Of a DNA stretch of 64,000 bases, positions 1-64,000 are shown in pieces. The translations under genes were made by a program, and so were the position numbers. This DNA is from Candidatus Eiseniibacteriota bacterium (GTDB lineage: Bacteria > Eisenbacteria > RBG-16-71-46 > CAIMUX01), in assembly GCA_020633975.1 (NCBI GenBank), contig JACKCR010000010.1, positions 65,839 through 129,838 of the forward strand, read 5' to 3'. The notes under the pieces were generated by a model. That model had not been told where the DNA came from. It did not search any database and worked only from the letters and a program-made list of their open reading frames with translations. Positions within the stretch are counted from its first letter, which is position 1, and each line of letters begins with the position of its first letter.

Positions 1-63
1 GCGCTTCCGTCCCTTGGGAATGGAGTGCAGAGACTGTCACGCCACCACGCCGAGGACGGACCA

Positions 64-3000
64 ATGAAGCTGCGAACGTTCGATCGACGTGCCCTGCTGG
101 GCGTAGTCTGCACCCTCGTCGGCCTGGGCATCGGGGGCACACTTGCCGGTACCTCCCACCGCAATGAGGCGGTCCGGTCCGATTCCGTGGGCCGCTTCCT
201 TCAGCTCGCATTCGTGAGCGACGCCTTGGCAGAGTCCACGAACCCGCACGGTGACCTCGAGATCGACTGCTCGGTCTGTCACACCGCGACGTCTTGGCGG
301 GTGGACACCAAGATCGAAGGGTTCGACCATGCCGAGACGGCCCACTACCCGCTGACTCTCGCCCACTCGACGGTTCCTTGCCGCAGTTGTCACACCGACC
401 TGGTCTTCGAGAACGCGGGGACCAACTGCGCGGACTGTCACGACGACGTCCACAACGGCGACCTCGGCGATCGCTGCTCTCGCTGCCACACCGCGGACAC
501 CTGGAATGCGATGGACGCCGCCATCTCGGAGCACGCGAACACGGACTTCCCACTTCTGGGAACCCACGCCAGCACACCCTGCGCGTCGTGCCATCCGAGC
601 GCGCTCGCGGGCACGTTCCGCGACGCCCCGGTCGACTGCAGCGGATGCCACATGGATGAGTTCCTCCAGACGACGGACCCGAACCACTCCCGGGCCGGCT
701 TCCCGGAAGACTGTACATCCTGTCACTCGTCGACTGCCGTCGCCTGGGAGCCGGCGCAGTTCGAACATCCGTCGAGCTTCCCGCTCGAGGGTGGCCACTC
801 CGGCCCCGCCTGCGCCGACTGCCACCAATCGTCCTTCGACGACACCCCGACCGAGTGCGCCGGATGCCATCTCACCGACTATGACAACGCCGACCCGAGC
901 CATGACGGATTCCCGCAGGACTGCACGACCTGTCACTCCTCGGTCAGCTGGACTCCGGCGGACTTCGATCACGACCGGTCCTTCCCGCTCGTCGGCGCGC
1001 ATCAGGCGGTCGACTGCACGGACTGCCACACGTCCGGCTACACCGGAACGCCGACCGAGTGCTCCGATTGCCACGCTTCGGACCTCGAAGCGGCCGATCC
1101 GAACCACGATGGGTTCCCCGAAGACTGCCTCACCTGCCACACGATGAACGCGTGGGACCCCGCGGACTTCGACCACGACGAAGTATTCCCGCTGGAAGGA
1201 GCGCACCGCGACGTCCAGTGCGCGGACTGCCACACGAACGGGTACGAGGACACGCCGAGCCTCTGCAACGACTGTCACCGTGCCGACTTCGAGAACGCGG
1301 AGCCGGACCATGTGTCCGGAGCGTTCCCCGAGGACTGCACGACGTGCCACTCCCTCCTGGCCTGGGAACCCGCCGAGTTCGAGCATCCGGAGAGCTTCCC
1401 GCTCACACTAGGTCACGCAGACGTCGCTTGCTCTTCGTGCCACGAGTCCGGCTACGAAGACACGGAGACGGAGTGCGTCGGATGTCACCTCGCGGACTCA
1501 CAGGGCGCGACTCCGAGCCACGACGGTTTCGGAAGCGAGTGCACCTCGTGTCACTCCCTCGCGGCCTGGACGCCGTCGAACTTCGAGCATCCGCAGTCAT
1601 TCAAGCTCGACCAAGGACACTCAGGCGTGGACTGCGCCTCCTGTCACGCCGCCGGGTACGAAGACACACCGACCGAGTGCGCCGAGTGCCACCGCGCGGA
1701 CTACGAAGGCGCCGAGCCGGACCACGTCCAGGGCGGATTCCCGGATGACTGCACCACCTGCCACTCCCTCGCGGCGTGGCAGCCGGCGGCGTTCGAGCAC
1801 ACGCCGTCCTTCCCACTCACGCAGGGACACAGCGGACTCGTGTGTGCATCCTGCCACTCCTCCGGATTCGAGGACGTTCCGACGGACTGCGTGGAGTGTC
1901 ACCTCGCGGACTCCCAGCAAGCGTCACCGAGTCACGATGGTCTCGAGCAGGACTGCACCAAGTGCCACTCCACCGCGCAGTGGCAGCCCTCGAACTTCGA
2001 ACACCCGGCCACGTTCTCGCTCACGCAGGGTCACGCGGACGTGGACTGTGCGTCGTGCCACTCTTCGGGCTATTCGGGTACATCGACCGAGTGCGTCGAC
2101 TGCCACCTCGCGGACTCGCAGCAGGCGACCCCGAGCCACGACGGCTTCAGCCGGGAGTGCACCACCTGCCACTCGACGGTGGCCTGGCAACCGGCCGGTT
2201 TCGATCACCCGACGACGTTCCCGCTCACGCAGGGGCATGCGGACGTCGCGTGCGCGTCCTGCCACTCGGGCGGCTACGAAGGCACGTCCACCGAGTGCGT
2301 AGACTGCCACCTCGCGGACTCGCAGCAGGCGGTACCAAGTCACGACGGCTTCAGTCCGGACTGCACGACGTGTCACTCGACCGCTCAGTGGCAGCCGTCG
2401 AACTTCGAGCACCCGTCGACGTTCCCGCTGACGCTGGGACACGAAACCGTCGACTGCGCGTCGTGCCACACGAGTGGGTACGAAGGCACGCCCACCGACT
2501 GTGAGGGATGCCACCTCCCCGACTACGAGCAGGCGGAACCGGACCACGTCGACGGCGGCTTCCCACACGACTGCACTACCTGCCACTCGCTCGCCGCATG
2601 GCAGCCGGCCGCGTTCGAGCACACACCGACGTTCCCGCTCACGGAAGGTCATGCCGACCGCACCTGCGCGTCCTGCCATGCGTCTGGGTACGAAGGCACG
2701 CCGACCGAGTGCGTCGATTGTCACCTCGCGGACTCGCAGGCCGCCGTCCCGAGCCACGACGGACTCCCGCAGGACTGCACGACCTGTCACTCCACCACGA
2801 CCTGGAATCCGTCCAGCTTCGAGCATCCGACCTCGTTTGCGCTCACCGAGGGACACGACGGCGTCGACTGCGCGTCCTGCCATGCCTCCGGGTACGAAGG
2901 CACGTCGACCGACTGCGTCGACTGCCACCTCGCCGACTCGCAGGCGGCCGTGCCGAATCACGATGGACTCCCGCAGGACTGCACGACCTGTCACTCGACC

Positions 3001-6000
3001 ACGACCTGGAATCCGTCGAGTTTCGAGCACCCAATGTCGTTCGCGCTGACCGAGGGACACGAGGGTGTCGACTGCGCGTCCTGTCATACTTCCGGCTATG
3101 AGGACACATCGACCGACTGCGTCGACTGTCACCTCGCGGACTCACAGCAGGCCGAGCCGAGCCACGACGGACTCCCGCAGGACTGCACCACGTGCCACTC
3201 GACGACCGGGTGGGAACCGTCGGAGTTCGAGCACCCGAGCGAGTTCCCGCTCACCGAGGGACACGACGGCGTCGACTGCGCGTCTTGCCATGCCTCCGGC
3301 TACGAGGGCACGTCGCCAGAATGCGTCGACTGTCACCTCGTGGACTCGCAGCAGGCCGAGCCTAGTCACGACGGACTTCCGCAGGACTGCACGCAGTGCC
3401 ACTCGACCACGACCTGGGATCCGTCGAGCTTCGAGCATCCGAGCGAGTTCCCGCTGGCCGGTGGCCACGAAGGCGTCGACTGCGCGACCTGTCACACGTC
3501 CGGTTACGAAGGCACGTCGCCGGAATGCGTCGACTGCCATCTCGCCGACTCACAGCAGGCCGAGCCCAGTCACGACGAGTTCCCCACGGACTGTGCGCAT
3601 TGCCACACGATCCAGGGCTGGGTCCCCGCCGACTTCGACCACACCCCGACCTTCCCACTGACCCTGGGACACTCGGGACTCTCGTGCGGCTCCTGCCACT
3701 CCTCGGGGTACGAAGGAACTCCGACGGACTGCGCCGAGTGCCACATCGAAGACGCCCAGGGCGCGACTCCGAGCCACAGTCAGTTCCCGCTCGACTGCAC
3801 GGAGTGTCACTCGACAGCGAGATGGAATCCGTCGAACTTCGAGCACCCGGGCTCGTTCCCGCTCTCGGGCGGACACGACAACGTGGAGTGCAACTCCTGT
3901 CACACCGGCGGTTTCGAGAACACATCGACCGAGTGCGTGGACTGCCACCTGGCGGACTCCCAGCAAGCGGAGCCGAGCCACGACGAGTTCCCGACCGACT
4001 GCACGACCTGTCACACCATCCAGGGCTGGGTTCCGGCCGACTTCGAGCACACGCCGAGCTTCCCGCTCACCGAGGGGCACGAAGGTCTGGCCTGTGCGTC
4101 CTGTCACACCGCTGGGTACGAAGGCACGTCGCCCGAGTGCATCGATTGCCACCTCGTCGACTTCCAAGGGGCCGAACCGGACCACGTGGGTGGAGGGTTC
4201 CCGGAGGACTGCACGAGCTGTCACAACATGTCGACTTGGGAGGACGCGCAGTTCGTCCACACCGTGAGCTTCCCGCTCATCGGTGGGCATGCGGGTGTGT
4301 CTTGCCTGGAGTGCCACTCCGCGGGGTATGACAACACCCCGAACCAGTGTGTCGACTGTCACCTCGCGGACTCGCAGCAGGCCGATCCGAGCCACGATGG
4401 GCTGCCGACGAACTGCCAGACCTGTCACTCGCTCAACGGCTGGACCCCTTCGACCTTCCGGCACACGTCGGAGTTCCCGCTCACTCAGGGACACGCGGAC
4501 GTCGACTGCGCGTCGTGTCACAGCTCCGGCTACGACAACACGCCGACCGAGTGCATCGACTGCCATCTCACAGACTTCCAGGGCGCCGAACCGGACCACG
4601 TCGATGGAGGCTTCCCCGAAGACTGCACGACCTGCCACTCGATGGCGGAGTGGATCCCCGCGGAGTTCGACCACACACCGACGTTCCCGCTCTCCGGTGG
4701 ACACGACAACGTCCCGTGCGCGTCGTGTCACTCCGCCGGATACGAGAACACGCCGAACGTCTGCGTCGACTGCCACCTTGCCGACTCTCAGAGCGCCATC
4801 CCGAGCCATGACGGGCTCCCGACGGACTGTACGACGTGTCACACCATCCAGGGTTGGATCCCGTCGAGCTTCGAGCACACGCCGTCGTTCCCGCTGACGC
4901 AGGGACACGCGGACGTCGACTGCGCGTCCTGCCACTCGGCCGGCTACGACGGAACCCCGACCGATTGCATCGAGTGCCACCTCACGGACTACCAGGGCGC
5001 CGAACCGGACCACGTCCAAGGCGGCTTCCCCGAGGACTGCACGACGTGTCACTCGATGGCGGAGTGGATCCCTGCGGAGTTCGACCACACACCGACGTTC
5101 CCGCTCTCCGGCGGGCATGACAACGTCCCGTGCGCGTCGTGTCACTCAGCTGGATACGAGAACACACCGAACGTCTGCGTCGACTGTCACCTCGCGGACT
5201 CGCAGGGCGCGGTCCCGACGCACGACGGACTCCCCACGGACTGCACGACGTGTCACACGATCCAGGGGTGGGTCCCATCGAGCTTCCAGCACACGCCATC
5301 CTTCCCGCTCACACAGGGACACTCGGGCGTCGACTGCGCGTCCTGCCACTCGGCCGGCTACGACGACACGCCGACCGACTGCATCGACTGCCACCTCGCC
5401 GACTACCAGGGGGCGGAACCGAGCCACGACGGGTTCCCCGAGGATTGCTTGTCGTGTCACAACATGGCGTCGTGGGACGACGCGGACTTCTTCCACACGA
5501 CGGAGTTCCCGCTCACGGGTGGACACGACAACGTCCCGTGCGCGTCGTGTCACTCTGCCGGATACGAGAACACGCCGGCCGATTGCGTCGAGTGTCACCT
5601 CGCGGACTTCATGAACGCGGAGCCGGACCACGTCGACGGCGGGTTCCCCGAGGACTGCACGGCCTGCCACACCATCCAAGGCTGGACCCCGGCGGACTTC
5701 GAACACACACCGACGTTCCCGCTCGTCCAGGGACACTCGAACCTCGCCTGTGCCGACTGCCACTCCGCGGGATACGAGAACACGTCGCCCGAGTGCATCG
5801 AGTGCCACCTCGTCGACTATCAGACGGCCTCGCCCGACCATGACGGCGCAGGTTTCCCGACCGACTGCACGAGCTGTCACTCGCTCGTCGGATGGGACAA
5901 CGCGGACTTCGACCACGACAACAGCTGGTTCCCGATCTACACCGGAACCCACCGAGAGAAGTGGGACACCTGCACCGACTGCCATACCAACCCTGGTGAC

Positions 6001-6138
6001 TTCACGATCTTCACCTGCATCGATTGCCACGCGCATCGGCAGTCGGAGATGGATCAGAAGCACCAGGAAGAGAACGTGGACGACTACGTGTACGAGAGCA
6101 CTGCCTGCTACGCGTGCCACCCGAGAGGTCGCCATTGA
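64..6138 (+). CDS. Giant multiheme c-type cytochrome of about 2,025 aa. I count about 85 CxxCH motifs in about 28 tandem ~67-aa (201-nt) c7-like triheme modules, with an N-terminal signal/anchor. The start could instead be at 25.
   Basis: The repeating unit is FPLTxGH..CASCH..GYEGT.TEC.DCH.LADSQQA.PSHDG.P.DCTTCH..W.PS.FEH.. Each unit has 3 CxxCH and 3 additional conserved His, which fits bis-His ligation. The spacing resembles Geobacter PpcA (FPHKAH...CKKCH). A hydrophobic segment follows the ATG at 64. GAGGACGG lies 5 nt upstream of that ATG. Confidence 0.85.
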   Translation: MKLRTFDRRALLGVVCTLVGLGIGGTLAGTSHRNEAVRSDSVGRFLQLAFVSDALAESTNPHGDLEIDCSVCHTATSWRVDTKIEGFDHAETAHYPLTLAHSTVPCRSCHTDLVFENAGTNCADCHDDVHNGDLGDRCSRCHTADTWNAMDAAISEHANTDFPLLGTHASTPCASCHPSALAGTFRDAPVDCSGCHMDEFLQTTDPNHSRAGFPEDCTSCHSSTAVAWEPAQFEHPSSFPLEGGHSGPACADCHQSSFDDTPTECAGCHLTDYDNADPSHDGFPQDCTTCHSSVSWTPADFDHDRSFPLVGAHQAVDCTDCHTSGYTGTPTECSDCHASDLEAADPNHDGFPEDCLTCHTMNAWDPADFDHDEVFPLEGAHRDVQCADCHTNGYEDTPSLCNDCHRADFENAEPDHVSGAFPEDCTTCHSLLAWEPAEFEHPESFPLTLGHADVACSSCHESGYEDTETECVGCHLADSQGATPSHDGFGSECTSCHSLAAWTPSNFEHPQSFKLDQGHSGVDCASCHAAGYEDTPTECAECHRADYEGAEPDHVQGGFPDDCTTCHSLAAWQPAAFEHTPSFPLTQGHSGLVCASCHSSGFEDVPTDCVECHLADSQQASPSHDGLEQDCTKCHSTAQWQPSNFEHPATFSLTQGHADVDCASCHSSGYSGTSTECVDCHLADSQQATPSHDGFSRECTTCHSTVAWQPAGFDHPTTFPLTQGHADVACASCHSGGYEGTSTECVDCHLADSQQAVPSHDGFSPDCTTCHSTAQWQPSNFEHPSTFPLTLGHETVDCASCHTSGYEGTPTDCEGCHLPDYEQAEPDHVDGGFPHDCTTCHSLAAWQPAAFEHTPTFPLTEGHADRTCASCHASGYEGTPTECVDCHLADSQAAVPSHDGLPQDCTTCHSTTTWNPSSFEHPTSFALTEGHDGVDCASCHASGYEGTSTDCVDCHLADSQAAVPNHDGLPQDCTTCHSTTTWNPSSFEHPMSFALTEGHEGVDCASCHTSGYEDTSTDCVDCHLADSQQAEPSHDGLPQDCTTCHSTTGWEPSEFEHPSEFPLTEGHDGVDCASCHASGYEGTSPECVDCHLVDSQQAEPSHDGLPQDCTQCHSTTTWDPSSFEHPSEFPLAGGHEGVDCATCHTSGYEGTSPECVDCHLADSQQAEPSHDEFPTDCAHCHTIQGWVPADFDHTPTFPLTLGHSGLSCGSCHSSGYEGTPTDCAECHIEDAQGATPSHSQFPLDCTECHSTARWNPSNFEHPGSFPLSGGHDNVECNSCHTGGFENTSTECVDCHLADSQQAEPSHDEFPTDCTTCHTIQGWVPADFEHTPSFPLTEGHEGLACASCHTAGYEGTSPECIDCHLVDFQGAEPDHVGGGFPEDCTSCHNMSTWEDAQFVHTVSFPLIGGHAGVSCLECHSAGYDNTPNQCVDCHLADSQQADPSHDGLPTNCQTCHSLNGWTPSTFRHTSEFPLTQGHADVDCASCHSSGYDNTPTECIDCHLTDFQGAEPDHVDGGFPEDCTTCHSMAEWIPAEFDHTPTFPLSGGHDNVPCASCHSAGYENTPNVCVDCHLADSQSAIPSHDGLPTDCTTCHTIQGWIPSSFEHTPSFPLTQGHADVDCASCHSAGYDGTPTDCIECHLTDYQGAEPDHVQGGFPEDCTTCHSMAEWIPAEFDHTPTFPLSGGHDNVPCASCHSAGYENTPNVCVDCHLADSQGAVPTHDGLPTDCTTCHTIQGWVPSSFQHTPSFPLTQGHSGVDCASCHSAGYDDTPTDCIDCHLADYQGAEPSHDGFPEDCLSCHNMASWDDADFFHTTEFPLTGGHDNVPCASCHSAGYENTPADCVECHLADFMNAEPDHVDGGFPEDCTACHTIQGWTPADFEHTPTFPLVQGHSNLACADCHSAGYENTSPECIECHLVDYQTASPDHDGAGFPTDCTSCHSLVGWDNADFDHDNSWFPIYTGTHREKWDTCTDCHTNPGDFTIFTCIDCHAHRQSEMDQKHQEENVDDYVYESTACYACHPRGRH

Positions 6139-6179
6139 GGAGGAAGGCGATTCCTAGCCGCTCCGGTGTCGCGTGGGGT

Positions 6180-7916
6180 GTGCTTGTGGGTGCGGCCGTC
6201 GGCGCATTGGTCGTGGTCTCCGCATCGGCCGCGCTCGGGCAGATCGATCCGACGAGCGGATCGGTTGCTGCATCCGCGGGCGCGGTATCTTCCGCTGCGG
6301 AGTCCACTCGATCGGGCGATGCGCTCCTCCATCTCGAGGGGCACGTGCGCCAACTCTCCGTGGACTTCGTGTACGTCGACCTCGGCACGACCGACGGGCT
6401 CGCCATCGGCGACACACTCTCCGTCACCTCAGGCGCGAGCCGCGGCGAGTCGCTCGTCACGACCTACGTAGCTGGCCGTTCGGCTTCGTGTCAGCTCGTG
6501 TCGCGGCCGGGCACGACCGGATCGATCGCCGTGGGTGACGCCGTCGCAGCAACTCTCCACGGGCGAGGAGGCGAATCCCGTTCTCAGACTGCGCCGACCA
6601 AACTCTCGTTCCCGACCCCGCGAAGTGGGGTAATGCCCACGTCGTCAGGCGGCGCAAGGGCCCCACGCACGCGAGAAGGTTGGGGGCGCGTTCACGGCTC
6701 ACTCTCTGTCGATTGGCTCCAGACCGTGAGCGACAACGGGGAGAGGACGACCCGGGATCCGCGCGGACGGTTCGAGGTTCGCGGCCGCGACCTCTTCGGC
6801 AAGAACCTGCGTGCACGCGCAAGCCTCCGCACCGGGCGTCGCACTAGTTCGAGTTCGAGCGACGGAAGTTCCCTTCCGGAAGTCCGGCAACTCTGGTTCG
6901 ACTACCACGACGAGCCATCCAACGTGGGCGTTCGGGGCGGACGCCTCCTCGTCGCCGAAGCAGGGTCCTTCGCCTACCTCGACGGGGGTGCGGTCAACTA
7001 CGCGCCCGTCTCCCACCTGGACCTCGGACTGTATGCAGGTCGTCAGCCGGAATGGGTGGATCGAAGCGCCAAGGGGGACGTCTACATCGTGGGAGGCGCC
7101 GCGCGTTTGCCGATGGAGAGAGTCCGTTCCTCCCTACTCGTTTCGCTCCTCCGCGAGATCCGGCAGCAGGACCGCAACCGGGATTGGGCCTATGTCGAGG
7201 CGAGGTCGGAGCCGTTCACCACGTTGCGGCTCTACGCGCGGACCCAGTTCCAGCTGACCAAGCGAGACGAGTCCGAGCGACTCCCAAGCGAGTCTGATCC
7301 CGAATTCGATCCGACCGACTACGACGTCTTCCGCAGCTACCTAGAGTCGCGGCTCTCCGTCTCCGCCCGGTATCGGCCGGTCGACGAGTTCTGGTGGTCC
7401 CTCAGCTACGACGAGAGCTCGCTTCTCTCGGAGTACGAAGGCACCACGACCACGGAGGATCGTTTCGACCGCTCCGCGAGGAACGGCTGGCGCACGACGC
7501 TCAGTCTCGAACCCGCCGAGTTCTGGCGAACGCAGCTCGGCGGGAGCTGGCGGGAAGGCGAGTCTCAGGACGACCGGTGGTCCGTGAACGGGTACGTCCA
7601 GCGGCAGCGACTCGTATCCTGGCCGCTCGATCTGACCGTGCAGATGCGCGTGTTCGACGCCGGGTACTCGAAGGGATCGACGCCATCAGTCGAACTCGAA
7701 CACATCTCGCCACACGGCTACTCACTGGAGCTCCGTGGCGGGATGCACATCTACGAGGCAACTGGATCGACCGACGCGCGGTCGGATCAGTGGGTACGGA
7801 TCAGTTCGTCGGTCAGCCTGCCCTCGCGGTTCCGCATCCTCCTGGAAGCGGAAACTTCGTCGGGCGACAATGCGATCGGCTCTCGCTTCTACGGGCAAGT
7901 CGTGCGGAGTTTCTAG
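6180..7916 (+). CDS. Predicted secreted outer-membrane beta-barrel protein (porin-like) encoded immediately downstream of the giant cytochrome.
   Basis: The ORF frame 6024..7916 overlaps the cytochrome 3' end. An in-frame GTG near 6180 gives a signal-like N-terminus (MLVGAAVGALVVVSASAALGQ). There are alternating amphipathic segments, many aromatic-ending strands and a C-terminal ...GQVVRSF with terminal Phe, as is typical of OM beta-barrels. A GGAGGA SD is at 6138-6143, so the true start is uncertain. Confidence 0.5.
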   Translation: MLVGAAVGALVVVSASAALGQIDPTSGSVAASAGAVSSAAESTRSGDALLHLEGHVRQLSVDFVYVDLGTTDGLAIGDTLSVTSGASRGESLVTTYVAGRSASCQLVSRPGTTGSIAVGDAVAATLHGRGGESRSQTAPTKLSFPTPRSGVMPTSSGGARAPRTREGWGRVHGSLSVDWLQTVSDNGERTTRDPRGRFEVRGRDLFGKNLRARASLRTGRRTSSSSSDGSSLPEVRQLWFDYHDEPSNVGVRGGRLLVAEAGSFAYLDGGAVNYAPVSHLDLGLYAGRQPEWVDRSAKGDVYIVGGAARLPMERVRSSLLVSLLREIRQQDRNRDWAYVEARSEPFTTLRLYARTQFQLTKRDESERLPSESDPEFDPTDYDVFRSYLESRLSVSARYRPVDEFWWSLSYDESSLLSEYEGTTTTEDRFDRSARNGWRTTLSLEPAEFWRTQLGGSWREGESQDDRWSVNGYVQRQRLVSWPLDLTVQMRVFDAGYSKGSTPSVELEHISPHGYSLELRGGMHIYEATGSTDARSDQWVRISSSVSLPSRFRILLEAETSSGDNAIGSRFYGQVVRSF

Positions 7917-7940
7917 CGAACGTAGGTAGGAAGGGAAGCG

Positions 7941-9287
7941 GTGGGGATGTCGGAGTCGGGATTCATCTGGGGCGGAGTCGTCGTCGTCAGCGCGGTGGTG
8001 TTCGCATACTACCTGAGGCAGTTCACGCGACGCGCGAAGGCCGATGAGGCGAGGCAAGCGAGTGCCCGGCAGGCCGGGATCGACAAGGCCGTCTCCCAGC
8101 ATCCGCACATCGACGAACTCTCCTGCATCGGCTGCGGCAGCTGCGTGGACGCCTGCCCCGAAGGAGACGTCCTCGGCATCGTGTCGGGAGTCGCCGTCCT
8201 CATCAACGGCCTCCGCTGCGTAGGGCACGGCCGCTGCGCCGAGGTCTGTCCGGTCGGCGCGATCCAGATCGGGCTCGGCGACATCAGCATGCGAACCGAC
8301 CTCCCGATCCTCGGGGCGGGGCAGGAGACGACCGTACCAGGCGTGTTCGTCGCAGGTGAACTGAGCGGGTTCTCGCTCATCCGCAACGCGATCACTCAAG
8401 GCGCGGAAGTAGCAGACCACATCGCGAAGCATCGGCCCAGGTCGACCGACCCGAACGTTCTCGACCTCGTCGTCGTCGGAGCCGGGCCCGCGGGTATCTC
8501 CGCCGCACTCAGTGCGAAGCGAGCAGGGCTCCGCTGCGTCGTCGTCGACCAACAAGGCGTCGGTGGGACGATCCTCCAGTTCCCTCGACGAAAGCTCGTC
8601 CTCACGCAGCCGGTGGAACTGCCGCTCTACGGGATGTTGCGGTCGAGCGAGTACACGAAGGAAGAGCTGGTCGACATCTGGAGCGAGATCCCCGAACGGT
8701 TCGATCTCGACGTGCGGATCGGGCATCGCGTCGTGGGCGTGGAGAAGACGGGCGGAGGATTCCGAGTCTCCACCGAGAACGGCCCGTCTTGGGACACCAT
8801 GAACGTAATGCTCGCGCTGGGTCGCCGTGGATCGCCCCGCAAGCTCGGAGTTCCCGGCGAGAACCAGGCCAAGGTGCTCTATCAGCTCCTCGACGCGAAG
8901 TCTTACAAGGGACGTCGAGTGCTGGTGGTTGGTGGAGGGGACTCCGCAGTCGAAGCCGCCATGGCGCTCGCAAAGCAGAACGGCACTCAGGTGACGATCT
9001 CCTATCGCAAGGACCAGTTCGCCCGGATCAAGAAGCGGAACCAGGATCGGCTGGACCCACTCCTCGCGTCCGGAAAGATCAAGACGCTCTACAGCTCGAA
9101 CGTGCTCTCCGTGGGCGCCGACCGAGTGCGTCTCGCCGTCCCCGAAGGCGAACTGGACCTGCCCAACGACGACGTCTTCGTGCTGATCGGCGGCGACCCG
9201 CCCTACCCGTTCCTCCGCGGCATCGGCATCCGCTTCGGCGGGGAGACGACGTCGGCCACCGAGCGGAGCGCGGTCGCCCAGGCCTGA
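7941..9287 (+). CDS. Membrane-anchored 2x[4Fe-4S] ferredoxin-domain protein fused to an FAD/NAD(P)-binding pyridine-nucleotide-disulfide-type oxidoreductase domain.
   Basis: N-terminal TM helix (FIWGGVVVVSAVVFAYY). Two cluster motifs CIGCGSCVDACPEG and CVGHGRCAEVCPVG. Two Rossmann motifs VVVGAGPAGISAA and VLVVGGGDSAVE. The SD ggaagggaag lies upstream. Confidence 0.8.
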   Translation: MGMSESGFIWGGVVVVSAVVFAYYLRQFTRRAKADEARQASARQAGIDKAVSQHPHIDELSCIGCGSCVDACPEGDVLGIVSGVAVLINGLRCVGHGRCAEVCPVGAIQIGLGDISMRTDLPILGAGQETTVPGVFVAGELSGFSLIRNAITQGAEVADHIAKHRPRSTDPNVLDLVVVGAGPAGISAALSAKRAGLRCVVVDQQGVGGTILQFPRRKLVLTQPVELPLYGMLRSSEYTKEELVDIWSEIPERFDLDVRIGHRVVGVEKTGGGFRVSTENGPSWDTMNVMLALGRRGSPRKLGVPGENQAKVLYQLLDAKSYKGRRVLVVGGGDSAVEAAMALAKQNGTQVTISYRKDQFARIKKRNQDRLDPLLASGKIKTLYSSNVLSVGADRVRLAVPEGELDLPNDDVFVLIGGDPPYPFLRGIGIRFGGETTSATERSAVAQA

Positions 9288-9478
9288 GCGCCTACTGCTC
9301 CAATCCGCCCGGGCCGCCTCCGTCCCGATCGGCTACTCTCTTCCCTTCGGCTCTAGGACGGGCCACACGCGACCACAGGGTCTTCGGCCCCGGCGCGCTG
9401 GCTCGTTCTCCAACGCGCCCCAAGGTACGCAACCTGCAGCGCAGTGCCGAAGGTCAGAGTCCGAAAGGAGCCGCTCTC

Positions 9479-10723
9479 TTGTCCCAGCCTTCCGTCGGTC
9501 GTGGTTCGGTCCTCACTCTCCTTCTACTCAGCTCGATGACCGTCATGGCGGGAGCGACGATCTCGCCGACCCTTCCCTCGATCGGCAAGGTGTTCGCGGA
9601 CACCCCGAGAAGCGACCTGTTGGTCCGGCTCGTCCTGACCCTGCCGGCACTCTTCACGGCGATCGGCGCGCCGATCGCGGGTGGGATCATCGATCGGTTC
9701 GGTCGACGCCCTCTCCTCTTCGGCGTGATCGTTCTCTACGCACTGGCCGGAGGATCCGGACTCTTTGCCCGTGACCTCTCAGAACTGCTCATCGGAAGAG
9801 CAGGGCTCGGGCTCGCCGTAGGAGGCATCCTCACTACGGCGACCACGCTGATCGCGGACTACTTCGGCGGCGACGAGCGGTCGAAGGTTCTGGCATGGCA
9901 GTCGGCATTCATGGGGATCGGTGGGGTCGGCTTCGTGACGTTGGGAGGGTTCCTCACCGACGTGAGCTGGAGGGCACCGTTCAGCGTCTACCTCCTGGCT
10001 CTCGTCTACCTTCCCCTCGTCGCCCTCTTCCTGCCCGAACCCCGCCGCTCGGGCACGGGAGAGCAAGTCGACGACGGTCGGGAGTCGGCCCCCGGCCCCG
10101 ACGGCTCCAGTGAGGCGCTCACTTCGAGCGGAGCGACCGCGAGTTCGGCGATGGTTCCGCGCCGTGTTCTCGGCTTGGTGTACGCGCTCGGATTCCTCGG
10201 CATGATCGTCTTCTTCGCCTTGCCCGTTCAGCTGCCGTTCCACCTCCAGGCCATCGACGACGTGCCCGCGACGAAGGTGGGGCTTGCGCTCGCTACGATG
10301 ACCGCGGTTGCGGCGTGCACCTCTCTCGCCTACCCGAAGCTGCGTGCGCGGCTGTCGTTTCCAGCGATCTTCGGCGTGCAGTTCCTGCTCCAGGGCGCCG
10401 GATACCTGCTCCTCGGCTCCGCGCCGAGCTACACCGGCGCGTTTCCCGGACTGGTCATCGCAGGGGCCGGCGCCGGACTGCTGGTCCCGAACGTCCAGCT
10501 CTGGACGAGTCGGCTCGCGCCCGCCGAGCTTCGCGGACGAGTTCTCGGTGGACTCGGACTCTGCTTGTTTCTCGGGCAGTTCCTGTCCCCCATGGTGACG
10601 CAGCCGCTCGCCACCAGCCGCGGGTACGGGGGGATGTATGGTTCGCTCGCGTCCTTCCTCCTCGCCTTTTCTGCGCTGTTCATCTTGGGGTCGATCGTTC
10701 GGAAGAATCGGCGGCCGAGGTGA
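9479..10723 (+). CDS. MFS-family transporter. TTG start at 9479 preceded by an AAAGGAG SD. The longer ORF 8789.. is a spurious N-terminal extension.
   Basis: 12-TM profile with the MFS signature region G..IDRFGRRPLL and two 6-helix halves. Only from about 9479 onward is the sequence hydrophobic-periodic. Confidence 0.75.
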   Translation: MSQPSVGRGSVLTLLLLSSMTVMAGATISPTLPSIGKVFADTPRSDLLVRLVLTLPALFTAIGAPIAGGIIDRFGRRPLLFGVIVLYALAGGSGLFARDLSELLIGRAGLGLAVGGILTTATTLIADYFGGDERSKVLAWQSAFMGIGGVGFVTLGGFLTDVSWRAPFSVYLLALVYLPLVALFLPEPRRSGTGEQVDDGRESAPGPDGSSEALTSSGATASSAMVPRRVLGLVYALGFLGMIVFFALPVQLPFHLQAIDDVPATKVGLALATMTAVAACTSLAYPKLRARLSFPAIFGVQFLLQGAGYLLLGSAPSYTGAFPGLVIAGAGAGLLVPNVQLWTSRLAPAELRGRVLGGLGLCLFLGQFLSPMVTQPLATSRGYGGMYGSLASFLLAFSALFILGSIVRKNRRPR

Positions 10724-11118
10724 GCTGCGCTCGGCCGGCGCGAGCCGATGCGGCCTAGCCGAGCCCGGCCCGACCTCGCTGGGCCCAGCGGGCCCGAGTA
10801 GTGCGTCTCTACCCACCCTACCCAAACTCCACGATGGACTAGCCAAGGCCCCGCAGCGGCCTCCGCGAGACACGCTCGACGCTCTCCGTGGCACGAGTGG
10901 TTGCGATTTGGGCCCGGGCCGGCGGCCACGGGCCTTTCTGGCTCCGAGTTCACCCGTGCCACCTCCAGAGCGCGTCCATTCCCGTGCACACTGCACGTTC
11001 GACCGTGCGATCCGACCGGTTCCCAACGGCCACGATCGACCCATTGGCGTGGATGTCCGCGGAGGGGAACGACCGGAAGAAAATCGGCCAGTGGCACCTT
11101 CATTGCTGCAACAAGAGT

Positions 11119-14100
11119 ATGCGGTGGACCGTCCGAATCCTGGTGGCCTGGGGCCTAGTCATCTGTATGGGGATCGCGAGCCACTCGGCAAACGCCGAGA
11201 GCTACCCCAAGACTGCGCAGATCTGTACTCAGGTCGGCACCTACAGCGACGCGCAGCGAGACAGCCTCTCGTGGTACGACCTCGTGGCGTTCACGGAAGG
11301 TCCCAACGTCGTCGACGACCTCAGAGGCCGGAATCCCGAGATCGACCTACTGTTCGCGTGGATGCCCCAGCTCATCTATGACCACGAAGAGGACGAGACG
11401 TTCTGGTACCCCGACACCAGCTGGAGTCTCGTCCGCCTCGCCGAGTTCTATGCCCTCCAGAACGACTGGTACCTCTACAACACCGATGGGAGCCGTCCTC
11501 GGCTCTACAACTCCTGGATCAGCAACTGGACGCCGGACTGCCCTCCGGGCACGTATGGCGATTCGAACGGGCTGACCTACGCAGAGTGGCTGGTCCAGAA
11601 GGCCATTCCCCGAATCATCCACGGAGAGGCCCGCTGGGAAGAATGGGGACCGAACAGCTCCGCCTACCAAGGCTTCTTCTTCGAGGTCATGGGCGACTGT
11701 ATGAACGTCTTCCCCGACGCGGACCCAGACCGTGACGGGATTCCGGAGGGCATCTACTCGTCCTGTTGCTCAGGAGGTTCGGAAGACCCCCTCGCAGTCA
11801 TGATGCGCGAAGTGAACGTTGCGTTCGGGAACGGTCTCCGCGAGACGCTGGGGCCCGACATCGCCATCATCATCAACGGCGTCAACAACTGCGTCCGTCC
11901 CGACTGGAACTGGATCAACGGCATCAAGCTCGAATCCTGGAACCAGTCCCCCAATCCTTCGTGGCTGGACTGGTGGAGCTTCTTCTACTCGCTGACCAAC
12001 TACTCGGGAGACGTCAGCTGGGAGACCGGCTACACGTGGGCCGAGGAAAACCTCGGGCGTTCCGGCAACGACAGCGCTGAAGGCTGGGACATGACCATGC
12101 TCCAGGTGATCATGAAGGACACCTGGACCGAGAGCTTCACCCAGAAGCGGCGAGCCTACGGGATGGGCACGGCCATGCTCGGTGACGGCTACTACACCCA
12201 GACCGTGGACCAGCAGCGGATCCACTACACCTCCGAGTTGGACTGGGACTTCGGGGATGCGGTGGAAGACTACTTCGTCGAGATCTACGAAGGAGTCACT
12301 CCATACGACTCCCTGTATGTCCGCCGATTCGAAAAGGGGATGGTCGAGGTCAACCCGAACGAGACCATGATCGCCGGCGTCTCGTCGGAAACGTCCCGGT
12401 TCACGTGGTGGGAGCCGGTCACAGACCTCACGGCCGAGGCAGCTGAAGGAAGCGCCATTCGCCTTCAGTGGACTGCGCCCGAAGACCTGTCGATCGAGGG
12501 TCAGGAGATCCGATACGCATCGTTCCCCATCGACGAGGACTCCTGGGACTCCGCTACGACGTGGCCAGAATTCGTCGAGTCCGAACCGGGGCACGTCCAC
12601 TCGTATCTCCTGACCGGACTTCCTGGGCCTGCCACGTACTACGTCGCGATGAAGAACCGCGTCCACGGGAAGCTCGAGTACACGGTCTCGAACCTCGGGG
12701 TGGCCACGAACGGCGCGCCGGAGCCGGACGAAGACGCGCCGTCCCCGGTCGAAGACCTCTCCGTCCTCGAGGTCGGTGACCAGACCGCTCGAATCCGCTG
12801 GTCCGCACCCGGTGACGACGGAAGCGAAGGAGCGTGTTCTCTCTACGAGGTTCGAACGCGCCGTGGCACCGCGATCCTCACAGAGGCGGACTGGGACGAA
12901 GCCAGACCGGTCTCCGACCCTCTCCCCGCTCCCGACGGCTACGGAAGTGAACAGACCCTCGAAATCACGGGCTTGATCAGCGGTACCCTCCAGGCCATCG
13001 CACTTCGCGGCGTCGACGACGCCGGCAACCTGGGCCCGCTTTCGAATCCGTTCACCGTTCTCACCAGCGGCAACCCTCCCCACCAGCTCGATCAGTTCCC
13101 TCCCGCTACGATCGACGATCTCAGCATCGTGTGGGTCGACAGTACCGAAGTGATGCTCGAGTGGACGGCAGTCGGCGACGACGGCAACGAGGAACGGGCA
13201 GAGGCCTACGAGGTTCGGGTACTCGAGGGCGGAGAGATCACGAACAAGGTCGATTGGGACTTGGCGCAACTCGCGCCTGTGCCGGCGCCGGAACCCGCGC
13301 TCCCAGGCCAACTCGAACAGTTCACCTTCCCAGGCCTCACCCCGTCGACGTTCTACGGGTTCGCGGTTCGTGCCATCGACGACGTCGGAAACGTCGGTGG
13401 CATCTCGAACTCTCCGACCGCGACGACGGAGTCTTCGGAAGAGGATCCGCCTCCACCACCGCCCGATGATCCGGTACCGCCGGTGGAGATCGACGACCTC
13501 ACCATCTCGGCCGTCGACTCGACGCGGATCCAGCTCCGTTGGACAGCTCCCGAGGACGGCGAAGACGGCGCAGTCCTCGCCTACGAGATCGCTGTGCTCG
13601 CAGGCGACTCGCTCGAAATCCCGGCCGGCTGGGACGACGCCGAAATCGTCTCCGGACCGGCCACGCCGGCGAGCCCGGGAACGATCGAGTCCTTCTGGAT
13701 CGAAGCGCTCACGCCGGAAACTCTCTACGGGTTCTCGATCCGTTCGGTCGACGCCGACACGCTCTGGTCACCACCGTCCGCTCCCGTCCACGCGACCACG
13801 CTCGCTGGGCCGGACGAGCCCGACCCGGATCCGGACCCCGATCCACCCGCGGCGATCGACGATCTCGCAGCCGCGAGCGTCGACTCCGTCCGCTGCAAGC
13901 TGAGTTGGACCGCACCTGCCGACGGGCTCGGTGAAACTGTCGCGTCGTACGAACTCGGCTTCCTGATCGACAAGCCGCTCGCCCAAGAGGCCGACTGGGA
14001 ACTCGCCACTCACTACGCGGGCCCGTTCCCCCTGACCCCGGGCAGCAGCCAGTCCCATTGGGTTTCCGACCTCGAGCCCGGGCACGCCTACGGAGTCGCC

Positions 14101-16407
14101 GTCGTGTCGTACGACTCCGAGGGACGTCGGTCTCCGCTCTCGAACCCGCTCTCGATCGAGACGCTCGAACTCACCGATCCCGGCGACGGCGGTGGGAACG
14201 GCGGAGGAGGCGGCGGTGGAGGTGGCGGCGGCGGCGAGCAGGACACGATCCCGCCCGCAACCGTGGGCGACCTGAGTCTTCTCGAAGCGTCCCTCACCGA
14301 TGCGCGCCTCGGTTGGACTGCAGTCGGTGACGACGACATGATCGGTCGCGCTGCCGGATACGTCTTGTACCTGCAGTCAGCGGCAGCACTCGACAGCGTG
14401 GCCTGGACCGGCACACGCGAGCCGGGCGACAGCGAGTCGCGTACCTTCTCTGACCTCACTGAGGCGACCGCGTACGTCGCAACTCTCGTCGTGCTCGATG
14501 AAGTCGGCAACCGGAGCGAGCCCAGCAACCCGCTCGAGTTCTCGACAGACGCCCCGCCTCCACCGGACGACACGACTCCTCCGTCACAAGTGACACTCGA
14601 CCTTCTCGTCGCACTCGGAACGGACGCAATCCAAGTCGATTGGACATCTGTCGGAGACGACGGCACCGACGGTACTGCAAGCGCGTACCGCGTCTCGTGG
14701 CGGGATGGGGCACCGATCGAGAACGAGGACCAGTGGGCCGCCGCGCCGTACGTGGACCTCACGACCGACCTTCCCCCATCTGGGCAGTCGATGTCGGCAA
14801 CGATCGACGGCCTCGAAGCCGGTCGTCTCTACGGATTCAGCGTCCGTGCACGTGACGACGCCGGCCTCTGGTCGCAGCTCAGCCAACCGGCAGCCGTCGA
14901 GACCAACGACGACGAGATAGACCTACCCCCCAAGCGGATCACGGACCTCGACATCGACAGCCGAACGCCGACGACGCTGACCCTCTCTTGGACCGCTCCT
15001 GCCGACTCGGCACCCATCGCAGCCGTGGCTGCGTACGAGATTGGTTGGCTCGCCGGACAGGCGATTGAAACGGAGAAGGACTGGGAAGCAGCGACCCACG
15101 TTCCCGGCCCGCAACCCGCCGCCCCCGGCCTCGCGGAGACGTTCGAGATCACCGGCCTCCAGGCGGAAACCTCCTACGGAATCGCCGTACGCGCCATCGA
15201 CTCGACCGAGAACCTCGGGCCGATCTCCAACCCGATCGTCGGAACGACCGAGGCGTTGGACGGCGGCGACGACCCTGGCGACGGCGGCGACGACCCAGGC
15301 GACGGTGGCGACGACCCAGGCGACGGCGGTGATGACCCCGGCGACGGCGGCGATGACCCCGGCGACGGCGGCGACGACCCAGGCGACGGCGGCGACGACC
15401 CAGGCGACGGCGGTGATGACCCCGGCGACGGCGGCGACGACCCCGGCGACGGTGGCGACGACCCAGGCGACGGCGGCGACGACCCAGGCGACGGTGGCGC
15501 TCTCGTTCCGCCGGCTCCGATCGACGACCTACGTGTCGGCTCGATGGGTCCGGACTGGATCGACCTGCACTGGACGGCCACGGGTGAAGACGAAACGACC
15601 GGATCGTGTGTCCGCTACGAAATGCGGACCTTGGTCGGCCGTCCGATCGCCACGGGCACGGACTGGACGCAAGCGTCGGTGCTGGACATCACGCTTCCAG
15701 CACCAGGACCTGCGGGCTTTGCTGAGACGATCCGCATCGAGAATCTAGACCGTCTCGTCGGTCACGGATTTGCGATCCGCGCGCTCGACTCCGAAGGCAT
15801 CTGGTCACCGTTCCGCGCCGGCGCGTATCTCGCCTCGATGGACCTCGCTCCGCCGAGTCCGCCGGAAAGCCCGTCCGCAAGCTGGAACGGTTCCGAGCTC
15901 AGCTTGGAATGGCGGGCGTCGACGGATCCTCGAGTTGCGGGCTACCACGTGTACCGGCAAGGAGCGGATCAGGGTTGGCAACGACTGACGACCGATCCGC
16001 TGACCGAGACCTCGTTCGTGATCGAGGGAGTGTCCCCTGACCTCCTCCGTCGCGTCGCGGTGACCGCAGTTCTGATCGAGGGCACGGAGAGTTCTCTCGC
16101 ATCGACCGGTACGCTCTTCGAGGCCGAGTGGAAGGTGGAGGGACCGTTCCCGCATCCGATCCACGAGTCGGCTCGATTCGTCCTCACGATGCCGGCCGTA
16201 GTCGACGGCACACTGCGGATCGAACTCCTGGATCTCCTCGGCCGAAAGGTCCGCGTGCTCCAAGACGCGCCGGTGATCGGAGGGACGCGCGAGTGGACAT
16301 GGGATCGACGCGACGAGCAGGGTCAGCGCGTTGCTCCGGGCTTCTACCTGCTCCGGATCGTTGGGCCAGGCATCGACGAGCTGCAGAGAGTCTATGTCGC
16401 TCCGTAG
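11119..16407 (+). CDS. Giant secreted cell-surface protein (about 1,760 aa). It has a signal peptide, an N-terminal ~450-aa glycoside-hydrolase-like (TIM-barrel-like) domain, about 10 FN3-like repeats, Gly-rich and acidic low-complexity linkers, and a C-terminal FlgD-Ig/T9SS-type sorting domain.
   Basis: The ATG at 11119 gives MRWTVRILVAWGLVICMGIASHSANA. The repeats resemble FN3, for example DLSVLEVGDQTARIRWSAPGDDG...YEVR...LEITGL...YGFAVRAIDDVGN. The C-terminus GTLRIELLDLLGRKVRVL...WTWDRRDEQGQRVAPGFYLLRIV matches the FlgD_ig/Por_Secre_tail pattern. Confidence 0.8.
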   Translation: MRWTVRILVAWGLVICMGIASHSANAESYPKTAQICTQVGTYSDAQRDSLSWYDLVAFTEGPNVVDDLRGRNPEIDLLFAWMPQLIYDHEEDETFWYPDTSWSLVRLAEFYALQNDWYLYNTDGSRPRLYNSWISNWTPDCPPGTYGDSNGLTYAEWLVQKAIPRIIHGEARWEEWGPNSSAYQGFFFEVMGDCMNVFPDADPDRDGIPEGIYSSCCSGGSEDPLAVMMREVNVAFGNGLRETLGPDIAIIINGVNNCVRPDWNWINGIKLESWNQSPNPSWLDWWSFFYSLTNYSGDVSWETGYTWAEENLGRSGNDSAEGWDMTMLQVIMKDTWTESFTQKRRAYGMGTAMLGDGYYTQTVDQQRIHYTSELDWDFGDAVEDYFVEIYEGVTPYDSLYVRRFEKGMVEVNPNETMIAGVSSETSRFTWWEPVTDLTAEAAEGSAIRLQWTAPEDLSIEGQEIRYASFPIDEDSWDSATTWPEFVESEPGHVHSYLLTGLPGPATYYVAMKNRVHGKLEYTVSNLGVATNGAPEPDEDAPSPVEDLSVLEVGDQTARIRWSAPGDDGSEGACSLYEVRTRRGTAILTEADWDEARPVSDPLPAPDGYGSEQTLEITGLISGTLQAIALRGVDDAGNLGPLSNPFTVLTSGNPPHQLDQFPPATIDDLSIVWVDSTEVMLEWTAVGDDGNEERAEAYEVRVLEGGEITNKVDWDLAQLAPVPAPEPALPGQLEQFTFPGLTPSTFYGFAVRAIDDVGNVGGISNSPTATTESSEEDPPPPPPDDPVPPVEIDDLTISAVDSTRIQLRWTAPEDGEDGAVLAYEIAVLAGDSLEIPAGWDDAEIVSGPATPASPGTIESFWIEALTPETLYGFSIRSVDADTLWSPPSAPVHATTLAGPDEPDPDPDPDPPAAIDDLAAASVDSVRCKLSWTAPADGLGETVASYELGFLIDKPLAQEADWELATHYAGPFPLTPGSSQSHWVSDLEPGHAYGVAVVSYDSEGRRSPLSNPLSIETLELTDPGDGGGNGGGGGGGGGGGGEQDTIPPATVGDLSLLEASLTDARLGWTAVGDDDMIGRAAGYVLYLQSAAALDSVAWTGTREPGDSESRTFSDLTEATAYVATLVVLDEVGNRSEPSNPLEFSTDAPPPPDDTTPPSQVTLDLLVALGTDAIQVDWTSVGDDGTDGTASAYRVSWRDGAPIENEDQWAAAPYVDLTTDLPPSGQSMSATIDGLEAGRLYGFSVRARDDAGLWSQLSQPAAVETNDDEIDLPPKRITDLDIDSRTPTTLTLSWTAPADSAPIAAVAAYEIGWLAGQAIETEKDWEAATHVPGPQPAAPGLAETFEITGLQAETSYGIAVRAIDSTENLGPISNPIVGTTEALDGGDDPGDGGDDPGDGGDDPGDGGDDPGDGGDDPGDGGDDPGDGGDDPGDGGDDPGDGGDDPGDGGDDPGDGGDDPGDGGALVPPAPIDDLRVGSMGPDWIDLHWTATGEDETTGSCVRYEMRTLVGRPIATGTDWTQASVLDITLPAPGPAGFAETIRIENLDRLVGHGFAIRALDSEGIWSPFRAGAYLASMDLAPPSPPESPSASWNGSELSLEWRASTDPRVAGYHVYRQGADQGWQRLTTDPLTETSFVIEGVSPDLLRRVAVTAVLIEGTESSLASTGTLFEAEWKVEGPFPHPIHESARFVLTMPAVVDGTLRIELLDLLGRKVRVLQDAPVIGGTREWTWDRRDEQGQRVAPGFYLLRIVGPGIDELQRVYVAP
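15259..15498 (+). repeat. About 11 perfect tandem copies of a 21-nt unit (gacggcggcgacgacccaggc) encoding (DGGDDPG)n inside the surface-protein gene. A poly-Gly run lies at about 14185-14245.
   Basis: Direct reading of the sequence. The protein shows GGDDPGD x12. Confidence 0.9.
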
Positions 16408-16417
16408 GTAGCGCGGT

Positions 16418-16440
16418 CCGGGCGTTCCGGACCGTGCCGC
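16418..16440. terminator. GC-rich hairpin (CGGTCCGG-gcgtt-CCGGACCG) between convergent genes. Putative terminator without a U-tract.
   Basis: An inverted repeat is seen directly after the stop at 16407. Confidence 0.3.
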
Positions 16441-16493
16441 GGTCGACCTTCCATTCACGATGGTTCTCTCGGCTCTCAGAGCGTCGAGCACGG

Positions 16494-17576
16494 CTAGACC
16501 CGTTCGAGCCAACCTTCCCGGGCTCGACGTTCGAGCACCTCGATCCGCTGGCGAAGCGGTACGTTCGGTGCTCCCTTCTCCGCCACCTCGATGTCATGAA
16601 TCCCGATGACCGCGCCCTTCACGACCGCCCTCCTGCGCAGCTCGACTCGGGCCTCGCTCGTAGCATCCGGGCGCGCGCAGTAGGAGTCCATTGCCGCATC
16701 GAGGAAGCGGTCCCCGAGTAGCCAACCGAGGAGACAGAAGTCGGCAGCGGGATCGCCCCACGACGAGTCCGCCCAGTCGATCAGCCCGATGACGTTCCAG
16801 GTCTCCGGATCCGCGAAGACATGCTCAGGAAAGAGGTCTCCATGGATGAAGACGGGAGCCACCTCTTCGCTCCTTCGTTCGCGAACCCGCTCGACCATGC
16901 GTTGCACTTGCACCACGACGTCACTCGCGACGTGCCGCCGCAGCGCATCGATCGCGCTGTCGACGCTGGTGATCAGGCTGGAAGGATCGAACGTGACCAA
17001 CGCTGGCCGCTCCCCGATCCCGCCCGGGGATACCCCGTGGACCTCGCGAAGCACGTCACCATACGAACGTCCCAGCCGACTCGGGTCGACTTGATCGAGC
17101 CGGTGGAGGAGAGGAACACCCGGAACGAACGAGATCGCCATCCAGTCGTAGGGCAAGGCAGGATCAGACGACATCGAGCCGGATTGCGACTCCCGAGCCG
17201 CGACTCGCGTCGAGTTCCCAGCGCGCCAGTCGCCCTCACTCCAGCTCGTCCATCCCACACTCGGAACGAAACTCAGCTTCGCTTCGGCGAACGCCTTGAG
17301 CACGAGCGCTTCCCTGTGAAGCCACGGCTGCACGTTCGACCTCTTGGGTACCTTGCAGAGCCACCGGGTCCCGTTTCGATCCGGAACGACGAAGACGTCG
17401 CAGTCCCATCCTTCGTCGAACCAGCGCACGTCGGGCGTCTCTGGGAAGTCCGGTGCATCTTCATGCGAGGACTCCGCGAGCTTCTCGAGTGAAGTGGTGA
17501 GGCGTGCGGCGAGCTCGGCGCGGCCCAATCCGTGATCTGGATCCCATGGCTCTGGCATGGGCGGATCGTGGGCCAT
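16494..17576 (-). CDS. Phosphotransferase-family protein (aminoglycoside/choline-kinase-like APH fold).
   Basis: Motifs IHGDLFPEHVF (catalytic loop) and DWADSSWGDPAADF are typical of PF01636 kinases. Confidence 0.7.
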   Translation of the reverse strand: MAHDPPMPEPWDPDHGLGRAELAARLTTSLEKLAESSHEDAPDFPETPDVRWFDEGWDCDVFVVPDRNGTRWLCKVPKRSNVQPWLHREALVLKAFAEAKLSFVPSVGWTSWSEGDWRAGNSTRVAARESQSGSMSSDPALPYDWMAISFVPGVPLLHRLDQVDPSRLGRSYGDVLREVHGVSPGGIGERPALVTFDPSSLITSVDSAIDALRRHVASDVVVQVQRMVERVRERRSEEVAPVFIHGDLFPEHVFADPETWNVIGLIDWADSSWGDPAADFCLLGWLLGDRFLDAAMDSYCARPDATSEARVELRRRAVVKGAVIGIHDIEVAEKGAPNVPLRQRIEVLERRAREGWLERV

Positions 17577-17596
17577 AGGTAGTGGATCCGGAAGTG

Positions 17597-17646
17597 GAAT
17601 CGAGTGAGTCGAGTGAACCGAGTGAATCGGGTAGATCGAATCGAGG
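17597..17646. repeat. Short tandem array of CGAGTGA / GAGTGAA-like heptamers (4-5 copies) in the 110-nt intergenic region upstream of the kinase-like gene.
   Basis: atcgagtgagtcgagtgaaccgagtgaatcgggtagatcgaatcgagg. Confidence 0.6.
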
Positions 17647-17685
17647 CGCTCGTCGAACTCGAGAGTTCAGCGCGATGGATGGAGG

Positions 17686-20607
17686 CTACGCGACCTCGCT
17701 CTGATCGGCCAACGAGCTGAGCAGACGATCCTGCTCGCTTTGGAGCTGAAGCAACAAGCCTCGAGCGTCGGAGAGATTCCCATCTCGTCCACAGGCTTCC
17801 AGACGCTCGGCGAGTCTCCGGATCGGTTCCGCCGAAACGGACGCGGATGCTCCCTTGAGCTTGTGAGCCGAAGCGTCGAGTCCGGCCGCATCATCGTCTT
17901 CCACGGCGAGCTGGATCTCCGACACCCAATCCGGAAGGTACTCGGCGAGCTTGCGGACGAGACGATCTGCGAACTCCGTCCGGCCCATGCAGCGAGCGAG
18001 AAGGCTCTCGTAGTCGATCGGAGCGTCACTCTGACCGGCAGAGGGCGTGTTCGCGGCGATCGGGACAACTGATCGAGCCGTAGCCCGCTCGGCGGAAGGC
18101 CGCAACGTCGCCCAGGTCTCGACTCCACGGGCCAGGTCTTCGGGGTCGATCGGCTTCGTGATGAAGTCGTCCATCCCGGCCTCGAGGCAGGCTTCTCGGT
18201 TCCCCTTCATCGCGTGCGCGGTCAGCGCGAGTATCGGGCGACGAACCGTGCCGTCCGTAGTCTCCTGCTCCCAAGCACGGATCTGGCGGGTGGCCTCCCA
18301 GCCATCCATGACCGGCATCTGGCAGTCCATGAGGATGAGTGCGAAATCGTGCTCGCGAACGAGCGCGACGGCTTCCTCACCGTTGTGCGCAAAGATGGCG
18401 CGGCACCCGAGGCCCGACAGCATCTCCCCGATGACGGTCCGGTTGATCTCCGTGTCTTCTGCGACGAGAACGAGAAGTTCGGAACCGCTGTTCACGACGC
18501 GTGGTGGCGCTGCCGCCTTCTTCGCCGTCGGTGTCCGCGTCATGCGTCGGCCTGAGACCGCGACGAGGAGGGACTCGCGAAGTTCGGACTTCCGGATCGG
18601 CTTCGGAACGGACGCAGCGAACAGCTCGACTTCGTCCTCCGTCTCCCCTTCCGGGATCGAAGCGAATCCGTTCAGGTGTACGAGCGCGACACCGTCCAGA
18701 GCCCGATCCTCACGAATGAGCGCCGCGAGGCCGAGGCCGTCGAGTCCGGGCATGCTCCAGTCGATCAGTGCTGCGGAGTGAGGAGATCCGGCGAGAGCTG
18801 CGTCCCGTAGTGCCTCGAGCCCCTGCATCGCATCATAGGCTTCGTCGACGGAAGCACCCCAGGACGTGAGATACTCGGCCAACACCGACCGAGTCACGTC
18901 GCAGTCGTCGACCACCAGGATCTTCTTGCCGTCCAAACCACGCGGGTCATCCTTGGGAATGGCAGCCGAGAGATGTGAGATCCCGAGCATCACGGTGAGA
19001 CGGAAGTCGGAACCTGCACCCGGTGTGCTCTCGACCGTGACCGTCCCCCCCATCAGGCTCGCGAGCTGTCGCGAGATAGCCAGTCCCAACCCCGTCCCAC
19101 CGAACACGCGGGTCATCGAGTTGTCGGCTTGGGAAAACGGATCGAAGATGGAGCGCTGGTATTCGTAGGGAATGCCGCATCCGGTATCACTCACCTCGAA
19201 GCAGAGGGAGACACCGGGGCCAGAGGCCTCCTGTCGGTAGCAGTTCACGAAGACGCGGCCGTAGTCCGTGAACTTGAGCGCGTTGCCGAGCAGGTTCACG
19301 AGGATCTGACGGATCCGGTTTGCATCGCCGTGGAGCTCTGCCGGAACGTTGTCGTCCACCCGGTAGACCAGCTCGACGCCCTTGCTCTCCGCCTTCTCCG
19401 CAAAGATCCGGATCGAGCCGTCGATGAGATCGTGCGCGGAGAAGTCGCTCTCTTCGAGTTCGAAGCGACCGGCCTCGATCTTCGAGAAGTCGAGTGCGTC
19501 TCCGATGACGGTGAGAAGAGCATCCGCCGCGGTGAGCGCGTCGATCACATAGCGATCTTGCGAAGGCGTCAGCTCGGTGCGATGGAGCAGATGGAGCATT
19601 CCCATGACACCGGTCAGCGGCGTCCGGATCTCGTGGCTCATGTTCGCGAGGAACTGAGACTTCGCCGCGCTCGCGGCCTCCGATGCATCGGTGGCATCCC
19701 TGGCCCGGTCGAGTTCGGACTTCATGGCCGAGGCACTGGCCGCCACCCCGATCACTCCGGTGAGGGCGGCAAGAGTTTCGCTTCCGATACCTTCCCAAGA
19801 GGAAGCCGGCGCTCCCAGCACGAGGTACCCCCACCACGAACCGGAGGCTTGGATCGGAACCACACGCAGGCTCTCTACGTCGAGCGCGGCCAGCACGTCT
19901 CCCTCTGGTCCTTGCGCTGTGGAAGAGGAGACCTCCAGCGTCCGGCCGGCCAAGAGATGCTCCGCCCAGTGCAGCAACGCCGGACGAGTGCAATCGAGCA
20001 GCGAAGCCTGTGCAGAATCGGGCGGGGCCTCTCGGTTGGTCCAGGCGACGACTGGTACCTGGGGGCCAGGATGGGAGCGAGGATCTTTCAGTAGGTAGAC
20101 GACGTCGACTCCAAGCGCCTCGGCGAGCGGCTCGACGGCGACCGGAACCGTGGACTCCCACGACGTAGCGGAGAGTATCTCCTCCATGAACCGGCGGAGT
20201 TCTGCGAAGACGACGTCCTTGCGCCCGGTGGCCAACTCGAGCTCGGCGATCCGCTCGTTCGCTCGGTCTAGCTCGCCGCGCGCATCGGAGTGCTCCCGCG
20301 CCTCCAAGCGCCTAGACCTCTCGATCAGCGCGAACAGGAGAAGGGCGGCGCACAGGCAAGCCAAGATGCCGAATCCCACTCTCAGATCGACCCAAGGCGT
20401 GGGCGTTCCGGTCACCGCCCCGCCGAGGGCGAGGGCGATCGCGGACAGCAGGAGACACACCAAGGCGACCGGGGGCCCGGCGGAACCGTGTGGCTTTCTC
20501 CGCGAGGGCCGCTGAGGGTCCCTCATCTGCTCGTTGTCTCCATCTATAGCTTCCCTTCCAGGACACGATCGTTCGATCTGGACGGCTTCTTGAGAGGTAG
20601 TGGCCAA
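17686..20607 (-). CDS. Hybrid sensor histidine kinase/response regulator. It has N-terminal TM and GAF-like regions, HisKA, HATPase_c, two REC domains and a C-terminal Hpt domain.
   Basis: H-box [21 protein letters not shown]-box [12 protein letters not shown] / [10 protein letters not shown]. Two REC segments containing D...LMDCQMP. Hpt motif [11 protein letters not shown]. Confidence 0.9.
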
Positions 20608-20758
20608 TGGCGGCCGCGGAACCCGACCTCAAGAAGCCCCATTTGCGGGCCGACACTGGATCGAACGTCGGCGATCTGGCCGGGACCAAACTCCAGTGCC
20701 GCAACGGGCCCGGAACGGCGTCGTCACAGCTGCTCTCGATCGAAAGAGGGGGTCTCGA

Positions 20759-21550
20759 ATGCGCACGTTCGCTCCGATGTTGCTACTCGGCCTGGCTTTG
20801 GGCCCAGTGAGCGGTCTCACCTCCGGGACGGCGGCCGCGTCCTCCGACAGCTCCTCGGCGACGGCGGTTGCCGATCAGCAGGCAGGAACGGCCGAGCAGG
20901 TCGGGATCTCCGAAACCCCCGGATCACCCGTGGCGGTGGATTGGGGCCTCACCTTCGCATCTCGCTACCTGTTCCAGGGACAGGACCTGAGCAACGGCAA
21001 GCCGGTCGCCCAGCCGGAGCTGGCTCTCTCCTATGGCGCGATCTCGGGGTCCCTCTGGATGAACCGAGACTTTGCGGAGTCCCACTTCAACGAGATCGAC
21101 GGCTTCGTTTCGGTCGGACGAGACTTCTCGAAGCTCTGGGCCTCGATCGGATACGGATACTACGAGTATCCGAACCGGGACGACTGGGACCCGTCCCAGG
21201 AGATCATCTTCGACTTCGCTCTCGCGGCGCCGGTCAGCCCGACCCTGACCGTGAACTACGACTTCGACGCGGGCGACGGCTACTACGCGACCTTGGGCGG
21301 AAGTCAGGCCCTTCCCGGTCAGCTCTCCACGCTCAGCGCGTACAGCAACCTCTTCTATCAGGGTAGCTACTACGACGTCTCCGGGATCCCTGCCTGGGAG
21401 CTCGGTCTCGCGACGGAACGAGAGCTCGGAGGATTCCTCTTCGCCGGTGCCGTGTCCCGCTTCACGACCTGGGACAACGGTGACTTCGCGAACGAAGGCG
21501 CGGTGCCGGCAAACTGGTACTTCAGTCTGTCGATCGTGGGGAGCAACTAG
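20759..21550 (+). CDS. Secreted TorF/Gcw_chp-like putative outer-membrane protein (family assignment tentative).
   Basis: The ATG at 20759 has an AAGAGGGGG SD and gives signal peptide MRTFAPMLLLGLALGPVSG. The segment VDWGLTFASRYLFQGQDLSNGKPVAQPELALSYG resembles the Gcw_chp N-terminal motif. The protein is aromatic-rich. Confidence 0.45.
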   Translation: MRTFAPMLLLGLALGPVSGLTSGTAAASSDSSSATAVADQQAGTAEQVGISETPGSPVAVDWGLTFASRYLFQGQDLSNGKPVAQPELALSYGAISGSLWMNRDFAESHFNEIDGFVSVGRDFSKLWASIGYGYYEYPNRDDWDPSQEIIFDFALAAPVSPTLTVNYDFDAGDGYYATLGGSQALPGQLSTLSAYSNLFYQGSYYDVSGIPAWELGLATERELGGFLFAGAVSRFTTWDNGDFANEGAVPANWYFSLSIVGSN

Positions 21551-21640
21551 CAGACTGCGGAAGGCCCCTCGTCGGCTGCACCACAGACGACGGGGGAAGC
21601 TAGGCGGGACGCGTCGTCCCGTCCGAGAGGTTCAACGGGA

Positions 21641-23128
21641 GTGCTAGACCAACTCGCGCAGAGAGAGTTCCCAGCCCGCCCCATCATCGTCGCGACTGGA
21701 TTCTCGACTTGTCTACTCGGTGACGAGCGAACGCTCCGGGAGTTCGTGATCGGCGACCAGGTGCGGCAGGCTCTGTCGAACGCTGGACACAACGTTCTCC
21801 TCTACCTGATCAACGACACCTACGATCCGCTCGACTACCGACAGCTCCGAGTCGGAGTGAACAAGGATCCGGGTTTGATCGAGCGCTACGCCCCGTTCTG
21901 CGGCATGCCGATCGCCGAGATTCCGGATCCGTTCGGTTGCCACTCCAGCTACGCGGATCACTTCGCCGACGCCTGGATGGCCCGGCTCCGCTCGCTCGAC
22001 ATCCACCCGGTGTTGATCGACTCCCATCGCGCCTACAAACGCGGTCACTACGCTACCTACATCCATCAGGTCCTCGAGCAGTACGCGGAGATCCAGGAGT
22101 CCGTCGCGCACAAGTTCGACGGTGAATACACCCTCAGCCAGCTCTTCCGGGTCCAGTGCCCGACCTGTCGGCACCTCGATCAAACGGAGCTGAAGCACGT
22201 CGAGAACGGTGAAGTCACCTTCTCATGCGAACGGTGCAATCACCGCAAGTCGCTCCCGATGAGCGAGATCGAGGGCAAACTCCACTGGAAGATCGACTGC
22301 GCCGCGCGGTGGAACCTCTACCGGATCGACGTCGAGACGTTCTCCAAGCCCCACTGTGGCCGCCTGGGTACGCTTCGCGTCGCGCGTCATCTCTCGAAGG
22401 AGTTCTTCGGCGGCGCCGCGCCCCAGGTCGCAAGCTACGGGGCCGTCAACCTGAGCCGTGACCTGTCCGGCAAGCTGCTCGACACACTTCCGCCCCAGAT
22501 CCTCAAGGCGATGTTCGCAGAAACGCCTCGACAGGACCTCGTCATCCGACGGGATACGGTCGAGAACTTCTGCCGTCGAGAAGAGTTCCTGCCTTCGGTG
22601 ACGTACGCAGGCTGGGTCCGCCAGGTACTTCCCATTCTCGCTCTCAAGGGCGACCCAGATGGTCTGGGAGGTCACAAGAGCGTCCGAGTCGTTCAGGGAA
22701 GGGCCGAACGCGAGTCGATCCTGCTCGGGAACAACTTCTCACAGCTGTTCTACAACCGCTCGTTCGGAGTTCAGTATCCGGCGTTCTCGGTCCTCGAGAC
22801 AGCAGACACCGATGCAGTCGAAGCTGCGGTCAAGGTGTTGGACCACGCGCTGGCTCTTCGCCAGGACGCTACGGCAGATCAGGCCGATACTCCGGGCCTC
22901 GTGAAGGACTTCCTCCGCGATGTGTCTCAGGATCGAGCGCCGTACGTGTTCCTGCGAGACTTCATGAATCACAAGGTGGGTGCGCACGTGAGCACTGCGA
23001 TCGCGACTGTGCCCGTGCCGTACCTCGAGATGCTACGAGACATCCTCCAACTCCACCTGAGGAGCGAGGGAGCCGTCGTCGACTTCGGAAAGGAGGAGCA
23101 CGATGAAGAGACTCGTGCTGCAGCTTAG
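21641..23128 (+). CDS. Class I lysyl-tRNA synthetase (LysK)-like paralogue with degenerate HIGH and KMSKS motifs. It retains a CxxC...CxxC zinc-ribbon insertion.
   Basis: GMPIAEIPDPFGCHSSYADHF and YKRGHY align with archaeal LysRS-I [21 protein letters not shown] and YKRGEY. The HIGH position reads TGFSTCLLGD (no His). The KMSKS region reads roughly RDLSGK. Zn ribbon CPTCRH...CERCNH. Confidence 0.55.
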   Translation: MLDQLAQREFPARPIIVATGFSTCLLGDERTLREFVIGDQVRQALSNAGHNVLLYLINDTYDPLDYRQLRVGVNKDPGLIERYAPFCGMPIAEIPDPFGCHSSYADHFADAWMARLRSLDIHPVLIDSHRAYKRGHYATYIHQVLEQYAEIQESVAHKFDGEYTLSQLFRVQCPTCRHLDQTELKHVENGEVTFSCERCNHRKSLPMSEIEGKLHWKIDCAARWNLYRIDVETFSKPHCGRLGTLRVARHLSKEFFGGAAPQVASYGAVNLSRDLSGKLLDTLPPQILKAMFAETPRQDLVIRRDTVENFCRREEFLPSVTYAGWVRQVLPILALKGDPDGLGGHKSVRVVQGRAERESILLGNNFSQLFYNRSFGVQYPAFSVLETADTDAVEAAVKVLDHALALRQDATADQADTPGLVKDFLRDVSQDRAPYVFLRDFMNHKVGAHVSTAIATVPVPYLEMLRDILQLHLRSEGAVVDFGKEEHDEETRAAA

Positions 23129-23954
23129 CGTTCTCTGCCTAGCCGCGTTCGTGGGGGCGTGTTCGAACTCGGACACCGCGAACACCACGAACAAGAGCTC
23201 GGCGAACGTCGACAACTCACTGACCCGCGTCCAGGACGCCGGCGTGCTCCAGTGGGGCGCAGACGTCGTGGGCGGCGTTCCCTATGTCTACGAGGACCCG
23301 GATCATCCAGGCGAGTACATCGGCTTCGAGATGGACATCGCGCAGGCGGTCGCGGCTCGTCTCGGCGTCGAGCTCCAGCTCGTCATCAAGGCTTGGGACA
23401 CACTCATCCCGGAACTCCAGCGAGGCAGCTACGACCTGGCCATGAACGGGATCGAGAACACCGAAGATCGGTCCGAAATGGTCCTCTTCAGTGCTCCCTA
23501 TTTCGTGTATGCGCAGCAGATCACGGTGCGCAATGAGACGAACGACATCAATGGACTCGACGACCTCCAGGGCAAGAAGGTCGCGACGCTCTCCGGTACC
23601 GCAGCCGAAGACATCCTTCGGGCCTCGGACGGGGTTCACGTCGTGACCAACCCCGAGATCATCTACAGCTATCGGGACCTGGAAGACGGACGAGTCGACG
23701 CAGTCGTGCTGGACACCCCGATCGCTGCCGCGTACGGGGCTCCGAACCCGAAACTCAAGAACGTCGGTGACTCTTTCGCGGAAGGCGAGTACGTGATCGC
23801 GTTCCGGCGGAACGACGTGGCCCTCCGGAACGCGGTGGACTCGGCGCTCCACCAGATCAAGACCGACGGCACGTTCCAGCAGATCCTCGAGAAGTGGGGA
23901 CTCTTCGACCAACACCAGCAGCGAATCGTGAACATCGATTCAGCATCCAACTGA
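23103..23954 (+). CDS. Lipoprotein of the type-3 periplasmic solute-binding protein family (amino-acid ABC transporter SBP-like).
   Basis: AAGGAGGAG SD. Lipobox LAAFVGAC. The family-3 SBP fold shows motifs WDTLIPELQRGSYDLAMNGI, ATLSGTAAED and DAVVLDTPIAAAY. Confidence 0.8.
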   Translation: MKRLVLQLSVLCLAAFVGACSNSDTANTTNKSSANVDNSLTRVQDAGVLQWGADVVGGVPYVYEDPDHPGEYIGFEMDIAQAVAARLGVELQLVIKAWDTLIPELQRGSYDLAMNGIENTEDRSEMVLFSAPYFVYAQQITVRNETNDINGLDDLQGKKVATLSGTAAEDILRASDGVHVVTNPEIIYSYRDLEDGRVDAVVLDTPIAAAYGAPNPKLKNVGDSFAEGEYVIAFRRNDVALRNAVDSALHQIKTDGTFQQILEKWGLFDQHQQRIVNIDSASN

Positions 23955-23968
23955 ACGGAGAGGGCGCA

Positions 23969-25387
23969 ATGCCGCAGACGGCGACGCGTTGCTACGAGGT
24001 CTTCGCTCCAGCCGATGGCTCGATACTGGTCGAGGTCCCGCTCGAACCCAAGAGCGAGATCGCGAAGAAGCTGACCAGGATCGAGTCGTCCAAGACGAGG
24101 GTCAATCCCGCCGACGTCCAGCCTTTCCTCGATCGGCTCCGTGTTCGGCTCCAAGCGAACCGGGGCAAGTTGATCGAGATCATGCAGGCCGAGACCGGCT
24201 TCATCACTCGTGATACCGAGGAGATCGTCGATTCGTCGATCGAGTTCCTCCAAGACTTCGAGACCTACGCAACGGAGCAGGTGGACCGGAGGCAAATCGT
24301 CCGCCACTCCTACTCTTCGAGCGTAGGGCGGGACATGCTCGTCATTCAGAGACCCTGTCGTTGCGTCGCCGCCGTGGTCCCGCAGAACGCGTCCCTCACT
24401 CTCAGCATCATCATCATTGCGTCGGCGCTCTATGCCGGTTCCAAGGTGATCTTGCGCCCTGCGCTCCAGTGCAGTGCCTCCGGGGCGATCCTCTCCGATC
24501 TAGTCATGGAGAGCGACCCGCCCGCGGGCTCGGTCACCTTCACGAACTGCCTGGCCAAGGACTTCCTCGAGGCCTGCTGCGAGTCCGACGCCGTCGATGT
24601 GATCCACTACATCGGCAGCAACCAGTACGCTCTCTCCGTCCTCAACAAGTCGTTCGAAGCCGGCAAGACCTGCCTCCTCGACGGCCAAGGCAACGGCCTG
24701 CTCTACGTCGACGAAACCTTCCCGCTGGGCGAGGCCGTCGAGATCATCGCCAGCGGGTCGACTCGCTACAACGGCGAGACCTGCACATCGATCAACGGCG
24801 TTCTGATCGCTCCCCCGGTCTACGAGGAGCTGAAGGAAGCCCTCACGGCACGGTTCGAGCAGTTCATCACGGGAGACCCGAAGGACGAACGTACCGACAT
24901 CGGCCCGCTCTTCAGCGCCCGCCAGGCCTTGGAGTTCCGTTCCGGACTCCTCGACCAAGGGAGTCACAAACTACTGGTCGGGGGCGACATCGACGGCGCC
25001 TACGTTCGGCCGGCCGTCGTCGTCGGCGTGAAGCACACCGACATCATGGCGATGCAGGGCTTCTTCGGACCGGCAGTCTGGATCGCTTCGTCCTCCTTGG
25101 ACGAAGTCTCCACCTGGCTGTCTTCGAACCAGTTCCCGCTCAGTGACACCGTTCTCAGCAGAGACCCTGCCGTGATGAGGCACTTCGCTGCCATCACCCA
25201 CGCCGCTCGCGTCTGCATCAACCAGGATCCGTCCATCGAGTCGATGTTCGAGCCTTGGGGCGGCTACCCCCCAAGCGGCCTCAACCCGGTGTCGGTCTGG
25301 ATAGACAAGTACAAGCGCACGTTCCAGGTCGACGGGCGACTGACCGACCTCACGAGCATGCGGATGACCGGCACGGACAGAGGCTGA
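23969..25387 (+). CDS. Divergent aldehyde-dehydrogenase-superfamily protein.
   Basis: About 470 aa with a Rossmann-like GSxxxG region, a candidate catalytic Cys in YNGETCTSINGVL and a candidate Glu in LLDGQGNG. SD GGAGAGGG. Similarity to canonical ALDH is weak. Confidence 0.5.
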   Translation: MPQTATRCYEVFAPADGSILVEVPLEPKSEIAKKLTRIESSKTRVNPADVQPFLDRLRVRLQANRGKLIEIMQAETGFITRDTEEIVDSSIEFLQDFETYATEQVDRRQIVRHSYSSSVGRDMLVIQRPCRCVAAVVPQNASLTLSIIIIASALYAGSKVILRPALQCSASGAILSDLVMESDPPAGSVTFTNCLAKDFLEACCESDAVDVIHYIGSNQYALSVLNKSFEAGKTCLLDGQGNGLLYVDETFPLGEAVEIIASGSTRYNGETCTSINGVLIAPPVYEELKEALTARFEQFITGDPKDERTDIGPLFSARQALEFRSGLLDQGSHKLLVGGDIDGAYVRPAVVVGVKHTDIMAMQGFFGPAVWIASSSLDEVSTWLSSNQFPLSDTVLSRDPAVMRHFAAITHAARVCINQDPSIESMFEPWGGYPPSGLNPVSVWIDKYKRTFQVDGRLTDLTSMRMTGTDRG

Positions 25388-27255
25388 TGGCTCCGCTCCG
25401 GCGATTCCGATCTCTCTCGGTGCGGATGAAGATCATCCTCATCGTCGTGAGCCTGCTCGTCCTCTCGATGTCGGCCACGGCGCTGCTGGTTCGGGACATC
25501 GCCTCCCGAAACATCGTGGCCAACCAGATGCGTACGGCCGAGGTCCTCACCGCGTCGATCGTCCACGACATCAAGTACGAGTTCGACGCGGATCGATACG
25601 ACTACGTCCAGAACATCGTCGCGAAGTACATGACCTACTACCGGGTCATCAGCCACATCGGCTACTACAACCCCGACGGAGTGAACCTCGCCGACTCCGA
25701 CTCGAACCGGATCGGGGAGCAGAACTCGGATCCAGACGTCCAGATCGCGCTCGATACTGCGACCCCCAGGCTCTACGTGTCGAACGACGATTGGCACGCC
25801 TTCGAGATCCGTTCCGTCGCGCCCGTTCTCCGCGGTTCACGGGTTGCAGGCGTAGTCACGATGGACATCTCGGTCGCGGACCTCCATGCGACGCTATCCG
25901 CCATCATCCACCGAGTCGCCATCATCATGGCGGCGCAAGTTCTGGTGGCCTCGCTCTTCCTCTTCATCCTCCTCGATCGGGCCATCCTCCGGAGGCTGAC
26001 GTCGCTCCGGCACGCCACGGAACGGATCGCGTCCGGCGACTACACGGTCCAGGCGATGGATCAAGGTGGTGACGAGGTGGGTGACTTGGCACGCGCCTTC
26101 AACCAAATGGCGACCGAAGTCTCGAGAGCCAAGACGGAGATCGAGGAGCACAACCGCACCTTGGAGGACCGCGTTGCCGAAGCGACGAGCGAACTCCAGA
26201 AGACGTACGACGACCTGAAGAACACGCAGGGCCAGCTCGTGCTCAACGAGAAGATGGCCTCGCTCGGTGTGCTCATCGCCGGAATCGCCCACGAGATCAA
26301 CACTCCGGTCGGTGCGATCCTGAACGTCTCGCGCCAGATGGAGTCTCGAATCCGATCGATGCCGGAGATCCTCAGACAGTTCCGTCGGGAATCGACCTGC
26401 CCTGACGACCGGATCGTCGCCTGTCTCGAGGAGATTCGGAAGAACTGCATGGCACCGCGCTCCGTCACCGCATATCGGGAGACCCGAGTGCTCGAACAGA
26501 TGCTTCAGAACGCAGGGGTGACGCGGTATCGGGAGCTCGCGAGCCAGCTCATGAAGCTGAACATGGGCTCGGTGGACAAGGCGCGGGCCTATCTCGACTG
26601 CCTTACGGATCCGAAGTTCTTCCGAGTGGCCGAGTCTTTCGCGAGCATCGCCCAGGCGGCTTCCATCGCCGAGACCAGCTCTCGCAAGATCGGTGAGACG
26701 ATCCGCGCGCTTCGGTACTACTCCCACGGCGACCGTGACAGGATCGAGCCGATCGACGTCAACGAGTCGATCCACACCGGCCTCGTCCTGCTCCGGAATG
26801 CACTCAAGCACACGGTGACCTTGGAGACGGACCTCGCCGACGATCTGCCACGCATTTCGGGAACCAATGAGATTCACCAGGTCTGGACGAACCTGCTCAT
26901 CAACGCTTGTGACGCGGTCGGCACCTCGCGCGGTGCGGAGAACGGCAAGATCGTGGTCTCCAGCCGTGAGATCGAGGGGAAGATTCGCGTTCGAGTCGCC
27001 GACAACGGCCCCGGCGTTCCCGAGGACATTCAGGGAAAGATCTTCGATCCATTCTTCACCACCAAGGACATCGGGAGTGGCACCGGCCTCGGCCTTTCCA
27101 TCGTATCCGGGTTGGTCAAGAAGCACGGGGGTGAGATCCGGCTCCACAGCCGTCCGGGAGAGACGGTCTTCGAAGTCGACCTTCCGATCCCCGAGGCTGC
27201 CGCGAAGGGTGGCGATAGTGTGAGAACGGGAACCGATCCGGAGCCTGTCCAGTGA
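25387..27255 (+). CDS. Membrane sensor histidine kinase (TM, periplasmic sensor, HAMP, HisKA, HATPase_c). Its start overlaps the upstream stop by 1 nt.
   Basis: H-box [24 protein letters not shown]-box [13 protein letters not shown]-boxes [22 protein letters not shown] and GTGLGLSIV. Confidence 0.85.
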
Positions 27256-27295
27256 TTGCGACGATGACCTCGATCCAGCGGCCGCCATCGATGGA

Positions 27296-28306
27296 GTGGA
27301 GATGGGAGAGATGAAGTCCCCAGTCGAGTACTACATACTCTGCGTGGACGACGATGAGGAGTTCCTTCGCTCCCTGGAGTTCTTCCTGCCCGATCGGATC
27401 AACGATGGATCCAGGCCCGACATGTGGTGCCGGTTCATCTTCCTGGCCGACCCGTCGGAGGCGTTGTCCGTTCTTCACGAACTCGAGGCGGACGGTGAAA
27501 CCCTCGCCCTCATCCTCTCCGATCAGAAGATGCCGGGAATGACCGGCACGGTGCTTCTCGACAAGGCGAGGGACGCCTACGCGGATTGCGTGCGTGTCCT
27601 CCTGACGGGACACGCTGGAATCGAGTCCGCCGTGCTCGCGATCAACGGGGGCACGATCGACGCATACCTCACGAAGCCGATCGAATCCGAAGAGAGCTTC
27701 ACGAAGTGCGTGAGGGAGCTTGTGATCGAATTCCATGTACACCGCACACGCGTCGAGGACGGAGCCACATCAACCGAGATTCGGCCCGTCGGTGTCAGCG
27801 CTGGTGTCGCCGTTCCCGAGGCGACCGGGATCGGCTCGGAACCACAGCTCGAGGACCTGAGCGATCTCATCCGCAGTCTGGTCGAAGACACTCGGACCAG
27901 CTCGAACCGTCCGATCACGTTCCAGTGCGAGCTGGCGGACGACGAAGCCTGGGCCCACGTTCGTATCTCGGATCTCCGGAAGGTCATCGAGACGTTCCTC
28001 GACAACGCCATGAAGTTCTCCAAGGCCGACAAGCCGATCGAGGTCTCCCTGTCCGAGCAGGACGGCTGGCTCGTCGCCACCTCCCGGGACGAGGGAATCG
28101 GGTTTCCGCGCGAACTCTCCGGAGAACTCAGGCGCCCGCGCACGCTGCCGGACTTCGACGGATCCGGTGGGACTCTGCATAGCCTCACACGCGCGAATGA
28201 ACTCGCCCACCTCGCCGGAGGCCGGATCGAGGCGTGGAGCGATGGGATCGGTCGCGGAGCGACGTTCGCGCTCTACGTCCCCTCTGCGCGTCGTCAAGCC
28301 GCCTGA
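27296..28306 (+). CDS. Response-regulator receiver domain fused to a histidine-kinase-like ATPase domain, without a recognisable HisKA.
   Basis: The REC domain has the phospho-accepting Asp in [15 protein letters not shown] and a conserved K in LTKP. The C-terminal half has N/G-box-like motifs [16 protein letters not shown] and [19 protein letters not shown]. Confidence 0.65.
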
Positions 28307-28405
28307 TTCCAGACGCCTGAATTCGCTCAGCCTGGAGAGGAGTCGGGACTGGACACCTGCCCCGGTTGGCCTCGTATACTCGGGCGTCTCGAAAGGGGAT
28401 CCCAT

Positions 28406-29152
28406 ATGCATCGTGAACACGTCATGCTCCCGAGCGAACCGATGGGGCGCCGGGTCCATATCTGGAAGTACGGAACCTTCGGCCTGCCGCTTCTCGTCTT
28501 TCCATCCGCCGCGGGCATGGCCCACGAGTGGGAAGCCCACGGCATGATCGACGCAATGTCGGATTGGATCGAGTCCGCGAAGGTCAAGGTGTATTGCGTC
28601 GAGAGCAATGTCGCCGAAGCGTGGACCCGCAAGGACTCGGATCCGAACTGGCGCATCGAGCGACACGAGGCCTATGAGGCGTTCGTCCAGAACGAACTGA
28701 TCCCCTACATCCGTGAGGACTGCCGGACACCGGACATCGCCATCGGCGCAACCGGCACGAGCATGGGCGCGTTCTATGCCGCGAACTTCGCGCTGAAAGC
28801 GCCCGAAGCCATCCGCTGGGCGCTCTGCCTGAGTGGTCGCTACGACATCACCTGGATGACGGACGGGTTCAACAGCGACGGCGTCTACCGCACGAATCCG
28901 ATCGCCTACGTGCCCAACCTCGACGGCGAGCGTCTCGAGCGCATTCGTAAGAACACCCACCTCGTGCTCGTCTGCGGCCGAGGGAAGTGGGAGGATGGCA
29001 ACATCGAGGACACCGAACGCCTCGGTGCGCTGCTCACGACCAAGGGGATCAGCAACCAGGTCGACCTCTGGGGCTACGATGTCGCTCACGAGTGGGAGTG
29101 GTGGAAGCGGCAGGTTCGCTATCACCTCGGCCCGGTCGTCGGGAATCAGTGA
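28406..29152 (+). CDS. Alpha/beta-hydrolase, putative-esterase family.
   Basis: GTSMGAF nucleophile elbow (GxSxG) with downstream Asp/His candidates. SD AAAGGGGA. Confidence 0.65.
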   Translation: MHREHVMLPSEPMGRRVHIWKYGTFGLPLLVFPSAAGMAHEWEAHGMIDAMSDWIESAKVKVYCVESNVAEAWTRKDSDPNWRIERHEAYEAFVQNELIPYIREDCRTPDIAIGATGTSMGAFYAANFALKAPEAIRWALCLSGRYDITWMTDGFNSDGVYRTNPIAYVPNLDGERLERIRKNTHLVLVCGRGKWEDGNIEDTERLGALLTTKGISNQVDLWGYDVAHEWEWWKRQVRYHLGPVVGNQ

Positions 29153-29234
29153 CGTCTCGAGCGAGAAGCTGCCGAGCAGTCGACTTCCGAACAACGACTT
29201 CTGAGCAAGGGACTGCCGCGCAAAGGATTGAGGA

Positions 29235-30227
29235 ATGACCGCGACCTTTCCCGCCCTCGTCCTCCGCAAGGACGAGTCTGGTTCGATCCGCGCCGGATTC
29301 GAGGATCTGACGTCGAATGACCTACCCGAAGGAGACGTACTCGTCCGTGTCACCCATTCCAGCGTGAACTACAAGGACGGGCTCGCCATCACCGGGAAGG
29401 GGAAGATCGCGCGAAGTCTCCCCATGATCGCGGGAATCGACCTCGCTGGCGTCGTCGAGGAGTCGACTTCGGACGCATGGAAGGCAGGCGACCCCGTTCT
29501 CGCCACTGGCTGGGGACTGGGAGAAGAGCGGTTCGGTGGATACTCCCGATTCGCACGGCTGGACGGCTCGCTCCTCACGGCGATTCCCCGTGGATGGAGC
29601 GCAGCCACGGCAATGGCGCTCGGCACCGCTGGATTCACCGCGATGCTCGCAGTCTTCGCGCTGGAGGAGCGCGGGATACGGCCGGACGACGGCCCGGTCG
29701 TCGTCACAGGCGCGAGCGGGGGCGTCGGCTCGGTGGCCGTGGCTCTGCTCGCTCACGCCGGCTACACGGTGGCGGCGTCGACCGGCCGGCCCGAAAACCA
29801 CGACTACCTTCGGTCCCTCGGCGCAAACTCGTTCCTCGCGCGCGAGGATCTCGATCGAGACGCGAAGCCGCTCGAGTCCGACAAGTGGGCCGGCGCCGTC
29901 GACACGGTCGGAGGCCGCACCTTGGCCACCTTGGCCGCCCAAATCAAGCGGGGAGGCGCCGTTTCCGTCTGCGGGAACGCCGGTGGATTCCAGCTTCCCA
30001 CGACCGTCTTCCCCCTCATCCTCCGTGGAGTCGCACTTCTCGGCATCGACTCGAACTACTGCCCACCTCTCCGCCGCCGGGCTGCGTGGAATCGACTCGC
30101 GCTCGACCTGCCGGCCGATCGGATCGCGTCCTGGACCGAGACCGTGCCGTTCCGGAACCTACCCCAGGTGGCCGAGCGGATCACGAACGGTCAGGTTCGA
30201 GGACGGATCGTCGTCGAGGTCGAGTAG
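29235..30227 (+). CDS. YhdH/YhfP (AcuI-like) family NADPH:quinone oxidoreductase (medium-chain dehydrogenase/reductase, MDR, family).
   Basis: ALVL...[22 protein letters not shown] and [18 protein letters not shown] are hallmark motifs of the YhdH subgroup. Confidence 0.85.
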
Positions 30228-30398
30228 CCCAAACCCGGCGATCCAGGGTAGGCTCTTCCCGTACGCCGCCCTCGGCCCGGCGAAACCGGGACGCGTTCCA
30301 TGCGTCAGATCGAGGGACGTCCGCCGGCGTGCGGGACCGCAGCTCGGATCGCAAGGATCCGGCGCCGCGCGGGCCCTGGTCCCGCAAGGGAGGCTTTG

Positions 30399-30805
30399 TG
30401 ACTCAGAAGAAGGTTCGTCTCACGGAAGACCAGTGGCGTGAGAAGCTGTCGCCCGAGCAGTTCGAGATCGCTCGCCGTGGCGGCACGGAGCGCGCTTTCA
30501 CCGGGAAGTACTACGACAGCAAGGAGACGGGGATGTACCACTGCGTCTGCTGTGACGCACCCCTCTTCAGCTCGGAGACGAAGTACGACTCGGGGTCGGG
30601 CTGGCCCAGCTTCACGTCACCCGAACGGCCGGAGAACCTTCGTTTCGACTTCGACGATAGCTACGGCATGCGTCGCGTCGAAGTGCGGTGCGCCGTCTGC
30701 GACGCGCACCTAGGTCATGTGTTCGATGACGGCCCCACGGAAGAAGGGAAGCGGTTCTGCATCAACTCCGCGTCCCTCGACCTCCGATCCGAAGACGAGA
30801 AGTAG
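30399..30805 (+). CDS. msrB: Peptide-methionine (R)-S-oxide reductase MsrB.
   Basis: GTG start with a GGGAGG SD. The Zn-binding CxxC pairs are in [11 protein letters not shown] and [15 protein letters not shown]. Motif RFCINSASL with the catalytic Cys. Confidence 0.9.
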
Positions 30806-30832
30806 GGCCGAGTCGACCGACCGCACTCGGCC
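30806..30832. terminator. Hairpin GGCCGAGT-(11 nt)-ACTCGGCC immediately after the msrB stop. Putative terminator without a U-tract.
   Basis: A perfect 8-bp inverted repeat in the sequence. Confidence 0.3.
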
Positions 30833-30899
30833 ACGACATCGTCCGCGCCCGTGACGGCTAGGCGGGACGACGTGGCCAGAGCCGCTTCGGCAGGGAGGA

Positions 30900-31271
30900 C
30901 TACTCTTCTTCGCGCACCCGGAAGACCCAGGCGTCGGCTTCCCGGTGGACTTCCAACCAATGGTTGGGCAGAGCTTCGTCCGTGAGGCGGAGCTCTTTCT
31001 TGTTCGTCTTCTGGAGATAGAAGGCGACGGCAGCGGCGAGAGCCGCCTGCACTTCGTTGTCGTCCACTTCTTCGAGCTCGTCCGGGACCGGCATCGTCTC
31101 TACCGCACCGCCAGTCCTACGCTGCAGCTCAGCCATCACCATCCCGTACTGCACCGCGTCCCGTGGCTGGAACGGCCGAAGATCGTCCAAGTCGCTTTCG
31201 AGCTGTAGGAGTTCGGAGTCGGTCATGGAAAGGAGGTCGATCTCGAATCTAACGCGGTCGAAGGTGGCCAT
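30900..31271 (-). CDS. Small acidic hypothetical protein (123 aa).
   Basis: Clean ORF in an otherwise gene-free gap with good codon usage. No recognisable motif. Confidence 0.35.
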   Translation of the reverse strand: MATFDRVRFEIDLLSMTDSELLQLESDLDDLRPFQPRDAVQYGMVMAELQRRTGGAVETMPVPDELEEVDDNEVQAALAAAVAFYLQKTNKKELRLTDEALPNHWLEVHREADAWVFRVREEE

Positions 31272-31559
31272 GCTGTACTGCCTCCTCTGCAGAGCGCGGA
31301 GCGCGTTCGTCCGATGGATGTGAGGTCACGTCGGGTCCGCTCGATGGGCCACACTCCCTGTAGCCCCGCATATGTGTCTACCAGATCGCGTCTTGGTGCA
31401 AGTGAGGAATATTTGGCGCGCGGTTGGGACGTGGTTCACGCCACCTGCTGTGCCACGTAGTCATCGATTCTGAACGACTTGGAGCGATGGCAGGAACGAT
31501 CGTACAGACGCACCTTTTCTTCGGCGCTCTCTTCGATTTCGCGGGCCACTCCGTCGTCT

Positions 31560-33134
31560 TCAACTCTCGTCCGACGGCTTTCCAACCAACCGGTCGATCA
31601 TGGTCTTGCTGCCTTGGAGAGCGACGCGGTTCATGTAGAGCTGAACGCCGCGGAGGCCACCTAGCTCCTCCCCTCCTCCGGCGCGGCCCGGACCGCCGTG
31701 TTTGGAAAGCGGCAGCACGAGTCCCGAGCCCGGAGCCTGCTCGGCCATCTTCTTGGAGGCGAGGTAGAGACGACCGTTCCACGCGGCGGCCGTCGGGAGC
31801 AGCCGGCCAACCCAGTCTTCGTCGTCCGAGTAGAGCGAGGTCACGAGGCTTCCCTGCCCGAGCGCGACGATGCCAGCAGCGGCCTCGGCGCTGCCGTCGT
31901 AGGGGACCAAGGTCGCGACGGGACCGAAGATCTCACGGCTATGCACCGCCGGAACCTGCTCCGCGGATGACACGGAGAGGAGCGTCGCATCGACGTAGTA
32001 GCCCTTCCCGTCCGGCGCACCCCGCCCCTGGACGCGCTCCGCTCCACCGCAGACGACTTCGGCGCCGGACTGCACGACGAGCGAAATCCCCTCCAGAGTG
32101 TCCGCGAGTTGATCGGCGGTCGTGAGCGGACCCATCGTCACGGCTTCTTCGCGCGGATTCCCGACCACCACGTCTCCGAGCCGCGACGCGAGTTCGTCTC
32201 GGACCTCACTCAGCCGATCCTGAGGCACGAGGATGCGCCGCACGGCCGTGCACTTCTGGCCCGACTTCTGCGTCATCTCCCGAACGACCTCGCGGAAGAA
32301 GAGCGAGTACGTGTCGGACCCCGAGACGACGTCCGGAGCGAGAACCGCCGCATTCAGACTGTCCGCCTCGACATTGACTCGCACGCTTTGCGAGAGGATC
32401 CGCTCGTGGCTTCGGAGGTCGAGGCCCGTCGAAGCGGAGCCGGTGAACGCCAGGACGTCCTGCGGACCGAGGTGTGAGAGAAGATCACCGGCCGATCCGG
32501 CGATGAACGAGAGTGTCCCCGGAGGCGTGACGCCGGCGTCGACGAGGATGCGGACGCACCGCTCCGTGACCCACGCGGTGCTGGTCGCCGGCTTGATGAG
32601 GACCGGCATGCCTGCGAGGAACGCGCATGCGAGCTTCTCGGCGAAACCCCAGGCGGGGAAGTTGAACGCGTCGATGAGGACAGCCACACCGTGGCGGGGA
32701 ACGAACACGTGCTGTCCATAGAACCGGGCAGATCGCCCGAGTGCATCGCCCGAACCATCATGGAGGACCCGAGCGTCACCCAACGACTTCGAGAGGTGGG
32801 AATAGAAGGCGAGCGTCCCAGTGGCGCCATCGATGTCGAACTTCGCGTCGCGACGGGTCACACCGGTCGACTCGACGGAAAGGTCGAGGAGCTCCTCACG
32901 AACCTCTGCGAGCGCCTTCGACATCGCAGAGAGGAGTCCGCCCCGCTCCGCCATGGTGAGGTCCCTCAGCGCTGGCCCTCCTACGTCCCGCGCGAACCGG
33001 CACGCGGCGCCCATGTCCACGCCCTCGCTCGAGGCCTGAGCGATCTCCGCTTCGGTCGACGGATCGATCAGCGGCCGGAATCCGGAGGAGGCCCGGAACC
33101 AAGCCCCTGAGACATAGCTTTCGAGTGTGACCAT
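31560..33134 (-). CDS. Aldehyde-dehydrogenase-family protein (PaaN / 3,4-dehydroadipyl-CoA semialdehyde dehydrogenase-like).
   Basis: ATG preceded by an AAGGGAGG SD (reverse strand). ALDH motifs VLAFTGSASTG, EADSLNAAV (Glu), QKCTAV (catalytic Cys) and EIFGPV. Confidence 0.7.
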   Translation of the reverse strand: MVTLESYVSGAWFRASSGFRPLIDPSTEAEIAQASSEGVDMGAACRFARDVGGPALRDLTMAERGGLLSAMSKALAEVREELLDLSVESTGVTRRDAKFDIDGATGTLAFYSHLSKSLGDARVLHDGSGDALGRSARFYGQHVFVPRHGVAVLIDAFNFPAWGFAEKLACAFLAGMPVLIKPATSTAWVTERCVRILVDAGVTPPGTLSFIAGSAGDLLSHLGPQDVLAFTGSASTGLDLRSHERILSQSVRVNVEADSLNAAVLAPDVVSGSDTYSLFFREVVREMTQKSGQKCTAVRRILVPQDRLSEVRDELASRLGDVVVGNPREEAVTMGPLTTADQLADTLEGISLVVQSGAEVVCGGAERVQGRGAPDGKGYYVDATLLSVSSAEQVPAVHSREIFGPVATLVPYDGSAEAAAGIVALGQGSLVTSLYSDDEDWVGRLLPTAAAWNGRLYLASKKMAEQAPGSGLVLPLSKHGGPGRAGGGEELGGLRGVQLYMNRVALQGSKTMIDRLVGKPSDES

Positions 33135-33406
33135 GGACGAGACCTCCCTTGGCTGATCGGCCCGACGACTCCGCCCAAACCGGGTCGACCCAGACCAACG
33201 ACTCCGCGCGGCCCGCACGGGACCGAGTGGCACCGAGTGGCACCGAGTGGCTCAGACTACCGAAGCCTCGGGAGGAACGGAAGGCGTGAGGGGACGAGTC
33301 GAGCCAGGTACGATTCTGCCGGGAGTGGCGTATCTCCCGCCCGACTGCCGCCGTCCAGTAGGCATGGATCTGGTATCTTTCCGGACGCCGCGAGGGAGAA
33401 GACACA

Positions 33407-34915
33407 TTGGTCGCTATTGGATCCGACTACGAGCCTCGTAGACACGGAAGGACAACACAGCGCAGAAGCCGCATCCTCTGGCTCGGAGTGGTGATCCTGA
33501 CTTTGGCCTTGCGTGCGGGCCCGGCACGAACGGAGTCCCCTACGGACTCCGAACGGCCGCATCCCAACCTACTGTTCATCATCGTCGACACGCTCCGCAA
33601 GGATCACCTCGGCTGCTACGGCTACGACCGCGCCACGTCGCCGACCATCGATGAACTCGCCCGCACCGGCATCCGTTTCGAGGCCGCGTACTCCGTGGCT
33701 CCCTGGACTCTGCCTGCCAGCGCGACCTTGCTCTCGGGGCTCTACCCAAGTAGTCACACCGCGATCGAGTCGGACCGGATCCTCCCGTTGTCCGTGGAGA
33801 CATTGGCCGAACGGCTCGAGGCAAACGGCTACCACACGGGATCCTTCGTCTCGCACATCTACATGGCGAAGAACTACGAGATGTTCCAAGGCGTCGACAA
33901 GTTCAGAGTCCGCTATGGGCGGAGCACGAGGTTCGTCTCCACGGAGAAGGTCGTCGCGGACGCCCTGCAGTACATCGGTGGGATCTCGGAGTCTCAGCAG
34001 CCGTTCTTTACGCTCGTCCATCTCTTCGATCCGCACTACGAGTACGTCCGACATCAGGAGTTCGGCTTCGCCCCGGAGTCGGCGGGTCGGCTGTCCGGTG
34101 AGATTTCGATCGACGACCTCGAGGCGAAGCAGGAGTCGTTGACCGAGGAAGAGATCGCGCTCGCGAGAGCGATCTACGATGAGGAGATCGCCTTCACAGA
34201 CGCCGGAATCGGCCGCTTGCTCGCCGGGCTGGATGAACTCGGCGTCGGAGACGACACTGTTGTCGTTCTCGCCGCCGACCACGGGGAGGAGTTCCTCGAC
34301 CACGGACGCCTCGGACACGCACACACGCTCTACGACGAACTGCTGCGCGTTCCGCTCATCTTCCGACTCCCGGGCGGTGAGCACGGGGGCCAGGTGATCT
34401 CCGAACCGACCTCGACGATCCACGTCTACCCCACCATCCTCGATCTTCTCGGCCTCGAGCCGTCGTCCGCCGTCCAAGGCCAATCCTGGGCCAGACGGAT
34501 GCGCGGCGACGCGGACCAACCGTCTGGATCGTCGGATGAGGCGGGAGGCGCGACCGTGGGCGAGGCGGAGAACGTCTCCACCGAGTGGGCGTCGATTCCG
34601 GTAGCTCCACTCTTCGGAGCCGCGTTCGCCGAAGTCGACTCGGAACTCATGTCTGCTCATCTGCGGGCGTTGAGGCGGGGAGACCTCAAACTCATCCTCG
34701 ACCTCGACACCGGTCGCACCATGCTGTTCGACCTGTCGACCGACCCAGACGAAGCGCACGATCTCGCGGGCGAGCGCCCGGAAGTCGTCGTCGCCATGAG
34801 AGAAGAGCTCAAAGCGATGGTCTCCCTCTCACGCTCTCGTGAGGCCGAGGCCGGCAGGGCGAGCCTCACGCAGGAGGAGTACGATCTCCTCAAGAGCCTG
34901 GGCTACACGAACTAA
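33407..34915 (+). CDS. Sulfatase-like hydrolase/transferase (alkaline-phosphatase superfamily). It lacks the canonical C/S-x-P-x-R formylglycine motif.
   Basis: LLFIIVDTLRKDHLGCYG, LAADHGEEF and HGHAHT metal-site motifs. The FGly position reads WTLPASATLLSG. TTG start with a GAGGGAGAAG SD. TM/signal at the N-terminus. Confidence 0.75.
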   Translation: MVAIGSDYEPRRHGRTTQRRSRILWLGVVILTLALRAGPARTESPTDSERPHPNLLFIIVDTLRKDHLGCYGYDRATSPTIDELARTGIRFEAAYSVAPWTLPASATLLSGLYPSSHTAIESDRILPLSVETLAERLEANGYHTGSFVSHIYMAKNYEMFQGVDKFRVRYGRSTRFVSTEKVVADALQYIGGISESQQPFFTLVHLFDPHYEYVRHQEFGFAPESAGRLSGEISIDDLEAKQESLTEEEIALARAIYDEEIAFTDAGIGRLLAGLDELGVGDDTVVVLAADHGEEFLDHGRLGHAHTLYDELLRVPLIFRLPGGEHGGQVISEPTSTIHVYPTILDLLGLEPSSAVQGQSWARRMRGDADQPSGSSDEAGGATVGEAENVSTEWASIPVAPLFGAAFAEVDSELMSAHLRALRRGDLKLILDLDTGRTMLFDLSTDPDEAHDLAGERPEVVVAMREELKAMVSLSRSREAEAGRASLTQEEYDLLKSLGYTN

Positions 34916-34960
34916 ACGAACCCGCTCCACCCGACTCTCCCGGTGATAGACTGCGTTCCC

Positions 34961-36301
34961 ATGTCGCTCGAAACGCGCCGCATCTTTCAAACCTGGTGGC
35001 CTCTCGCGTTCAGCTGGCTCCTGATGGGGTTCGAGCTGCCGGCGGTCAGCGCGGTGATGGCGAGACTCGCGGAGCCACAGATCAGCCTGGCCGCGTACGG
35101 TGGGGTCGTCTTTCCGCTCGCCCTCATCATCGAAGCACCCGTCATCATGCTGCTCGCGGCGTCCACCGCACTCTGTCGAGACTGGCCGTCCTATCTCATC
35201 GTTCGGCGCTATATGTGGGGCGCCGCGCTCGTACTCACCGTAGTCCACGCATTGATCGCGTTCACGCCGCTCTTCGATCTCGTCGTCGGCGGGGTCATCG
35301 GGGCTCCGGCGGAGATCCAACCCGCCGCACGAATCGGACTCGGCATCATGACCCCGTGGAGCGGCGCGATCGCGTACCGAAGGTTTCAGCAGGGTGTGCT
35401 CATCCGATTCGGACGCTCTCGTGCAGTCGGTGCGGGCACTCTCGTCCGCTTGGCAGGACTCGCCACCGTGCTCACGGTCGGTGGGCTCTTCTGGAACGTG
35501 CCCGGAATCGTCGTCGGCGCGAGTGCAGTCGCCACCGGTGTCACGGCCGAAGCCATCGTTGCCGGGTTCTGGGTACGGCCGGTGCTCAGAGGCCCTCTCC
35601 GCCAAGCCCCTCCGGTCGTGCCCGCATTGACGTTCCGAGCCTTCCTCTCCTTCTACGTTCCGCTCGCGCTCACTTCACTCATCGGACTCATCGCCCTTCC
35701 GATGGGAAGCGCTGGGATGAGCCGGATGCCGCGAGCACTCGATTCTCTCGCCACCTGGCCCGTCCTCAACGGCTTCACATTCCTCTTCCGCGGAGTAGGA
35801 ATGGCGTTCAACGAAGTCGTCGTCGCCACACTCGATGCCCCCGACGCGGTGAACGCCCTCCGCCGGTTCGCACGCACGGCCGCCGCCATCGGAAGCGGAC
35901 TCTACTTCGTCATTTGCGCAACGCCCCTGATCGTGCTCTGGCTCGGCACGGTCTCCGCCCTACCGGAGCCGTTGGTCGAACTCGGAAGAAATGCTGCGTG
36001 GGTCTTCTTGCTCATGCCTGCGCATGGCTTCTTCCAGAGCTTCTACCAGGGAATCTTGGTCGACTCCCGGAAGACGCGCGCGATCACGGAAGCGATCGCG
36101 GTCTACCTGGCGCTTTCTGCCGTCGTCCTCGGAGTCGGGATCGTCTGGGGACGAACCCCGGGGCTGTACTTCGGGCTCGCCAGCGTGCTCCTCGGCGCTA
36201 TGGGCCAACTGGGTTGGCTCCGGTTCCGGGTTGCGAAAGAGCTGCGAAGGCGGGAGATCGCTGCGGCCGCAGGAGCCCCCAGCTCCGCAGTGCTTCCATA
36301 A
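34961..36301 (+). CDS. Polytopic (about 12 TM) membrane protein, MATE/MOP-flippase-superfamily-like. The start may instead be the GTG at 34943.
   Basis: Uniform hydrophobic helices with two repeated 6-TM halves. No soluble domain. Confidence 0.5.
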   Translation: MSLETRRIFQTWWPLAFSWLLMGFELPAVSAVMARLAEPQISLAAYGGVVFPLALIIEAPVIMLLAASTALCRDWPSYLIVRRYMWGAALVLTVVHALIAFTPLFDLVVGGVIGAPAEIQPAARIGLGIMTPWSGAIAYRRFQQGVLIRFGRSRAVGAGTLVRLAGLATVLTVGGLFWNVPGIVVGASAVATGVTAEAIVAGFWVRPVLRGPLRQAPPVVPALTFRAFLSFYVPLALTSLIGLIALPMGSAGMSRMPRALDSLATWPVLNGFTFLFRGVGMAFNEVVVATLDAPDAVNALRRFARTAAAIGSGLYFVICATPLIVLWLGTVSALPEPLVELGRNAAWVFLLMPAHGFFQSFYQGILVDSRKTRAITEAIAVYLALSAVVLGVGIVWGRTPGLYFGLASVLLGAMGQLGWLRFRVAKELRRREIAAAAGAPSSAVLP

Positions 36302-36414
36302 CACGTTACCTCCCTGCTGCTTGCACCCTACTCCCCCTGCCCTTTGCACCCTGTCCAGGCGGTACGACCCGCCCGGCGGCATTCGGTCATCTCCGGAAAG
36401 AAAGCGCTCAGAAT

Positions 36415-36474
36415 AACGGTTGCATTGTCGATAGTTGAAAGTATAACTATTGTACATCGAACCAAGGAGGCACC
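36415..36474 (+). promoter_or_regulatory. The only AT-rich patch in the window. It has a sigma70-like TTGCAT-N16-TATAAC element overlapping the palindrome ATAGTT-N8-AACTAT and TGTACA, then an AAGGAGG SD. This is a putative MarR operator/promoter.
   Basis: cggttgcattgtcgatagttgaaagtataactattgtacatcgaaccaaggaggcaccGTG. Confidence 0.5.
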
Positions 36475-36942
36475 GTGACCGACATCCGCGTGGATATCCC
36501 GCAGGACTTCGACGAGACGGGCCACGAGGCCCTCATGAACATCCTCTGGACCGGAACCCTTCTGAAGAAAGCATCCCGCCGGTTCTTCCGAGACACGGAG
36601 TTCTCGGAGGCGGAGTTCAACCTCCTCATCGTCTTGAGCTACAGCGACGAACCGCTCAGCCAAGTCGACGTCAGCGAACGGATGCTCGTCGACAAATCGA
36701 ACGTCACGTCCCTCATCGATCGACTCGAGACGGCGGGACTCATCGAACGGAAGCCCGTCCCCGAGGACCGGCGCCGCTACCACATCCATCTGACGCGCGA
36801 AGGGAAGCGTCGGATCGATGCCGTCGATCCGGTCTACCACGGGTTGGTCCGCGAAGTCATGAGCGGCCTGACCGAACGGGAACACCAAACGATCATCCGT
36901 CTCACCAGGAAGGTGCGAGAAGGATTGGCGAAGCACTTCTAG
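36475..36942 (+). CDS. MarR-family transcriptional regulator.
   Basis: The winged-HTH region LSQVDVSERMLVDKSNVTSLIDRLETAGLIERKPVPEDRRRYHIHLTREG is the canonical MarR recognition helix plus wing. Confidence 0.85.
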   Translation: MTDIRVDIPQDFDETGHEALMNILWTGTLLKKASRRFFRDTEFSEAEFNLLIVLSYSDEPLSQVDVSERMLVDKSNVTSLIDRLETAGLIERKPVPEDRRRYHIHLTREGKRRIDAVDPVYHGLVREVMSGLTEREHQTIIRLTRKVREGLAKHF

Positions 36943-36982
36943 TCACCTGGCTTTCCACGGAGTCCATCCTGGAGGTAGTGCC

Positions 36983-39889
36983 ATGACCATGCTCATCGTG
37001 ATTTTCGCACTGGTCCTCATCGCCATCCCCGTGTCGTTCGTGATGGGTATCGTCAACCATCAACGCACGAATCAGCTCCAACACAGGGTCACCGAACTCA
37101 CCGAGCTCTTGGAGAACCTGGGGCACGGGCAACACGGCGGAGACGGCGTCGATGCATCGTCCGGTCCGATCGATGACGCCCCGTTCTGGACGTTTCTGGG
37201 GTCAGGACTGGAGCCAGTGCCGGTCACGGATGCCGCCGCAGGTGAGGCAATGGAGGAGGGAGCCGTCGTCCCACCATCACAGCAGGACGTGGATCCCTGG
37301 GAGCTCGGGAAGCCACCGGAGCTGCCGCCCACTCGGACAACCTCACCGAAGCACCCGGTCTCCGTGGCGTCACGAGCCTCCAAGACGCCGCCGGAGGAAC
37401 CTCGTCCACCTCGACCGATCAGTCACACGGGTCGAGAAGACACGAACACCCCGGCGACTCCGGCAGGAGTCATCCCGGCGCTCGCGTTCGGAGCGGCCGG
37501 ACCCCGTTCGCATCCCCATCCTCGATCGATGGTGGATCTCGAGAGGATCTTTGGTGGGCAATGGCTGAGCTGGATCGGCGTACTCGCGCTCCTCGTCGGC
37601 TCCGGCTTCTTCCTCGGAGTCGACCTGGGAAGCAGTGTGCTCTCCGGGCTTCCGCAGGTGCTCATCGGAGTCGGTGCTGCGGTCGGCTTCAACGCAATGG
37701 GCCGGTACTGGAGCGAGCGTAGGGAACGCATCCTCGGCTTGTGTCTTCTCGGTGGCGGGATCGGGCTTCTCTACCTGGCGGCCTACGCGTCGTACGGATT
37801 CCACCAACTGGTGCCGCTCGCGTTCGTGTTCCCCTTGCTCCTCGTCGTCGCAACCGTGGGTGCTTTCATGGCGCTCGACCGGAACTCTCTGGTCATCGCC
37901 TCCCTCACGTTGGCCGGTGCTAGCGTCACGCCGTTCATCCTCGCGAGCGGCGATGCGCCCCGCGCACTCCTCCCGTACCTCGTGGCCGTGAACCTGGGAG
38001 CCGTCCTCGTTGGACAACGGCGGGGTGGCTGGACCGGCCTGCCGGCATCGTCGTTCGCCGTCAGCGTGCTCCTCGTCGCCACTTGGTTCGACGCCCAATA
38101 CGTGCCCGAACTCCGTGGGTTCGCGTTCTTCTTCCTCGCGGGATCGTGGCTCGTCTTTGCAGTCGCGCCGTGGCTCTGGGAACGAACGACGGAACTCTGG
38201 AGCTACCTCCGGGCGATGGTGCTCACTCTCAACGGCCTCATGTTCGCACTCGCGTGCTACGTGCTTCTCGAGGGCGGACTGGAATCCTGGCAAGGCCCGA
38301 TGTTGCTCGTACTCGCAACGGCCTACGTCATTCTCAGCCGCATCATGCGGACGAGGCATGGCGAGGACGCCGCCACTCGACTGACCTTCTGCGTCGGCGT
38401 TGCACTCGCGGCACTCTTCGCACCCGTGCAGTTCGATCAGGCGTCTGTCACTCTCGTCTGGCTCGCCTTGGCCGCGGTTCTCGTCTACTCCGGACTTCGC
38501 GAGCGCGATCTCTGGCAGCGCGTCTCGGGGCTCGCCGTCCTCACGTTGGCGCTCTTCCGCTCTGTGCTCTTCGAGATCCCGCAGACAGTGCCGATGGGCC
38601 GGGAGATCTTGCCGATCTGGAACGCCGAGTTCGTCGCCGGTGTCGCGCTCGTCGCCGTCCTCGTTTGGCTCGCCCGGATCTACCCGCGCTACGAGACCAC
38701 CCTGCGACCCGAAGAGGCGTTGCTCTGGAGACCCTTGCAAGTACTCGCAGCAGGGGTCGGAATCGAACGCGCGTCGGCAGAGCTCCTTTGGTTCTTCCAG
38801 TGGCGTGGCGACCGCCTCGGTATCGAGTTCGCCCTCACGGCTGCCAACTGGCTCGCGATTCTCTGGGTGATCTACGGCGCTGCCGTCCTCCTCAGGGGAG
38901 AGAAGTCCGGCTTCCGCGCGCTGAGACTCACGGGTGAGATCGTTCTGGCCGGCGGTGCGGTTCTCTCTGGATTCATGGCCGTGGGTCCCGTACCCGGTGG
39001 ATACTGGCCCCTGTTCAATCTCACGCTGTTCCAGGGAGGCATCGCGGTCGTCTTCCTAGGCGGTCTCTTCTGGTGGTTCCACCGAGACGACCTCGAAGGA
39101 GTCCTTCCGGCTTCCTACTACGGCTCGCCACTCCTCATCGCCACGGCATCGCTCCTTCTCGTCACCCTCTCCGCCGAGGTCTTCCGTTTCGTCCCGTGGC
39201 TGGAAACCCGGTTCGGACGGGACTTCGGTGTGTTGGAACCGTTCGCGCTCGCGTCCTTCTGGGGCGTGTACGCGGCAGCCGCCATCGTTTGGGGAACGAG
39301 AAGGAAGGACGAGCCGCTTCGCATCTTCGGGGACCTCGTCCTGGCCTTGGCCACGCTCTCGACCATAACGCTCGTGCTCAGCCCCTCGCATGTGGAGTAT
39401 CGCCCGATCCTGAACGCGACCTTCCTCGAAGGCGTGGGCATCGTCGCGATCCTGGGTGGGCTGTTCTGGTGGTTCCATCGAGAAGGTCGGGACTCGAAGG
39501 TCCCCACCGAGTACTACGGAGCACCTCTCCTCCTGGCGGCCCTCGTGCTTCTGTTCCTCGAAGTCTCCGTCGAGGTCCAGAGTTTCTTCAAACTGAGGAA
39601 TGCCACCACCGCGGGCGGAGAACTCCAGAGCATGCTCGGCCTCTCCGTGACCTGGGCGCTCTACTCCGGCGCCGTCATCGTGAGTGGATTCGTGCGTCGG
39701 TATCGACCGGTGCGTCTCCTTGGCATCTCGCTGCTCGCACTGACGGTGCTCAAGGTGTTCGTCGTCGACCTGCAGGCGCTGGACCGTGGGTATCGGATCG
39801 TCGCGTTCCTGGTACTCGGCGTCCTCTCCCTCGCCATCTCTGTGTTGTATCAACGGGAGCGCGCGGCCACACCCAGGGAGGCGGAGTAG
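36983..39889 (+). CDS. Large integral membrane protein, DUF2339-like. It has an N-terminal TM, a coiled coil, a Pro-rich linker and more than 20 TM helices.
   Basis: GGAGG SD. Architecture and length match DUF2339 proteins. It has internal repeated TM blocks (GGLFWWFHR appears twice). Confidence 0.6.
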   Translation: MTMLIVIFALVLIAIPVSFVMGIVNHQRTNQLQHRVTELTELLENLGHGQHGGDGVDASSGPIDDAPFWTFLGSGLEPVPVTDAAAGEAMEEGAVVPPSQQDVDPWELGKPPELPPTRTTSPKHPVSVASRASKTPPEEPRPPRPISHTGREDTNTPATPAGVIPALAFGAAGPRSHPHPRSMVDLERIFGGQWLSWIGVLALLVGSGFFLGVDLGSSVLSGLPQVLIGVGAAVGFNAMGRYWSERRERILGLCLLGGGIGLLYLAAYASYGFHQLVPLAFVFPLLLVVATVGAFMALDRNSLVIASLTLAGASVTPFILASGDAPRALLPYLVAVNLGAVLVGQRRGGWTGLPASSFAVSVLLVATWFDAQYVPELRGFAFFFLAGSWLVFAVAPWLWERTTELWSYLRAMVLTLNGLMFALACYVLLEGGLESWQGPMLLVLATAYVILSRIMRTRHGEDAATRLTFCVGVALAALFAPVQFDQASVTLVWLALAAVLVYSGLRERDLWQRVSGLAVLTLALFRSVLFEIPQTVPMGREILPIWNAEFVAGVALVAVLVWLARIYPRYETTLRPEEALLWRPLQVLAAGVGIERASAELLWFFQWRGDRLGIEFALTAANWLAILWVIYGAAVLLRGEKSGFRALRLTGEIVLAGGAVLSGFMAVGPVPGGYWPLFNLTLFQGGIAVVFLGGLFWWFHRDDLEGVLPASYYGSPLLIATASLLLVTLSAEVFRFVPWLETRFGRDFGVLEPFALASFWGVYAAAAIVWGTRRKDEPLRIFGDLVLALATLSTITLVLSPSHVEYRPILNATFLEGVGIVAILGGLFWWFHREGRDSKVPTEYYGAPLLLAALVLLFLEVSVEVQSFFKLRNATTAGGELQSMLGLSVTWALYSGAVIVSGFVRRYRPVRLLGISLLALTVLKVFVVDLQALDRGYRIVAFLVLGVLSLAISVLYQRERAATPREAE

Positions 39890-39976
39890 CCATCAACAGC
39901 TGACTCCGGCCACCCGGAATCGCTATTCTCTTCCTGGCCGAATGCAACGTTGCCCATCCCACTCGAGGAGGTCCCC

Positions 39977-42697
39977 ATGCGCCCCGGTTCCCGTCCCCTA
40001 GCCACTCTGGCCTCCCTTTCCATCTTGGCACTGAGTACGGCGGTTCCTGCGGCGATGGCGACCACCGCCGCGCTCGGAACGGGCCAGGTGGACCTCTCTC
40101 GGCTTCAGCTCGACGATCCGGACGGGAACCCTCCGGCCCCGCTCCAGACGGTCGTCGACCTGCGCCAGGCTCCCCTTACTCCGGAGGCCTTCCGACTCGA
40201 CCTCGCGAACACCGCCTCCGACCGTGGCTCGATCGCGCCCGTCTTCATCGAGGCGGGAATGGACCCCGAAGGTGACGACGTCGCAGGTACCGTGTTCTCT
40301 CCCGACGGCTCGAAGGTGTTGATCGCGGAGCGGGGTTCCAAGAACGTGATGGTCTGGAACGCAGACGGCACGTTCGACCAGGCGATCGCGGTGAGCGGCA
40401 CGCCCAGCTCGATCGCGGTCACGCCCGACGGCGCCTACGCGCTCGTCACCGATCTCTTCGAGGACGCAGTCTCGATCCTCGATCTCGGCACCGGCAGCGA
40501 GACCTCAGTCGTATCTGTCGGGGACCAGCCGAGCTTCGTCGCGGTGAACCCGAGCGGGACTTTGGCTGCCGTAGCGAACGGCGTGGACAGCTCCGTCTCG
40601 ATCCTGTCGCTCCCGAGCGGAACGGTCGAGCGAACGATCTCGGGCGTGAATTTCCAGGGCCAGTTCTCGTTCAACTTCGAGAGCGGCGCGATCGGGTTCC
40701 GGACCTACGGCTTCGAGTTCGTGAGCGACTCGATTCTCGCGCACGTTGACTTCGCCGCGCAGGCGTTCCTCTTCATCGACGCGACCAACGGAAGCATCAA
40801 CTCGCTCCCGATCGCGGCTTCGCCGACGCGAATGGGCATCTCTGCTGACAAGAGCACCATCGTCGTCGCCCACACCAGCTCGACCCGTCTCCTCACCGTC
40901 CTCGATGCGGGGTCTCAGTCGATCATCAAGACGATCTCGACCCCGGTCGATCTCTTCGGCGGCGCCGTCTGCGTCGACCCAACGGGAACGAAGGCGGTTG
41001 CGTCGGTGCAGAACGCGTGCATCGTGGTCGATCTCGTGACGGACGCCGTCTCTCCCAACCTCGACACCGCGAGCGTGAATGAACTCATCACCACTTCGGA
41101 TGGCCTCTACGCGCTCTGCGTCGGCTTCCGTGGCTCCCTCATCTCGTTCGCGAGCGCGACGCTGGTCAAGAACCTCAACAACCTCGTGAGCGTTTCCTAC
41201 GGCGCGGTCTCCCCGATCGAGGCCCGGGCCGTGATGGCCGCCGACGTGTTCGGTGAGGACCTCCTCTTCCTCGACACCAACGGTTCCGCCGGTTTCCTCG
41301 ACATCCAGACTCTGACGGGTCCGCCGGCCGAAGGCGACAAGGCCCGCATCCTCGCGATCAGCCCAGACGGCACGATGGCAGCGGTCACGCAGATCTTCAG
41401 TGACAACGTCGGCTTCTACGACCTCACGACTGGCACGCACATCACGACGATCGCCACTGGCAACCGTCCCGGTGAAGTGGAGTGGACTCCCGACGGGTCG
41501 AAGGTCTGCATCGCGAACATGGACTCGTCGTTCCTCACCGTGATCGACGTACCTGGATTCACCGTGACGACCGTCCCTCTCTCGACGCGTGCGAGCCAGG
41601 TCGAGATCTCGCCGGACAGCCGCTACGCGTACGTGTGCGTCGTCGCCTCCGGTGACGGAGTCTGGCGCGTCGACCTCGACACCAACACACTCGCTGGCGC
41701 CAAGATCCTGACCGGCGACATGGGTGGCGTCTCGTTCCTCTACAGCCAGACGAGCGGTATGACGCTCTCGCACGACGGAAGCATCCTCGCCGTCTGTGGC
41801 TCCTTCACCGACAACATCTCGTTCATCGATACGGCGAGCTGGACGCTGCTCGGCAACACCACGGTCGGCGACTTCCCCGTCCGCGCGCTCTTCAGCGACG
41901 ACGACAGCCAGCTCTACGTGACCTGCCGGGACGACGATCGGATCCGGATCATGGACACGAGCACGCGGCTCGTGACCGGCCTCGTCGTGGTCGGAGACTG
42001 GCCGTTCGAGATGGCTCTCTCCCCCGATCAGTCCACCCTCTACGTGCTCAACTTCCTCGACCAAAACGTGGGAGTAATCGACCTCGAAGCGGCGCTCCAG
42101 ACGAGCACGATCCCGCTCCCGAACTCGCCCGCCGGCATCGCACTGGCTTCGAGCGGAACGGAGCTCCTCGTCCCGACCGGAACGTCCAGCGCATCGTTCG
42201 GCCCCGGGCTGCTCTTCCAGCTCTCCGCCGTGGGAGAGCTCAACATCATCGACATGGAGACGAACACGATCGCGGATCAGATCGACACCGGCGTGCCCGC
42301 AGCGATGGTGGACTACCACGCGTCTTCACAGCGGGTCGCCGTTCCCTCACCGGCCATCGATGGGCTCTACGTGATCCAGCTCCAGGACCCGGCGGCCATC
42401 GATCCGAGCACGCCTGTGTCGCTCGAAGAGGGACTTGTCCGTGCTTTGCCGAACCCGGTCGTCGAAGGCGTCCGTCTCGACCTTCAGCTGAGCGAAGCCG
42501 GCGAGGTCAGTGCGACGATCCACGACGCGTCCGGTCGTCTCGTCCGCACGTTCGCCCGCGAATCCGCGCGCGCTGGTGAGCACTCGTTGACGTGGGACCG
42601 TACCGACGATCGCGGCGTTCGGGTAGAACCGGGCGTCTACTTCGTCCGTGTCCTCGCAGGTACGAACGAGTACTCGCGTAAGCTGGTCGTCCGGTAG
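39977..42697 (+). CDS. Secreted YVTN-type beta-propeller repeat protein with a C-terminal FlgD-Ig/T9SS-type sorting domain.
   Basis: Signal peptide MRPGSRPLATLASLSILALSTAVPAAMA. Repeated about 40-aa units (S.D...YV...N.VSVID). C-terminal GEVSATIHDASGRLVRTF...LTWDRTDDRGVRVEPGVYFVRVLAG. Confidence 0.8.
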   Translation: MRPGSRPLATLASLSILALSTAVPAAMATTAALGTGQVDLSRLQLDDPDGNPPAPLQTVVDLRQAPLTPEAFRLDLANTASDRGSIAPVFIEAGMDPEGDDVAGTVFSPDGSKVLIAERGSKNVMVWNADGTFDQAIAVSGTPSSIAVTPDGAYALVTDLFEDAVSILDLGTGSETSVVSVGDQPSFVAVNPSGTLAAVANGVDSSVSILSLPSGTVERTISGVNFQGQFSFNFESGAIGFRTYGFEFVSDSILAHVDFAAQAFLFIDATNGSINSLPIAASPTRMGISADKSTIVVAHTSSTRLLTVLDAGSQSIIKTISTPVDLFGGAVCVDPTGTKAVASVQNACIVVDLVTDAVSPNLDTASVNELITTSDGLYALCVGFRGSLISFASATLVKNLNNLVSVSYGAVSPIEARAVMAADVFGEDLLFLDTNGSAGFLDIQTLTGPPAEGDKARILAISPDGTMAAVTQIFSDNVGFYDLTTGTHITTIATGNRPGEVEWTPDGSKVCIANMDSSFLTVIDVPGFTVTTVPLSTRASQVEISPDSRYAYVCVVASGDGVWRVDLDTNTLAGAKILTGDMGGVSFLYSQTSGMTLSHDGSILAVCGSFTDNISFIDTASWTLLGNTTVGDFPVRALFSDDDSQLYVTCRDDDRIRIMDTSTRLVTGLVVVGDWPFEMALSPDQSTLYVLNFLDQNVGVIDLEAALQTSTIPLPNSPAGIALASSGTELLVPTGTSSASFGPGLLFQLSAVGELNIIDMETNTIADQIDTGVPAAMVDYHASSQRVAVPSPAIDGLYVIQLQDPAAIDPSTPVSLEEGLVRALPNPVVEGVRLDLQLSEAGEVSATIHDASGRLVRTFARESARAGEHSLTWDRTDDRGVRVEPGVYFVRVLAGTNEYSRKLVVR

Positions 42698-42718
42698 CGC
42701 GACGGGGTCAGACGAGCG

Positions 42719-43972
42719 TTGAGTACCCACGACGGAAAGGACGGTACTGGGATCCCGAGAGCTCGCCGGCCGCAACGGAACGCGCAAGAGATCGTCGTAC
42801 GTCGAGCGCGCGAAGGCGATGTCGATGACCTCGTGCGCATGTCACGGCTGCTGGATGCACACGAGGTCGCCAGCGCGGCCAACGCCGGTGCACAGGTCGG
42901 CGACGGTGCAAAGGCCCGTGGCGGAGCAAAGGTCGGCGCTGGTGCACGGGTCAGTGCCGACGTCCGGACCGAAGCCGGCAATGCGGCCCTTCGCCGCAAG
43001 TTTCTCGGCCGGATTTCGGATCCCCAAGTCGCACCGTTCGTGGCGGAACTGGCGGAAGAGCGGATCGTGGGAACGCTGACGGTCAAGCGTCTCGACTTTC
43101 CGGGGTGCACCCCTTCTCGTGCCGGCCTTGTCTCCCAAGTCTGGATCGACCCGGAGTTCCGGAGACTCGGGATCACACGGCGATTGCTGCGCGGCTCCTT
43201 TGACTTCCTTCGAAGCCAAGATCTCGACCTCGTCCTACTCAACTTCGCCGCTGGGAACCAAGAGGCCGAGCGAACGTGGACGTCCCTCGGATTTCAGCCC
43301 ATGGAGTCCGTATCGGTCCGCGTCAAGTGCGTCCACTCCGACTCTGCGTCGATCCCGGATCCAGTTCGGTTCGCGACGCCTTCGCCTTTGCCTTCGCCCT
43401 CGCCCTCGACTTCACCTTCGCTTTTGCCTTTGCCCTTGCCTTTCCCCTTGGCCTCGCCTTCGGACGATGTGTCGATTCGTCCTGCTCGAGGGGAAGACCT
43501 CGAAGCTGTCGTCGGCTTGTACGAGAACTGGTCCGACCACTGTCGTTTGGTCGCGCCGCTCGTACCGTCACCCACCGAGGAGACTATCCGAGCACGTGTG
43601 GAACGAGTCCGACGCGAAATGGAGAGGCGGGACCAGTTCCTTCTCGTCGCGGCCGAATCCACTGGAGCCATCGTCGGGTTCGCGAGCGCGCGCGTCGACA
43701 CAGATGGAGAGGAGCCTGCCAACCGCACCCTCGTCGCGAATCCCGTCTGGGTCGAACCTGCATTCCGACGTCGGGGAGTCGGCCGAGCGCTCTTCGGCGC
43801 CCTCGAGTCTCTTTGCGAGGGGCTCGGTGTGGAGCGAGTAGAGTGGGCGGGCTTCGGAGATCGATCCGGGGACGCAACTCGGGGCGCCCTCGGGTTCCGC
43901 CCGTACCATGTGTTCGCCTACACGACGCTGAGCGAGCTCGGAGACCATCTGGAAGCACGAGTCGCCCAATGA
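42719..43972 (+). CDS. Tandem GNAT N-acetyltransferase (two acetyltransferase domains joined by a Pro/Ser-rich linker). The true start is possibly near 42770.
   Basis: Two acetyl-CoA motif A blocks, QVWIDPEFRRLGITRRLL and NPVWVEPAFRRRGVGRAL. The linker is PSPLPSPSPSTSPSLLPLPLPFPLASPS. Confidence 0.7.
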   Translation: MSTHDGKDGTGIPRARRPQRNAQEIVVRRAREGDVDDLVRMSRLLDAHEVASAANAGAQVGDGAKARGGAKVGAGARVSADVRTEAGNAALRRKFLGRISDPQVAPFVAELAEERIVGTLTVKRLDFPGCTPSRAGLVSQVWIDPEFRRLGITRRLLRGSFDFLRSQDLDLVLLNFAAGNQEAERTWTSLGFQPMESVSVRVKCVHSDSASIPDPVRFATPSPLPSPSPSTSPSLLPLPLPFPLASPSDDVSIRPARGEDLEAVVGLYENWSDHCRLVAPLVPSPTEETIRARVERVRREMERRDQFLLVAAESTGAIVGFASARVDTDGEEPANRTLVANPVWVEPAFRRRGVGRALFGALESLCEGLGVERVEWAGFGDRSGDATRGALGFRPYHVFAYTTLSELGDHLEARVAQ

Positions 43973-43985
43973 GAGAGAGTCGCCC

Positions 43986-44564
43986 GTGAGAACGAACCGT
44001 TTCGGACTCTCATCGTTCGTCGCGTTCGCATTGGTCGTCGTGCTTGGCGCTTGCAGCTCCGGGGAGACGGACACGACCGACGGTACATCGCCGAAGGTAG
44101 TGTTCATGTCCAAGGTGGAGTCAGAGTCCCGGGTGGAGTCCAAGTCGGAGTCGGAGTCCCCGGTGGAGTCCAAGCCCAGATCGGAGTGGATCGTTCTTCC
44201 CGCACCACGACTCGACGCGGCCGTCGGCTACCGCGACGGTGCGCGCACGCGGGCCCGGTTCGTCTTCCTAACTTCTGATGGCGACGGGCTCCAAATCGAC
44301 CTCCTCACGGAGCAGACGCCCACGCCAAGACTCATCCAAGGTGTATGGACCCAAGGCGGCACATCGCAACGGACCGCGGGCACCGTTCGCGCCGACAACC
44401 TCCACTTCCTGGGCGGACAAGGCGGACGCCCGAGTTTGGGTGGACGACTCGTGCTGCTCGACTCGGATTCGGAAGAGGTCCTGCGACTCGCCTTCCCTCC
44501 CTTGGAGCTCGAGCCTATCCGCCCCGGTGGATTGGGGCCGGTCGACAGCGAAGATTCTCGCTGA
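43986..44564 (+). CDS. Hypothetical lipoprotein with an acidic (VESxS) repeat.
   Basis: Signal plus lipobox LGAC. The repeat is VESESRVESKSESESPVESK. Confidence 0.45.
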   Translation: MRTNRFGLSSFVAFALVVVLGACSSGETDTTDGTSPKVVFMSKVESESRVESKSESESPVESKPRSEWIVLPAPRLDAAVGYRDGARTRARFVFLTSDGDGLQIDLLTEQTPTPRLIQGVWTQGGTSQRTAGTVRADNLHFLGGQGGRPSLGGRLVLLDSDSEEVLRLAFPPLELEPIRPGGLGPVDSEDSR

Positions 44565-44581
44565 ACGCTGGTGGACCAGAT

Positions 44582-45250
44582 TCACTGACGGTTTGGATCG
44601 ACTCTCGTCTCGAGACTCGCGTCGACGACCTGCGCTGGCCAGTCACCGTCAGGTCTCCACTGGGTCCAGTCTGATAGGAACGGCTCGCGGGGCCACTCGG
44701 TCAGCTTCGCGGGCAGAGAACGTCGAGCCGCCTCGATTCCCGCTACGTCGGTGCTCGTGATGTGTCCCAACCGGACTCCGGCCCGGAACTGCTCCTCGTC
44801 CTTGACGATGTACGTACCGGGGTCGTCCGCTGGCACGACACAGTCCAAAGCGAGATCGAGAGTCTCGAAGCCGATCGGGGTTCGTTGGTAGGGCCGCTGG
44901 AAGTTGATGTACCAGCAAAGGTGCGTCCACGTCTCTGCCTGGAAGAGCATGCGGATGGCGAGGAACGTGTCTGGGTACAGGAACGTGAGCATGTGTGTCG
45001 ACGTCCACGCTCGACGTACCAGAGTCCACTCCCCCGATTCACGAATCGACCACGTCCTCGGACTGTGGCGATCTGCCGGTGGGAGTTCGAGGAGTCGATC
45101 CGGCATCAAGTACTCGGCGCCGGGACCGACATAGAGAACCGTCAGCTCACCGCTGTCTCGAACGATCGTCATCGGTTCCGCAAACCAGATCCTGTCGCGG
45201 ACAGTACCGGTTACTGTCACCACACTTCCCGGCTTCCAGAGATGGCTCAC
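44582..45250 (-). CDS. Hypothetical protein (222 aa), possibly DUF402-like.
   Basis: Clean ORF packed between neighbours. No firm motif. Confidence 0.4.
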   Translation of the reverse strand: MSHLWKPGSVVTVTGTVRDRIWFAEPMTIVRDSGELTVLYVGPGAEYLMPDRLLELPPADRHSPRTWSIRESGEWTLVRRAWTSTHMLTFLYPDTFLAIRMLFQAETWTHLCWYINFQRPYQRTPIGFETLDLALDCVVPADDPGTYIVKDEEQFRAGVRLGHITSTDVAGIEAARRSLPAKLTEWPREPFLSDWTQWRPDGDWPAQVVDASLETRVDPNRQ

Positions 45251-45279
45251 TCCTCTCCTCCACCCAGGTCAGTCGGCGA

Positions 45280-46053
45280 TCACGCGTCGAACGTAACGAT
45301 CACCGGCGCATGGTCGCTCGGCTTCTCCTGCCCCCGCTCGGTCAAATCGACTTCCACCTCTACACAGGCTCGTGCGGCCGGAGGTGTTGCGAGCACATGG
45401 TCGATCCGCAGACCTTGTCCCCGTTCGAATCCTCGCGTGCGGAAGTCGAACCAGGTGTAGAGACCGCCCTGCGGGTAGTGCTCGCGTACGAGATCGACGA
45501 ACCCGAGTTCTAGAATCGCCTCGAGGAACTCGCGTTCGGGGCCAGAGCAGAGGATCTTGTCGCGGAACCGCTCGGGGTCGTACACGTCGCGGTCGTCCCG
45601 CGTGATGTTGAAGTCGCCGAGCACGACGAGGGGCGTGCCGAGATCGTAGTAGCTGGCGAGGAAGTCGACGAGCCGCTCGAGCCAGATGAGCTTCCGTTCG
45701 TACTTCTCCGAACCGACCTTCTCGCCGTTGACCACGTAGAGGTCGAGGAACTGGATCCCACCGATCGTCCCACCGATCACCCGACGCTGCTCGTCCTCCG
45801 CGTCATCGGGGAATCCTCGGAAGACGTCCTCGATCGGCGTCTTCGAGAGGATGGCGACACCGTTGTAGGTCTTCTGGCCGTGGTGCACCGCTTCGTAACC
45901 GAGTTCCGAGAGGGCGTCCCAAGGAAACTCGTCGTCGACGCACTTCGTCTCCTGGAGACAGACCACGTCGGGTTCCTGCGCCTCGAGCCATGCGATGAGC
46001 CGGGGCAGACGGGCCCGAATGGAGTTGACGTTCCAGGTTGCCACGCGCATCAC
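45280..46053 (-). CDS. xth: Exodeoxyribonuclease III.
   Basis: MRVATWNVNSIRAR..., VVCLQETK, LGDFN and SDHAP are canonical Xth/APE1 endonuclease motifs. Confidence 0.9.
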   Translation of the reverse strand: MMRVATWNVNSIRARLPRLIAWLEAQEPDVVCLQETKCVDDEFPWDALSELGYEAVHHGQKTYNGVAILSKTPIEDVFRGFPDDAEDEQRRVIGGTIGGIQFLDLYVVNGEKVGSEKYERKLIWLERLVDFLASYYDLGTPLVVLGDFNITRDDRDVYDPERFRDKILCSGPEREFLEAILELGFVDLVREHYPQGGLYTWFDFRTRGFERGQGLRIDHVLATPPAARACVEVEVDLTERGQEKPSDHAPVIVTFDA

Positions 46054-46247
46054 GACCTCCGACCGAAGACACCGGCACTACGCTTCGCCCCGCACCGAGA
46101 CGATTCGCCCCGCGCCGAGAGGTCGCAGTCTAAACCAGAGGGTGGGCGGAATCAGCACCGTCGACAATGCTCGTCCGGGTATCCGCTCCGCCTAGGGAGG
46201 AGTGAGCAGGCAGGCAGACCCAGGAGCAACTCGTATACGCCGGGTCG

Positions 46248-47090
46248 CTACGCGGCGCGATCGTCAGCCCTCGACTCCTGCGTGAACCCCGCTGCGAGGA
46301 GCGCCCGTCCCCAGCTGTGCTGGTCCTCGGGCGTCAGCGCGGAGAAGAGCGCTTCGATCGGAGCTTCGGCATCCTTGCCGACCACGCGGGAGAAGTTGCG
46401 GAGCGAATGCTCGAGCCCGGGCTCCAACTGGATCAGGTGGCAGACGTACTTCGGATCCGCGTGGGACTTGCAGAGGTGGGCACCGACGAGGAGGAACAGG
46501 TGCGACGCCTCCCGTCGCGGCCGTTCCATCATCTCTGGCCTACCGAAGTAGTAGCCCTGGAACAGCTGGAACCCTTCATCTCGCGCGATCTGGAGGTCTT
46601 CCTCAGTCTCCACCTTCTCCGCGACGAACTGAACGGAGAAGCGATCGAGGAGCGCCTTCCGCTCCTCCGGAGAGGTGGTCGTCATCTCCAGCTTGATGAT
46701 GTCGGCGAGGGCGAGGAACGGGGTGAGACGCGGCGAGTAGATGAAGTCGTCGAGGGCGATCCGGTAGCCGAGCTTCCGGAGCTCCCGACACGCTTCGACC
46801 ACTTCACGGTCCGGCTCGATGTTCTCCAGAATCTCCACAACGGTGAGTTCGGACGGAAGGACTTTGGGGAGACCGGCGACGAGGGACTCACGGGAACAGT
46901 TGAGAAAGGCGGGAGCCCCGTTGGTGAGTTCACCGATGCCGAGGGTGAGCCCGCCTTCCAGGACGACACGCGAGGTGGCATCGTGGGGGTCGATGTCGGG
47001 GTAGCTGTTGCTCGTCCCGTCTCGGAAAAACAGCTCATAGCCTACGATCTTCAGATCGCGGTCAAGGATCGGCTGTCTCGCGATGCACAT
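46248..47090 (-). CDS. EAL-domain and HDOD-domain signalling protein (c-di-GMP-related; COG3434-like).
   Basis: QPILD...VGYELFFR (EAL N-terminus). ALDDFIY in place of the ELxxDDFGTG region. A C-terminal HDOD-like region. Confidence 0.7.
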   Translation of the reverse strand: MCIARQPILDRDLKIVGYELFFRDGTSNSYPDIDPHDATSRVVLEGGLTLGIGELTNGAPAFLNCSRESLVAGLPKVLPSELTVVEILENIEPDREVVEACRELRKLGYRIALDDFIYSPRLTPFLALADIIKLEMTTTSPEERKALLDRFSVQFVAEKVETEEDLQIARDEGFQLFQGYYFGRPEMMERPRREASHLFLLVGAHLCKSHADPKYVCHLIQLEPGLEHSLRNFSRVVGKDAEAPIEALFSALTPEDQHSWGRALLAAGFTQESRADDRAA

Positions 47091-47372
47091 GGACACGCGA
47101 TATCCACCCCCGGAACGGTCCTCGTCTAGGCCACCTTGGCAGGGAGTTGGCCTCCCACCCCTCCTCCTGGTATCGACGGATAGGGCAGGCGTCTGGAGCA
47201 AAGGTTGTGGCCGGAAGATTGCTGATGCTACCCACGCACACCATTATTTTCCAACTGCTTATGCCACGTCTCACGCAACTCATCCCGACCGCGGAGCCGG
47301 TTCCTGGTCATCTCATTGTCGGGTCAGCCCTCGCGGAGCCGGCGTCAGCAATCTTCCGGCCACCCCCCCGGA

Positions 47373-48431
47373 TCACGCAGGTGGGGTGAAGACGAACGGG
47401 GTCCGGAAAGTGACCGTTCCTTCCGGAATGGCGGGGAACTTCCACTCCCGAACCTGGGCGAGGACACACTCCCGGAGCGCGGCCGAGCCCAGGGAGTCCT
47501 GGGCGATCGAAGCTTCAGCCACTCCTCCCGACGGGAGCACCGTCAGCACGATCACCATCTTTCCCTCGAGGCCAGGCTCCCGCTTGAGCTGGTTGTCATA
47601 GCAGAACTGGATTCCTGCCGCGTACTTACGGACCACGGCCAGGAGCGACGCGTTGCTCCGGAAGGAGCCGGCTACGGCACCCCCACCGACGGAGCTCCCT
47701 GGATCGGCCGACGCGAGGTCGCCGGATCCACCGCTGTCCACGGACTCGATGTCGATGAGATCCCCGGTGACGACCTGGCCGCCGCCACCACCCCCGCCGA
47801 CATCCTCTCGAGCGGCGACGGCACCGGTGACATCCCCTGCGGAGCGGCCGCGGCCGGGCCGTCCGCGACCTCCCTTGCGCTCCGGGACATTGGAGCCGCC
47901 GGTTGTCGGGGCGATGGACGCGAGGTCGGATTGGAGGGCGTTGAGGGTCGACTCCACCGACTTGGTGGTCGACTTGAGGGCCTGGGCGACTTCGGTAGTG
48001 GCCTTCGCGCGCCCCGCCGTGCCGCGTTCCTCGGCCAGCTTGTTGTCTTCTCGGGCCCGACGGGGAGGGGCCGTGGTCTTGGGTTCGACCTTGGGAACGG
48101 GCGTTGGCTCGACCTTGGGCTCGGCCTTCGGTTCGGGCGTCGGGGCCACCTCTGGAACCTTCGGCTCGGGAATGGCAGCGAGTTCGGGTATCTCGACCGG
48201 CGCGGGGCCGAGTACCGGAGGCACGGGCTTCCGCTTCTCGAGGATCAGCTTCGCGAGACGCTCGGGCACTTCCTCGACGCGAGGAGGAGCCGCGACGCGG
48301 ATCGGCGCGATGAGCGCAACCGCGAGTACGGCGATGCCCAGGCCGCTCGAGATGAGGAGCGCCCGGCGGAACTTCGGGTCCGGTACCGCAAAGAGGGACC
48401 GGCGATACTCTGCATGGAGAGTGCGGTTCAT
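47373..48431 (-). CDS. TonB-like protein with an N-terminal TM, a Pro/Lys-rich (PEPKVEPK) spacer, a Gly-rich region and an AgmX/PglI-type C-terminal domain.
   Basis: The C-terminus IQFCYDNQLKREPGLEGKMVIVLTVLPSGGVAEASIAQDSLGSAALRECVLAQVREWKFPAIPEGTVTFRTPFVF matches the AgmX/PglI C-terminal pattern (C-Y...C...W.FP...G.V.V..PFVF). Confidence 0.65.
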   Translation of the reverse strand: MNRTLHAEYRRSLFAVPDPKFRRALLISSGLGIAVLAVALIAPIRVAAPPRVEEVPERLAKLILEKRKPVPPVLGPAPVEIPELAAIPEPKVPEVAPTPEPKAEPKVEPTPVPKVEPKTTAPPRRAREDNKLAEERGTAGRAKATTEVAQALKSTTKSVESTLNALQSDLASIAPTTGGSNVPERKGGRGRPGRGRSAGDVTGAVAAREDVGGGGGGGQVVTGDLIDIESVDSGGSGDLASADPGSSVGGGAVAGSFRSNASLLAVVRKYAAGIQFCYDNQLKREPGLEGKMVIVLTVLPSGGVAEASIAQDSLGSAALRECVLAQVREWKFPAIPEGTVTFRTPFVFTPPA

Positions 48432-48439
48432 CGCTCCCC

Positions 48440-48919
48440 CTAGGTCGTCCGGATGACCGCGAGCGAGATCTCGTCCCAGCCCTCGGCGCCGACGGTGTAC
48501 ATCACCCTTTGGAGAACCGCGAACTCGATCTCCCGATCTCCCTGGATCGTGACGAGACCGAGCTGCACATCTACACCTTGGATGCGCGCAAGGTCTTCCT
48601 TCTGGGCGCGGATGGTCTCGAGCTCGCGCGCTAGCTTCTCGATCCGCATTTCGTCACTCGCCATGACGGCGGATAGATCCGCCACCCAGTCTTCGCCGAC
48701 GAGGATGGACGTCTCCGTGATCGCGATGACGACGGAGTCCTCCGGATGCTCTTTGGCGGTCGACTCCGGGAGCTGGACTCCCGCCGACGGACTCATCTGC
48801 TCGTCGGCCACGAAGCTCTTCACGAGGAAGAGGAGCAGCACGACGAGGATGTCCATCATCGACGTCATCTTGAGAGCGACCGCGGGCTTCACCCGCCGAT
48901 GTCGTCCCGTCCGTCTCAT
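48440..48919 (-). CDS. ExbD/TolR-family biopolymer transport protein (first copy).
   Basis: N-terminal TM MTSMMDILVVLLLFLV plus periplasmic domain. Confidence 0.8.
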   Translation of the reverse strand: MRRTGRHRRVKPAVALKMTSMMDILVVLLLFLVKSFVADEQMSPSAGVQLPESTAKEHPEDSVVIAITETSILVGEDWVADLSAVMASDEMRIEKLARELETIRAQKEDLARIQGVDVQLGLVTIQGDREIEFAVLQRVMYTVGAEGWDEISLAVIRTT

Positions 48920-49021
48920 TCGAGTTCCTCCGGTTCGTTGCCGGTCACATCGAACATTCGACTCGCAGCCTTCAAGTGCCCTTCACTACTCACTCGTCGG
49001 CGTACGCCCGGTGGCAATACG

Positions 49022-49486
49022 TCAGTGCGAAACTTGGTCGCCTTGGAGCGATGCTTCGGGCAGTCCCGCCTCGCGGGATCGGTCCATCACTTCGATGATC
49101 TCGTCGTAGTGCGTCGTCGGCTGGGAGACGATCCTCACTGCGCGGTTGTCGGGGTGGTCCGTCGCCACCGTCTGGAGGTAGGCCGCGAGCTGGAAGGTCG
49201 CACCTACGTCTCTCCGATCCTCGCGCGGGAACTCCCGTGCTTCGATCCCGTTGCCTTCGACGCGGTAGGCGTCGGCCGTGATGTGGACGGCGAGATCGAG
49301 TGACTCCTTGGCATCCGCTTCCGCGCCGTCTCCTCCAGGCGCCGCCATGTGGATGACGGAGAGTTCGAGGAAGACCGCAGAGAGCAGCAGCATCGGAATC
49401 AGGACCACGAACAGGTTCATGAGGGGCATGATCTCTAGATCCGCCTCCACCAGGTCCCGCATCTTCCGTATCCGGTGTCGTGACAT
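49022..49486 (-). CDS. ExbD/TolR-family biopolymer transport protein (second copy).
   Basis: LEIMPLMNLFVVLIPMLLLSAVF TM plus ExbD-like periplasmic domain. Confidence 0.8.
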   Translation of the reverse strand: MSRHRIRKMRDLVEADLEIMPLMNLFVVLIPMLLLSAVFLELSVIHMAAPGGDGAEADAKESLDLAVHITADAYRVEGNGIEAREFPREDRRDVGATFQLAAYLQTVATDHPDNRAVRIVSQPTTHYDEIIEVMDRSREAGLPEASLQGDQVSH

Positions 49487-49508
49487 TCAGAAGCTCCTCG
49501 AGAACGTG

Positions 49509-50150
49509 CTAGGCGCTGTGGCGTCCGGCACGAAGGATGGCCTGCGTGATCCGCGCAGTCGTCTCCTCGACCTGTTCGACGATCGACTCGACCTTGCCCA
49601 CGAGGAAGCTGTGCGCGAGTAGCGTCGGGATCGCGACGATCAGTCCGAACGACGTCGTGTTGAGCGCTTGTGAGATGCCCGCGGCGAGGAACGCCGAGCG
49701 CTGCGCCGGGTCTGCAGCACCGACCGCAGAAAACGCCGTCGTGAGTCCGAAGATCGTTCCGAGGAGCCCGAGGAGCGTTGCCGTGTTCGCGAGGACGCCG
49801 AGGAGCGCAAGACGACGGGAGAGCGGAGGCAGGACGATGGTCGCGGCGCTCTCCGCAGCGTTGTAGATCCGGTCGTCGTTCCGCATGTCGGACGAGAGGA
49901 CGCTCGACGCTACGTGCGCTACAGGCCCGGTCACCTGCTTGGAGAGCGAGAGCGCACCGACCAGGTCTCCTTGCGAGATCCGTCCTTCCAGGTCCTTCAA
50001 CAGCTTCCGGCTGTCGATCGAACCGGCGCGTCCGATCGTCCAGAACCGCTCGAGGATGATGGCCAACGCGACCACGCCGATGGCGAGGATCACGAACATG
50101 AACGGTCCCCCGTTCCTGAAGAATGTGGCGAAGCCAGAGAGCAGATCCAT
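49509..50150 (-). CDS. MotA/TolQ/ExbB-family proton channel.
   Basis: Three TMs with the signature LGLLGTIFGLTTAF and a C-terminal TM. Confidence 0.9.
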   Translation of the reverse strand: MDLLSGFATFFRNGGPFMFVILAIGVVALAIILERFWTIGRAGSIDSRKLLKDLEGRISQGDLVGALSLSKQVTGPVAHVASSVLSSDMRNDDRIYNAAESAATIVLPPLSRRLALLGVLANTATLLGLLGTIFGLTTAFSAVGAADPAQRSAFLAAGISQALNTTSFGLIVAIPTLLAHSFLVGKVESIVEQVEETTARITQAILRAGRHSA

Positions 50151-50154
50151 GACG

Positions 50155-50544
50155 TCAATTCCTCCCTTGGGGTTCGTCGCTGGAACGAGGCGACGACGCC
50201 GGCTCCTCTCCGATCGGAGAGGCGGAGTCGTCCCAATCGAGAATCGAAACGGACGGAGCGAGCGTGCGACCGATCCAGAGAGGGATCGGGAACGTCACGA
50301 GAGAGCGCACGTCGTCCGCGCTGACCAGGTAGCCGCGATGGGCGATGTCCGGGAACCGGTACGGCTCCCTCGCCGTGATGAAGAGGACCTGTGGCATCGC
50401 CACCTCGCCCTCGATCGAAATCTCGTCGAGCGTTCGGGGCTCCTCGGCGGCAGCGAGAGCTGGGAACGCGAGGAACGAGGAAGCGAGGGCCGTGGCGGCG
50501 AGGGCCGTGGCAGCGAGCATGATGGTTCTTCGGGGTGTTCTCAT
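50155..50544 (-). CDS. Small secreted hypothetical protein (Ala-rich signal peptide). Its start overlaps the upstream stop by 4 nt.
   Basis: MRTPRRTIMLAATALAATALASSFLAFPALAAA. Confidence 0.4.
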   Translation of the reverse strand: MRTPRRTIMLAATALAATALASSFLAFPALAAAEEPRTLDEISIEGEVAMPQVLFITAREPYRFPDIAHRGYLVSADDVRSLVTFPIPLWIGRTLAPSVSILDWDDSASPIGEEPASSPRSSDEPQGRN

Positions 50545-51620
50545 GGGTTCCCTCCGCTGACACGAAGACTCTCGACCGGTTCACCGAACACTTCCGCAAG
50601 ACCGTCGGGGTCATCGTCCGATTGCGCTCGGTAGCGCCGGTAGTACGCGGTCGCCTCTTCGTCGTCGAAGAAGTAGAACTGCTCTACGATGGCGAGGTTG
50701 TAGAGTGCGCCGGGTTGTTCGGGCTCGAGTTCGAGGGCACGAAGGAAGTACGTCTCTGCCTCCCGGGGCTTCCCTTCCTGAAGAAGCGCGATACCGTAGT
50801 TCGTACAGTTCGCACCGTTTTCTTCCGCCTCGAGTGCACGCTCTGCCCATCGGGGAGCCTCTCGATAGTGCTCACCCTGGAGACGTGTGTAGGTCAGGAC
50901 GGACCCCACCGATGCCCAATGCTCCCCGCGAGCTTCGAGCGGAGAAAGCGTGGACTCTGCAGCGGCCACCTCCCCGGTTGCCAACTGGTGGAGTGCCAAA
51001 CAGGCACGAACCTCGGGTGCGCCGCGCATGACGTGCTCTGCGAGGGCGGGCTCGAGGATCTCGATCGCCTCGAAGTGGCGACCCTGATCGTAGAGCAGCT
51101 GCGACAGAAGCGTCAGCGACGGCGCATATCCCGGATCGATCGCGAGCGCACGACGAAGTGAGGTCTCGGCCAACTCCTCGGCCAACTCCTCGGCCGATGC
51201 CTCGGCCGACACTTCGCTCGCCCGCCTCTGCGCGCTTTCGTACACCGATTCGGGTGCATCGAGTTCGAGCTCCGCGATCCGGTGGGGCCAGTATGGTTCG
51301 TTGGGTGACGCGTCCGCCTTTGCCTCGAGCGAAGCATGTGCTTCCGTCCATGCGACGATGTCGTCTCCGATCTGAGCGTTGGTCCACGCAGTCGGGTCGT
51401 CGCCCTTGCCACGGAAGACACCGCAACCAGAGAGCAGCATCCCAGCAACCACGACAACGCACGGCCATACACGGGACCGAGACAACCGTCGGCCGGCGCG
51501 TAGCCGGTGCGATGGAGGCACGACGCAAGAGGACCGCGCATCACTCGAGGGACGCTCGAGCTGTGAGGACGACTGCTGCTTCCATGGGGACATCGCGTCC
51601 GCACGTCGCCGTTCCATCAT
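50541..51620 (-). CDS. TPR-repeat lipoprotein. Its ATG overlaps the stop of the upstream giant TPR gene (ATGA), and an AAGGAGGAG SD is present.
   Basis: Lipobox LLSGC. TPR-like helices such as AIEILEPALAEH, YNLAIVEQFYF and EAETYFLRALELEP. Confidence 0.7.
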   Translation of the reverse strand: MMERRRADAMSPWKQQSSSQLERPSSDARSSCVVPPSHRLRAGRRLSRSRVWPCVVVVAGMLLSGCGVFRGKGDDPTAWTNAQIGDDIVAWTEAHASLEAKADASPNEPYWPHRIAELELDAPESVYESAQRRASEVSAEASAEELAEELAETSLRRALAIDPGYAPSLTLLSQLLYDQGRHFEAIEILEPALAEHVMRGAPEVRACLALHQLATGEVAAAESTLSPLEARGEHWASVGSVLTYTRLQGEHYREAPRWAERALEAEENGANCTNYGIALLQEGKPREAETYFLRALELEPEQPGALYNLAIVEQFYFFDDEEATAYYRRYRAQSDDDPDGLAEVFGEPVESLRVSGGNP

Positions 51621-54600
51621 CGAGACTCCTCCTTGGGGCGGATCGCGGCCACGATAGGGTGGTCGACCTCGGCCAGGTGCACGAACCGGTCGGCGACACG
51701 CGGCCAGAGCGAACTCTGCGTCCGTTCTAGCCAACGTCCGTCGTCCTCGAGATCGGGATCGATGTTGCGGAGCAGCTCGGCCCACGCGTCTTCGCCGCGG
51801 TCGTAGAAGGACCAGGACTGCTCTTCGAGGACCTCGTCGTACGCGACCAGATCGTCCCCCGAGAGATCGGACGGACGCTCGCTGTCCCGCAGTCGATCTC
51901 CGAACCCGATGAGCGCCTCACCGATGCGGAAGGCGGCCGCCTGGCTGTACGGGGAGACTCCGCGGCGAACCACTGCGCCGTATGCCCCGACCGTGGCCTC
52001 GAGCGCTGTCTTCTTGCGCGCCAACGACTCGGCAAGCGGCTGGAGCAAGCGGATCGTCTCGTACTCGCGCTTCACCTCCTCCGCTCGAAGGAAGTCGACG
52101 CGTGCGAGAAGTGCGGGGTCCGCGAGGGACGAGTCCGCTTCCGCGAGGGCGATGTAGTTGGCGAGATCACTCTCCGTCCCGAGCAAATCTTCGATCCCAC
52201 CGGGGCGGACGCCGTTGGAGAAGGCGTCGATCGTCCCGAGACGGTCGAGGTCACGAACCGACTGCCTGTGGTAGACGGCGGCCGCCGTGGCACGGTCCTC
52301 TGGGAACCGTTCGACGTACGACCGTTCCGTCGCTTCCGCCGCAGGCTCGTTCCCGGCCTCGCGCCAGAGATCAGCAGAGTGGAGCAGCGCGGGCCCAGAT
52401 TCGTCGTCGGCTGGGAACGCGACAGAGAACCGTTCGAAAGCCCGCGCTGCATCTTCGTCCCGTCCGGCGTCCTCGAGAGTCGACGCAAGCTGGAGGTGCG
52501 CGTCCCGCACGTACTCGCCGTCTGGGTATCGGTGAAGGAGTTCCTCGAAGCAACGAGCAGCGCCCAAGATCTCCTTCTCTTCCGCGTACATCACTCCGGC
52601 CCGATAGAGTGAGTTCTCGGCCTGCTCGAACCGGGGCCAACCGAAAGCCAGTCGTTCGAAAGCCTGGGCGGATTCGGTGCCGGACAGGGACTCTGCATGG
52701 AGATAGAAGCTGTGGGGCACTAGGTCCCCGACGTGATGCGCAAGGCTGTCCTGTCCCGCAGAACGGGCGGCGCGCTCCGCGTCGACGTAGGCATTGGCTG
52801 CCGAGTCGTACCGCTCACTCCGGTAGAAGACGTCGCCGCGAAGGGCGAGCGCCTTGGGACTCCGTGCGTCCTGCGGATACCTACGAGCGAACGCCTCGTA
52901 CCGGCTCGCCGCCTCGTCGTCCCACTCCCGGTTCCAAGCCACGCCAGCCTGACGCCAGGCGAGGTCGGGACCACGTAGGTCGAAGGGATCACGGTCCAGG
53001 TACGCGTCCGCCTCATCGAGGAGCGCACGGGCGAGTGCATCGGTCTGCTCTTCCTCGTACCAAGCGTCGAGCACGGCGAGCGACTGCCAGGCGGCGTCTC
53101 GAGCGAACGGTTGGTCCTCGGCCCGCGCTGCGATCTGGAACGCTTCATGTGCACGCTCACGCTTCCCGCTCCGCGCGGCGACTTCGCCGACCTGATACTG
53201 GATGCGCGCCGCTTCGGGATCGTCGGGCCAGAGCGCGAGCATCCGGTCGTAGAGAGCGAGCGCACGCTCCCATTCCTCGGTTGCGACGGCCTTCCCGCCG
53301 GCTTCCATCTCCCGAGCGCGATGATGGTGGAAGAGAGCGACATCGTGGATAGACGTTCGGGAGAAGTCCGTCGCGTTCGTGCGAAGGGAGTCGGAGTCGT
53401 TCGCTCCGAACCACTCGGTGCCGGGTAGGAAGCGCTCGGCGAGTTCGAGACGAGCGGCGCGTGCGAGCTCCGGACGCTCTCCTGCCTCGTAGGTCTCGAT
53501 CAAACCGTCCGCAATGCCGAGCGCCCGGGGATCGGTCGGATAGCGGTCCAGCCAGAGTCGATCGCACTCTGCGGCCTCTGCGAAGAGCGAGTAGCGGCGA
53601 AGGAGCGTGCCCACGGCAGCGAAGACGTCCCGTTCATAGCTTCGCGGTCCGATCGTGTCGAAGAGATCGGCAGCGTTGGCGCCACCGCCTCCGCGCGCGA
53701 GCGAGTGGATGAGATAGTCGGTCGACTCCCCGCGAAGGTCGGTCGAGACCGGCGCCTCTGCTCCGGACTCGTAGAGATCGAGCACGCGCGCGAAGGACGA
53801 CGCGGCTTGGTCGAACCGATCGCTTCGGTAGTGAGACCAACCGAGTTTGTAGAGCGCGATGACGGATAGTCCAGGATCGGCTCCGTCTGCCGCGCTCTCG
53901 TACAACGTGGCGGCGAGGTCGAGGCGCCCCTGATCGAAGCGGTAGTCCGCCATGCGGAGGTCCGCTTCCTGGCGGAACGCGGAGTTCGGGAACTGTGCAA
54001 CGAGCTGCTCCAAAGCGTCCATGCCGCTGTCGTCTCCATCGTCGGCCTTCAATACGCCGACGTGGTAGAGCGCGGCATCGAGGTGAGCGAAGTCCGGATG
54101 ACGTCGGACGATCTCGCCATACAGTTCGAGCGCGCGCCCGCTCTCGAGGATGGGGACGACGTGCCGGACGCGTTCCCCTTCGGCGAGTGCCAGGTACGCG
54201 GCCATCTCCTCGCGGAACCGTTCCTTGGACCCCGTGAGTTCGAGGTCGGCGAGTCGATAGAGTGCCTCCGCTCGCGTCGACGCCTTCGGGTAGGCTTCGA
54301 GGAATCCGGCCCACTCGCTTCGCGCCGTATCGACATCCCCGCGTCCCCGGATCGCGAGCTCGTAGGCCGCGAGAGCGTTCGTGTAGCGCACGGGTTCGTC
54401 CATCCCCTCCAGACGCGCCAGCTCTCGGTCGACCGCGCCTCCCACGACGATTCGACGTGCCTCGGTCCACTCTCCGACACGATCCGACACGACTCGGTCC
54501 CAGGCACGCACCTCATCGTGGAACCGGGCCATCAGGGCGTCCTGATCGAGTCCTTCGAGCTTCCTCGCGATCGCAGCTTCGGTCTCCTGCGAACGGCGGA

Positions 54601-56371
54601 GAAGAGCATCGATCCTCGCAGAGAGGTTCGAGATGCCGTCGATGAAGGCGGGCTTCCAGACTTGCTCGCGGCTCCTCCGGATCCGATCGGGCATCACTTC
54701 GCGGAACTGTGCTGCCGTCTCCGAGAGATCCCCAGCGAATCGCTCGGACTTGCCGAGGAGATCGCCGCGATCCACGTACCCTTGCGGGGGAGCTACCTGG
54801 CGCTGTTCGTCGGGACCGGTCTCGTAGAAGTGGTCCAGGGCCGCCATCCGTGCGAGCGTGTCCACCGCACGCGCTTCGATCTCCGCCATCTCCGCGTCGA
54901 TCCGGGCGATCTCGCGCTCGCTCACGTCGTCGATCTTCGCGAGAAGACGACTGAGATCCGCTTCGAGCGCGTGGATCTTCTCGGCGAGAAGCCTCAGTTC
55001 GATCGCCTCGTCCGCCGCGGCACGCCGCCCGCGTTCGAGATAGAGACGTCTCCGATCGATCTCCCCACGTGCCTGCTGGAGACGCCAGCGCGCTCGTTCC
55101 CGCTCGGAGAACGCGGACCGCGCAGCACTCTCGAGTGACGACACCCACGCGAGCGAGTCCGGCGACGCGAGAGGAACGAGGCGGGAGAGGGAGGCCGGCC
55201 CGGTGGCCTCCCCGAGCGATCGTGCAGGCAGTTCGACCGCCCCCCGCCTCGATCCCAACACCAAGTCCGGAGTCCAGGCCTCTGCGTCTGCCCGGAACGG
55301 CACAGGCGGAACCTCGAGGACGCGAACCGGGCCGAAACCTGCGTCACGCTCCCAATCGCCCCATACCTGCTCGGGGATCGGATGTTCCTTCAGCTGGAGG
55401 AGTGAACGACGGCGAAGGTCGACTGCGTCCCGCGCCCTGGCGAACTGGTCCGCAGCGCGTTCGAACTCGCCTCGATCGAGGGCCACGCTTCCGAGCCGAA
55501 GATGCGCTTGCGGAACAAGTGGATGTTCCGGATGGTCCGCGATCCAGTCGGCGAGTGCGGACGTCGCCAAGTCGCGTGGCATCGACGTATCCGATACCGA
55601 CGCGCCGCCCCCGACGTTCGACGAAGCGTCCTCGGGCATCTCGACCGATTCGATTTCGCCCAGAATCGCCGCCAAAGTCGAGTAGGAGTCCGTCGCCTCG
55701 GAGGACGCACTTCCCAGCCTCTCCCACACTTCGCGGAACTCGGCCGACGCGATCCCCGTGGTGTCCTCCCCCACACGCGCACGTCGACGCGCATCTGCAT
55801 CACGCACCCAGTCTGCGAACGCGGACGGATCTCGCCACTGCGTGACTTCGTCCGCGAGCCGCGTGAGGCTCGCGTCGGCTCCCATCCGCTCGTAACACCA
55901 CGCGCGAACGAACGCGGCACGGTCCGCGCCGCTGTAGGCCGACGGGTCGAGCGGACACCTCTCCGCCTCCGTCGCCGCGCCGAGCAGATCCTGGCGGGAC
56001 AGATAGAAGAGGGCGCGACGCAGGTGGAGTTCTCCCCACTCCTCATCCGTCACGGAAGGAGTAGCGATGGAAAGCTCGACGCGCTCCACCTCCAACGCGC
56101 CATTCGCGGTGCCCGCAACTCCGAACTGTTCCGCGTCGGATGCCGTGGCAGCGGGCGTAGCGTCTGAAGCGAGTCCGTCCTCGACAGCGGTCGACAACTC
56201 CTGGGAGTACGCGACGTCGATCCCGACCTGCGTCATCGCGACCACGCCCAACAACGCGACCGGCGACGCGACCAGGCCCACGCCCAGCAACGCCACCAGC
56301 GACGCGACGGCCGCGCGCCCACTTTCGGTCGCGCCGCGCACGGTCCTGGCGAATGTCGTTCGCGGGATCAC
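51617..56371 (-). CDS. Giant (about 1,585 aa) TPR-repeat protein with an N-terminal signal/TM. Its probable GTG start overlaps the upstream stop (GTGA).
   Basis: Dozens of TPR-like units (ALYRLADLEL, ALYKLGWSHYRSDRFDQAASSFARVL, QYQVGEVAARSGKRERAHEAF and others). The size and composition resemble the GltD/AgmU-like giant TPR proteins of Agl/Glt-type clusters. Confidence 0.7.
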   Translation of the reverse strand: MIPRTTFARTVRGATESGRAAVASLVALLGVGLVASPVALLGVVAMTQVGIDVAYSQELSTAVEDGLASDATPAATASDAEQFGVAGTANGALEVERVELSIATPSVTDEEWGELHLRRALFYLSRQDLLGAATEAERCPLDPSAYSGADRAAFVRAWCYERMGADASLTRLADEVTQWRDPSAFADWVRDADARRRARVGEDTTGIASAEFREVWERLGSASSEATDSYSTLAAILGEIESVEMPEDASSNVGGGASVSDTSMPRDLATSALADWIADHPEHPLVPQAHLRLGSVALDRGEFERAADQFARARDAVDLRRRSLLQLKEHPIPEQVWGDWERDAGFGPVRVLEVPPVPFRADAEAWTPDLVLGSRRGAVELPARSLGEATGPASLSRLVPLASPDSLAWVSSLESAARSAFSERERARWRLQQARGEIDRRRLYLERGRRAAADEAIELRLLAEKIHALEADLSRLLAKIDDVSEREIARIDAEMAEIEARAVDTLARMAALDHFYETGPDEQRQVAPPQGYVDRGDLLGKSERFAGDLSETAAQFREVMPDRIRRSREQVWKPAFIDGISNLSARIDALLRRSQETEAAIARKLEGLDQDALMARFHDEVRAWDRVVSDRVGEWTEARRIVVGGAVDRELARLEGMDEPVRYTNALAAYELAIRGRGDVDTARSEWAGFLEAYPKASTRAEALYRLADLELTGSKERFREEMAAYLALAEGERVRHVVPILESGRALELYGEIVRRHPDFAHLDAALYHVGVLKADDGDDSGMDALEQLVAQFPNSAFRQEADLRMADYRFDQGRLDLAATLYESAADGADPGLSVIALYKLGWSHYRSDRFDQAASSFARVLDLYESGAEAPVSTDLRGESTDYLIHSLARGGGGANAADLFDTIGPRSYERDVFAAVGTLLRRYSLFAEAAECDRLWLDRYPTDPRALGIADGLIETYEAGERPELARAARLELAERFLPGTEWFGANDSDSLRTNATDFSRTSIHDVALFHHHRAREMEAGGKAVATEEWERALALYDRMLALWPDDPEAARIQYQVGEVAARSGKRERAHEAFQIAARAEDQPFARDAAWQSLAVLDAWYEEEQTDALARALLDEADAYLDRDPFDLRGPDLAWRQAGVAWNREWDDEAASRYEAFARRYPQDARSPKALALRGDVFYRSERYDSAANAYVDAERAARSAGQDSLAHHVGDLVPHSFYLHAESLSGTESAQAFERLAFGWPRFEQAENSLYRAGVMYAEEKEILGAARCFEELLHRYPDGEYVRDAHLQLASTLEDAGRDEDAARAFERFSVAFPADDESGPALLHSADLWREAGNEPAAEATERSYVERFPEDRATAAAVYHRQSVRDLDRLGTIDAFSNGVRPGGIEDLLGTESDLANYIALAEADSSLADPALLARVDFLRAEEVKREYETIRLLQPLAESLARKKTALEATVGAYGAVVRRGVSPYSQAAAFRIGEALIGFGDRLRDSERPSDLSGDDLVAYDEVLEEQSWSFYDRGEDAWAELLRNIDPDLEDDGRWLERTQSSLWPRVADRFVHLAEVDHPIVAAIRPKEESR

Positions 56372-57237
56372 CACGTCCAGTCCATGCCTCCGAACGAAGT
56401 GGGGCGACTCCACGTTTCGGCCTTCCACGCACTCGTGTCTTCCCCAAGCCGGAAGGTCGAAAGGTCCAGCTGGAGGAAATGGAGTCGATCGCGCGCCGGA
56501 TCCAGTCGCAAGTAGACCGACATGCCTTCCTGGTCCGTCGACGCGGGGATGACGAGTTCTAGCACCTGCTCCCGCGGTTCCACGAACTCGTGGTCGATCT
56601 CGATCACGCCACCTTGGTGGAGCACGGACTCGAGCTCCCGGTCTAGGGAGACGACTGTCTCCCGGCCGTCGTCCCTCCGGAGCCTGAGTCCGTCGAGACG
56701 CCAGTCCGGATACCCGCTCGCGAGTACGACCAGGCTCGTCACGTGATCGTCGACATAGTCCTCGTGCAGCTCGGTGAGACGCGCTTCGTGATCGTCGAGC
56801 AGTGCGGCCAACGACTGGATCCTGGACTCCACCTCGGCAAGCTCACCCACCGACTCGAGAAGACGATCGGTGGCGAGGTCGGCAGCTTCTCGATCGAGTT
56901 GGTCGGTCGCGGAGTCGAGTTCGTGATCCAGTTCAAGATACCGGATCCAGGTCGGGTCGATCGCACCGGCCCTCTCCGCACGCGCTTCCTCGCTCCAGTA
57001 GACACCGTCGATCTGGCTGCGCAGGAAGTCGAGGTTCTCCTGCAGAAAGAGCAACGACGGCTTCTTCGTCCGATCCGGCTTCTCTCGCTCGACCTTCACG
57101 GGCGCAGCGTCCGGAACGATGGTTGCTGCGTCTTCGCCGAAGGCCGCTGAAGCGCAGAGCAGGGAGACTGCGCACGACAGCAAAGTGACTCGGCTCGGCG
57201 ATGGTGAACCGCTACTCGAACTACGGATCCGATCCAT
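56368..57237 (-). CDS. Secreted hypothetical protein with coiled-coil segments.
   Basis: Signal MDRIRSSSSGSPSPSRVTLLSCAVSLLCASAAFG. Heptad-like acidic helices. Confidence 0.45.
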   Translation of the reverse strand: MDRIRSSSSGSPSPSRVTLLSCAVSLLCASAAFGEDAATIVPDAAPVKVEREKPDRTKKPSLLFLQENLDFLRSQIDGVYWSEEARAERAGAIDPTWIRYLELDHELDSATDQLDREAADLATDRLLESVGELAEVESRIQSLAALLDDHEARLTELHEDYVDDHVTSLVVLASGYPDWRLDGLRLRRDDGRETVVSLDRELESVLHQGGVIEIDHEFVEPREQVLELVIPASTDQEGMSVYLRLDPARDRLHFLQLDLSTFRLGEDTSAWKAETWSRPTSFGGMDWTW

Positions 57238-57905
57238 CAACCCCTCCAGGTCTTGTCGACGTTTCCGGTTGCCGCATCGACGAGGACGAAGAGCGACGGC
57301 AATCCTGGAGCGCGGTAGATGACGAGCCAACTGGTTCGCTCTGGCTTCTTCGGATCCGCGGCACTCCGGATGAGCACCATGTGCGCGAGTTCGCCCCCGG
57401 ACTCGGCCCGGAACTTCGCACCTTGCTTCTCTTCCGCTGCAGCTAGTGCGCGCTGGCTGTCGACCCAGCTACCGAGAGGCGGGGAGTCGAACCGGAGCGC
57501 AAGGTCCGCCGCCTGAACGACCTTTGCACCCTGCACCGAGTACCCACGCGACCGGTCTCGAGTCTGAGACCGGAACAGGTAGCCCCATCGACCCGCGCTA
57601 CCCGTGGCGTCCACCGGCTCGTCGTTCTCCACGTAGACGAGTTCCGCGTCGTCCGCCCACGCGAGTGCAGCGGACGTCGCCACCTGGAGCCCTTCACTCG
57701 CACTGATCGCGAGCTGGTCTCCAGCGAAGGCAGTACTGAGGAACGCGTCCGACTGCGGCGCCGTGGCACCGACCACGAGTGCCACCAGGCCTGCAGCCAT
57801 TCCGTAGACCCCACGGCGGATGCGGCGATGAGCGTCTCGCTCGAAGGCCGAGGCATGCGAAGGCAACGCCGAGACGGCGCTCGATCGGATCATCCCGTAC
57901 TCCAA
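57237..57905 (-). CDS. Secreted hypothetical protein.
   Basis: Signal-like GMAAGLVALVVGATAPQSDA. Contiguous with its neighbours. Confidence 0.4.
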   Translation of the reverse strand: MEYGMIRSSAVSALPSHASAFERDAHRRIRRGVYGMAAGLVALVVGATAPQSDAFLSTAFAGDQLAISASEGLQVATSAALAWADDAELVYVENDEPVDATGSAGRWGYLFRSQTRDRSRGYSVQGAKVVQAADLALRFDSPPLGSWVDSQRALAAAEEKQGAKFRAESGGELAHMVLIRSAADPKKPERTSWLVIYRAPGLPSLFVLVDAATGNVDKTWRG

Positions 57906-59072
57906 TCAGAAGAGCACCGAAGTGCCGAAGCTGAACTCGATGTTGTGATTCGTGCGCCGCGCCTGATCGAAGCCGGCGTCGAAGCGATAGCTGCGCAGTT
58001 CCCAGCGAGTAGCGGTCGTCTTGGTGAGGAAGAGCGTCGTTCCTCCTCCGTAGTTCCACGACGACTCGGTGCGTCCCTGGAGGATCGACGCACCGGCTCC
58101 GCCCACCAGGTACGGCACCATCTGGCGGCCGGGGAGGAGTTCGAGGCGCATTCCGAGGCTGTAGTACAGCATGTGGAAGTCTTCGGCCTCGAGGCTCAGG
58201 TTGAAGAGCGACTCCACCACTTCCGCCGGCCGATGAATGTGGGTCCAGGAGACGCCGCCCTCCACTTCCACGAAGTCCAGCAGGTAGTAGCCGATCCGTC
58301 CGCCGAGGGCGACAGAGTTGGACTTGCGGTCGTAGGCATATCCACCGGCGTAGCCGGTCAGCGTGAATGCGCCCGTCCGCGAGAAGAGGCGAGGATTCGG
58401 GCGCATCTCTAGATGGGAGAGATCCTCGAACTCCTCGCAGAGCGCCGAGTGCACCCAGCCGCTCGTCGTCTCGGAGAGCTCGACGCTGTACCAATCGCCC
58501 TTCTTTGCGAGCACTCGGTACTCGGAGCCCTTCGTCACGACCGCAACGATGGCGTACTCGTCTCCCGGCCCGCGGCGAAGCACGTTGTGGTCTCCACCAG
58601 TGAGCCGGACCATCGGGATCGCGTATCCCCAGCCGTCGATCAGCCGCGCGGGAGAGGTCGTGATCTCTTCAGAAGCGACGCTACGCGAATCGTTGGACGT
58701 CGAAGCGACGCTGCGCGAACCGTTGGACGTCGAAGTGACGCCGCCGGCCGTCGCGGGAACCGACGAGGACTCGGAGGAAAGGCGTGACTCGGCCGGAACG
58801 TCCCACGAAACCCTGGTCGCACGGACGTTCTGATCGACGTTCTGATCGACGTGCTCATCTGCGCTCGTCCCCACCTCTTGGAACCACTCGACCGGAGCGC
58901 CCGTAGTGCCCGAGTCGATCGGGTCGCCCTCTGCGCGGGCGATGCTCCAGGAGTGCACCAACGCGATCACGAGCGCCGCCAGGCGCAAAGGTGGGACGAG
59001 CCTCCATGACCGACCGCACTGACCGCCAAACAGCTCTCTTCGCAAGTCACCCCTCCTTGCAAACGCACGCAT
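57906..59072 (-). CDS. Outer-membrane protein with a bacterial SH3 (SH3b) domain followed by a C-terminal beta-barrel with terminal Phe. It contains a 33-nt imperfect tandem repeat at about 58680-58745.
   Basis: SH3b-like GSEYRVLAKKGDWYSVELSETTSGWVHSAL. The C-terminus ...NIEFSFGTSVLF ends in Phe. The repeat is TSTSNGSRSVASTSNDSRSVAS. Confidence 0.55.
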   Translation of the reverse strand: MRAFARRGDLRRELFGGQCGRSWRLVPPLRLAALVIALVHSWSIARAEGDPIDSGTTGAPVEWFQEVGTSADEHVDQNVDQNVRATRVSWDVPAESRLSSESSSVPATAGGVTSTSNGSRSVASTSNDSRSVASEEITTSPARLIDGWGYAIPMVRLTGGDHNVLRRGPGDEYAIVAVVTKGSEYRVLAKKGDWYSVELSETTSGWVHSALCEEFEDLSHLEMRPNPRLFSRTGAFTLTGYAGGYAYDRKSNSVALGGRIGYYLLDFVEVEGGVSWTHIHRPAEVVESLFNLSLEAEDFHMLYYSLGMRLELLPGRQMVPYLVGGAGASILQGRTESSWNYGGGTTLFLTKTTATRWELRSYRFDAGFDQARRTNHNIEFSFGTSVLF

Positions 59073-59074
59073 GC

Positions 59075-59722
59075 TCAGAAGCTCCAACCGAGTTCGGCCC
59101 GCGCCGTCCACTCGCCGAACGACTCGTCCTGGAACACGATCAGATCGCCGTCACGATGGGCTGTCTCCATCTGAAAAACGTGGTGATCGACGAGCGCACC
59201 GACGAACACACCTATCGGGAGGCGGTACTGTGTGCCGACTCCGGCGCTGCCGATCCATCCGTCCACCGGATCGAGCGGAACGTCGATCTCCTCTTGGCTT
59301 CCGGACGGGACGAACTGCAACGCTTCGGTCCCGTAGCTCAGCCGCATCCATCCGCCGCTTCCTTGCCCGTAGAGAGACCACCCGGCTACTTGTACGAGGT
59401 CGAACCGGAGCACCGCCTCGGCCGCGACCATCCGCGTGTCGAGGTCGAGCGACAGAACACCGGGAATCTCGACGGACTGCACGTTCGTCGTCGTCCATCC
59501 GCGCGCCCCTACTCCCAAGCGTCCGCGGCCGACGAGAAGCTGCGCCCCGAGGTTGGACTGGTCGTCCACGCTCCACTGATAGTCGGCGAAGTGCGGGTCG
59601 GGGCGCGTCGCCCCTGCGAGCGCCGACAGATCGACGTGGATCGGCAGCAGTGGAGCCGCCAGGACATCACGCGGACCGAAGGACGACGCGATGATCGTCA
59701 ACGCCAACGCTGAAAGTCGCAT
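59075..59722 (-). CDS. Small outer-membrane beta-barrel protein.
   Basis: Signal MRLSALALTIIASSFG. Alternating beta pattern. C-terminal ...RAELGWSF. Confidence 0.5.
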   Translation of the reverse strand: MRLSALALTIIASSFGPRDVLAAPLLPIHVDLSALAGATRPDPHFADYQWSVDDQSNLGAQLLVGRGRLGVGARGWTTTNVQSVEIPGVLSLDLDTRMVAAEAVLRFDLVQVAGWSLYGQGSGGWMRLSYGTEALQFVPSGSQEEIDVPLDPVDGWIGSAGVGTQYRLPIGVFVGALVDHHVFQMETAHRDGDLIVFQDESFGEWTARAELGWSF

Positions 59723-59748
59723 TCCGTTCGTGGACATGGCTTGCTCCC

Positions 59749-60327
59749 TCAGTTGCCTTCGGCCAGGACGTACGCGCCCGGAAGGATGTGTTCGTGCTCG
59801 AAGTCGCGAGCAGTGATGACGACGGACTCGCCGCCTCCCGGCTCGCGAACCTCTTCGACATCCCCGAAGTAGAAGACTGCGAAGGTCGCACCTCCTGCGG
59901 GAGGCACCGGAGTGTCACCGGGGAAGTAGAAGTCGACCTCCTGGATCAGTCGATCGAAGCCGGTGACGGAACGGCTGGAGCTACCGCTCGGCCCAGTCGA
60001 CTCGAGCAGCGCCGTGATCTGACGCGTCGTCGCGAGCCGGTCCGCTTCGTCACGTAGATCGACATCCTTCGCTCCGAGAGTCTCACTCGAGCGGATCTCC
60101 ATGATCAGGCTGCCGGTGAGGATGGAGCGGTAGGTGATCCGCCCGCGGACGCGGAGCGCAGGATCGTCCGTCTCTGGATCGATCGCGCCAGACTCCACTT
60201 CGACGATGTCGAGGCGGGTCCACTGATCCTCGATCTCGGGCGCACCGAGGCACCCCTGGAGGTGGGGCATGACGAGGAGGCACGCGAGCGCGAGCCATCC
60301 TCGCAGATGTCGTGCCGTGGCCTGCAT
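59749..60327 (-). CDS. Hypothetical lipoprotein.
   Basis: MQATARHLRGWLALACLLVMPHLQGC lipobox. Confidence 0.4.
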   Translation of the reverse strand: MQATARHLRGWLALACLLVMPHLQGCLGAPEIEDQWTRLDIVEVESGAIDPETDDPALRVRGRITYRSILTGSLIMEIRSSETLGAKDVDLRDEADRLATTRQITALLESTGPSGSSSRSVTGFDRLIQEVDFYFPGDTPVPPAGGATFAVFYFGDVEEVREPGGGESVVITARDFEHEHILPGAYVLAEGN

Positions 60328-60502
60328 ACGGAACGATCTCCTGCGTCTGTTTCGTCTCGTCCGGGAACGCGCCGGGCGCGCGCCCCCGTTCGCTATGTCG
60401 AGACAGTGTCGGTCGACTCGAGCCCGACTTCGGCTACTGTCCGGTTCTGCCAAACCGTCGAACTGGGCCCGCGGGCGCTGTCGACGGCCGATCGCCGCGC
60501 GT

Positions 60503-62173
60503 TCAGCGCAGCCGCACCATCCTCCCCTCCCAATCCCGATCGCCCGCGTGCACGCGATAGAAGTAGACGCCGGACCCGAGCTCGTTGCCTCGGTCGTCCC
60601 TGCCGTCCCACACCACGTCGACCGGACCGCCGGCGTGTTGCTCTACGACCGTGCGCACACGTCGTCCAGAGAGATCGAAGACCTCGGCTTCCACGAGACC
60701 GGACGTCCCGCTCGGGAAGGAGAGGCGTAGAGACACCTGATCGAGGAAGGGATTGGGGAACGTCCCTTGGAACTGCGCGGTGGTCGTGCCGAACTCCCCG
60801 ATCCACGCGTTGGTCGTCGCGATGACAGGAGTACGATCGGCATAGGTCGACCGCGCCTCCACTACCCATCTCACCGTTCCGTCCGTCGACTCCGACGGCC
60901 CGAGCTCGTCCTTCGCGAACGAGACGTCGCGGGCGCCCGCTCGAACGAGGCCGAGATCGCGTCGAGCGAGTGTGCGTCCAGAGCTGTCCTCGAGGCGCGC
61001 TTCGACTCGGGCGGCGTCCGTGAGCACGAACTGCGCACTCAGCGGGGTCTCCTCACGAACGGTGAGGCCGTCGACATCCACACCCAAGGTCCACGCCTGC
61101 ACACCGGTATGCTCACCCCACTCCTCGACGAGCAGTCCGCGGCCCTCGGCGGCGCGCGTCTTGGTTCCATTGCGGTGGTCCGTGGTGGTGACGAACGGCA
61201 CGTGGAAGCTCCTCGGCCGTGCACTCGCCGTCTCGTCGACCGCGAGGACCTCGAGGTCACTCGACCACTTGCTCACCCGGCCCTCGAACGGAGCGACGGC
61301 GTAGATCTGTCCGAACCGATCCGTCTCGAGCCCTGTCACGAGCGTGCCGTCGTGACGGACTTCCCGTCCCCACTGGAGCGTGGACCCGTCGTCGACCAGC
61401 TCGACCAGGCGACGGTTGTGTGCGTCCGCAACGTAGACTCGATCGCTGCTGTGGTCTCCGTCTCGACCCACGGCTACGGCCATCGGTCCAGCGAACCGAC
61501 CGACTCCGCTACCCAGCCCGCCGATCGCACTCGTACGTGCAAAGCCACTTCCTTCAACGCGCTCGAACCGACTGACCTGGTTCTTCCCCGCTTCGGCGAC
61601 ATAGACCCGGTCGTCCTGGGGATCGAACGGGGTTCCTCCATCCGATACCGCGACTCCGTAGGGCCGACTGACGCCGGTGATCTCTCCCACCGCGGTCAGC
61701 TCGAGACGGTCGAACTCCTGAGACGTCCGCAGTACCAGCACGCGATCGTTTCCGCTGTCGCAGACGTAGACGTTGCCAGAGTCATCGACCGCGAGGCCAC
61801 GAGGCGACGCGAGGGGACCGCCGCCACCTTCCGCACCACTCCACGCGGTCACCCTTCCGCTGCCGGTCGCAGTCACTACGAGACGGTTCCACTCAGGATC
61901 CGACACGACGACGAAGTAGCGCGACTCGACATAGGGGAAGACGTCGTAGACGTCGACGTTCCCTACCACGACGGAGGCGTAGGGCGTTCCGAAGAGCTCC
62001 CGCCCCATCTCCTTCTCCGCGACCCCCCGGTCGAACACATGGACACCCAGCTCCGGAGCCACGTCCTCGGACTCGAACGTCGCAGCCCAACCCGTAGAAG
62101 GCAGACATGCGACGAGGAGGGCAAGGAACGAGCTCGCGACGAGCGGCGTGGGGCTCAGAGTGTGGCTCTGCAT
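60503..62173 (-). CDS. Secreted NHL-repeat (six-bladed-propeller-like) protein with a C-terminal FlgD-Ig/T9SS-type sorting domain.
   Basis: Signal MQSHTLSPTPLVASSFLALLVACLPSTGWA. NHL-like PRGLAVDDSGNVYVCDSGNDRV, PYGVAVSD...RVYVAE and RVYVADAHNRRL. C-terminal GLVEAEVFDLSGRRVRTV...VVWDGRDDRGNELGSGVYFYRV. Confidence 0.75.
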   Translation of the reverse strand: MQSHTLSPTPLVASSFLALLVACLPSTGWAATFESEDVAPELGVHVFDRGVAEKEMGRELFGTPYASVVVGNVDVYDVFPYVESRYFVVVSDPEWNRLVVTATGSGRVTAWSGAEGGGGPLASPRGLAVDDSGNVYVCDSGNDRVLVLRTSQEFDRLELTAVGEITGVSRPYGVAVSDGGTPFDPQDDRVYVAEAGKNQVSRFERVEGSGFARTSAIGGLGSGVGRFAGPMAVAVGRDGDHSSDRVYVADAHNRRLVELVDDGSTLQWGREVRHDGTLVTGLETDRFGQIYAVAPFEGRVSKWSSDLEVLAVDETASARPRSFHVPFVTTTDHRNGTKTRAAEGRGLLVEEWGEHTGVQAWTLGVDVDGLTVREETPLSAQFVLTDAARVEARLEDSSGRTLARRDLGLVRAGARDVSFAKDELGPSESTDGTVRWVVEARSTYADRTPVIATTNAWIGEFGTTTAQFQGTFPNPFLDQVSLRLSFPSGTSGLVEAEVFDLSGRRVRTVVEQHAGGPVDVVWDGRDDRGNELGSGVYFYRVHAGDRDWEGRMVRLR

Positions 62174-62183
62174 CGTCGTCTCC

Positions 62184-63345
62184 TCAGAACTCGAAGTGAA
62201 GCCCGCTCTCGAACACGTTGGCCGAGAAGTTGGCATCGTTGAAGTAGCGCTCGTATCCGAATCCGATCTCGAAGGACGAGAGCCAGCGTGATTGGGGCGC
62301 GAAGACCCCGAGGTCCAGATCGAGTCGCGACCCGAAGAGATGCGAGGTCATGTCCCGCATCCGATAGTCCCCCGTGCGGTACCCGTCGATTCCGTCCGCC
62401 GTCTCGTACTCGGCCCGATAGAAGTCGGCTGCGGTCTGGCGGTAGTAGCGATAGCGATAGCGAACATCGACCCACTCACCGACGTGCTGATGGAGCTTCG
62501 CTCCCATCTCGTGCGAGTCGATCCCCCAGTCGTCCGCGTAGTAGCGATAGGCGAGCTTCACGCTCGACCCGTTCGACACGTACTGATTCACGCGGACGAA
62601 GAGATCGCGACGGAGCCGCTCGTCAGGATGGAGCTCCGGCTCCGGTCCGCCCCCTGCGTAGACGTTGCGGTACGGATTGTGCTGGAGCCCTTCGACCTTG
62701 TTCATCTCCGCTCCGACGCGAAGCAGCGTCGTGGGCGTGAGCACTCGCGTGACGACGAAGTGGCCGTGCGTCGTGTTTCGGTGGTCATCCGGAGTCGACG
62801 TATCCGCGTCCTGGAGCGGCTCGATCCGATCCCAGCCGTAGCTCACCCCTCCCGTGAGGACGAGGTTCTCTCGATCCATCTTCAGGCTGTACTCCACCGC
62901 GGCCTGCTGCGCGAAGTAGTCCGACTCGGTCGACACGTAGTAGCCGAGGTCGAGACCGCGGTAGGCAGCGGCCGCCTGGACTTCGTTTCGAACCTTGGTG
63001 AAGTCCTCGAACGCATCGGCTCCCTGGATCGGGCGGCTCGCAGTCGTCACGGCATCGATGGCGTCATCGCTGCCAGGAGGGGCCTCGACAGCGGGAATCG
63101 TCACCGCTTCGTGATTCACGTGCACGGAGACGTCGACATCGTTCTCGAGCGCGACATCGTAGAACCCATAGTGGGATACGACGTGGACCCGATCCGCGTC
63201 CGCGAAGAAGCGGAAGAGGTACTGCGCGTTCTGGTCCTCGCTCTCCATCCCGAGCAGGTCCGCTCGGGACGAAGAGGGGCACGCCGCCAGAAGCAGCGCT
63301 CCCAGCGTGGCGAGACCAGTCGATGTCGTCCTCGTCAGTTGCAAG
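62184..63345 (-). CDS. DUF3570-like outer-membrane beta-barrel protein. Its start overlaps the DUF4266 stop.
   Basis: Tyr-rich beta-strand pairs (KLAYRYYADDWGIDSHEMGAK, VDVRYRYRYYRQTAADFYRAEYE). C-terminal ...ESGLHFEF. Conserved neighbourhood with DUF4266 and a thioredoxin. Confidence 0.6.
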
Positions 63346-63577
63346 CACAGCCTCCACCGGCCCCACCGACACCGCCGGTCGAGCCTTCGCGAGCTTCGAG
63401 CCACTTCACTTCGCGTGCTTCCTCCGGAGACTCGGCGTCGAGCGAGAGGATTCGATCCGCCAGATGCTCCTTCTCGTACGCGGCGACGCTCGCACAGCCG
63501 GAAAGGATCGTGCCGAGAATGATCACGCCTGCGACGAGCACCATTCCGATTCCGATCGCACCGCCAACCGAACGCAT
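63335..63577 (-). CDS. DUF4266-like small lipoprotein.
   Basis: Lipobox ILSGC. The C-terminal GGGCACN resembles the characteristic G-G-G-C-G-C-N tail of DUF4266. Confidence 0.6.
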   Translation of the reverse strand: MRSVGGAIGIGMVLVAGVIILGTILSGCASVAAYEKEHLADRILSLDAESPEEAREVKWLEAREGSTGGVGGAGGGCACN

Positions 63578-63691
63578 CTTCGACTCCCCTTTCCTCTTGA
63601 ATCTCCGCCTGCCCTTGGACATCGCCTCCCATCTCCTTCCGGAGCTGTCCCTAGCTCCACTCGACTCCGTTCCGGAGCCTTCCCCCATTTC

Positions 63692-64000
63692 TTAGTGACT
63701 AGCCACCGCACCCTTCGACTGGACGAGCCCGACGAGGTGCGCACGCAGTCTCGCCAACTCCTCCTCGCTCGAGCCGGTGGTGGCAAACGTGACCCGGCCC
63801 TGCCGGTCGACGACGAACGTGCTCGGAATACTCGGCAAAGCCAGGGACTCCGCGAGCCCTTCCGGACCGTCCAAGAACACCGGCAGATGAATCTCCTGCT
63901 GCTCGACAAAGCGACGCGCCTTGGCTGGGTCGCTATCGATCGAGATCGCCGCGAAGCGAACGCCACGCGGGCCGAGTTCGGCGGCGAGGTCGTCGAGGAG
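63692..64000 (-). CDS. TlpA-like thioredoxin-fold thiol:disulfide oxidoreductase, C-terminal part. The N-terminus lies beyond the window edge.
   Basis: LPVFLDGPEGLAESLALPSIPSTFVVDRQGRVTFATTG is typical of the TlpA/ResA C-terminal region. Confidence 0.55.
   Translation of the reverse strand, partial: LLDDLAAELGPRGVRFAAISIDSDPAKARRFVEQQEIHLPVFLDGPEGLAESLALPSIPSTFVVDRQGRVTFATTGSSEEELARLRAHLVGLVQSKGAVASH

Follow-up and report, generated by a model that had tools for sequence, protein, structure and literature searches.

The 64-kb window, by which we mean the whole stretch of DNA analyzed here, opens with a long reading frame crowded with CxxCH motifs, and this raises the question of what kind of protein it encodes and what such a protein might do in its host. 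An earlier note had placed about 85 such motifs in a frame at positions 25-6138 of the + strand; automated translation counted exactly 85, whereas of the two remaining + frames one contains a single CxxCH and the other none, and the same motif count found no CxxxCH or CxxxxCH motifs in the giant-cytochrome frame. The frame is real, but its GTG at position 25 is not the favored start. Translation likely begins at the ATG at position 64, giving a giant multiheme c-type cytochrome of 2,024 aa (64-6138, + strand; pI 4.4) that is identical to NCBI MCB9466090.1 from a Candidatus Eisenbacteria MAG and has a mass of 217 kDa as the apoprotein, or ~269 kDa with hemes. A hydropathy scan of the whole protein revealed a single hydrophobic segment, at the N-terminus (64-150, + strand; MKLRTFDRRALLGVVCTLVGLGIGGTLAG), which corresponds to the signal peptide or signal anchor for export that had been proposed. 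Homologs in other phyla carry plain Sec signals followed by S/NPHG, and neither a lipobox nor a recognizable secretion domain was detected in the giant cytochrome or in most homologs, which have a Sec-type signal only.

Instead of the ~28 equal modules with a strict 201-nt period that had been described for this frame, we found an N-terminal cap with 6 CxxCH at irregular spacing (232-675, + strand; starting with STNPHGDLEIDCSVCH), an array of 25 canonical tandem triheme modules with 75 CxxCH (676-5829, + strand), and a C-terminal cap with 4 CxxCH (5830-6135, + strand), which consists of a variant module beginning WFPIYTGTH and ends in CYACHPRGRH. The modules measure 68 or 70 aa, i.e. 204 or 210 nt, and form a two-module super-repeat; for the tract, TRF reported 204 as the period, along with a super-repeat of 414 nt, at 69-72% matches. 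Both caps have counterparts in a 40-heme ortholog from Emticicia, in which the gap pattern of the N-terminal cap (36-37, 16, 16, 34-35, 19, 25) recurs and whose C-terminus (CYSCHPRGDS) resembles that of the giant. Heme spacing over the entire protein is 23.8 aa per heme.

Alignment of the 25 modules identified the invariant residues P4, H6, C13, C16, H17, W22, F27, H29, F33, L35, H39, C44, C47, H48, C59, C62, H63 and D66, and no module column contains a conserved Met; the whole protein has 11 Met. The three additional invariant histidines per module that the earlier note had described were present in 25/25 modules (H6 in SHDG/PDH, H29 in F[ED]H, H39 in GH), one of them preceding heme 1 and two lying between hemes 1 and 2. 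Six invariant histidines per module are enough for bis-His ligation of three hemes, and the hemes are probably bound and ligated in this way. An AlphaFold2 model of a 4-module fragment was unusable (pLDDT 56), and heme stacking and linearity are therefore assumed in what follows.

The invariant histidines, together with the Pfam matches, uphold the original reading of a multiheme c-type cytochrome built from tandem triheme modules. Pfam multiheme families scored 7e-89 and 1.5e-72 on the giant cytochrome; the best family for the whole protein was Cytochrome_C7 (7e-89, 27 stretches, 292 bits with the cut-off at 24.8), and there were matches to Cytochrom_c3_2 and Cytochrom_CIII as well. The high content of Cys (8.4%) and His (8.7%) might also be expected of a metal-binding repeat protein without heme, for example one that binds zinc or resembles metallothionein, and zinc-ribbon-type Pfam families did give faint chance matches. 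We regard this reading as barely conceivable, given that every Cys lies inside a strict CxxCH, that the protein carries an export signal, that the top Pfam families are all multiheme cytochromes, and that a heme lyase, the cytochrome maturase CcsBA, is encoded in many homolog operons. No Ccm or Ccs maturation genes were found within the 64-kb window.

How closely the modules resemble cytochrome c7 is a separate matter. Cytochrome_C7 (PF14522) is the top family, in line with the "c7-like" description given earlier; however, one module by itself scored 24.2 bits, below the gathering cut-off of 24.8, over HMM positions 14-66 of 67, and hhalign aligned the module with Geobacter PpcA collinearly at a probability of 15.8%. 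Among solved structures, no c7 chain was recovered by the module profile at E<=1 or by the whole protein at E<=0.01, and neither query showed significant similarity to any PDB entry, the GSU1996 chains included. The modules may thus be called c7-like in a tentative sense.

Since repeats in metagenome assemblies are error-prone, we considered that the tract could have been collapsed, expanded or joined chimerically, so that no 85-heme ORF exists as such. Module number does differ among near-identical strains, and the gene is split in two in one sister assembly. Nevertheless, an assembly artefact is unlikely, and we give this explanation very little weight. The longest exact repeat in the DNA of the tract is 38 bp and nucleotide identity between modules averages 65% (range 54-92%), so that reads can be placed within it; the frame is open over 6.1 kb in perfect module register; independent assemblies agree on 85-88 motifs, with 23/26 modules identical; and hundreds of homologs share the same architecture.

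These homologs also bear on the earlier view that single polypeptides of this size are rarely if ever described, which does not hold: 38 of the best 120 homologs carry 85-137 motifs, and an 85-heme protein was already reported by He et al. 2017 (PMC5566968). Passages of Wasmund et al. 2024 (PMC11495043) describe cytochromes with >100 and 112 motifs from activated-sludge Saprospiraceae and Paludibaculum, giving motif counts and speculation on EET or capacitor roles, and a passage of a 2026 preprint on peat metagenomes (bioRxiv 10.64898/2026.05.27.727921) reports a 116-motif cytochrome. Heme-number variation among close relatives has likewise been noted in parts of the earlier literature, and a passage on Rifle Burkholderiales describes variable-heme 'type 2' cytochromes (PMC7399161). 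The passages of the giant-cytochrome papers make no mention of the cap-(triheme)n-cap rule, the operon or the flavoprotein partner. In our searches, proteins from Saprospiraceae and Bryobacterales proved to be homologs of the giant, with 36-44% identity and the same triheme periodicity, and one Bryobacterales protein has 112 motifs; their modules are 72-75 aa long, compared with the shorter 68 or 70 aa in the Eisenbacteria member. The giant belongs to a widespread family of variable-length "heme wire" cytochromes that had already attracted notice, and is one of its long members.

The main clue to its function is a conserved porin-cytochrome operon, a context absent from the earlier note. In Eisenbacteria the gene order is a diheme-b-like IMP, a 20-heme cytochrome, the 85-heme cytochrome, a beta-barrel and an Fe-S flavoprotein; the window itself starts near the end of the partner cytochrome gene and continues through the giant, porin and flavoprotein (FerFAD) genes, while the IMP and the full 20-heme cytochrome are taken from sister contigs. 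Two of these, L085 and L084, contain the IMP, the 20-heme cytochrome (MHC20), giant, porin, FerFAD and an MFS gene, and the flanks of L085 are 99.4% identical to the window. The 3′ end of the partner multiheme cytochrome occupies positions 1-67 (+ strand, frame 2), ending in RFRPLGMECRDCHATTPRTDQ and the stop TGA at 65-67; in L085, the cytochrome that precedes the giant has the same 21 residues at its C-terminus, and its full ORF contains 20 CxxCH. The ATG of the giant (64-66) overlaps this stop, and such an ATGA overlap suggests translational coupling.

A further overlap (TTGA) joins the stop of the giant to the TTG start of the outer-membrane beta-barrel ('porin') gene (6135-7916, + strand). 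The 593-aa product has a Sec signal peptide and a C-terminal Phe, as do 45/45 members of the porin family that were examined, and its AlphaFold2 model (pLDDT 81) is a confident beta-barrel of ~22 strands with a small N-terminal beta domain, for which the top matches in a fold search were all outer-membrane barrels. Downstream lies the membrane-anchored FerFAD (7947-9287, + strand; Pfam Fer4 and Pyr_redox_3), which shares 43% identity with its counterparts in operons from other phyla. Its N-terminal TM helix is followed by basic residues, and its sequence also contains a Cys cluster motif of the ferredoxin type as well as dinucleotide motifs for FAD and NAD(P), features that are consistent with a cytoplasmic orientation. 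Its top NCBIfam match, under the cut-off, was a YpdA-type thiol reductase, and FerFAD could serve redox maintenance instead. An MFS transporter (9479-10723, + strand; Pfam MFS_1, candidate start) is a conserved neighbor: the MFS gene comes after FerFAD in both Eisenbacteria sister contigs, while in L003 it is near FerFAD, yet on the opposite strand and with one gene between. Whether it belongs to the system is uncertain.

The IMP of L085 has 304 aa and two WX3HX13H motifs, beginning WLSLH and WHVIH, as well as SGVFG; these motifs (two WX3HX13H and SGXXG) recur in three other phyla. All matches of the IMP to diheme-b Pfam families fell under threshold, that to Ferric_reduct being insignificant (E 9.4). 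A distant homolog in Methylophaga has a 2Fe-2S protein on one side and a cytochrome c on the other. The operon is present in at least 581 species genomes, and a plasmid carried by Emticicia oligotrophica, which is in culture, has it too; the hosts belong to Eisenbacteria, Bacteroidota, Ignavibacteriota and Acidobacteriota. An equivalent gene set surrounds homologs in Bryobacterales and Lewinellaceae, and the same holds for a further 80 species genomes. Across 83 related loci, the IMP was found in 83, FerFAD in 75, a 20-26-heme partner in 67 and the porin in 54. In 57/64 loci the heme number of the partner cytochrome is 20 or 23; that of the second cytochrome varies between 10 and 112 and mostly follows 3n+1 (10+3n). 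A fixed partner and a variable second cytochrome fit a constant periplasmic span plus an unconstrained outer part.

The observed heme-motif architecture, conserved operon and beta-barrel fold lead us to propose, with moderate confidence, that the ORF encodes the variable-length multiheme cytochrome of a PCC3-type operon and acts as the heme wire of a trans-envelope electron conduit. In the locations, electron source and direction of flow that we infer, the cytoplasmic flavoprotein would accept electrons from NAD(P)H, the two b hemes of the IMP would pass them over the inner membrane, and the 20/23-heme cytochrome of conserved length would bridge the periplasm. From a position at the barrel, whether docked or threaded through it, the variable cytochrome would then prolong the heme chain past the outer membrane; at ~1 nm per heme, the chain could extend tens of nanometers, to insoluble or distant acceptors, and electron flow might also reverse, from donors. 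NAD(P)H-driven electron export alone would not conserve energy, which counts against the proposal.

The giant could instead stay in the periplasm as an electron store, buffering up to 85 electrons per molecule under a fluctuating supply of acceptors. This capacitor role is the literature's alternative for such proteins, and it would accommodate both the Sec-type signal unaccompanied by any surface-anchoring or secretion motif and the freely variable heme number, as expected if capacity and not geometry counts. On the other hand, the giant gene is translationally coupled to that of the outer-membrane barrel and almost always adjoins one, 85 hemes in an extended chain would exceed the width of a periplasm several-fold, and the length-conserved second cytochrome already suits a periplasmic role. 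We therefore consider storage rather unlikely.

A conduit working in reverse, in which extracellular donors (Fe(II) minerals, reduced humics or cathodes, for example) supply the electrons, a role suggested for the PCC3 of iron-oxidizers, seems to us more doubtful still. PCC3 was discovered in Fe(II)-oxidizing Gallionellaceae and Leptothrix, where electron import is a hypothesis, and multiheme chains can in principle run either way, a point raised for Mto/Mtr. However, the partner conserved in this operon is an Fe-S flavoprotein that binds NAD(P), and the reduction of NAD(P)+ by donors at the level of Fe(II) is strongly uphill and opposes the membrane potential. Bacteroidota, Ignavibacteriota, Acidobacteriota and Eisenbacteria are mostly organotrophs, which also counts against uptake, and Ignavibacteria with 33-40-heme cytochromes have been found enriched on anodes, which are electron acceptors.

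Among known systems, the Geobacter cytochromes offer a parallel to the module. PpcA likewise places three CxxCH within ~70 aa, in the order of c7 hemes I, III and IV, but the distal histidines are placed differently, two before heme 1 and one between hemes 1 and 2 in PpcA, and the N-terminal part of the c7 model has no counterpart in the modules here. The likeness to GSU1996 drawn earlier holds for the tandem triheme design, that is, the common concept of covalently linked triheme domains as a heme chain, but it did not extend to a PDB match and is therefore an analogy. GSU1996 has 4 domains, compared with 25 modules here; each of its domains contains one His-Met heme, whereas the modules here have almost no Met; and it is a soluble periplasmic protein, whereas the giant sits in a porin operon.

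An MtrCAB-type complex, in which decaheme MtrA/DmsE and MtrC/OmcA cytochromes are combined with an MtrB-family porin, was considered and rejected. The barrel resembles generic porins or ushers at least as closely as it does MtrB, which sets it apart from MtrCAB/MtoAB and Geobacter OmaB-OmbB-OmcB, and the cytochromes differ from the MtrA/MtrC-family decahemes, with DmsE-family matches sub-threshold only. MtrCAB-type systems further have a lipoprotein outer cytochrome, absent here, and a CymA-type quinol dehydrogenase as their entry, in place of which we propose the diheme-b protein and the flavoprotein. That pair recalls the NOX/FRE exporters, which share two HX13H heme-b motifs and an NAD(P)- and FAD-binding cytoplasmic partner, and He et al. 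2017 (PMC5566968) noted that the IMP resembles a ferric-reductase domain. The components here are on two polypeptides, however, and the FNR-like flavoprotein of NOX/FRE is replaced by one that has a TrxR/YpdA-like fold and carries a ferredoxin domain in addition; the resemblance is a functional analogy only.

The closest comparison is with PCC3. PCC3 has been reported from Proteobacteria only (PMC5566968, PMC10734462), whereas the hosts here belong to four other phyla, and the operon here adds a conserved Fe-S flavoprotein gene that He et al. 2017 (PMC5566968) do not mention. In the two documented PCC3 extracellular cytochromes, those of L. cholodnii and a Riftia symbiont, the repeats measure 44-47 aa or 16-23 aa; a triheme repeat of ~66 aa does occur in these PCC3 loci, but in the periplasmic cytochrome, whereas here the large cytochrome carries the triheme c7-like module. 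Because repeat types differ, orthology of the giant with the 'PCC3 extracellular MHC' is uncertain. The extracellular cytochrome of PCC3 went undetected in proteomes of Sideroxydans lithotrophicus ES-1. The partner cytochromes are alike, with ~20-27 hemes from ~66-78-aa triheme repeats, both systems include an outer-membrane beta-barrel, and PCC3, too, has a reported 85-heme member. The PCC3 IMP of He et al. 2017 (PMC5566968) is, as here, ~300 aa long with two WX3HX13H motifs and SGXXG, and gene content and order (IMP, periplasmic cytochrome, larger cytochrome, porin) are common to both, as in Slit_1446-1449 of S. lithotrophicus ES-1. Judged by gene order, IMP motifs and published descriptions, the operon thus appears to match the layout that He et al. 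2017 termed "PCC3", and the heme spacing of the giant falls inside their wire-like range of 22-39 aa per heme (PMC5566968).

Translation of the forward-strand ORF at 25..6138 confirmed that it exists and that it encodes exactly 85 CxxCH motifs, matching the approximate manual count of the earlier note. The remaining two forward frames over the same stretch contained 1 and 0 such motifs, and no CxxxCH or CxxxxCH variants were present in the translation. The proposed stop codon was retained, but the GTG at 25 is not the likely start: ATG 64 is preferred. ATG 64-66 overlaps TGA 65-67, the stop of the upstream gene in frame 2, and the resulting 2,024-aa product (64..6138, +) is identical to NCBI MCB9466090.1, a "cytochrome c3 family protein" of Candidatus Eisenbacteria bacterium. 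When this giant cytochrome was cut in register, it resolved into an N-terminal region with 6 irregularly spaced CxxCH motifs, a central array of 25 tandem modules of 68 or 70 aa, each with three CxxCH at spacings of 31, 15 and 22/24, and a C-terminal region with 4 CxxCH. Tandem Repeats Finder returned a repeat period of 204 nt and a 414-nt two-module super-period, at 69-72% identity; the strict 201-nt period and the about 28 modules first reported were approximations of this 204-nt period and of 25 modules with a cap at each end. Alignment of the 25 modules gave 18 invariant positions, and the six invariant His per module predicted earlier were all found, with H17, H48 and H63 inside CxxCH and H6, H29 and H39 outside, which is the number that bis-His ligation of three hemes would require. 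A catalytic multiheme reductase was rejected on the same evidence, since all modules carry the six invariant His, and the counts of CxxCH, CxxxCH and CxxxxCH and the module alignment showed no sign of an open-coordination or CxxCK-type site. The computed mass of the apoprotein is 217 kDa, rising to ~269 kDa with 85 hemes, and the computed pI is 4.4.

The sole hydrophobic segment of the giant lies at residues 10-28, and its N-terminus, MKLRTFDRRALLGVV (window 64-108, residues 1-15), fits the twin-arginine (Tat) consensus. The RR pair is also present in L085, an Eisenbacteria sister contig, while homologs in other phyla carry ordinary Sec signals. This fit is unexpected, as c-type cytochromes are normally exported unfolded via Sec and matured after export. 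A Tat route based on the DRRALL motif was set aside, since c-type maturation follows Sec export and the homologs lack the RR.

Two further readings concern the repeat tract itself. The longest exact DNA repeat in window 1-6200 is 38 bp, and pairs of modules are 54-92% identical at the DNA level (mean 65%). With repeats this short and modules this divergent, the tract is no obvious assembly product, and an artefact is effectively excluded. A non-heme, metal-binding repeat protein is likewise effectively excluded on family matches, as the best Pfam families are all multiheme cytochromes: the whole giant matched Cytochrome_C7 (7e-89, 27 stretches), together with Cytochrom_c3_2 and Cytochrom_CIII, and among NCBIfam models DmsE-type and HmcA were matched below threshold only. 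For a single module the best Pfam family was again Cytochrome_C7, which scored 24.2 bits (cut-off 24.8) and was matched over HMM positions 14-66 only. In an hhalign comparison with PpcA, the triheme cytochrome c7, the module was collinear and its hemes 1, 2 and 3 paired with c7 hemes I, III and IV, but at a probability of only 15.8%. Neither the module profile (HMM) nor the whole giant (phmmer) had a significant match in the PDB, with none at E<=0.01 for the latter. An AlphaFold2 model of a four-module fragment, built on a 38-row alignment, reached a pLDDT of 56 and a pTM of 0.28, and a Foldseek search with this low-confidence model was empty. Two features of the group formed by PpcA and GSU1996, the Geobacter c7-domain polymer, were tested in the giant and were not found there. 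The "c7-like triheme module" proposed earlier therefore describes the design fairly and is the best family label available, whereas membership of the PpcA/GSU1996 group is not established.

A search of 5.8 billion proteins recovered 804 relatives of the giant at E<=1e-10. The best 120 of these span 1,232-3,415 aa and 44-137 CxxCH, with named sources in the Bryobacterales, Saprospiraceae, Lewinellaceae, Ignavibacteriaceae and further Bacteroidota, and the closest relatives beyond the giant's own cluster, among the matches listed, were only 42-44% identical. The suggestion that single polypeptides of this size are rarely if ever described did not survive this search, since at least 85 CxxCH occur in 38 of the 120 best relatives and several papers report such proteins. 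An 85-heme protein is recorded in Agromonas oligotrophica S58 (He et al. 2017, PMC5566968), giant multiheme cytochromes with more than 100 and with 112 motifs are on record in Wasmund et al. 2024 (PMC11495043), up to 116 motifs are given in a 2026 peat preprint (bioRxiv 10.64898/2026.05.27.727921), and a 2025 preprint lists more than 100 motifs found by genome mining, the largest solved multiheme polypeptide having 16 hemes. The giant is thus already deposited and annotated, and it belongs to a large family noted in several papers. The largest homolog, P0020 (3,415 aa, 137 CxxCH), begins with an N-terminus typical of the 20/23-heme cytochromes that accompany the giants (LSPGPL..H..LEG..C..CH) and continues with ~37 triheme modules in regular array. 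This homolog may represent either a natural fusion of both operon cytochromes or a distinct lineage.

The lengths within this family appear to follow a simple rule. Among the 120 best relatives, 101 have a heme number that leaves a remainder of 1 on division by 3, and a 40-heme protein of Emticicia has the same N-cap spacing as the giant and a similar C-terminus. From this shared architecture, the family formula reads as cap(6) + n x 3 + cap(4), or 10 + 3n hemes, with n = 25 in the giant, n = 10 in Emticicia and a smallest common form of 13 hemes (n = 1). The array is also seen to differ between near-identical relatives. Compared with L085 (L085:3690-9962) and the homologous protein P0279, 23 of 26 modules are 100% identical to those of the window. 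Module 11 of the window is absent from L085 and P0279, but an additional unit of two modules follows module 20 there, so that they have one module more in all. The pattern resembles unequal recombination in the array, although assembly differences may contribute. In a second Eisenbacteria sister contig, from a MAG that is 83% related, the giant is called as two overlapping ORFs (L084:3929-10004) of 485 and 1,571 aa, whose 17 and 68 CxxCH add to 85; the split reflects a frameshift or else an error of sequencing within the tract.

An exact 40-mer search of GTDB genomes gave no match, and the genes upstream of the window were inferred from these sister contigs, whose flanks are 99.4% (L085) and about 82-85% (L084) identical to the window. 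In both, the order is a 304-aa membrane protein, a 20-heme cytochrome, the giant, a porin, a flavoprotein and an MFS transporter, and window 2-64 encodes the last 21 residues of the 20-heme cytochrome, which are identical. The 304-aa protein, an inner-membrane diheme-b-like protein (IMP), carries two WX3HX13H motifs and SGXXG, shared with IMP homologs in Acidobacteriota and Bacteroidota; its Pfam matches, all below threshold, are to diheme-b families. The best start of the 593-aa porin (+), which has a Sec signal peptide, is TTG 6135, overlapping the giant's stop (TTGA). No Pfam or NCBIfam match was found for the porin, and neither collection has a model for the porin or the IMP. It is nonetheless ~23% identical to the gene directly 3' of giant cytochromes in three other phyla, and a signal peptide and C-terminal Phe were present in 45/45 family members examined. 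Word-indexed searching gave only 4-7 relatives, so the alignment was built from an exhaustive HMMER search, in which the family comprises 2,386 representative clusters. The AlphaFold2 model (96-sequence alignment; pLDDT 81, pTM 0.66) predicts, with confidence, a beta-barrel of ~22 strands preceded by a small N-terminal beta domain. Other members of the barrel family, including P0129, P0131, P0132, P0139 and P0142, reach 900-1,150 aa through a 400-600-aa N-terminal extension without CxxCH, and many of them are without the terminal Phe.

The flavoprotein (7947-9287, +; 447 aa) combines an N-terminal TM helix, basic residues just after it, a ferredoxin-type Cys motif, and FAD- and NAD(P)-binding glycine motifs, and is 43% identical to a gene within the homologs' operons; the MFS transporter comes next. 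Further downstream, the window encodes a 1,839-aa protein with at least 6 fibronectin type III domains (10888-16407, +), syntenic with a 1,748-aa gene in L084, and a hybrid histidine kinase with GAF, HisKA, HATPase, two receiver and Hpt domains, with a HAMP histidine kinase and a receiver-HATPase protein nearby (17686-20607, -, and 25255-28306, +). A 915-aa beta-propeller protein (39950-42697, +) ends in a FlgD_ig-like domain, a C-terminal type frequently found on proteins that FCB-group bacteria secrete or display at the surface.

A search of GTDB species genomes that used the IMP as probe confirmed at least 581 loci. Across 83 loci the operon consists of the IMP (83), the flavoprotein (75), a 20- or 23-heme cytochrome (a 20-26-heme partner in 67), a second cytochrome and the barrel (54), with a GW-domain lipoprotein and a CcsBA heme lyase as frequent additions. 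The flavoprotein gene lies after the IMP in Bacteroidota or after the barrel, as in the window. The first cytochrome has 20 or 23 motifs in 57 of 64 loci, whereas the second varies from 10 to 112. A complete seven-gene cassette (ccsBA, IMP, flavoprotein, 23-heme and 40-heme cytochromes, barrel and GW-domain lipoprotein) is carried by pEMTOL02, a 100-kb plasmid of the cultured Bacteroidota isolate Emticicia oligotrophica DSM 17448 (NC_018749.1 78197-90781; genes EMTOL_RS21085-RS22055), and this location suggests mobility. A smaller triad with the same cytoplasm-to-periplasm logic occurs on a plasmid of Methylophaga pinxianii (L087:7073-10427), where a distant IMP homolog (~25% identity) has a 612-aa 2Fe-2S protein on one side and a 254-aa cytochrome c on the other, adjoined by a ccm operon.

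Taken together, the most likely role of the giant is that of the outer, length-variable part of a heme conduit across the cell envelope, a reading in which the location of each cytochrome, heme occupancy, the electron donor and the flow direction are all inferred. NAD(P)H would reduce the membrane-anchored flavoprotein on the cytoplasmic side, its Fe-S cluster(s) would hand electrons on, the two b hemes of the IMP would carry them across the inner membrane and the length-conserved 20/23-heme cytochrome across the periplasm, and the variable cytochrome, at or through the barrel, would deliver them outside. This reading is favoured because the three central genes are translationally coupled, the predicted barrel fold is confident, one cytochrome is constant in length while the other varies, the heme density is wire-like, the genes beside the Methylophaga IMP homolog encode a 2Fe-2S protein and a cytochrome c, and related Ignavibacteria with 33-40-heme cytochromes were enriched on anodes. 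The main rival would have the same heme-dense protein act as a periplasmic electron store; the barrel and the contrast between the two cytochromes argue for the conduit. Electron uptake would be a variant of the same conduit, run in reverse. The ~100 Angstrom covered by the 10 hemes of MtrA (cited in He et al. 2017, PMC5566968) sets a scale of ~1 nm per heme, so that an extended chain of 85 hemes would be roughly 70-85 nm long.

The trans-envelope conduit can be elaborated into a more specific proposal, which we hold only tentatively and think rather unlikely to be right in full: a self-contained, quinone-independent export line. Here NAD(P)H would feed the Fe-S flavoprotein and the diheme-b membrane protein as a split, NOX-like module, passing electrons through the 20/23-heme cytochrome to a single-polypeptide nanowire of genetically tunable length (10+3n hemes; here 85, about 70-85 nm) that protrudes through the usher-sized barrel. 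Unequal recombination would alter module number on strain-level timescales, tuning reach, and the whole cassette would move horizontally, being plasmid-borne in Emticicia.

Cytochromes of 80 to >100 hemes are known from genome mining, and none has been purified or located. The window by itself adds little, being one more long family member; what is added here is the cap-(triheme)n-cap rule, a partner cytochrome of constant length set against an outer one that varies, a flavoprotein partner that is near-universal, and the strain-level gain and loss of modules. If the conduit reading is true, a single gene product would form a conductive chain of a length similar to that of polymerised cytochrome filaments, and extracellular electron transfer would extend to organotrophs that are abundant in sludge, soils and sediments (Bacteroidota, Ignavibacteriota, Acidobacteriota and Eisenbacteria). 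Cultured E. oligotrophica DSM 17448, with its plasmid-borne 40-heme ortholog, makes the system testable and offers an experimental host.

The closest known system is PCC3, a porin-cytochrome gene cluster defined bioinformatically in Proteobacteria (He et al. 2017, PMC5566968), which is described yet uncharacterised, and whose extracellular cytochrome was undetected in S. lithotrophicus ES-1 proteomes. By gene order, motifs and heme counts, the operon is PCC3-like: its gene set and order are those of Slit_1446-1449 (IMP, periplasmic cytochrome, extracellular cytochrome and porin), and the likeness extends to the IMP motifs, the 21-27 hemes of the PCC3 periplasmic cytochrome and the density of 22-39 aa per heme. 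It differs in that its hosts belong to non-proteobacterial phyla and in its conserved Fe-S flavoprotein, of which He et al. 2017 (PMC5566968) make no mention. The triheme module is also placed differently, lying in the large cytochrome here but in the periplasmic cytochrome of the two documented PCC3 examples, whose extracellular cytochromes are instead built from 44-47-aa or 16-23-aa repeats.

Follow-up and report, generated by a model that had tools for sequence, protein, structure and literature searches.

Luciano et al. (2011, PMC3169522) described the Agl-Glt core complex in Gamma- and Betaproteobacteria, in Geobacter and in Fibrobacter succinogenes; it comprises gltC, gltD, gltE, gltG, aglR, aglQ and aglS (Group B) together with an extra small gene. 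In the literature, it is a conserved unit of unknown function in Proteobacteria and Fibrobacter, and the core alone was argued to be insufficient to drive motility (PMC3169522). The order in Methylibium is GltD, GltE, the extra gene, AglR, AglQ, AglS, GltG (PMC3169522). Clusters of the PVC group (Planctomycetes-Verrucomicrobia-Chlamydiae) combine TPR, tolQ-like and two heterologous tolR-like genes with a vWA transducer (Mol Biol Evol 2025, PMC12204202).

Here, we compare with these systems a minus-strand gene string at 47373–57905 of the window, i.e., the whole analysed stretch of Eisenbacteria DNA (64,000 nt). The cluster is best explained, and with good probability, as a stand-alone representative of the Agl-Glt “core complex” family, that is, a PMF-driven envelope-spanning machine. 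The relation to the Agl-Glt core proposed in the original prediction is largely upheld: the gene order is collinear with the Methylibium core complex, the transducer matches GltG and GltJ, and the giant TPR protein is GltD-like. The Myxococcus gliding and spore-coat machines evolved from this core complex, and the present cluster would be a strongly conserved relative of it.

Gene string and synteny

Using ORFs and domain models, every predicted gene was recovered on the expected strand and at the expected coordinates, in the coding order two secreted proteins, TPR giant, TPR lipoprotein, small secreted protein, ExbB/TolQ, two ExbD/TolR and TonB-like protein. However, the predicted borders (47373–57905) proved too narrow, as the conserved co-oriented string extends upstream past 57905 as far as the window end (64000). 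The features are:

47373–48431, minus: TonB-like transducer, 352 aa (NF033768, TonB_C)
48440–48919, minus: ExbD-b, ExbD/TolR-like stator subunit, 159 aa (PF02472, 55.2 bits)
49022–49486, minus: ExbD-a, ExbD/TolR-like stator subunit, 154 aa (PF02472, 45.9 bits)
49509–50150, minus: ExbB/TolQ/AglR-like proton-channel subunit, 213 aa (PF01618, 86.3 bits)
50155–50544, minus: small secreted protein, 129 aa, conserved strand motif
50541 to about 51620, minus: TPR lipoprotein in GltE position (TPR Pfam matches, LLSGC lipobox)
51617–56371, minus: giant periplasmic TPR scaffold, 1584 aa, GltD-like C-terminal part
56368–57237, minus: secreted protein H, 289 aa, signal peptide, coiled-coil segment
57237–57893, minus: secreted protein I, 218 aa, signal peptide
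57906–59072, minus: outer-membrane protein J, SH3b and C-terminal beta-barrel
59075–59737, minus: secreted protein K, 220 aa, signal peptide, ends ...GWSF
59749–60327, minus: lipoprotein L, 192 aa, LQGC lipobox
60503–62173, minus: NHL-repeat beta-propeller with type IX secretion C-terminal sorting domain (NHL, FlgD_ig, TIGR04183)
62184–63344, minus: DUF3570 protein, 386 aa (PF12094, 132.7 bits)
63335–63577, minus: DUF4266 lipoprotein, 80 aa (PF14086, 49.8 bits)
63692–64000, minus, cut at the window end: thioredoxin/TlpA-like protein, C-terminal part (Redoxin, AhpC-TSA)

Neighbouring genes abut or share 1–4 nt, e.g., the giant and the TPR lipoprotein overlap by ATGA, which fits a single operon. 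The length of the giant equals that of the public gene call, and the start of the TPR lipoprotein is ambiguous (public calls at 51440 or 51620).

Gene order was surveyed in MAGs of Eisenbacteria, Krumholzibacteria and Latescibacteria, using the 44 related loci whose flank upstream of the TonB-like gene spans 7.5 kb or more, and was kept in 43 of them. All 44 loci carry a TPR lipoprotein and a small protein, 43 the giant, and 33 ExbB-ExbD-ExbD in the same order. Nine loci have no motor genes, and there the TPR genes still adjoin the TonB-like gene, in the order of Myxococcus gltD-gltE-gltF-gltG. This arrangement is far beyond chance, and the TPR genes are not the unrelated neighbours which the original prediction had considered as its possible refutation.

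Motor, transducer and scaffold

The best equivalog of ExbB is tolQ (66.5 bits, cutoff 221); tolR reached 26 bits (cutoff 127), and the ExbB and ExbD equivalog models also scored far under their cutoffs. Against ExbB of other core-complex-type clusters, the window ExbB scores 103–152 bits, versus 29–66 bits against canonical ExbB or TolQ. Judged by such sequence scores, the motor proteins have their nearer relatives in other core-type clusters, canonical ExbB and TolQ being more distant. ExbB keeps the positions T145 and T178 of TolQ and has Gln at the E173 position. The membrane Asp, to be checked in both ExbD copies, is retained in ExbD-b (column of E. coli TolR D23, 49/49 orthologous loci) but replaced by Asn in ExbD-a (50/52). 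Loci L089, L091 and L093, the latter two betaproteobacterial, likewise have Asn in their first ExbD, and the Asn/Asp pattern of the TolR-like pair is common to the betaproteobacterial clusters. In three related loci, the motor is replaced by a canonical-looking ExbB and two Asp-bearing ExbDs.

The C-terminus of the transducer matches the AgmX/PglI C-terminal domain as predicted (NF033768, 86.5 bits, cutoff 40), and this model scores well above canonical TonB_C (Pfam, 28.6 bits, cutoff 24.6) and TIGR01352 (35.8 bits, cutoff 27.1). NF033760 (GltG) gave 51.4 bits over model positions 410–648 of 650, i.e., the periplasmic half of Myxococcus GltG, and the GltJ model 46.2 bits; the betaproteobacterial core-complex transducer scores lower than the Eisenbacteria one on such Myxococcus-derived models (62.3 and 40.5 bits). 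A short cytoplasmic N-terminus (about 18 residues) is followed by a membrane helix (19–41), a Pro-rich linker, a conserved helix (138–171), a Gly-rich linker and the AgmX/PglI C-terminal domain (258–350), in which an alignment of relatives showed two invariant Cys. No TonB-type His was found in the membrane helix; such a His was seen only in the three related loci with the swapped motor. FHA, GYF and zinc-ribbon domains were not found in the transducer, and the TolA model did not match it. The AF2 model of its C-terminal domain (pLDDT > 90) indicates a TonB-CTD fold, all top PDB matches being TonB, TolA or FusB C-terminal domains. Among these top matches are 6sly and 7zc8, which were cited as the closest structural matches for the GltJ and GltG domains (PMC11761067).

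The giant begins with an extension that is specific to the lineage and in part coiled-coil (residues 1 to about 645), followed by a TPR solenoid of approximately 930 aa (about 646–1573); its AF2 model is all-helical (mean pLDDT 89). A search of 1.84 billion representatives with the N-terminal 639 aa returned only 32 matches, all of them giants or truncated giants. By contrast, aligning 38 giants with 31 betaproteobacterial GltD-like proteins in hhalign gave a probability of 100% and an E-value of 7e-49 over 879 collinear columns, against 2e-7 to 3e-5 for register-shifted alternatives. By this profile comparison, the C-terminal part is homologous to the GltD-like protein of the betaproteobacterial clusters, in line with the predicted GltD/AgmU likeness, the link to Myxococcus GltD being an indirect one via the published assignment of the Methylibium cluster and the betaproteobacterial intermediate.

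The TPR lipoprotein had been predicted to be GltE/AglT-like. Its position and a generic TPR similarity agree with this, including a match to the TPR module at the C-terminus of the GltD-like protein from Betaproteobacteria (hhalign probability 93–95%), but the GltE model gave only 23.9 bits (cutoff 225), below the PrsT and PilW TPR models. The small secreted protein is the positional equivalent of the extra gene of the core complex and of gltF. Its motif, L-[DE]-x-I-x-I-E-G-E-[IV]-x-x-P-Q-V-L-F-I-T, recurs in its counterparts in L089, L090 and L091, with an hhalign probability of only 72–78%.

In summary of gene content, the cluster resembles the core complex in having GltD-like, GltE-like, small, TolQ-like, two TolR-like and GltG-like (about 350 aa) members. 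The betaproteobacterial clusters contain homologues of the last 930 aa of the giant, of the C-terminal domain of the transducer, of the motor proteins and of the Asn/Asp TolR pair. Gene order and sizes in L091 and L093 match Mpe_A1224-A1231 (Table S3 in Luciano et al., 2011, PMC3169522). The betaproteobacterial intermediate was identified as Methylibium-like solely from its named relatives (for P0008: Rubrivivax, Leptothrix or Betaproteobacteria) and gene sizes, and the comparison with Myxococcus ran through HMMs for GltG, GltJ and GltE and this intermediate, not through the GltD, GltE, GltC, GltF or AglRQS sequences. Differences to the core complex exist as well. A GltC homologue was not detected in the Eisenbacteria cluster; the giant carries its extra 640-aa N-terminal region in this lineage only; the GltE-like module stands alone as a lipoprotein rather than being fused to the GltD-like protein as in L091 and L093; and H, I, the SH3-barrel protein, K, L and the NHL/T9SS gene are additional conserved members. 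Further, Eisenbacteria, Krumholzibacteria and Latescibacteria lie outside the 2011 survey. The PVC clusters (PMC12204202) share the TPR gene, one TolQ-like protein, an unlike TolR-like pair and a membrane-anchored transducer, but have a vWA head and an SHLS/His motif where the Eisenbacteria transducer has an AgmX/TonB-CTD head without the His.

Alternative readings of the cluster

An ordinary exbB-exbD-exbD-tonB operon for nutrient uptake, with unrelated TPR genes upstream by chance, would explain why both TonB_C and TIGR01352 pass their cutoffs, and the order ExbB-ExbD-ExbD-TonB is common. The motor families are the same as in Ton systems, as is the transducer topology of N-terminal anchor, Pro-rich linker and TonB-CTD fold, and the replacement motor of three related loci looks canonical. 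However, AgmX/PglI scores far above TonB_C, the membrane-helix His is restricted to those three loci, the two ExbD paralogues are distinct and one has Asn in place of Asp, the ExbB and ExbD equivalog scores are low, and the TPR scaffold genes are obligate neighbours that stay beside the TonB-like gene also in the nine loci lacking a motor. No TonB-dependent receptor was found among the scanned ORFs of the 64-kb window. Since TPR and TonB-like genes are co-conserved across phyla without a receptor, the uptake reading is refuted; we give it hardly any credence and do not think that the cluster imports a nutrient. Somewhat more, though still unlikely, can be said for the lineage's own Tol-Pal system, in which TolQ and TolR, together with a transducer like TolA and a TPR protein like CpoB/YbgF, would stabilise and constrict the outer membrane at division. 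For the motor proteins, tolQ and tolR are indeed the best equivalogs, on TIGR02795 tol_pal_ybgF (cutoff 90.1) the giant reaches 116.6 bits, with further matches to BamD and CpoB models, the cluster is widespread in Eisenbacteria, Krumholzibacteria and Latescibacteria, and a propeller protein with faint matches to PD40, a TolB-type repeat, lies further upstream. Yet the YbgF score is a sum of eight stretches and arises from repeated TPR_6 units within the giant, the tolQ and tolR scores stay far under their cutoffs, and the transducer has no TolA domain III assignment, its L093 counterpart (383 aa) reaching 16 bits on tolA_full (cutoff 59). Neither TolB (with its N-terminal domain) nor a Pal/OmpA_C peptidoglycan-binding lipoprotein is present in the operon or the scanned ORFs of the window. 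Betaproteobacteria carrying the homologous cluster are known to have a separate canonical Tol-Pal system.

A true focal-adhesion gliding or spore-coat machine of the Myxococcus Agl-Glt or Agl-Nfs type is very improbable. Core parts are in common, namely a TolQ-like motor that includes two TolR-like subunits, a long TPR scaffold, a TPR lipoprotein and then a small protein before the transducer, and genes for a surface protein and for several outer-membrane barrels lie in the operon. Nevertheless, the transducer has few cytoplasmic residues and lacks an FHA, GYF or zinc-ribbon domain with which to reach a cytoplasmic platform; equivalents of GltI, GltJ, GltK, CglB, AglZ and MglA are absent from the 64-kb window; and GltA, GltB and GltH were likewise not identified in the cluster. 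Further, the motor genes sit within the cluster, one TolR-like protein has Asn while AglQ and AglS reportedly both carry Asp, and Luciano et al. (2011, PMC3169522) argue against motility powered by the core alone. Because the cytoplasmic coupling parts are missing, the cluster is not a Myxococcus-type focal-adhesion gliding machine.

Proposed machine and outer-membrane genes

For the core-complex reading, we propose an inner-membrane motor of the TolQ/ExbB/AglR type, which by analogy with solved 5:2 motors would be a pentamer enclosing a heterodimer of both TolR-like proteins, with a protonatable Asp in ExbD-b only. The N-terminal helix of the GltG-type transducer would dock on this motor, and its Pro- and Gly-rich linkers would span the periplasm. 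Binding to the scaffold, i.e., the GltD-like solenoid of the giant held by the lipoprotein in GltE position, may involve the central helix of the transducer together with its TonB-like C-terminal domain. The small secreted protein could supply a TonB-box-like strand to the transducer beta-sheet. The outer-membrane platform would consist of the SH3-barrel protein, the 220-aa protein K and possibly the DUF3570 protein; pulled by the motor, it may shift surface-attached material, expose it or release it, with the co-encoded NHL protein and its T9SS tail as a plausible cargo. Handling of such material via this platform is our best guess for the output of the cluster.

The OM barrel and SH3b genes had been suggested to be GltA/B/H-like. 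Protein J, a periplasmic SH3b followed by a C-terminal barrel ending in Phe (SH3_3, 38.6 bits; OMP_b-brl, 25.7 bits), was instead found near TIGR04565 (51.6 bits, cutoff 60); it aligns with the OMP of L093 (hhalign probability 96.9%), which itself scores 137.9 bits on that model. Domain-model searches gave no family match for proteins H, I and K. H keeps its position upstream of the giant across related loci and aligns with h252 of L090 (hhalign probability 84%), I keeps its position at 43–71% identity, and K, possibly a small outer-membrane barrel by its sequence, lies upstream of J wherever the flank of a related locus reaches. Lipoprotein L is kept in related loci with a flank long enough. 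The NHL protein (NHL, 42.4 bits; FlgD_ig, 45.7 bits; TIGR04183, 24.9 bits, cutoff 23) has a counterpart in the same place in L092, and this gene neighbourhood in just two loci of the FCB superphylum (Fibrobacterota-Chlorobiota-Bacteroidota) makes it a candidate surface cargo.

The DUF3570 protein, with its terminal Phe, is a probable outer-membrane barrel, and the published [ST]GA[ST] flavinylation motifs are absent from it in a motif check. DUF3570 is also found upstream in L091, L092 and L093, and the thioredoxin-DUF4266-DUF3570 module adjoins the betaproteobacterial clusters. The DUF4266 lipoprotein has a CxC motif at its C-terminus. The thioredoxin-like gene (Redoxin, 40.4 bits; AhpC-TSA, 35 bits) is complete on the public contig, where an HZS_alpha/PD40 propeller gene follows upstream.

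Gene content of the operon and its TonB-like transducer

All genes that had been predicted for 47373-59737 on the minus strand are present, and their families were confirmed by searches with Pfam and NCBIfam models.

Genes of the operon, listed from the TonB-like gene upstream
Minus strand: TonB-like protein (the transducer), 352 aa; matches to NF033768, GltG, GltJ and TonB_C
48440-48919 (ExbD-b, 159 aa) and 49022-49486 (ExbD-a, 154 aa), minus strand: two ExbD/TolR proteins; PF02472, 55.2 and 45.9 bits
49509-50150, minus strand: ExbB/TolQ of the MotA/TolQ/ExbB family, 213 aa; PF01618, 86.3 bits
Minus strand: small secreted protein, 129 aa, between TPR lipoprotein and ExbB
Minus strand: TPR lipoprotein with LLSGC lipobox
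Minus strand: giant TPR protein (the giant), 1584 aa
Minus strand: two secreted proteins, H and I, without family match
Minus strand: protein J, with SH3 domain and C-terminal outer-membrane barrel
Minus strand: secreted protein K, 220 aa

Adjacent genes of the operon touch or overlap by 1-4 bases, the G+C content of the DNA is 62-68%, and a terminator scan 3′ of the TonB-like gene found none. A residue-for-residue match of the ExbB is encoded on contig JAGQHS010000020.1 (MAG GCA_020431765.1, Candidatus Eisenbacteria bacterium). About 170 bp downstream of the TonB-like gene lies a gene for an EAL-domain protein (cyclic-di-GMP phosphodiesterase family; 46248-47201, minus strand), which has no conserved counterpart at that place in the other genomes for which the genes downstream of the cluster were listed.

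The original prediction placed the C-terminus of the TonB-like protein in the AgmX/PglI type, and the searches bear this out: the model of the AgmX/PglI C-terminal domain, NF033768, scored 86.5 bits (cutoff 40), well above Pfam TonB_C (28.6 bits), and TIGR01352 was weaker as well (35.8 bits). Residues 123-351 of the transducer align with the Myxococcus GltG model over positions 410-648 of its 650 (51.4 bits, E-value 7e-14), and the C-terminus is also matched by the GltJ model. The GltG positions concerned form the periplasmic part, which in a published structural model wraps GltD and ends in a TonB-CTD-like domain (PMC11761067). Several relatives are already labelled as AgmX/PglI C-terminal domain-containing protein in public annotation. 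An AlphaFold2 model of the transducer, built from 16 homologues, predicts a membrane helix (residues 19-41), disordered Pro-rich and Gly-rich linkers, a conserved helix (138-171) and an alpha-beta-beta-alpha-beta domain (258-350, pLDDT >90). The 25 best PDB matches of this model were all C-terminal domains of TonB, TolA, HasB or FusB; 6sly, 5lw8 and 7zc8 rank first, and the highest target TM-score is 0.66. Invariant in the alignment are C277 and C322 of the C-terminal domain and a G-x-x-G-R motif with which the central helix begins. The cytoplasmic N-terminus comprises only about 18 residues, and nothing like the FHA, GYF or zinc-ribbon domains, by which GltG and GltJ are linked to the cytoplasmic platform, was found in it.

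Correspondence to the Agl-Glt core complex

The core complex described by Luciano (2011) consists of gltC, gltD, gltE, gltG, aglR, aglQ and aglS plus an extra gene absent from Myxococcales; the set occurs as a single cluster of unknown function in Gammaproteobacteria, in one betaproteobacterium, in Geobacter and in Fibrobacter succinogenes (PMC3169522). For Methylibium, Table S3 of that study gives GltC (Mpe_A1224, 634 aa), GltD (A1225, 941 aa), GltE (A1226, 243 aa), an unlisted gene (A1227), AglR (A1228, 217 aa), AglQ (A1229, 170 aa), AglS (A1230, 163 aa) and GltG (A1231, 371 aa), and for F. succinogenes proteins like GltC (746 aa), GltD (1292 aa), AglR (212 aa) and AglS (164 aa) and a TonB-family protein (308 aa) (PMC3169522). 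From the giant to the TonB-like gene, the window is collinear with the Methylibium list. Word-based searches found only eight relatives of the giant, and the three most distant (P0006, P0007, P0008) each precede a small gene, ExbB, two ExbD genes and a TonB-like gene. Close relatives of P0008 carry the names Rubrivivax, Leptothrix or Betaproteobacteria, the group containing Methylibium, and the gene sizes of its locus L091 (664, 1133, 110, 223, 172, 162 and 371 aa) and of a further betaproteobacterial locus, L093 (652, 1171, 115, 225, 167, 169 and 383 aa), agree with the Methylibium table. Because of these names and sizes we infer, short of an established identity, that L091 and L093 represent the published betaproteobacterial core complex.

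Compared with the core complex, the window cluster has the ExbB and two adjacent ExbD genes (PF01618 and PF02472), the GltG-like transducer (NF033768; TonB-CTD fold) and, as the giant, the long GltD-like TPR protein, for which the step to Myxococcus GltD is provided by Table S3 (PMC3169522). The extra small gene before the aglR-like gene has a collinear counterpart in the 129-aa secreted protein, which is found in 44/44 loci. The C-terminal domains of the transducers from the window and from the betaproteobacterial clusters align with a probability of 99% (hhalign), the betaproteobacterial proteins scoring below that of the window on Myxococcus-derived models (NF033768 58-62 bits, GltG 40.5 bits).

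For the giants (n = 38) and the betaproteobacterial GltD-like proteins (n = 31), hhalign gave a probability of 100% and an E-value of 7e-49 over 879 columns, extending over residues 646-1573 of the giant and 22-994 of P0008. The next-best, register-shifted alignments reached E-values of 2e-7 to 3e-5, the level expected from TPR repeats alone, and an alignment of 21 sequences across both groups has 27 invariant columns. The NCBIfam GltD model matches neither the giant nor the betaproteobacterial GltD-like protein, which makes its absence uninformative. According to AlphaFold2, the C-terminal 945 residues of the giant form a single long run of helix pairs (mean pLDDT 89), a predicted shape that would suit a scaffold. 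Foldseek searches of this model against the PDB yielded nothing but long TPR scaffolds of a generic kind, at TM-scores near 0.15; the periplasmic scaffold PflA/PflB of the Campylobacter flagellar motor is among them at ranks 27-44, by analogy only.

At its N-terminus, the giant has approximately 640 extra residues, partly coiled coil. An exhaustive search with this part alone against 1.84 billion representative proteins returned 32 matches, each of them either a giant (1435-1690 aa) or a gene call that breaks off at the end of a contig. Matches of 774-984 aa, considered as stand-alone GltC-like proteins, proved collinear with the giant to their last residue and were rejected as truncated calls. 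A GltC homolog was not found in the window cluster: no cluster protein matches NF033756 or the 652/664-aa proteins in GltC position of L093 and L091, references which are single sequences and thus of limited sensitivity. When H, I, K and the giant were compared by hhalign with these two proteins (h664, h652) and with the accessory proteins of L089-L093, nothing exceeded 50% except H against the L090 protein h252 (84%) and one match at the level of a signal peptide.

The TPR lipoprotein, a candidate GltE equivalent, lies in the right position and has a lipobox and TPRs, but scores only 23.9 bits on NF033758 (cutoff 225). It aligns with the C-terminal ~100 residues of the GltD-like protein from the betaproteobacterial clusters (hhalign probability 93-95%), and the Myxococcus GltE model is matched in the same part by this stretch. 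Because of this shared match, a GltE-like module seems to be joined to the GltD-like protein at its C-terminus in L091 (4301-7702) and L093 (10001-13516) and separate in the window; the Methylibium table lists GltD (941 aa) and GltE (243 aa) as two genes. The small secreted proteins have in common a signal peptide and, after it, a hydrophobic strand motif: ISIEGEVAMPQVLFITAR in the window and QIIGNRELPKVLYIV in L091. The motif is shared with the small proteins of L089-L091, but the homology is statistically weak (hhalign probability 72-78%).

The two TolR-like genes are not equivalent. When both ExbD copies were checked for the proton-binding membrane Asp, ExbD-b had Asp in the column of E. 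coli TolR D23 in 49/49 loci and ExbD-a had Asn in 50/52. An Asn-then-Asp pair also occurs in the core-type cluster L089 and in the betaproteobacterial loci L091 and L093. In Myxococcus, AglQ and AglS are both described as carrying the Asp, and AglQ D28N abolishes function. Both Thr residues of the TolQ channel are retained in the ExbB, whereas TolQ E173 is replaced by Gln, and by Val or Ile in the betaproteobacterial clusters. The window ExbB scores 103-152 bits against the ExbB of core-type clusters, compared to 66 bits against the canonical-type ExbB of locus L051 and only 29-40 bits against E. coli ExbB/TolQ, which served as guides. Equivalog models of ExbB, ExbD, TolQ and TolR all remained far under their cutoffs. 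The Asn/Asp stator pair bears on the use of two Asp sites by 5:2 motors.

The cluster family as such is already known. In the searchable literature we found no paper joining the phyla that carry the window type with gliding, TonB or TolQ, and a limited literature search gave no description of the Asn/Asp pair, the motor swaps or the shared upstream module. The core complex is the proposed ancestor of the two Myxococcus machines, and the cluster presented here adds a large, deep-branching set of carriers.

Conservation of gene order and exchange of the motor

One scan of species-representative genomes with an alignment of the TonB-like protein gave 93 relatives, and 80 loci were compared with 14 window proteins using tblastn. 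The scan patterns were very specific, and the loci comprise only FCB-superphylum MAGs, with no Myxococcus, Fibrobacter succinogenes or Methylibium among them. Most are named Eisenbacteria, Krumholzibacteria or Latescibacteria; the remaining names are a few Gemmatimonadetes, one Fibrobacteraceae and some soil bins with unlikely names. Wherever the flank is long enough, the order (L)-K-J-I-H-giant-TPR lipoprotein-small protein-ExbB-ExbD-ExbD-TonB-like is kept, L being a lipoprotein gene, with identities of 30-60%. Genes outside the cluster borders differ from genome to genome. Two contigs of one MAG (SRR7614711_binner13_Refined_44; L038 and L057) each carry a complete copy of the cluster, which could be a duplication like the paralogous clusters of Myxococcus or a mixed bin.

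Among the 44 loci with at least 7.5 kb upstream, the giant is present in 43 and the TPR lipoprotein and the small protein in all 44, compared to 33 for the three motor genes. In nine loci the small-protein gene and the transducer gene have no motor genes at all between them; a separate list of loci with this arrangement names L037, L042, L043, L045, L047, L053, L054, L058, L059, L075 and L080. Their order resembles gltD-gltE-gltF-gltG of Myxococcus. The window-type motor is missing from the same position in L041, L051 and L073: L051 has a replacement of a canonical-type ExbB and two ExbD genes with Asp in both (7546-10288), and L041 and L073 have only a weak ExbB match (29-31%). Since the TPR genes are kept where the motor is absent or replaced, the transducer goes together with the TPR genes rather than with the motor.

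This pattern bears on the question whether the operon is an ordinary uptake operon which happens to have a TPR gene as neighbor. Such an operon predicts the opposite, namely a transducer tied to its motor. The TPR genes thus belong to the system, as originally predicted, being kept beside the transducer even where the motor is absent. The membrane helix of the transducer also differs from that of the Ton system, in which a His of the TonB/TolA helix (SHLS motif) binds the motor (PMC12204202): this His is absent in the window and in every locus with a window-type motor, and no receptor gene was found in the scanned ORFs of the window. A TonB-like S..VH motif appears only in the transducer helices of L041, L051 and L073; because the His occurs only where the window-type motor is missing, this covariation suggests that the transducer helix is matched to its motor. 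With regard to Tol-Pal, where TolB and Pal are encoded together with tolQRA, both genes are missing from the operon and from the other ORFs of the window that were scanned.

The homologies to GltG and GltD connect the cluster with the Myxococcus gliding machinery, from which it differs as well: the FHA domain of GltG and the ZnR/GYF domains of GltJ are absent from the transducer, Asp is not kept in both TolR-like subunits (Asn in ExbD-a), and no GltI/AglZ/MglA platform genes are among the scanned ORFs of the window. A member of the Agl-Glt core-complex family remains the reading we prefer. The loci without a motor, and those with a swapped motor and His in the transducer helix, represent natural experiments.

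Upstream module and a possible supercluster

The operon borders had been predicted at 47373-57905. The genes within are as predicted, but the operon runs further upstream, to the end of the window.

Genes upstream of protein K
59749-60327: lipoprotein (L)
60503-62173: NHL-repeat protein with T9SS sorting tail; TIGR04183, 24.9 bits (cutoff 23)
62184-64000 (module): DUF3570, upstream of the NHL protein, 132.7 bits; DUF4266 lipoprotein, upstream of DUF3570, 49.8 bits; thioredoxin-like gene, cut by the window end

On the public contig JAGQHS010000020.1, the next gene upstream encodes a propeller protein matched by HZS_alpha and, faintly, by PD40. The same gene string occurs in L092 (thioredoxin-DUF4266-DUF3570 module at 2793-4668), whose giant is only 35% identical, and HZS_alpha propellers are found in both L092 and L094. 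Upstream of its GltC/GltD-like genes (1-7441), L093 encodes ApbE, an HZS_alpha propeller, a 201-aa protein, an SH3 protein, a TIGR04565 barrel (137.9 bits), thioredoxin, DUF4266 and DUF3570; L091 has DUF4266 and DUF3570 (303-1660). L089 and L090 are without neighbors of these kinds, so that the association is seen in 2/4 lineages sampled. The barrel of protein J aligns with that of L093 (hhalign probability 96.9%) and scores 51.6 bits on TIGR04565 (cutoff 60), placing it near this broader family. DUF3570 is flavinylated by ApbE and occurs with thioredoxin-like and DUF4266 genes in clusters of uncertain function (PMC8238504); in the DUF3570 copies of these loci, the published [ST]GA[ST] motifs are missing and the last residue is Phe.

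A tentative and, in our judgment, rather doubtful reading of this neighborhood is that a supercluster of some 17 genes, common to FCB candidate phyla and Betaproteobacteria, has the Glt-core genes as its distal half only. Its parts may be the propeller, thioredoxin, the DUF4266 CxC lipoprotein, DUF3570, the SH3/barrel proteins, the GltD/E-like scaffold, the small strand protein, the motor and the transducer. Should all of them act together, the ancestral job of the core would be the proton-driven handling of surface proteins or the outer membrane by a machine linked to periplasmic thiol chemistry, and its stator would be unusual in that only one of two TolR-like subunits could be protonated.

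Gene content and homologies are established here, and from them we infer every contact and the output. A proton-driven motor of the TolQR type would act on a GltG-type transducer, which would reach a periplasmic scaffold of the GltD/E type. The small protein may add a TonB-box-like strand to the transducer sheet, an idea following a literature proposal for GltF, and outer-membrane barrels would form the far end. The fixed neighbors (barrels, the T9SS-tailed protein and thioredoxin-DUF4266-DUF3570) provide concrete hypotheses on partners and output, which are testable in culturable Beta- and Gammaproteobacteria.

Elsewhere in the window (36872-42697, plus strand), the gene for a DUF2339 membrane protein (~1005 aa) precedes one for a beta-propeller protein of 935 aa that carries a T9SS sorting tail. 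Because two proteins of the window, this propeller and the NHL-repeat protein at 60503-62173, have T9SS tails, use of type IX secretion by the organism is indicated. A protein of 1854 aa with many fibronectin type III repeats is encoded at 10843-16407 (plus strand). Finally, an ORF of >2045 aa (1-6138, plus strand), which runs off the window start, is densely filled with cytochrome c7/c3 multihaem modules and has an MtrC/MtrF-like domain.
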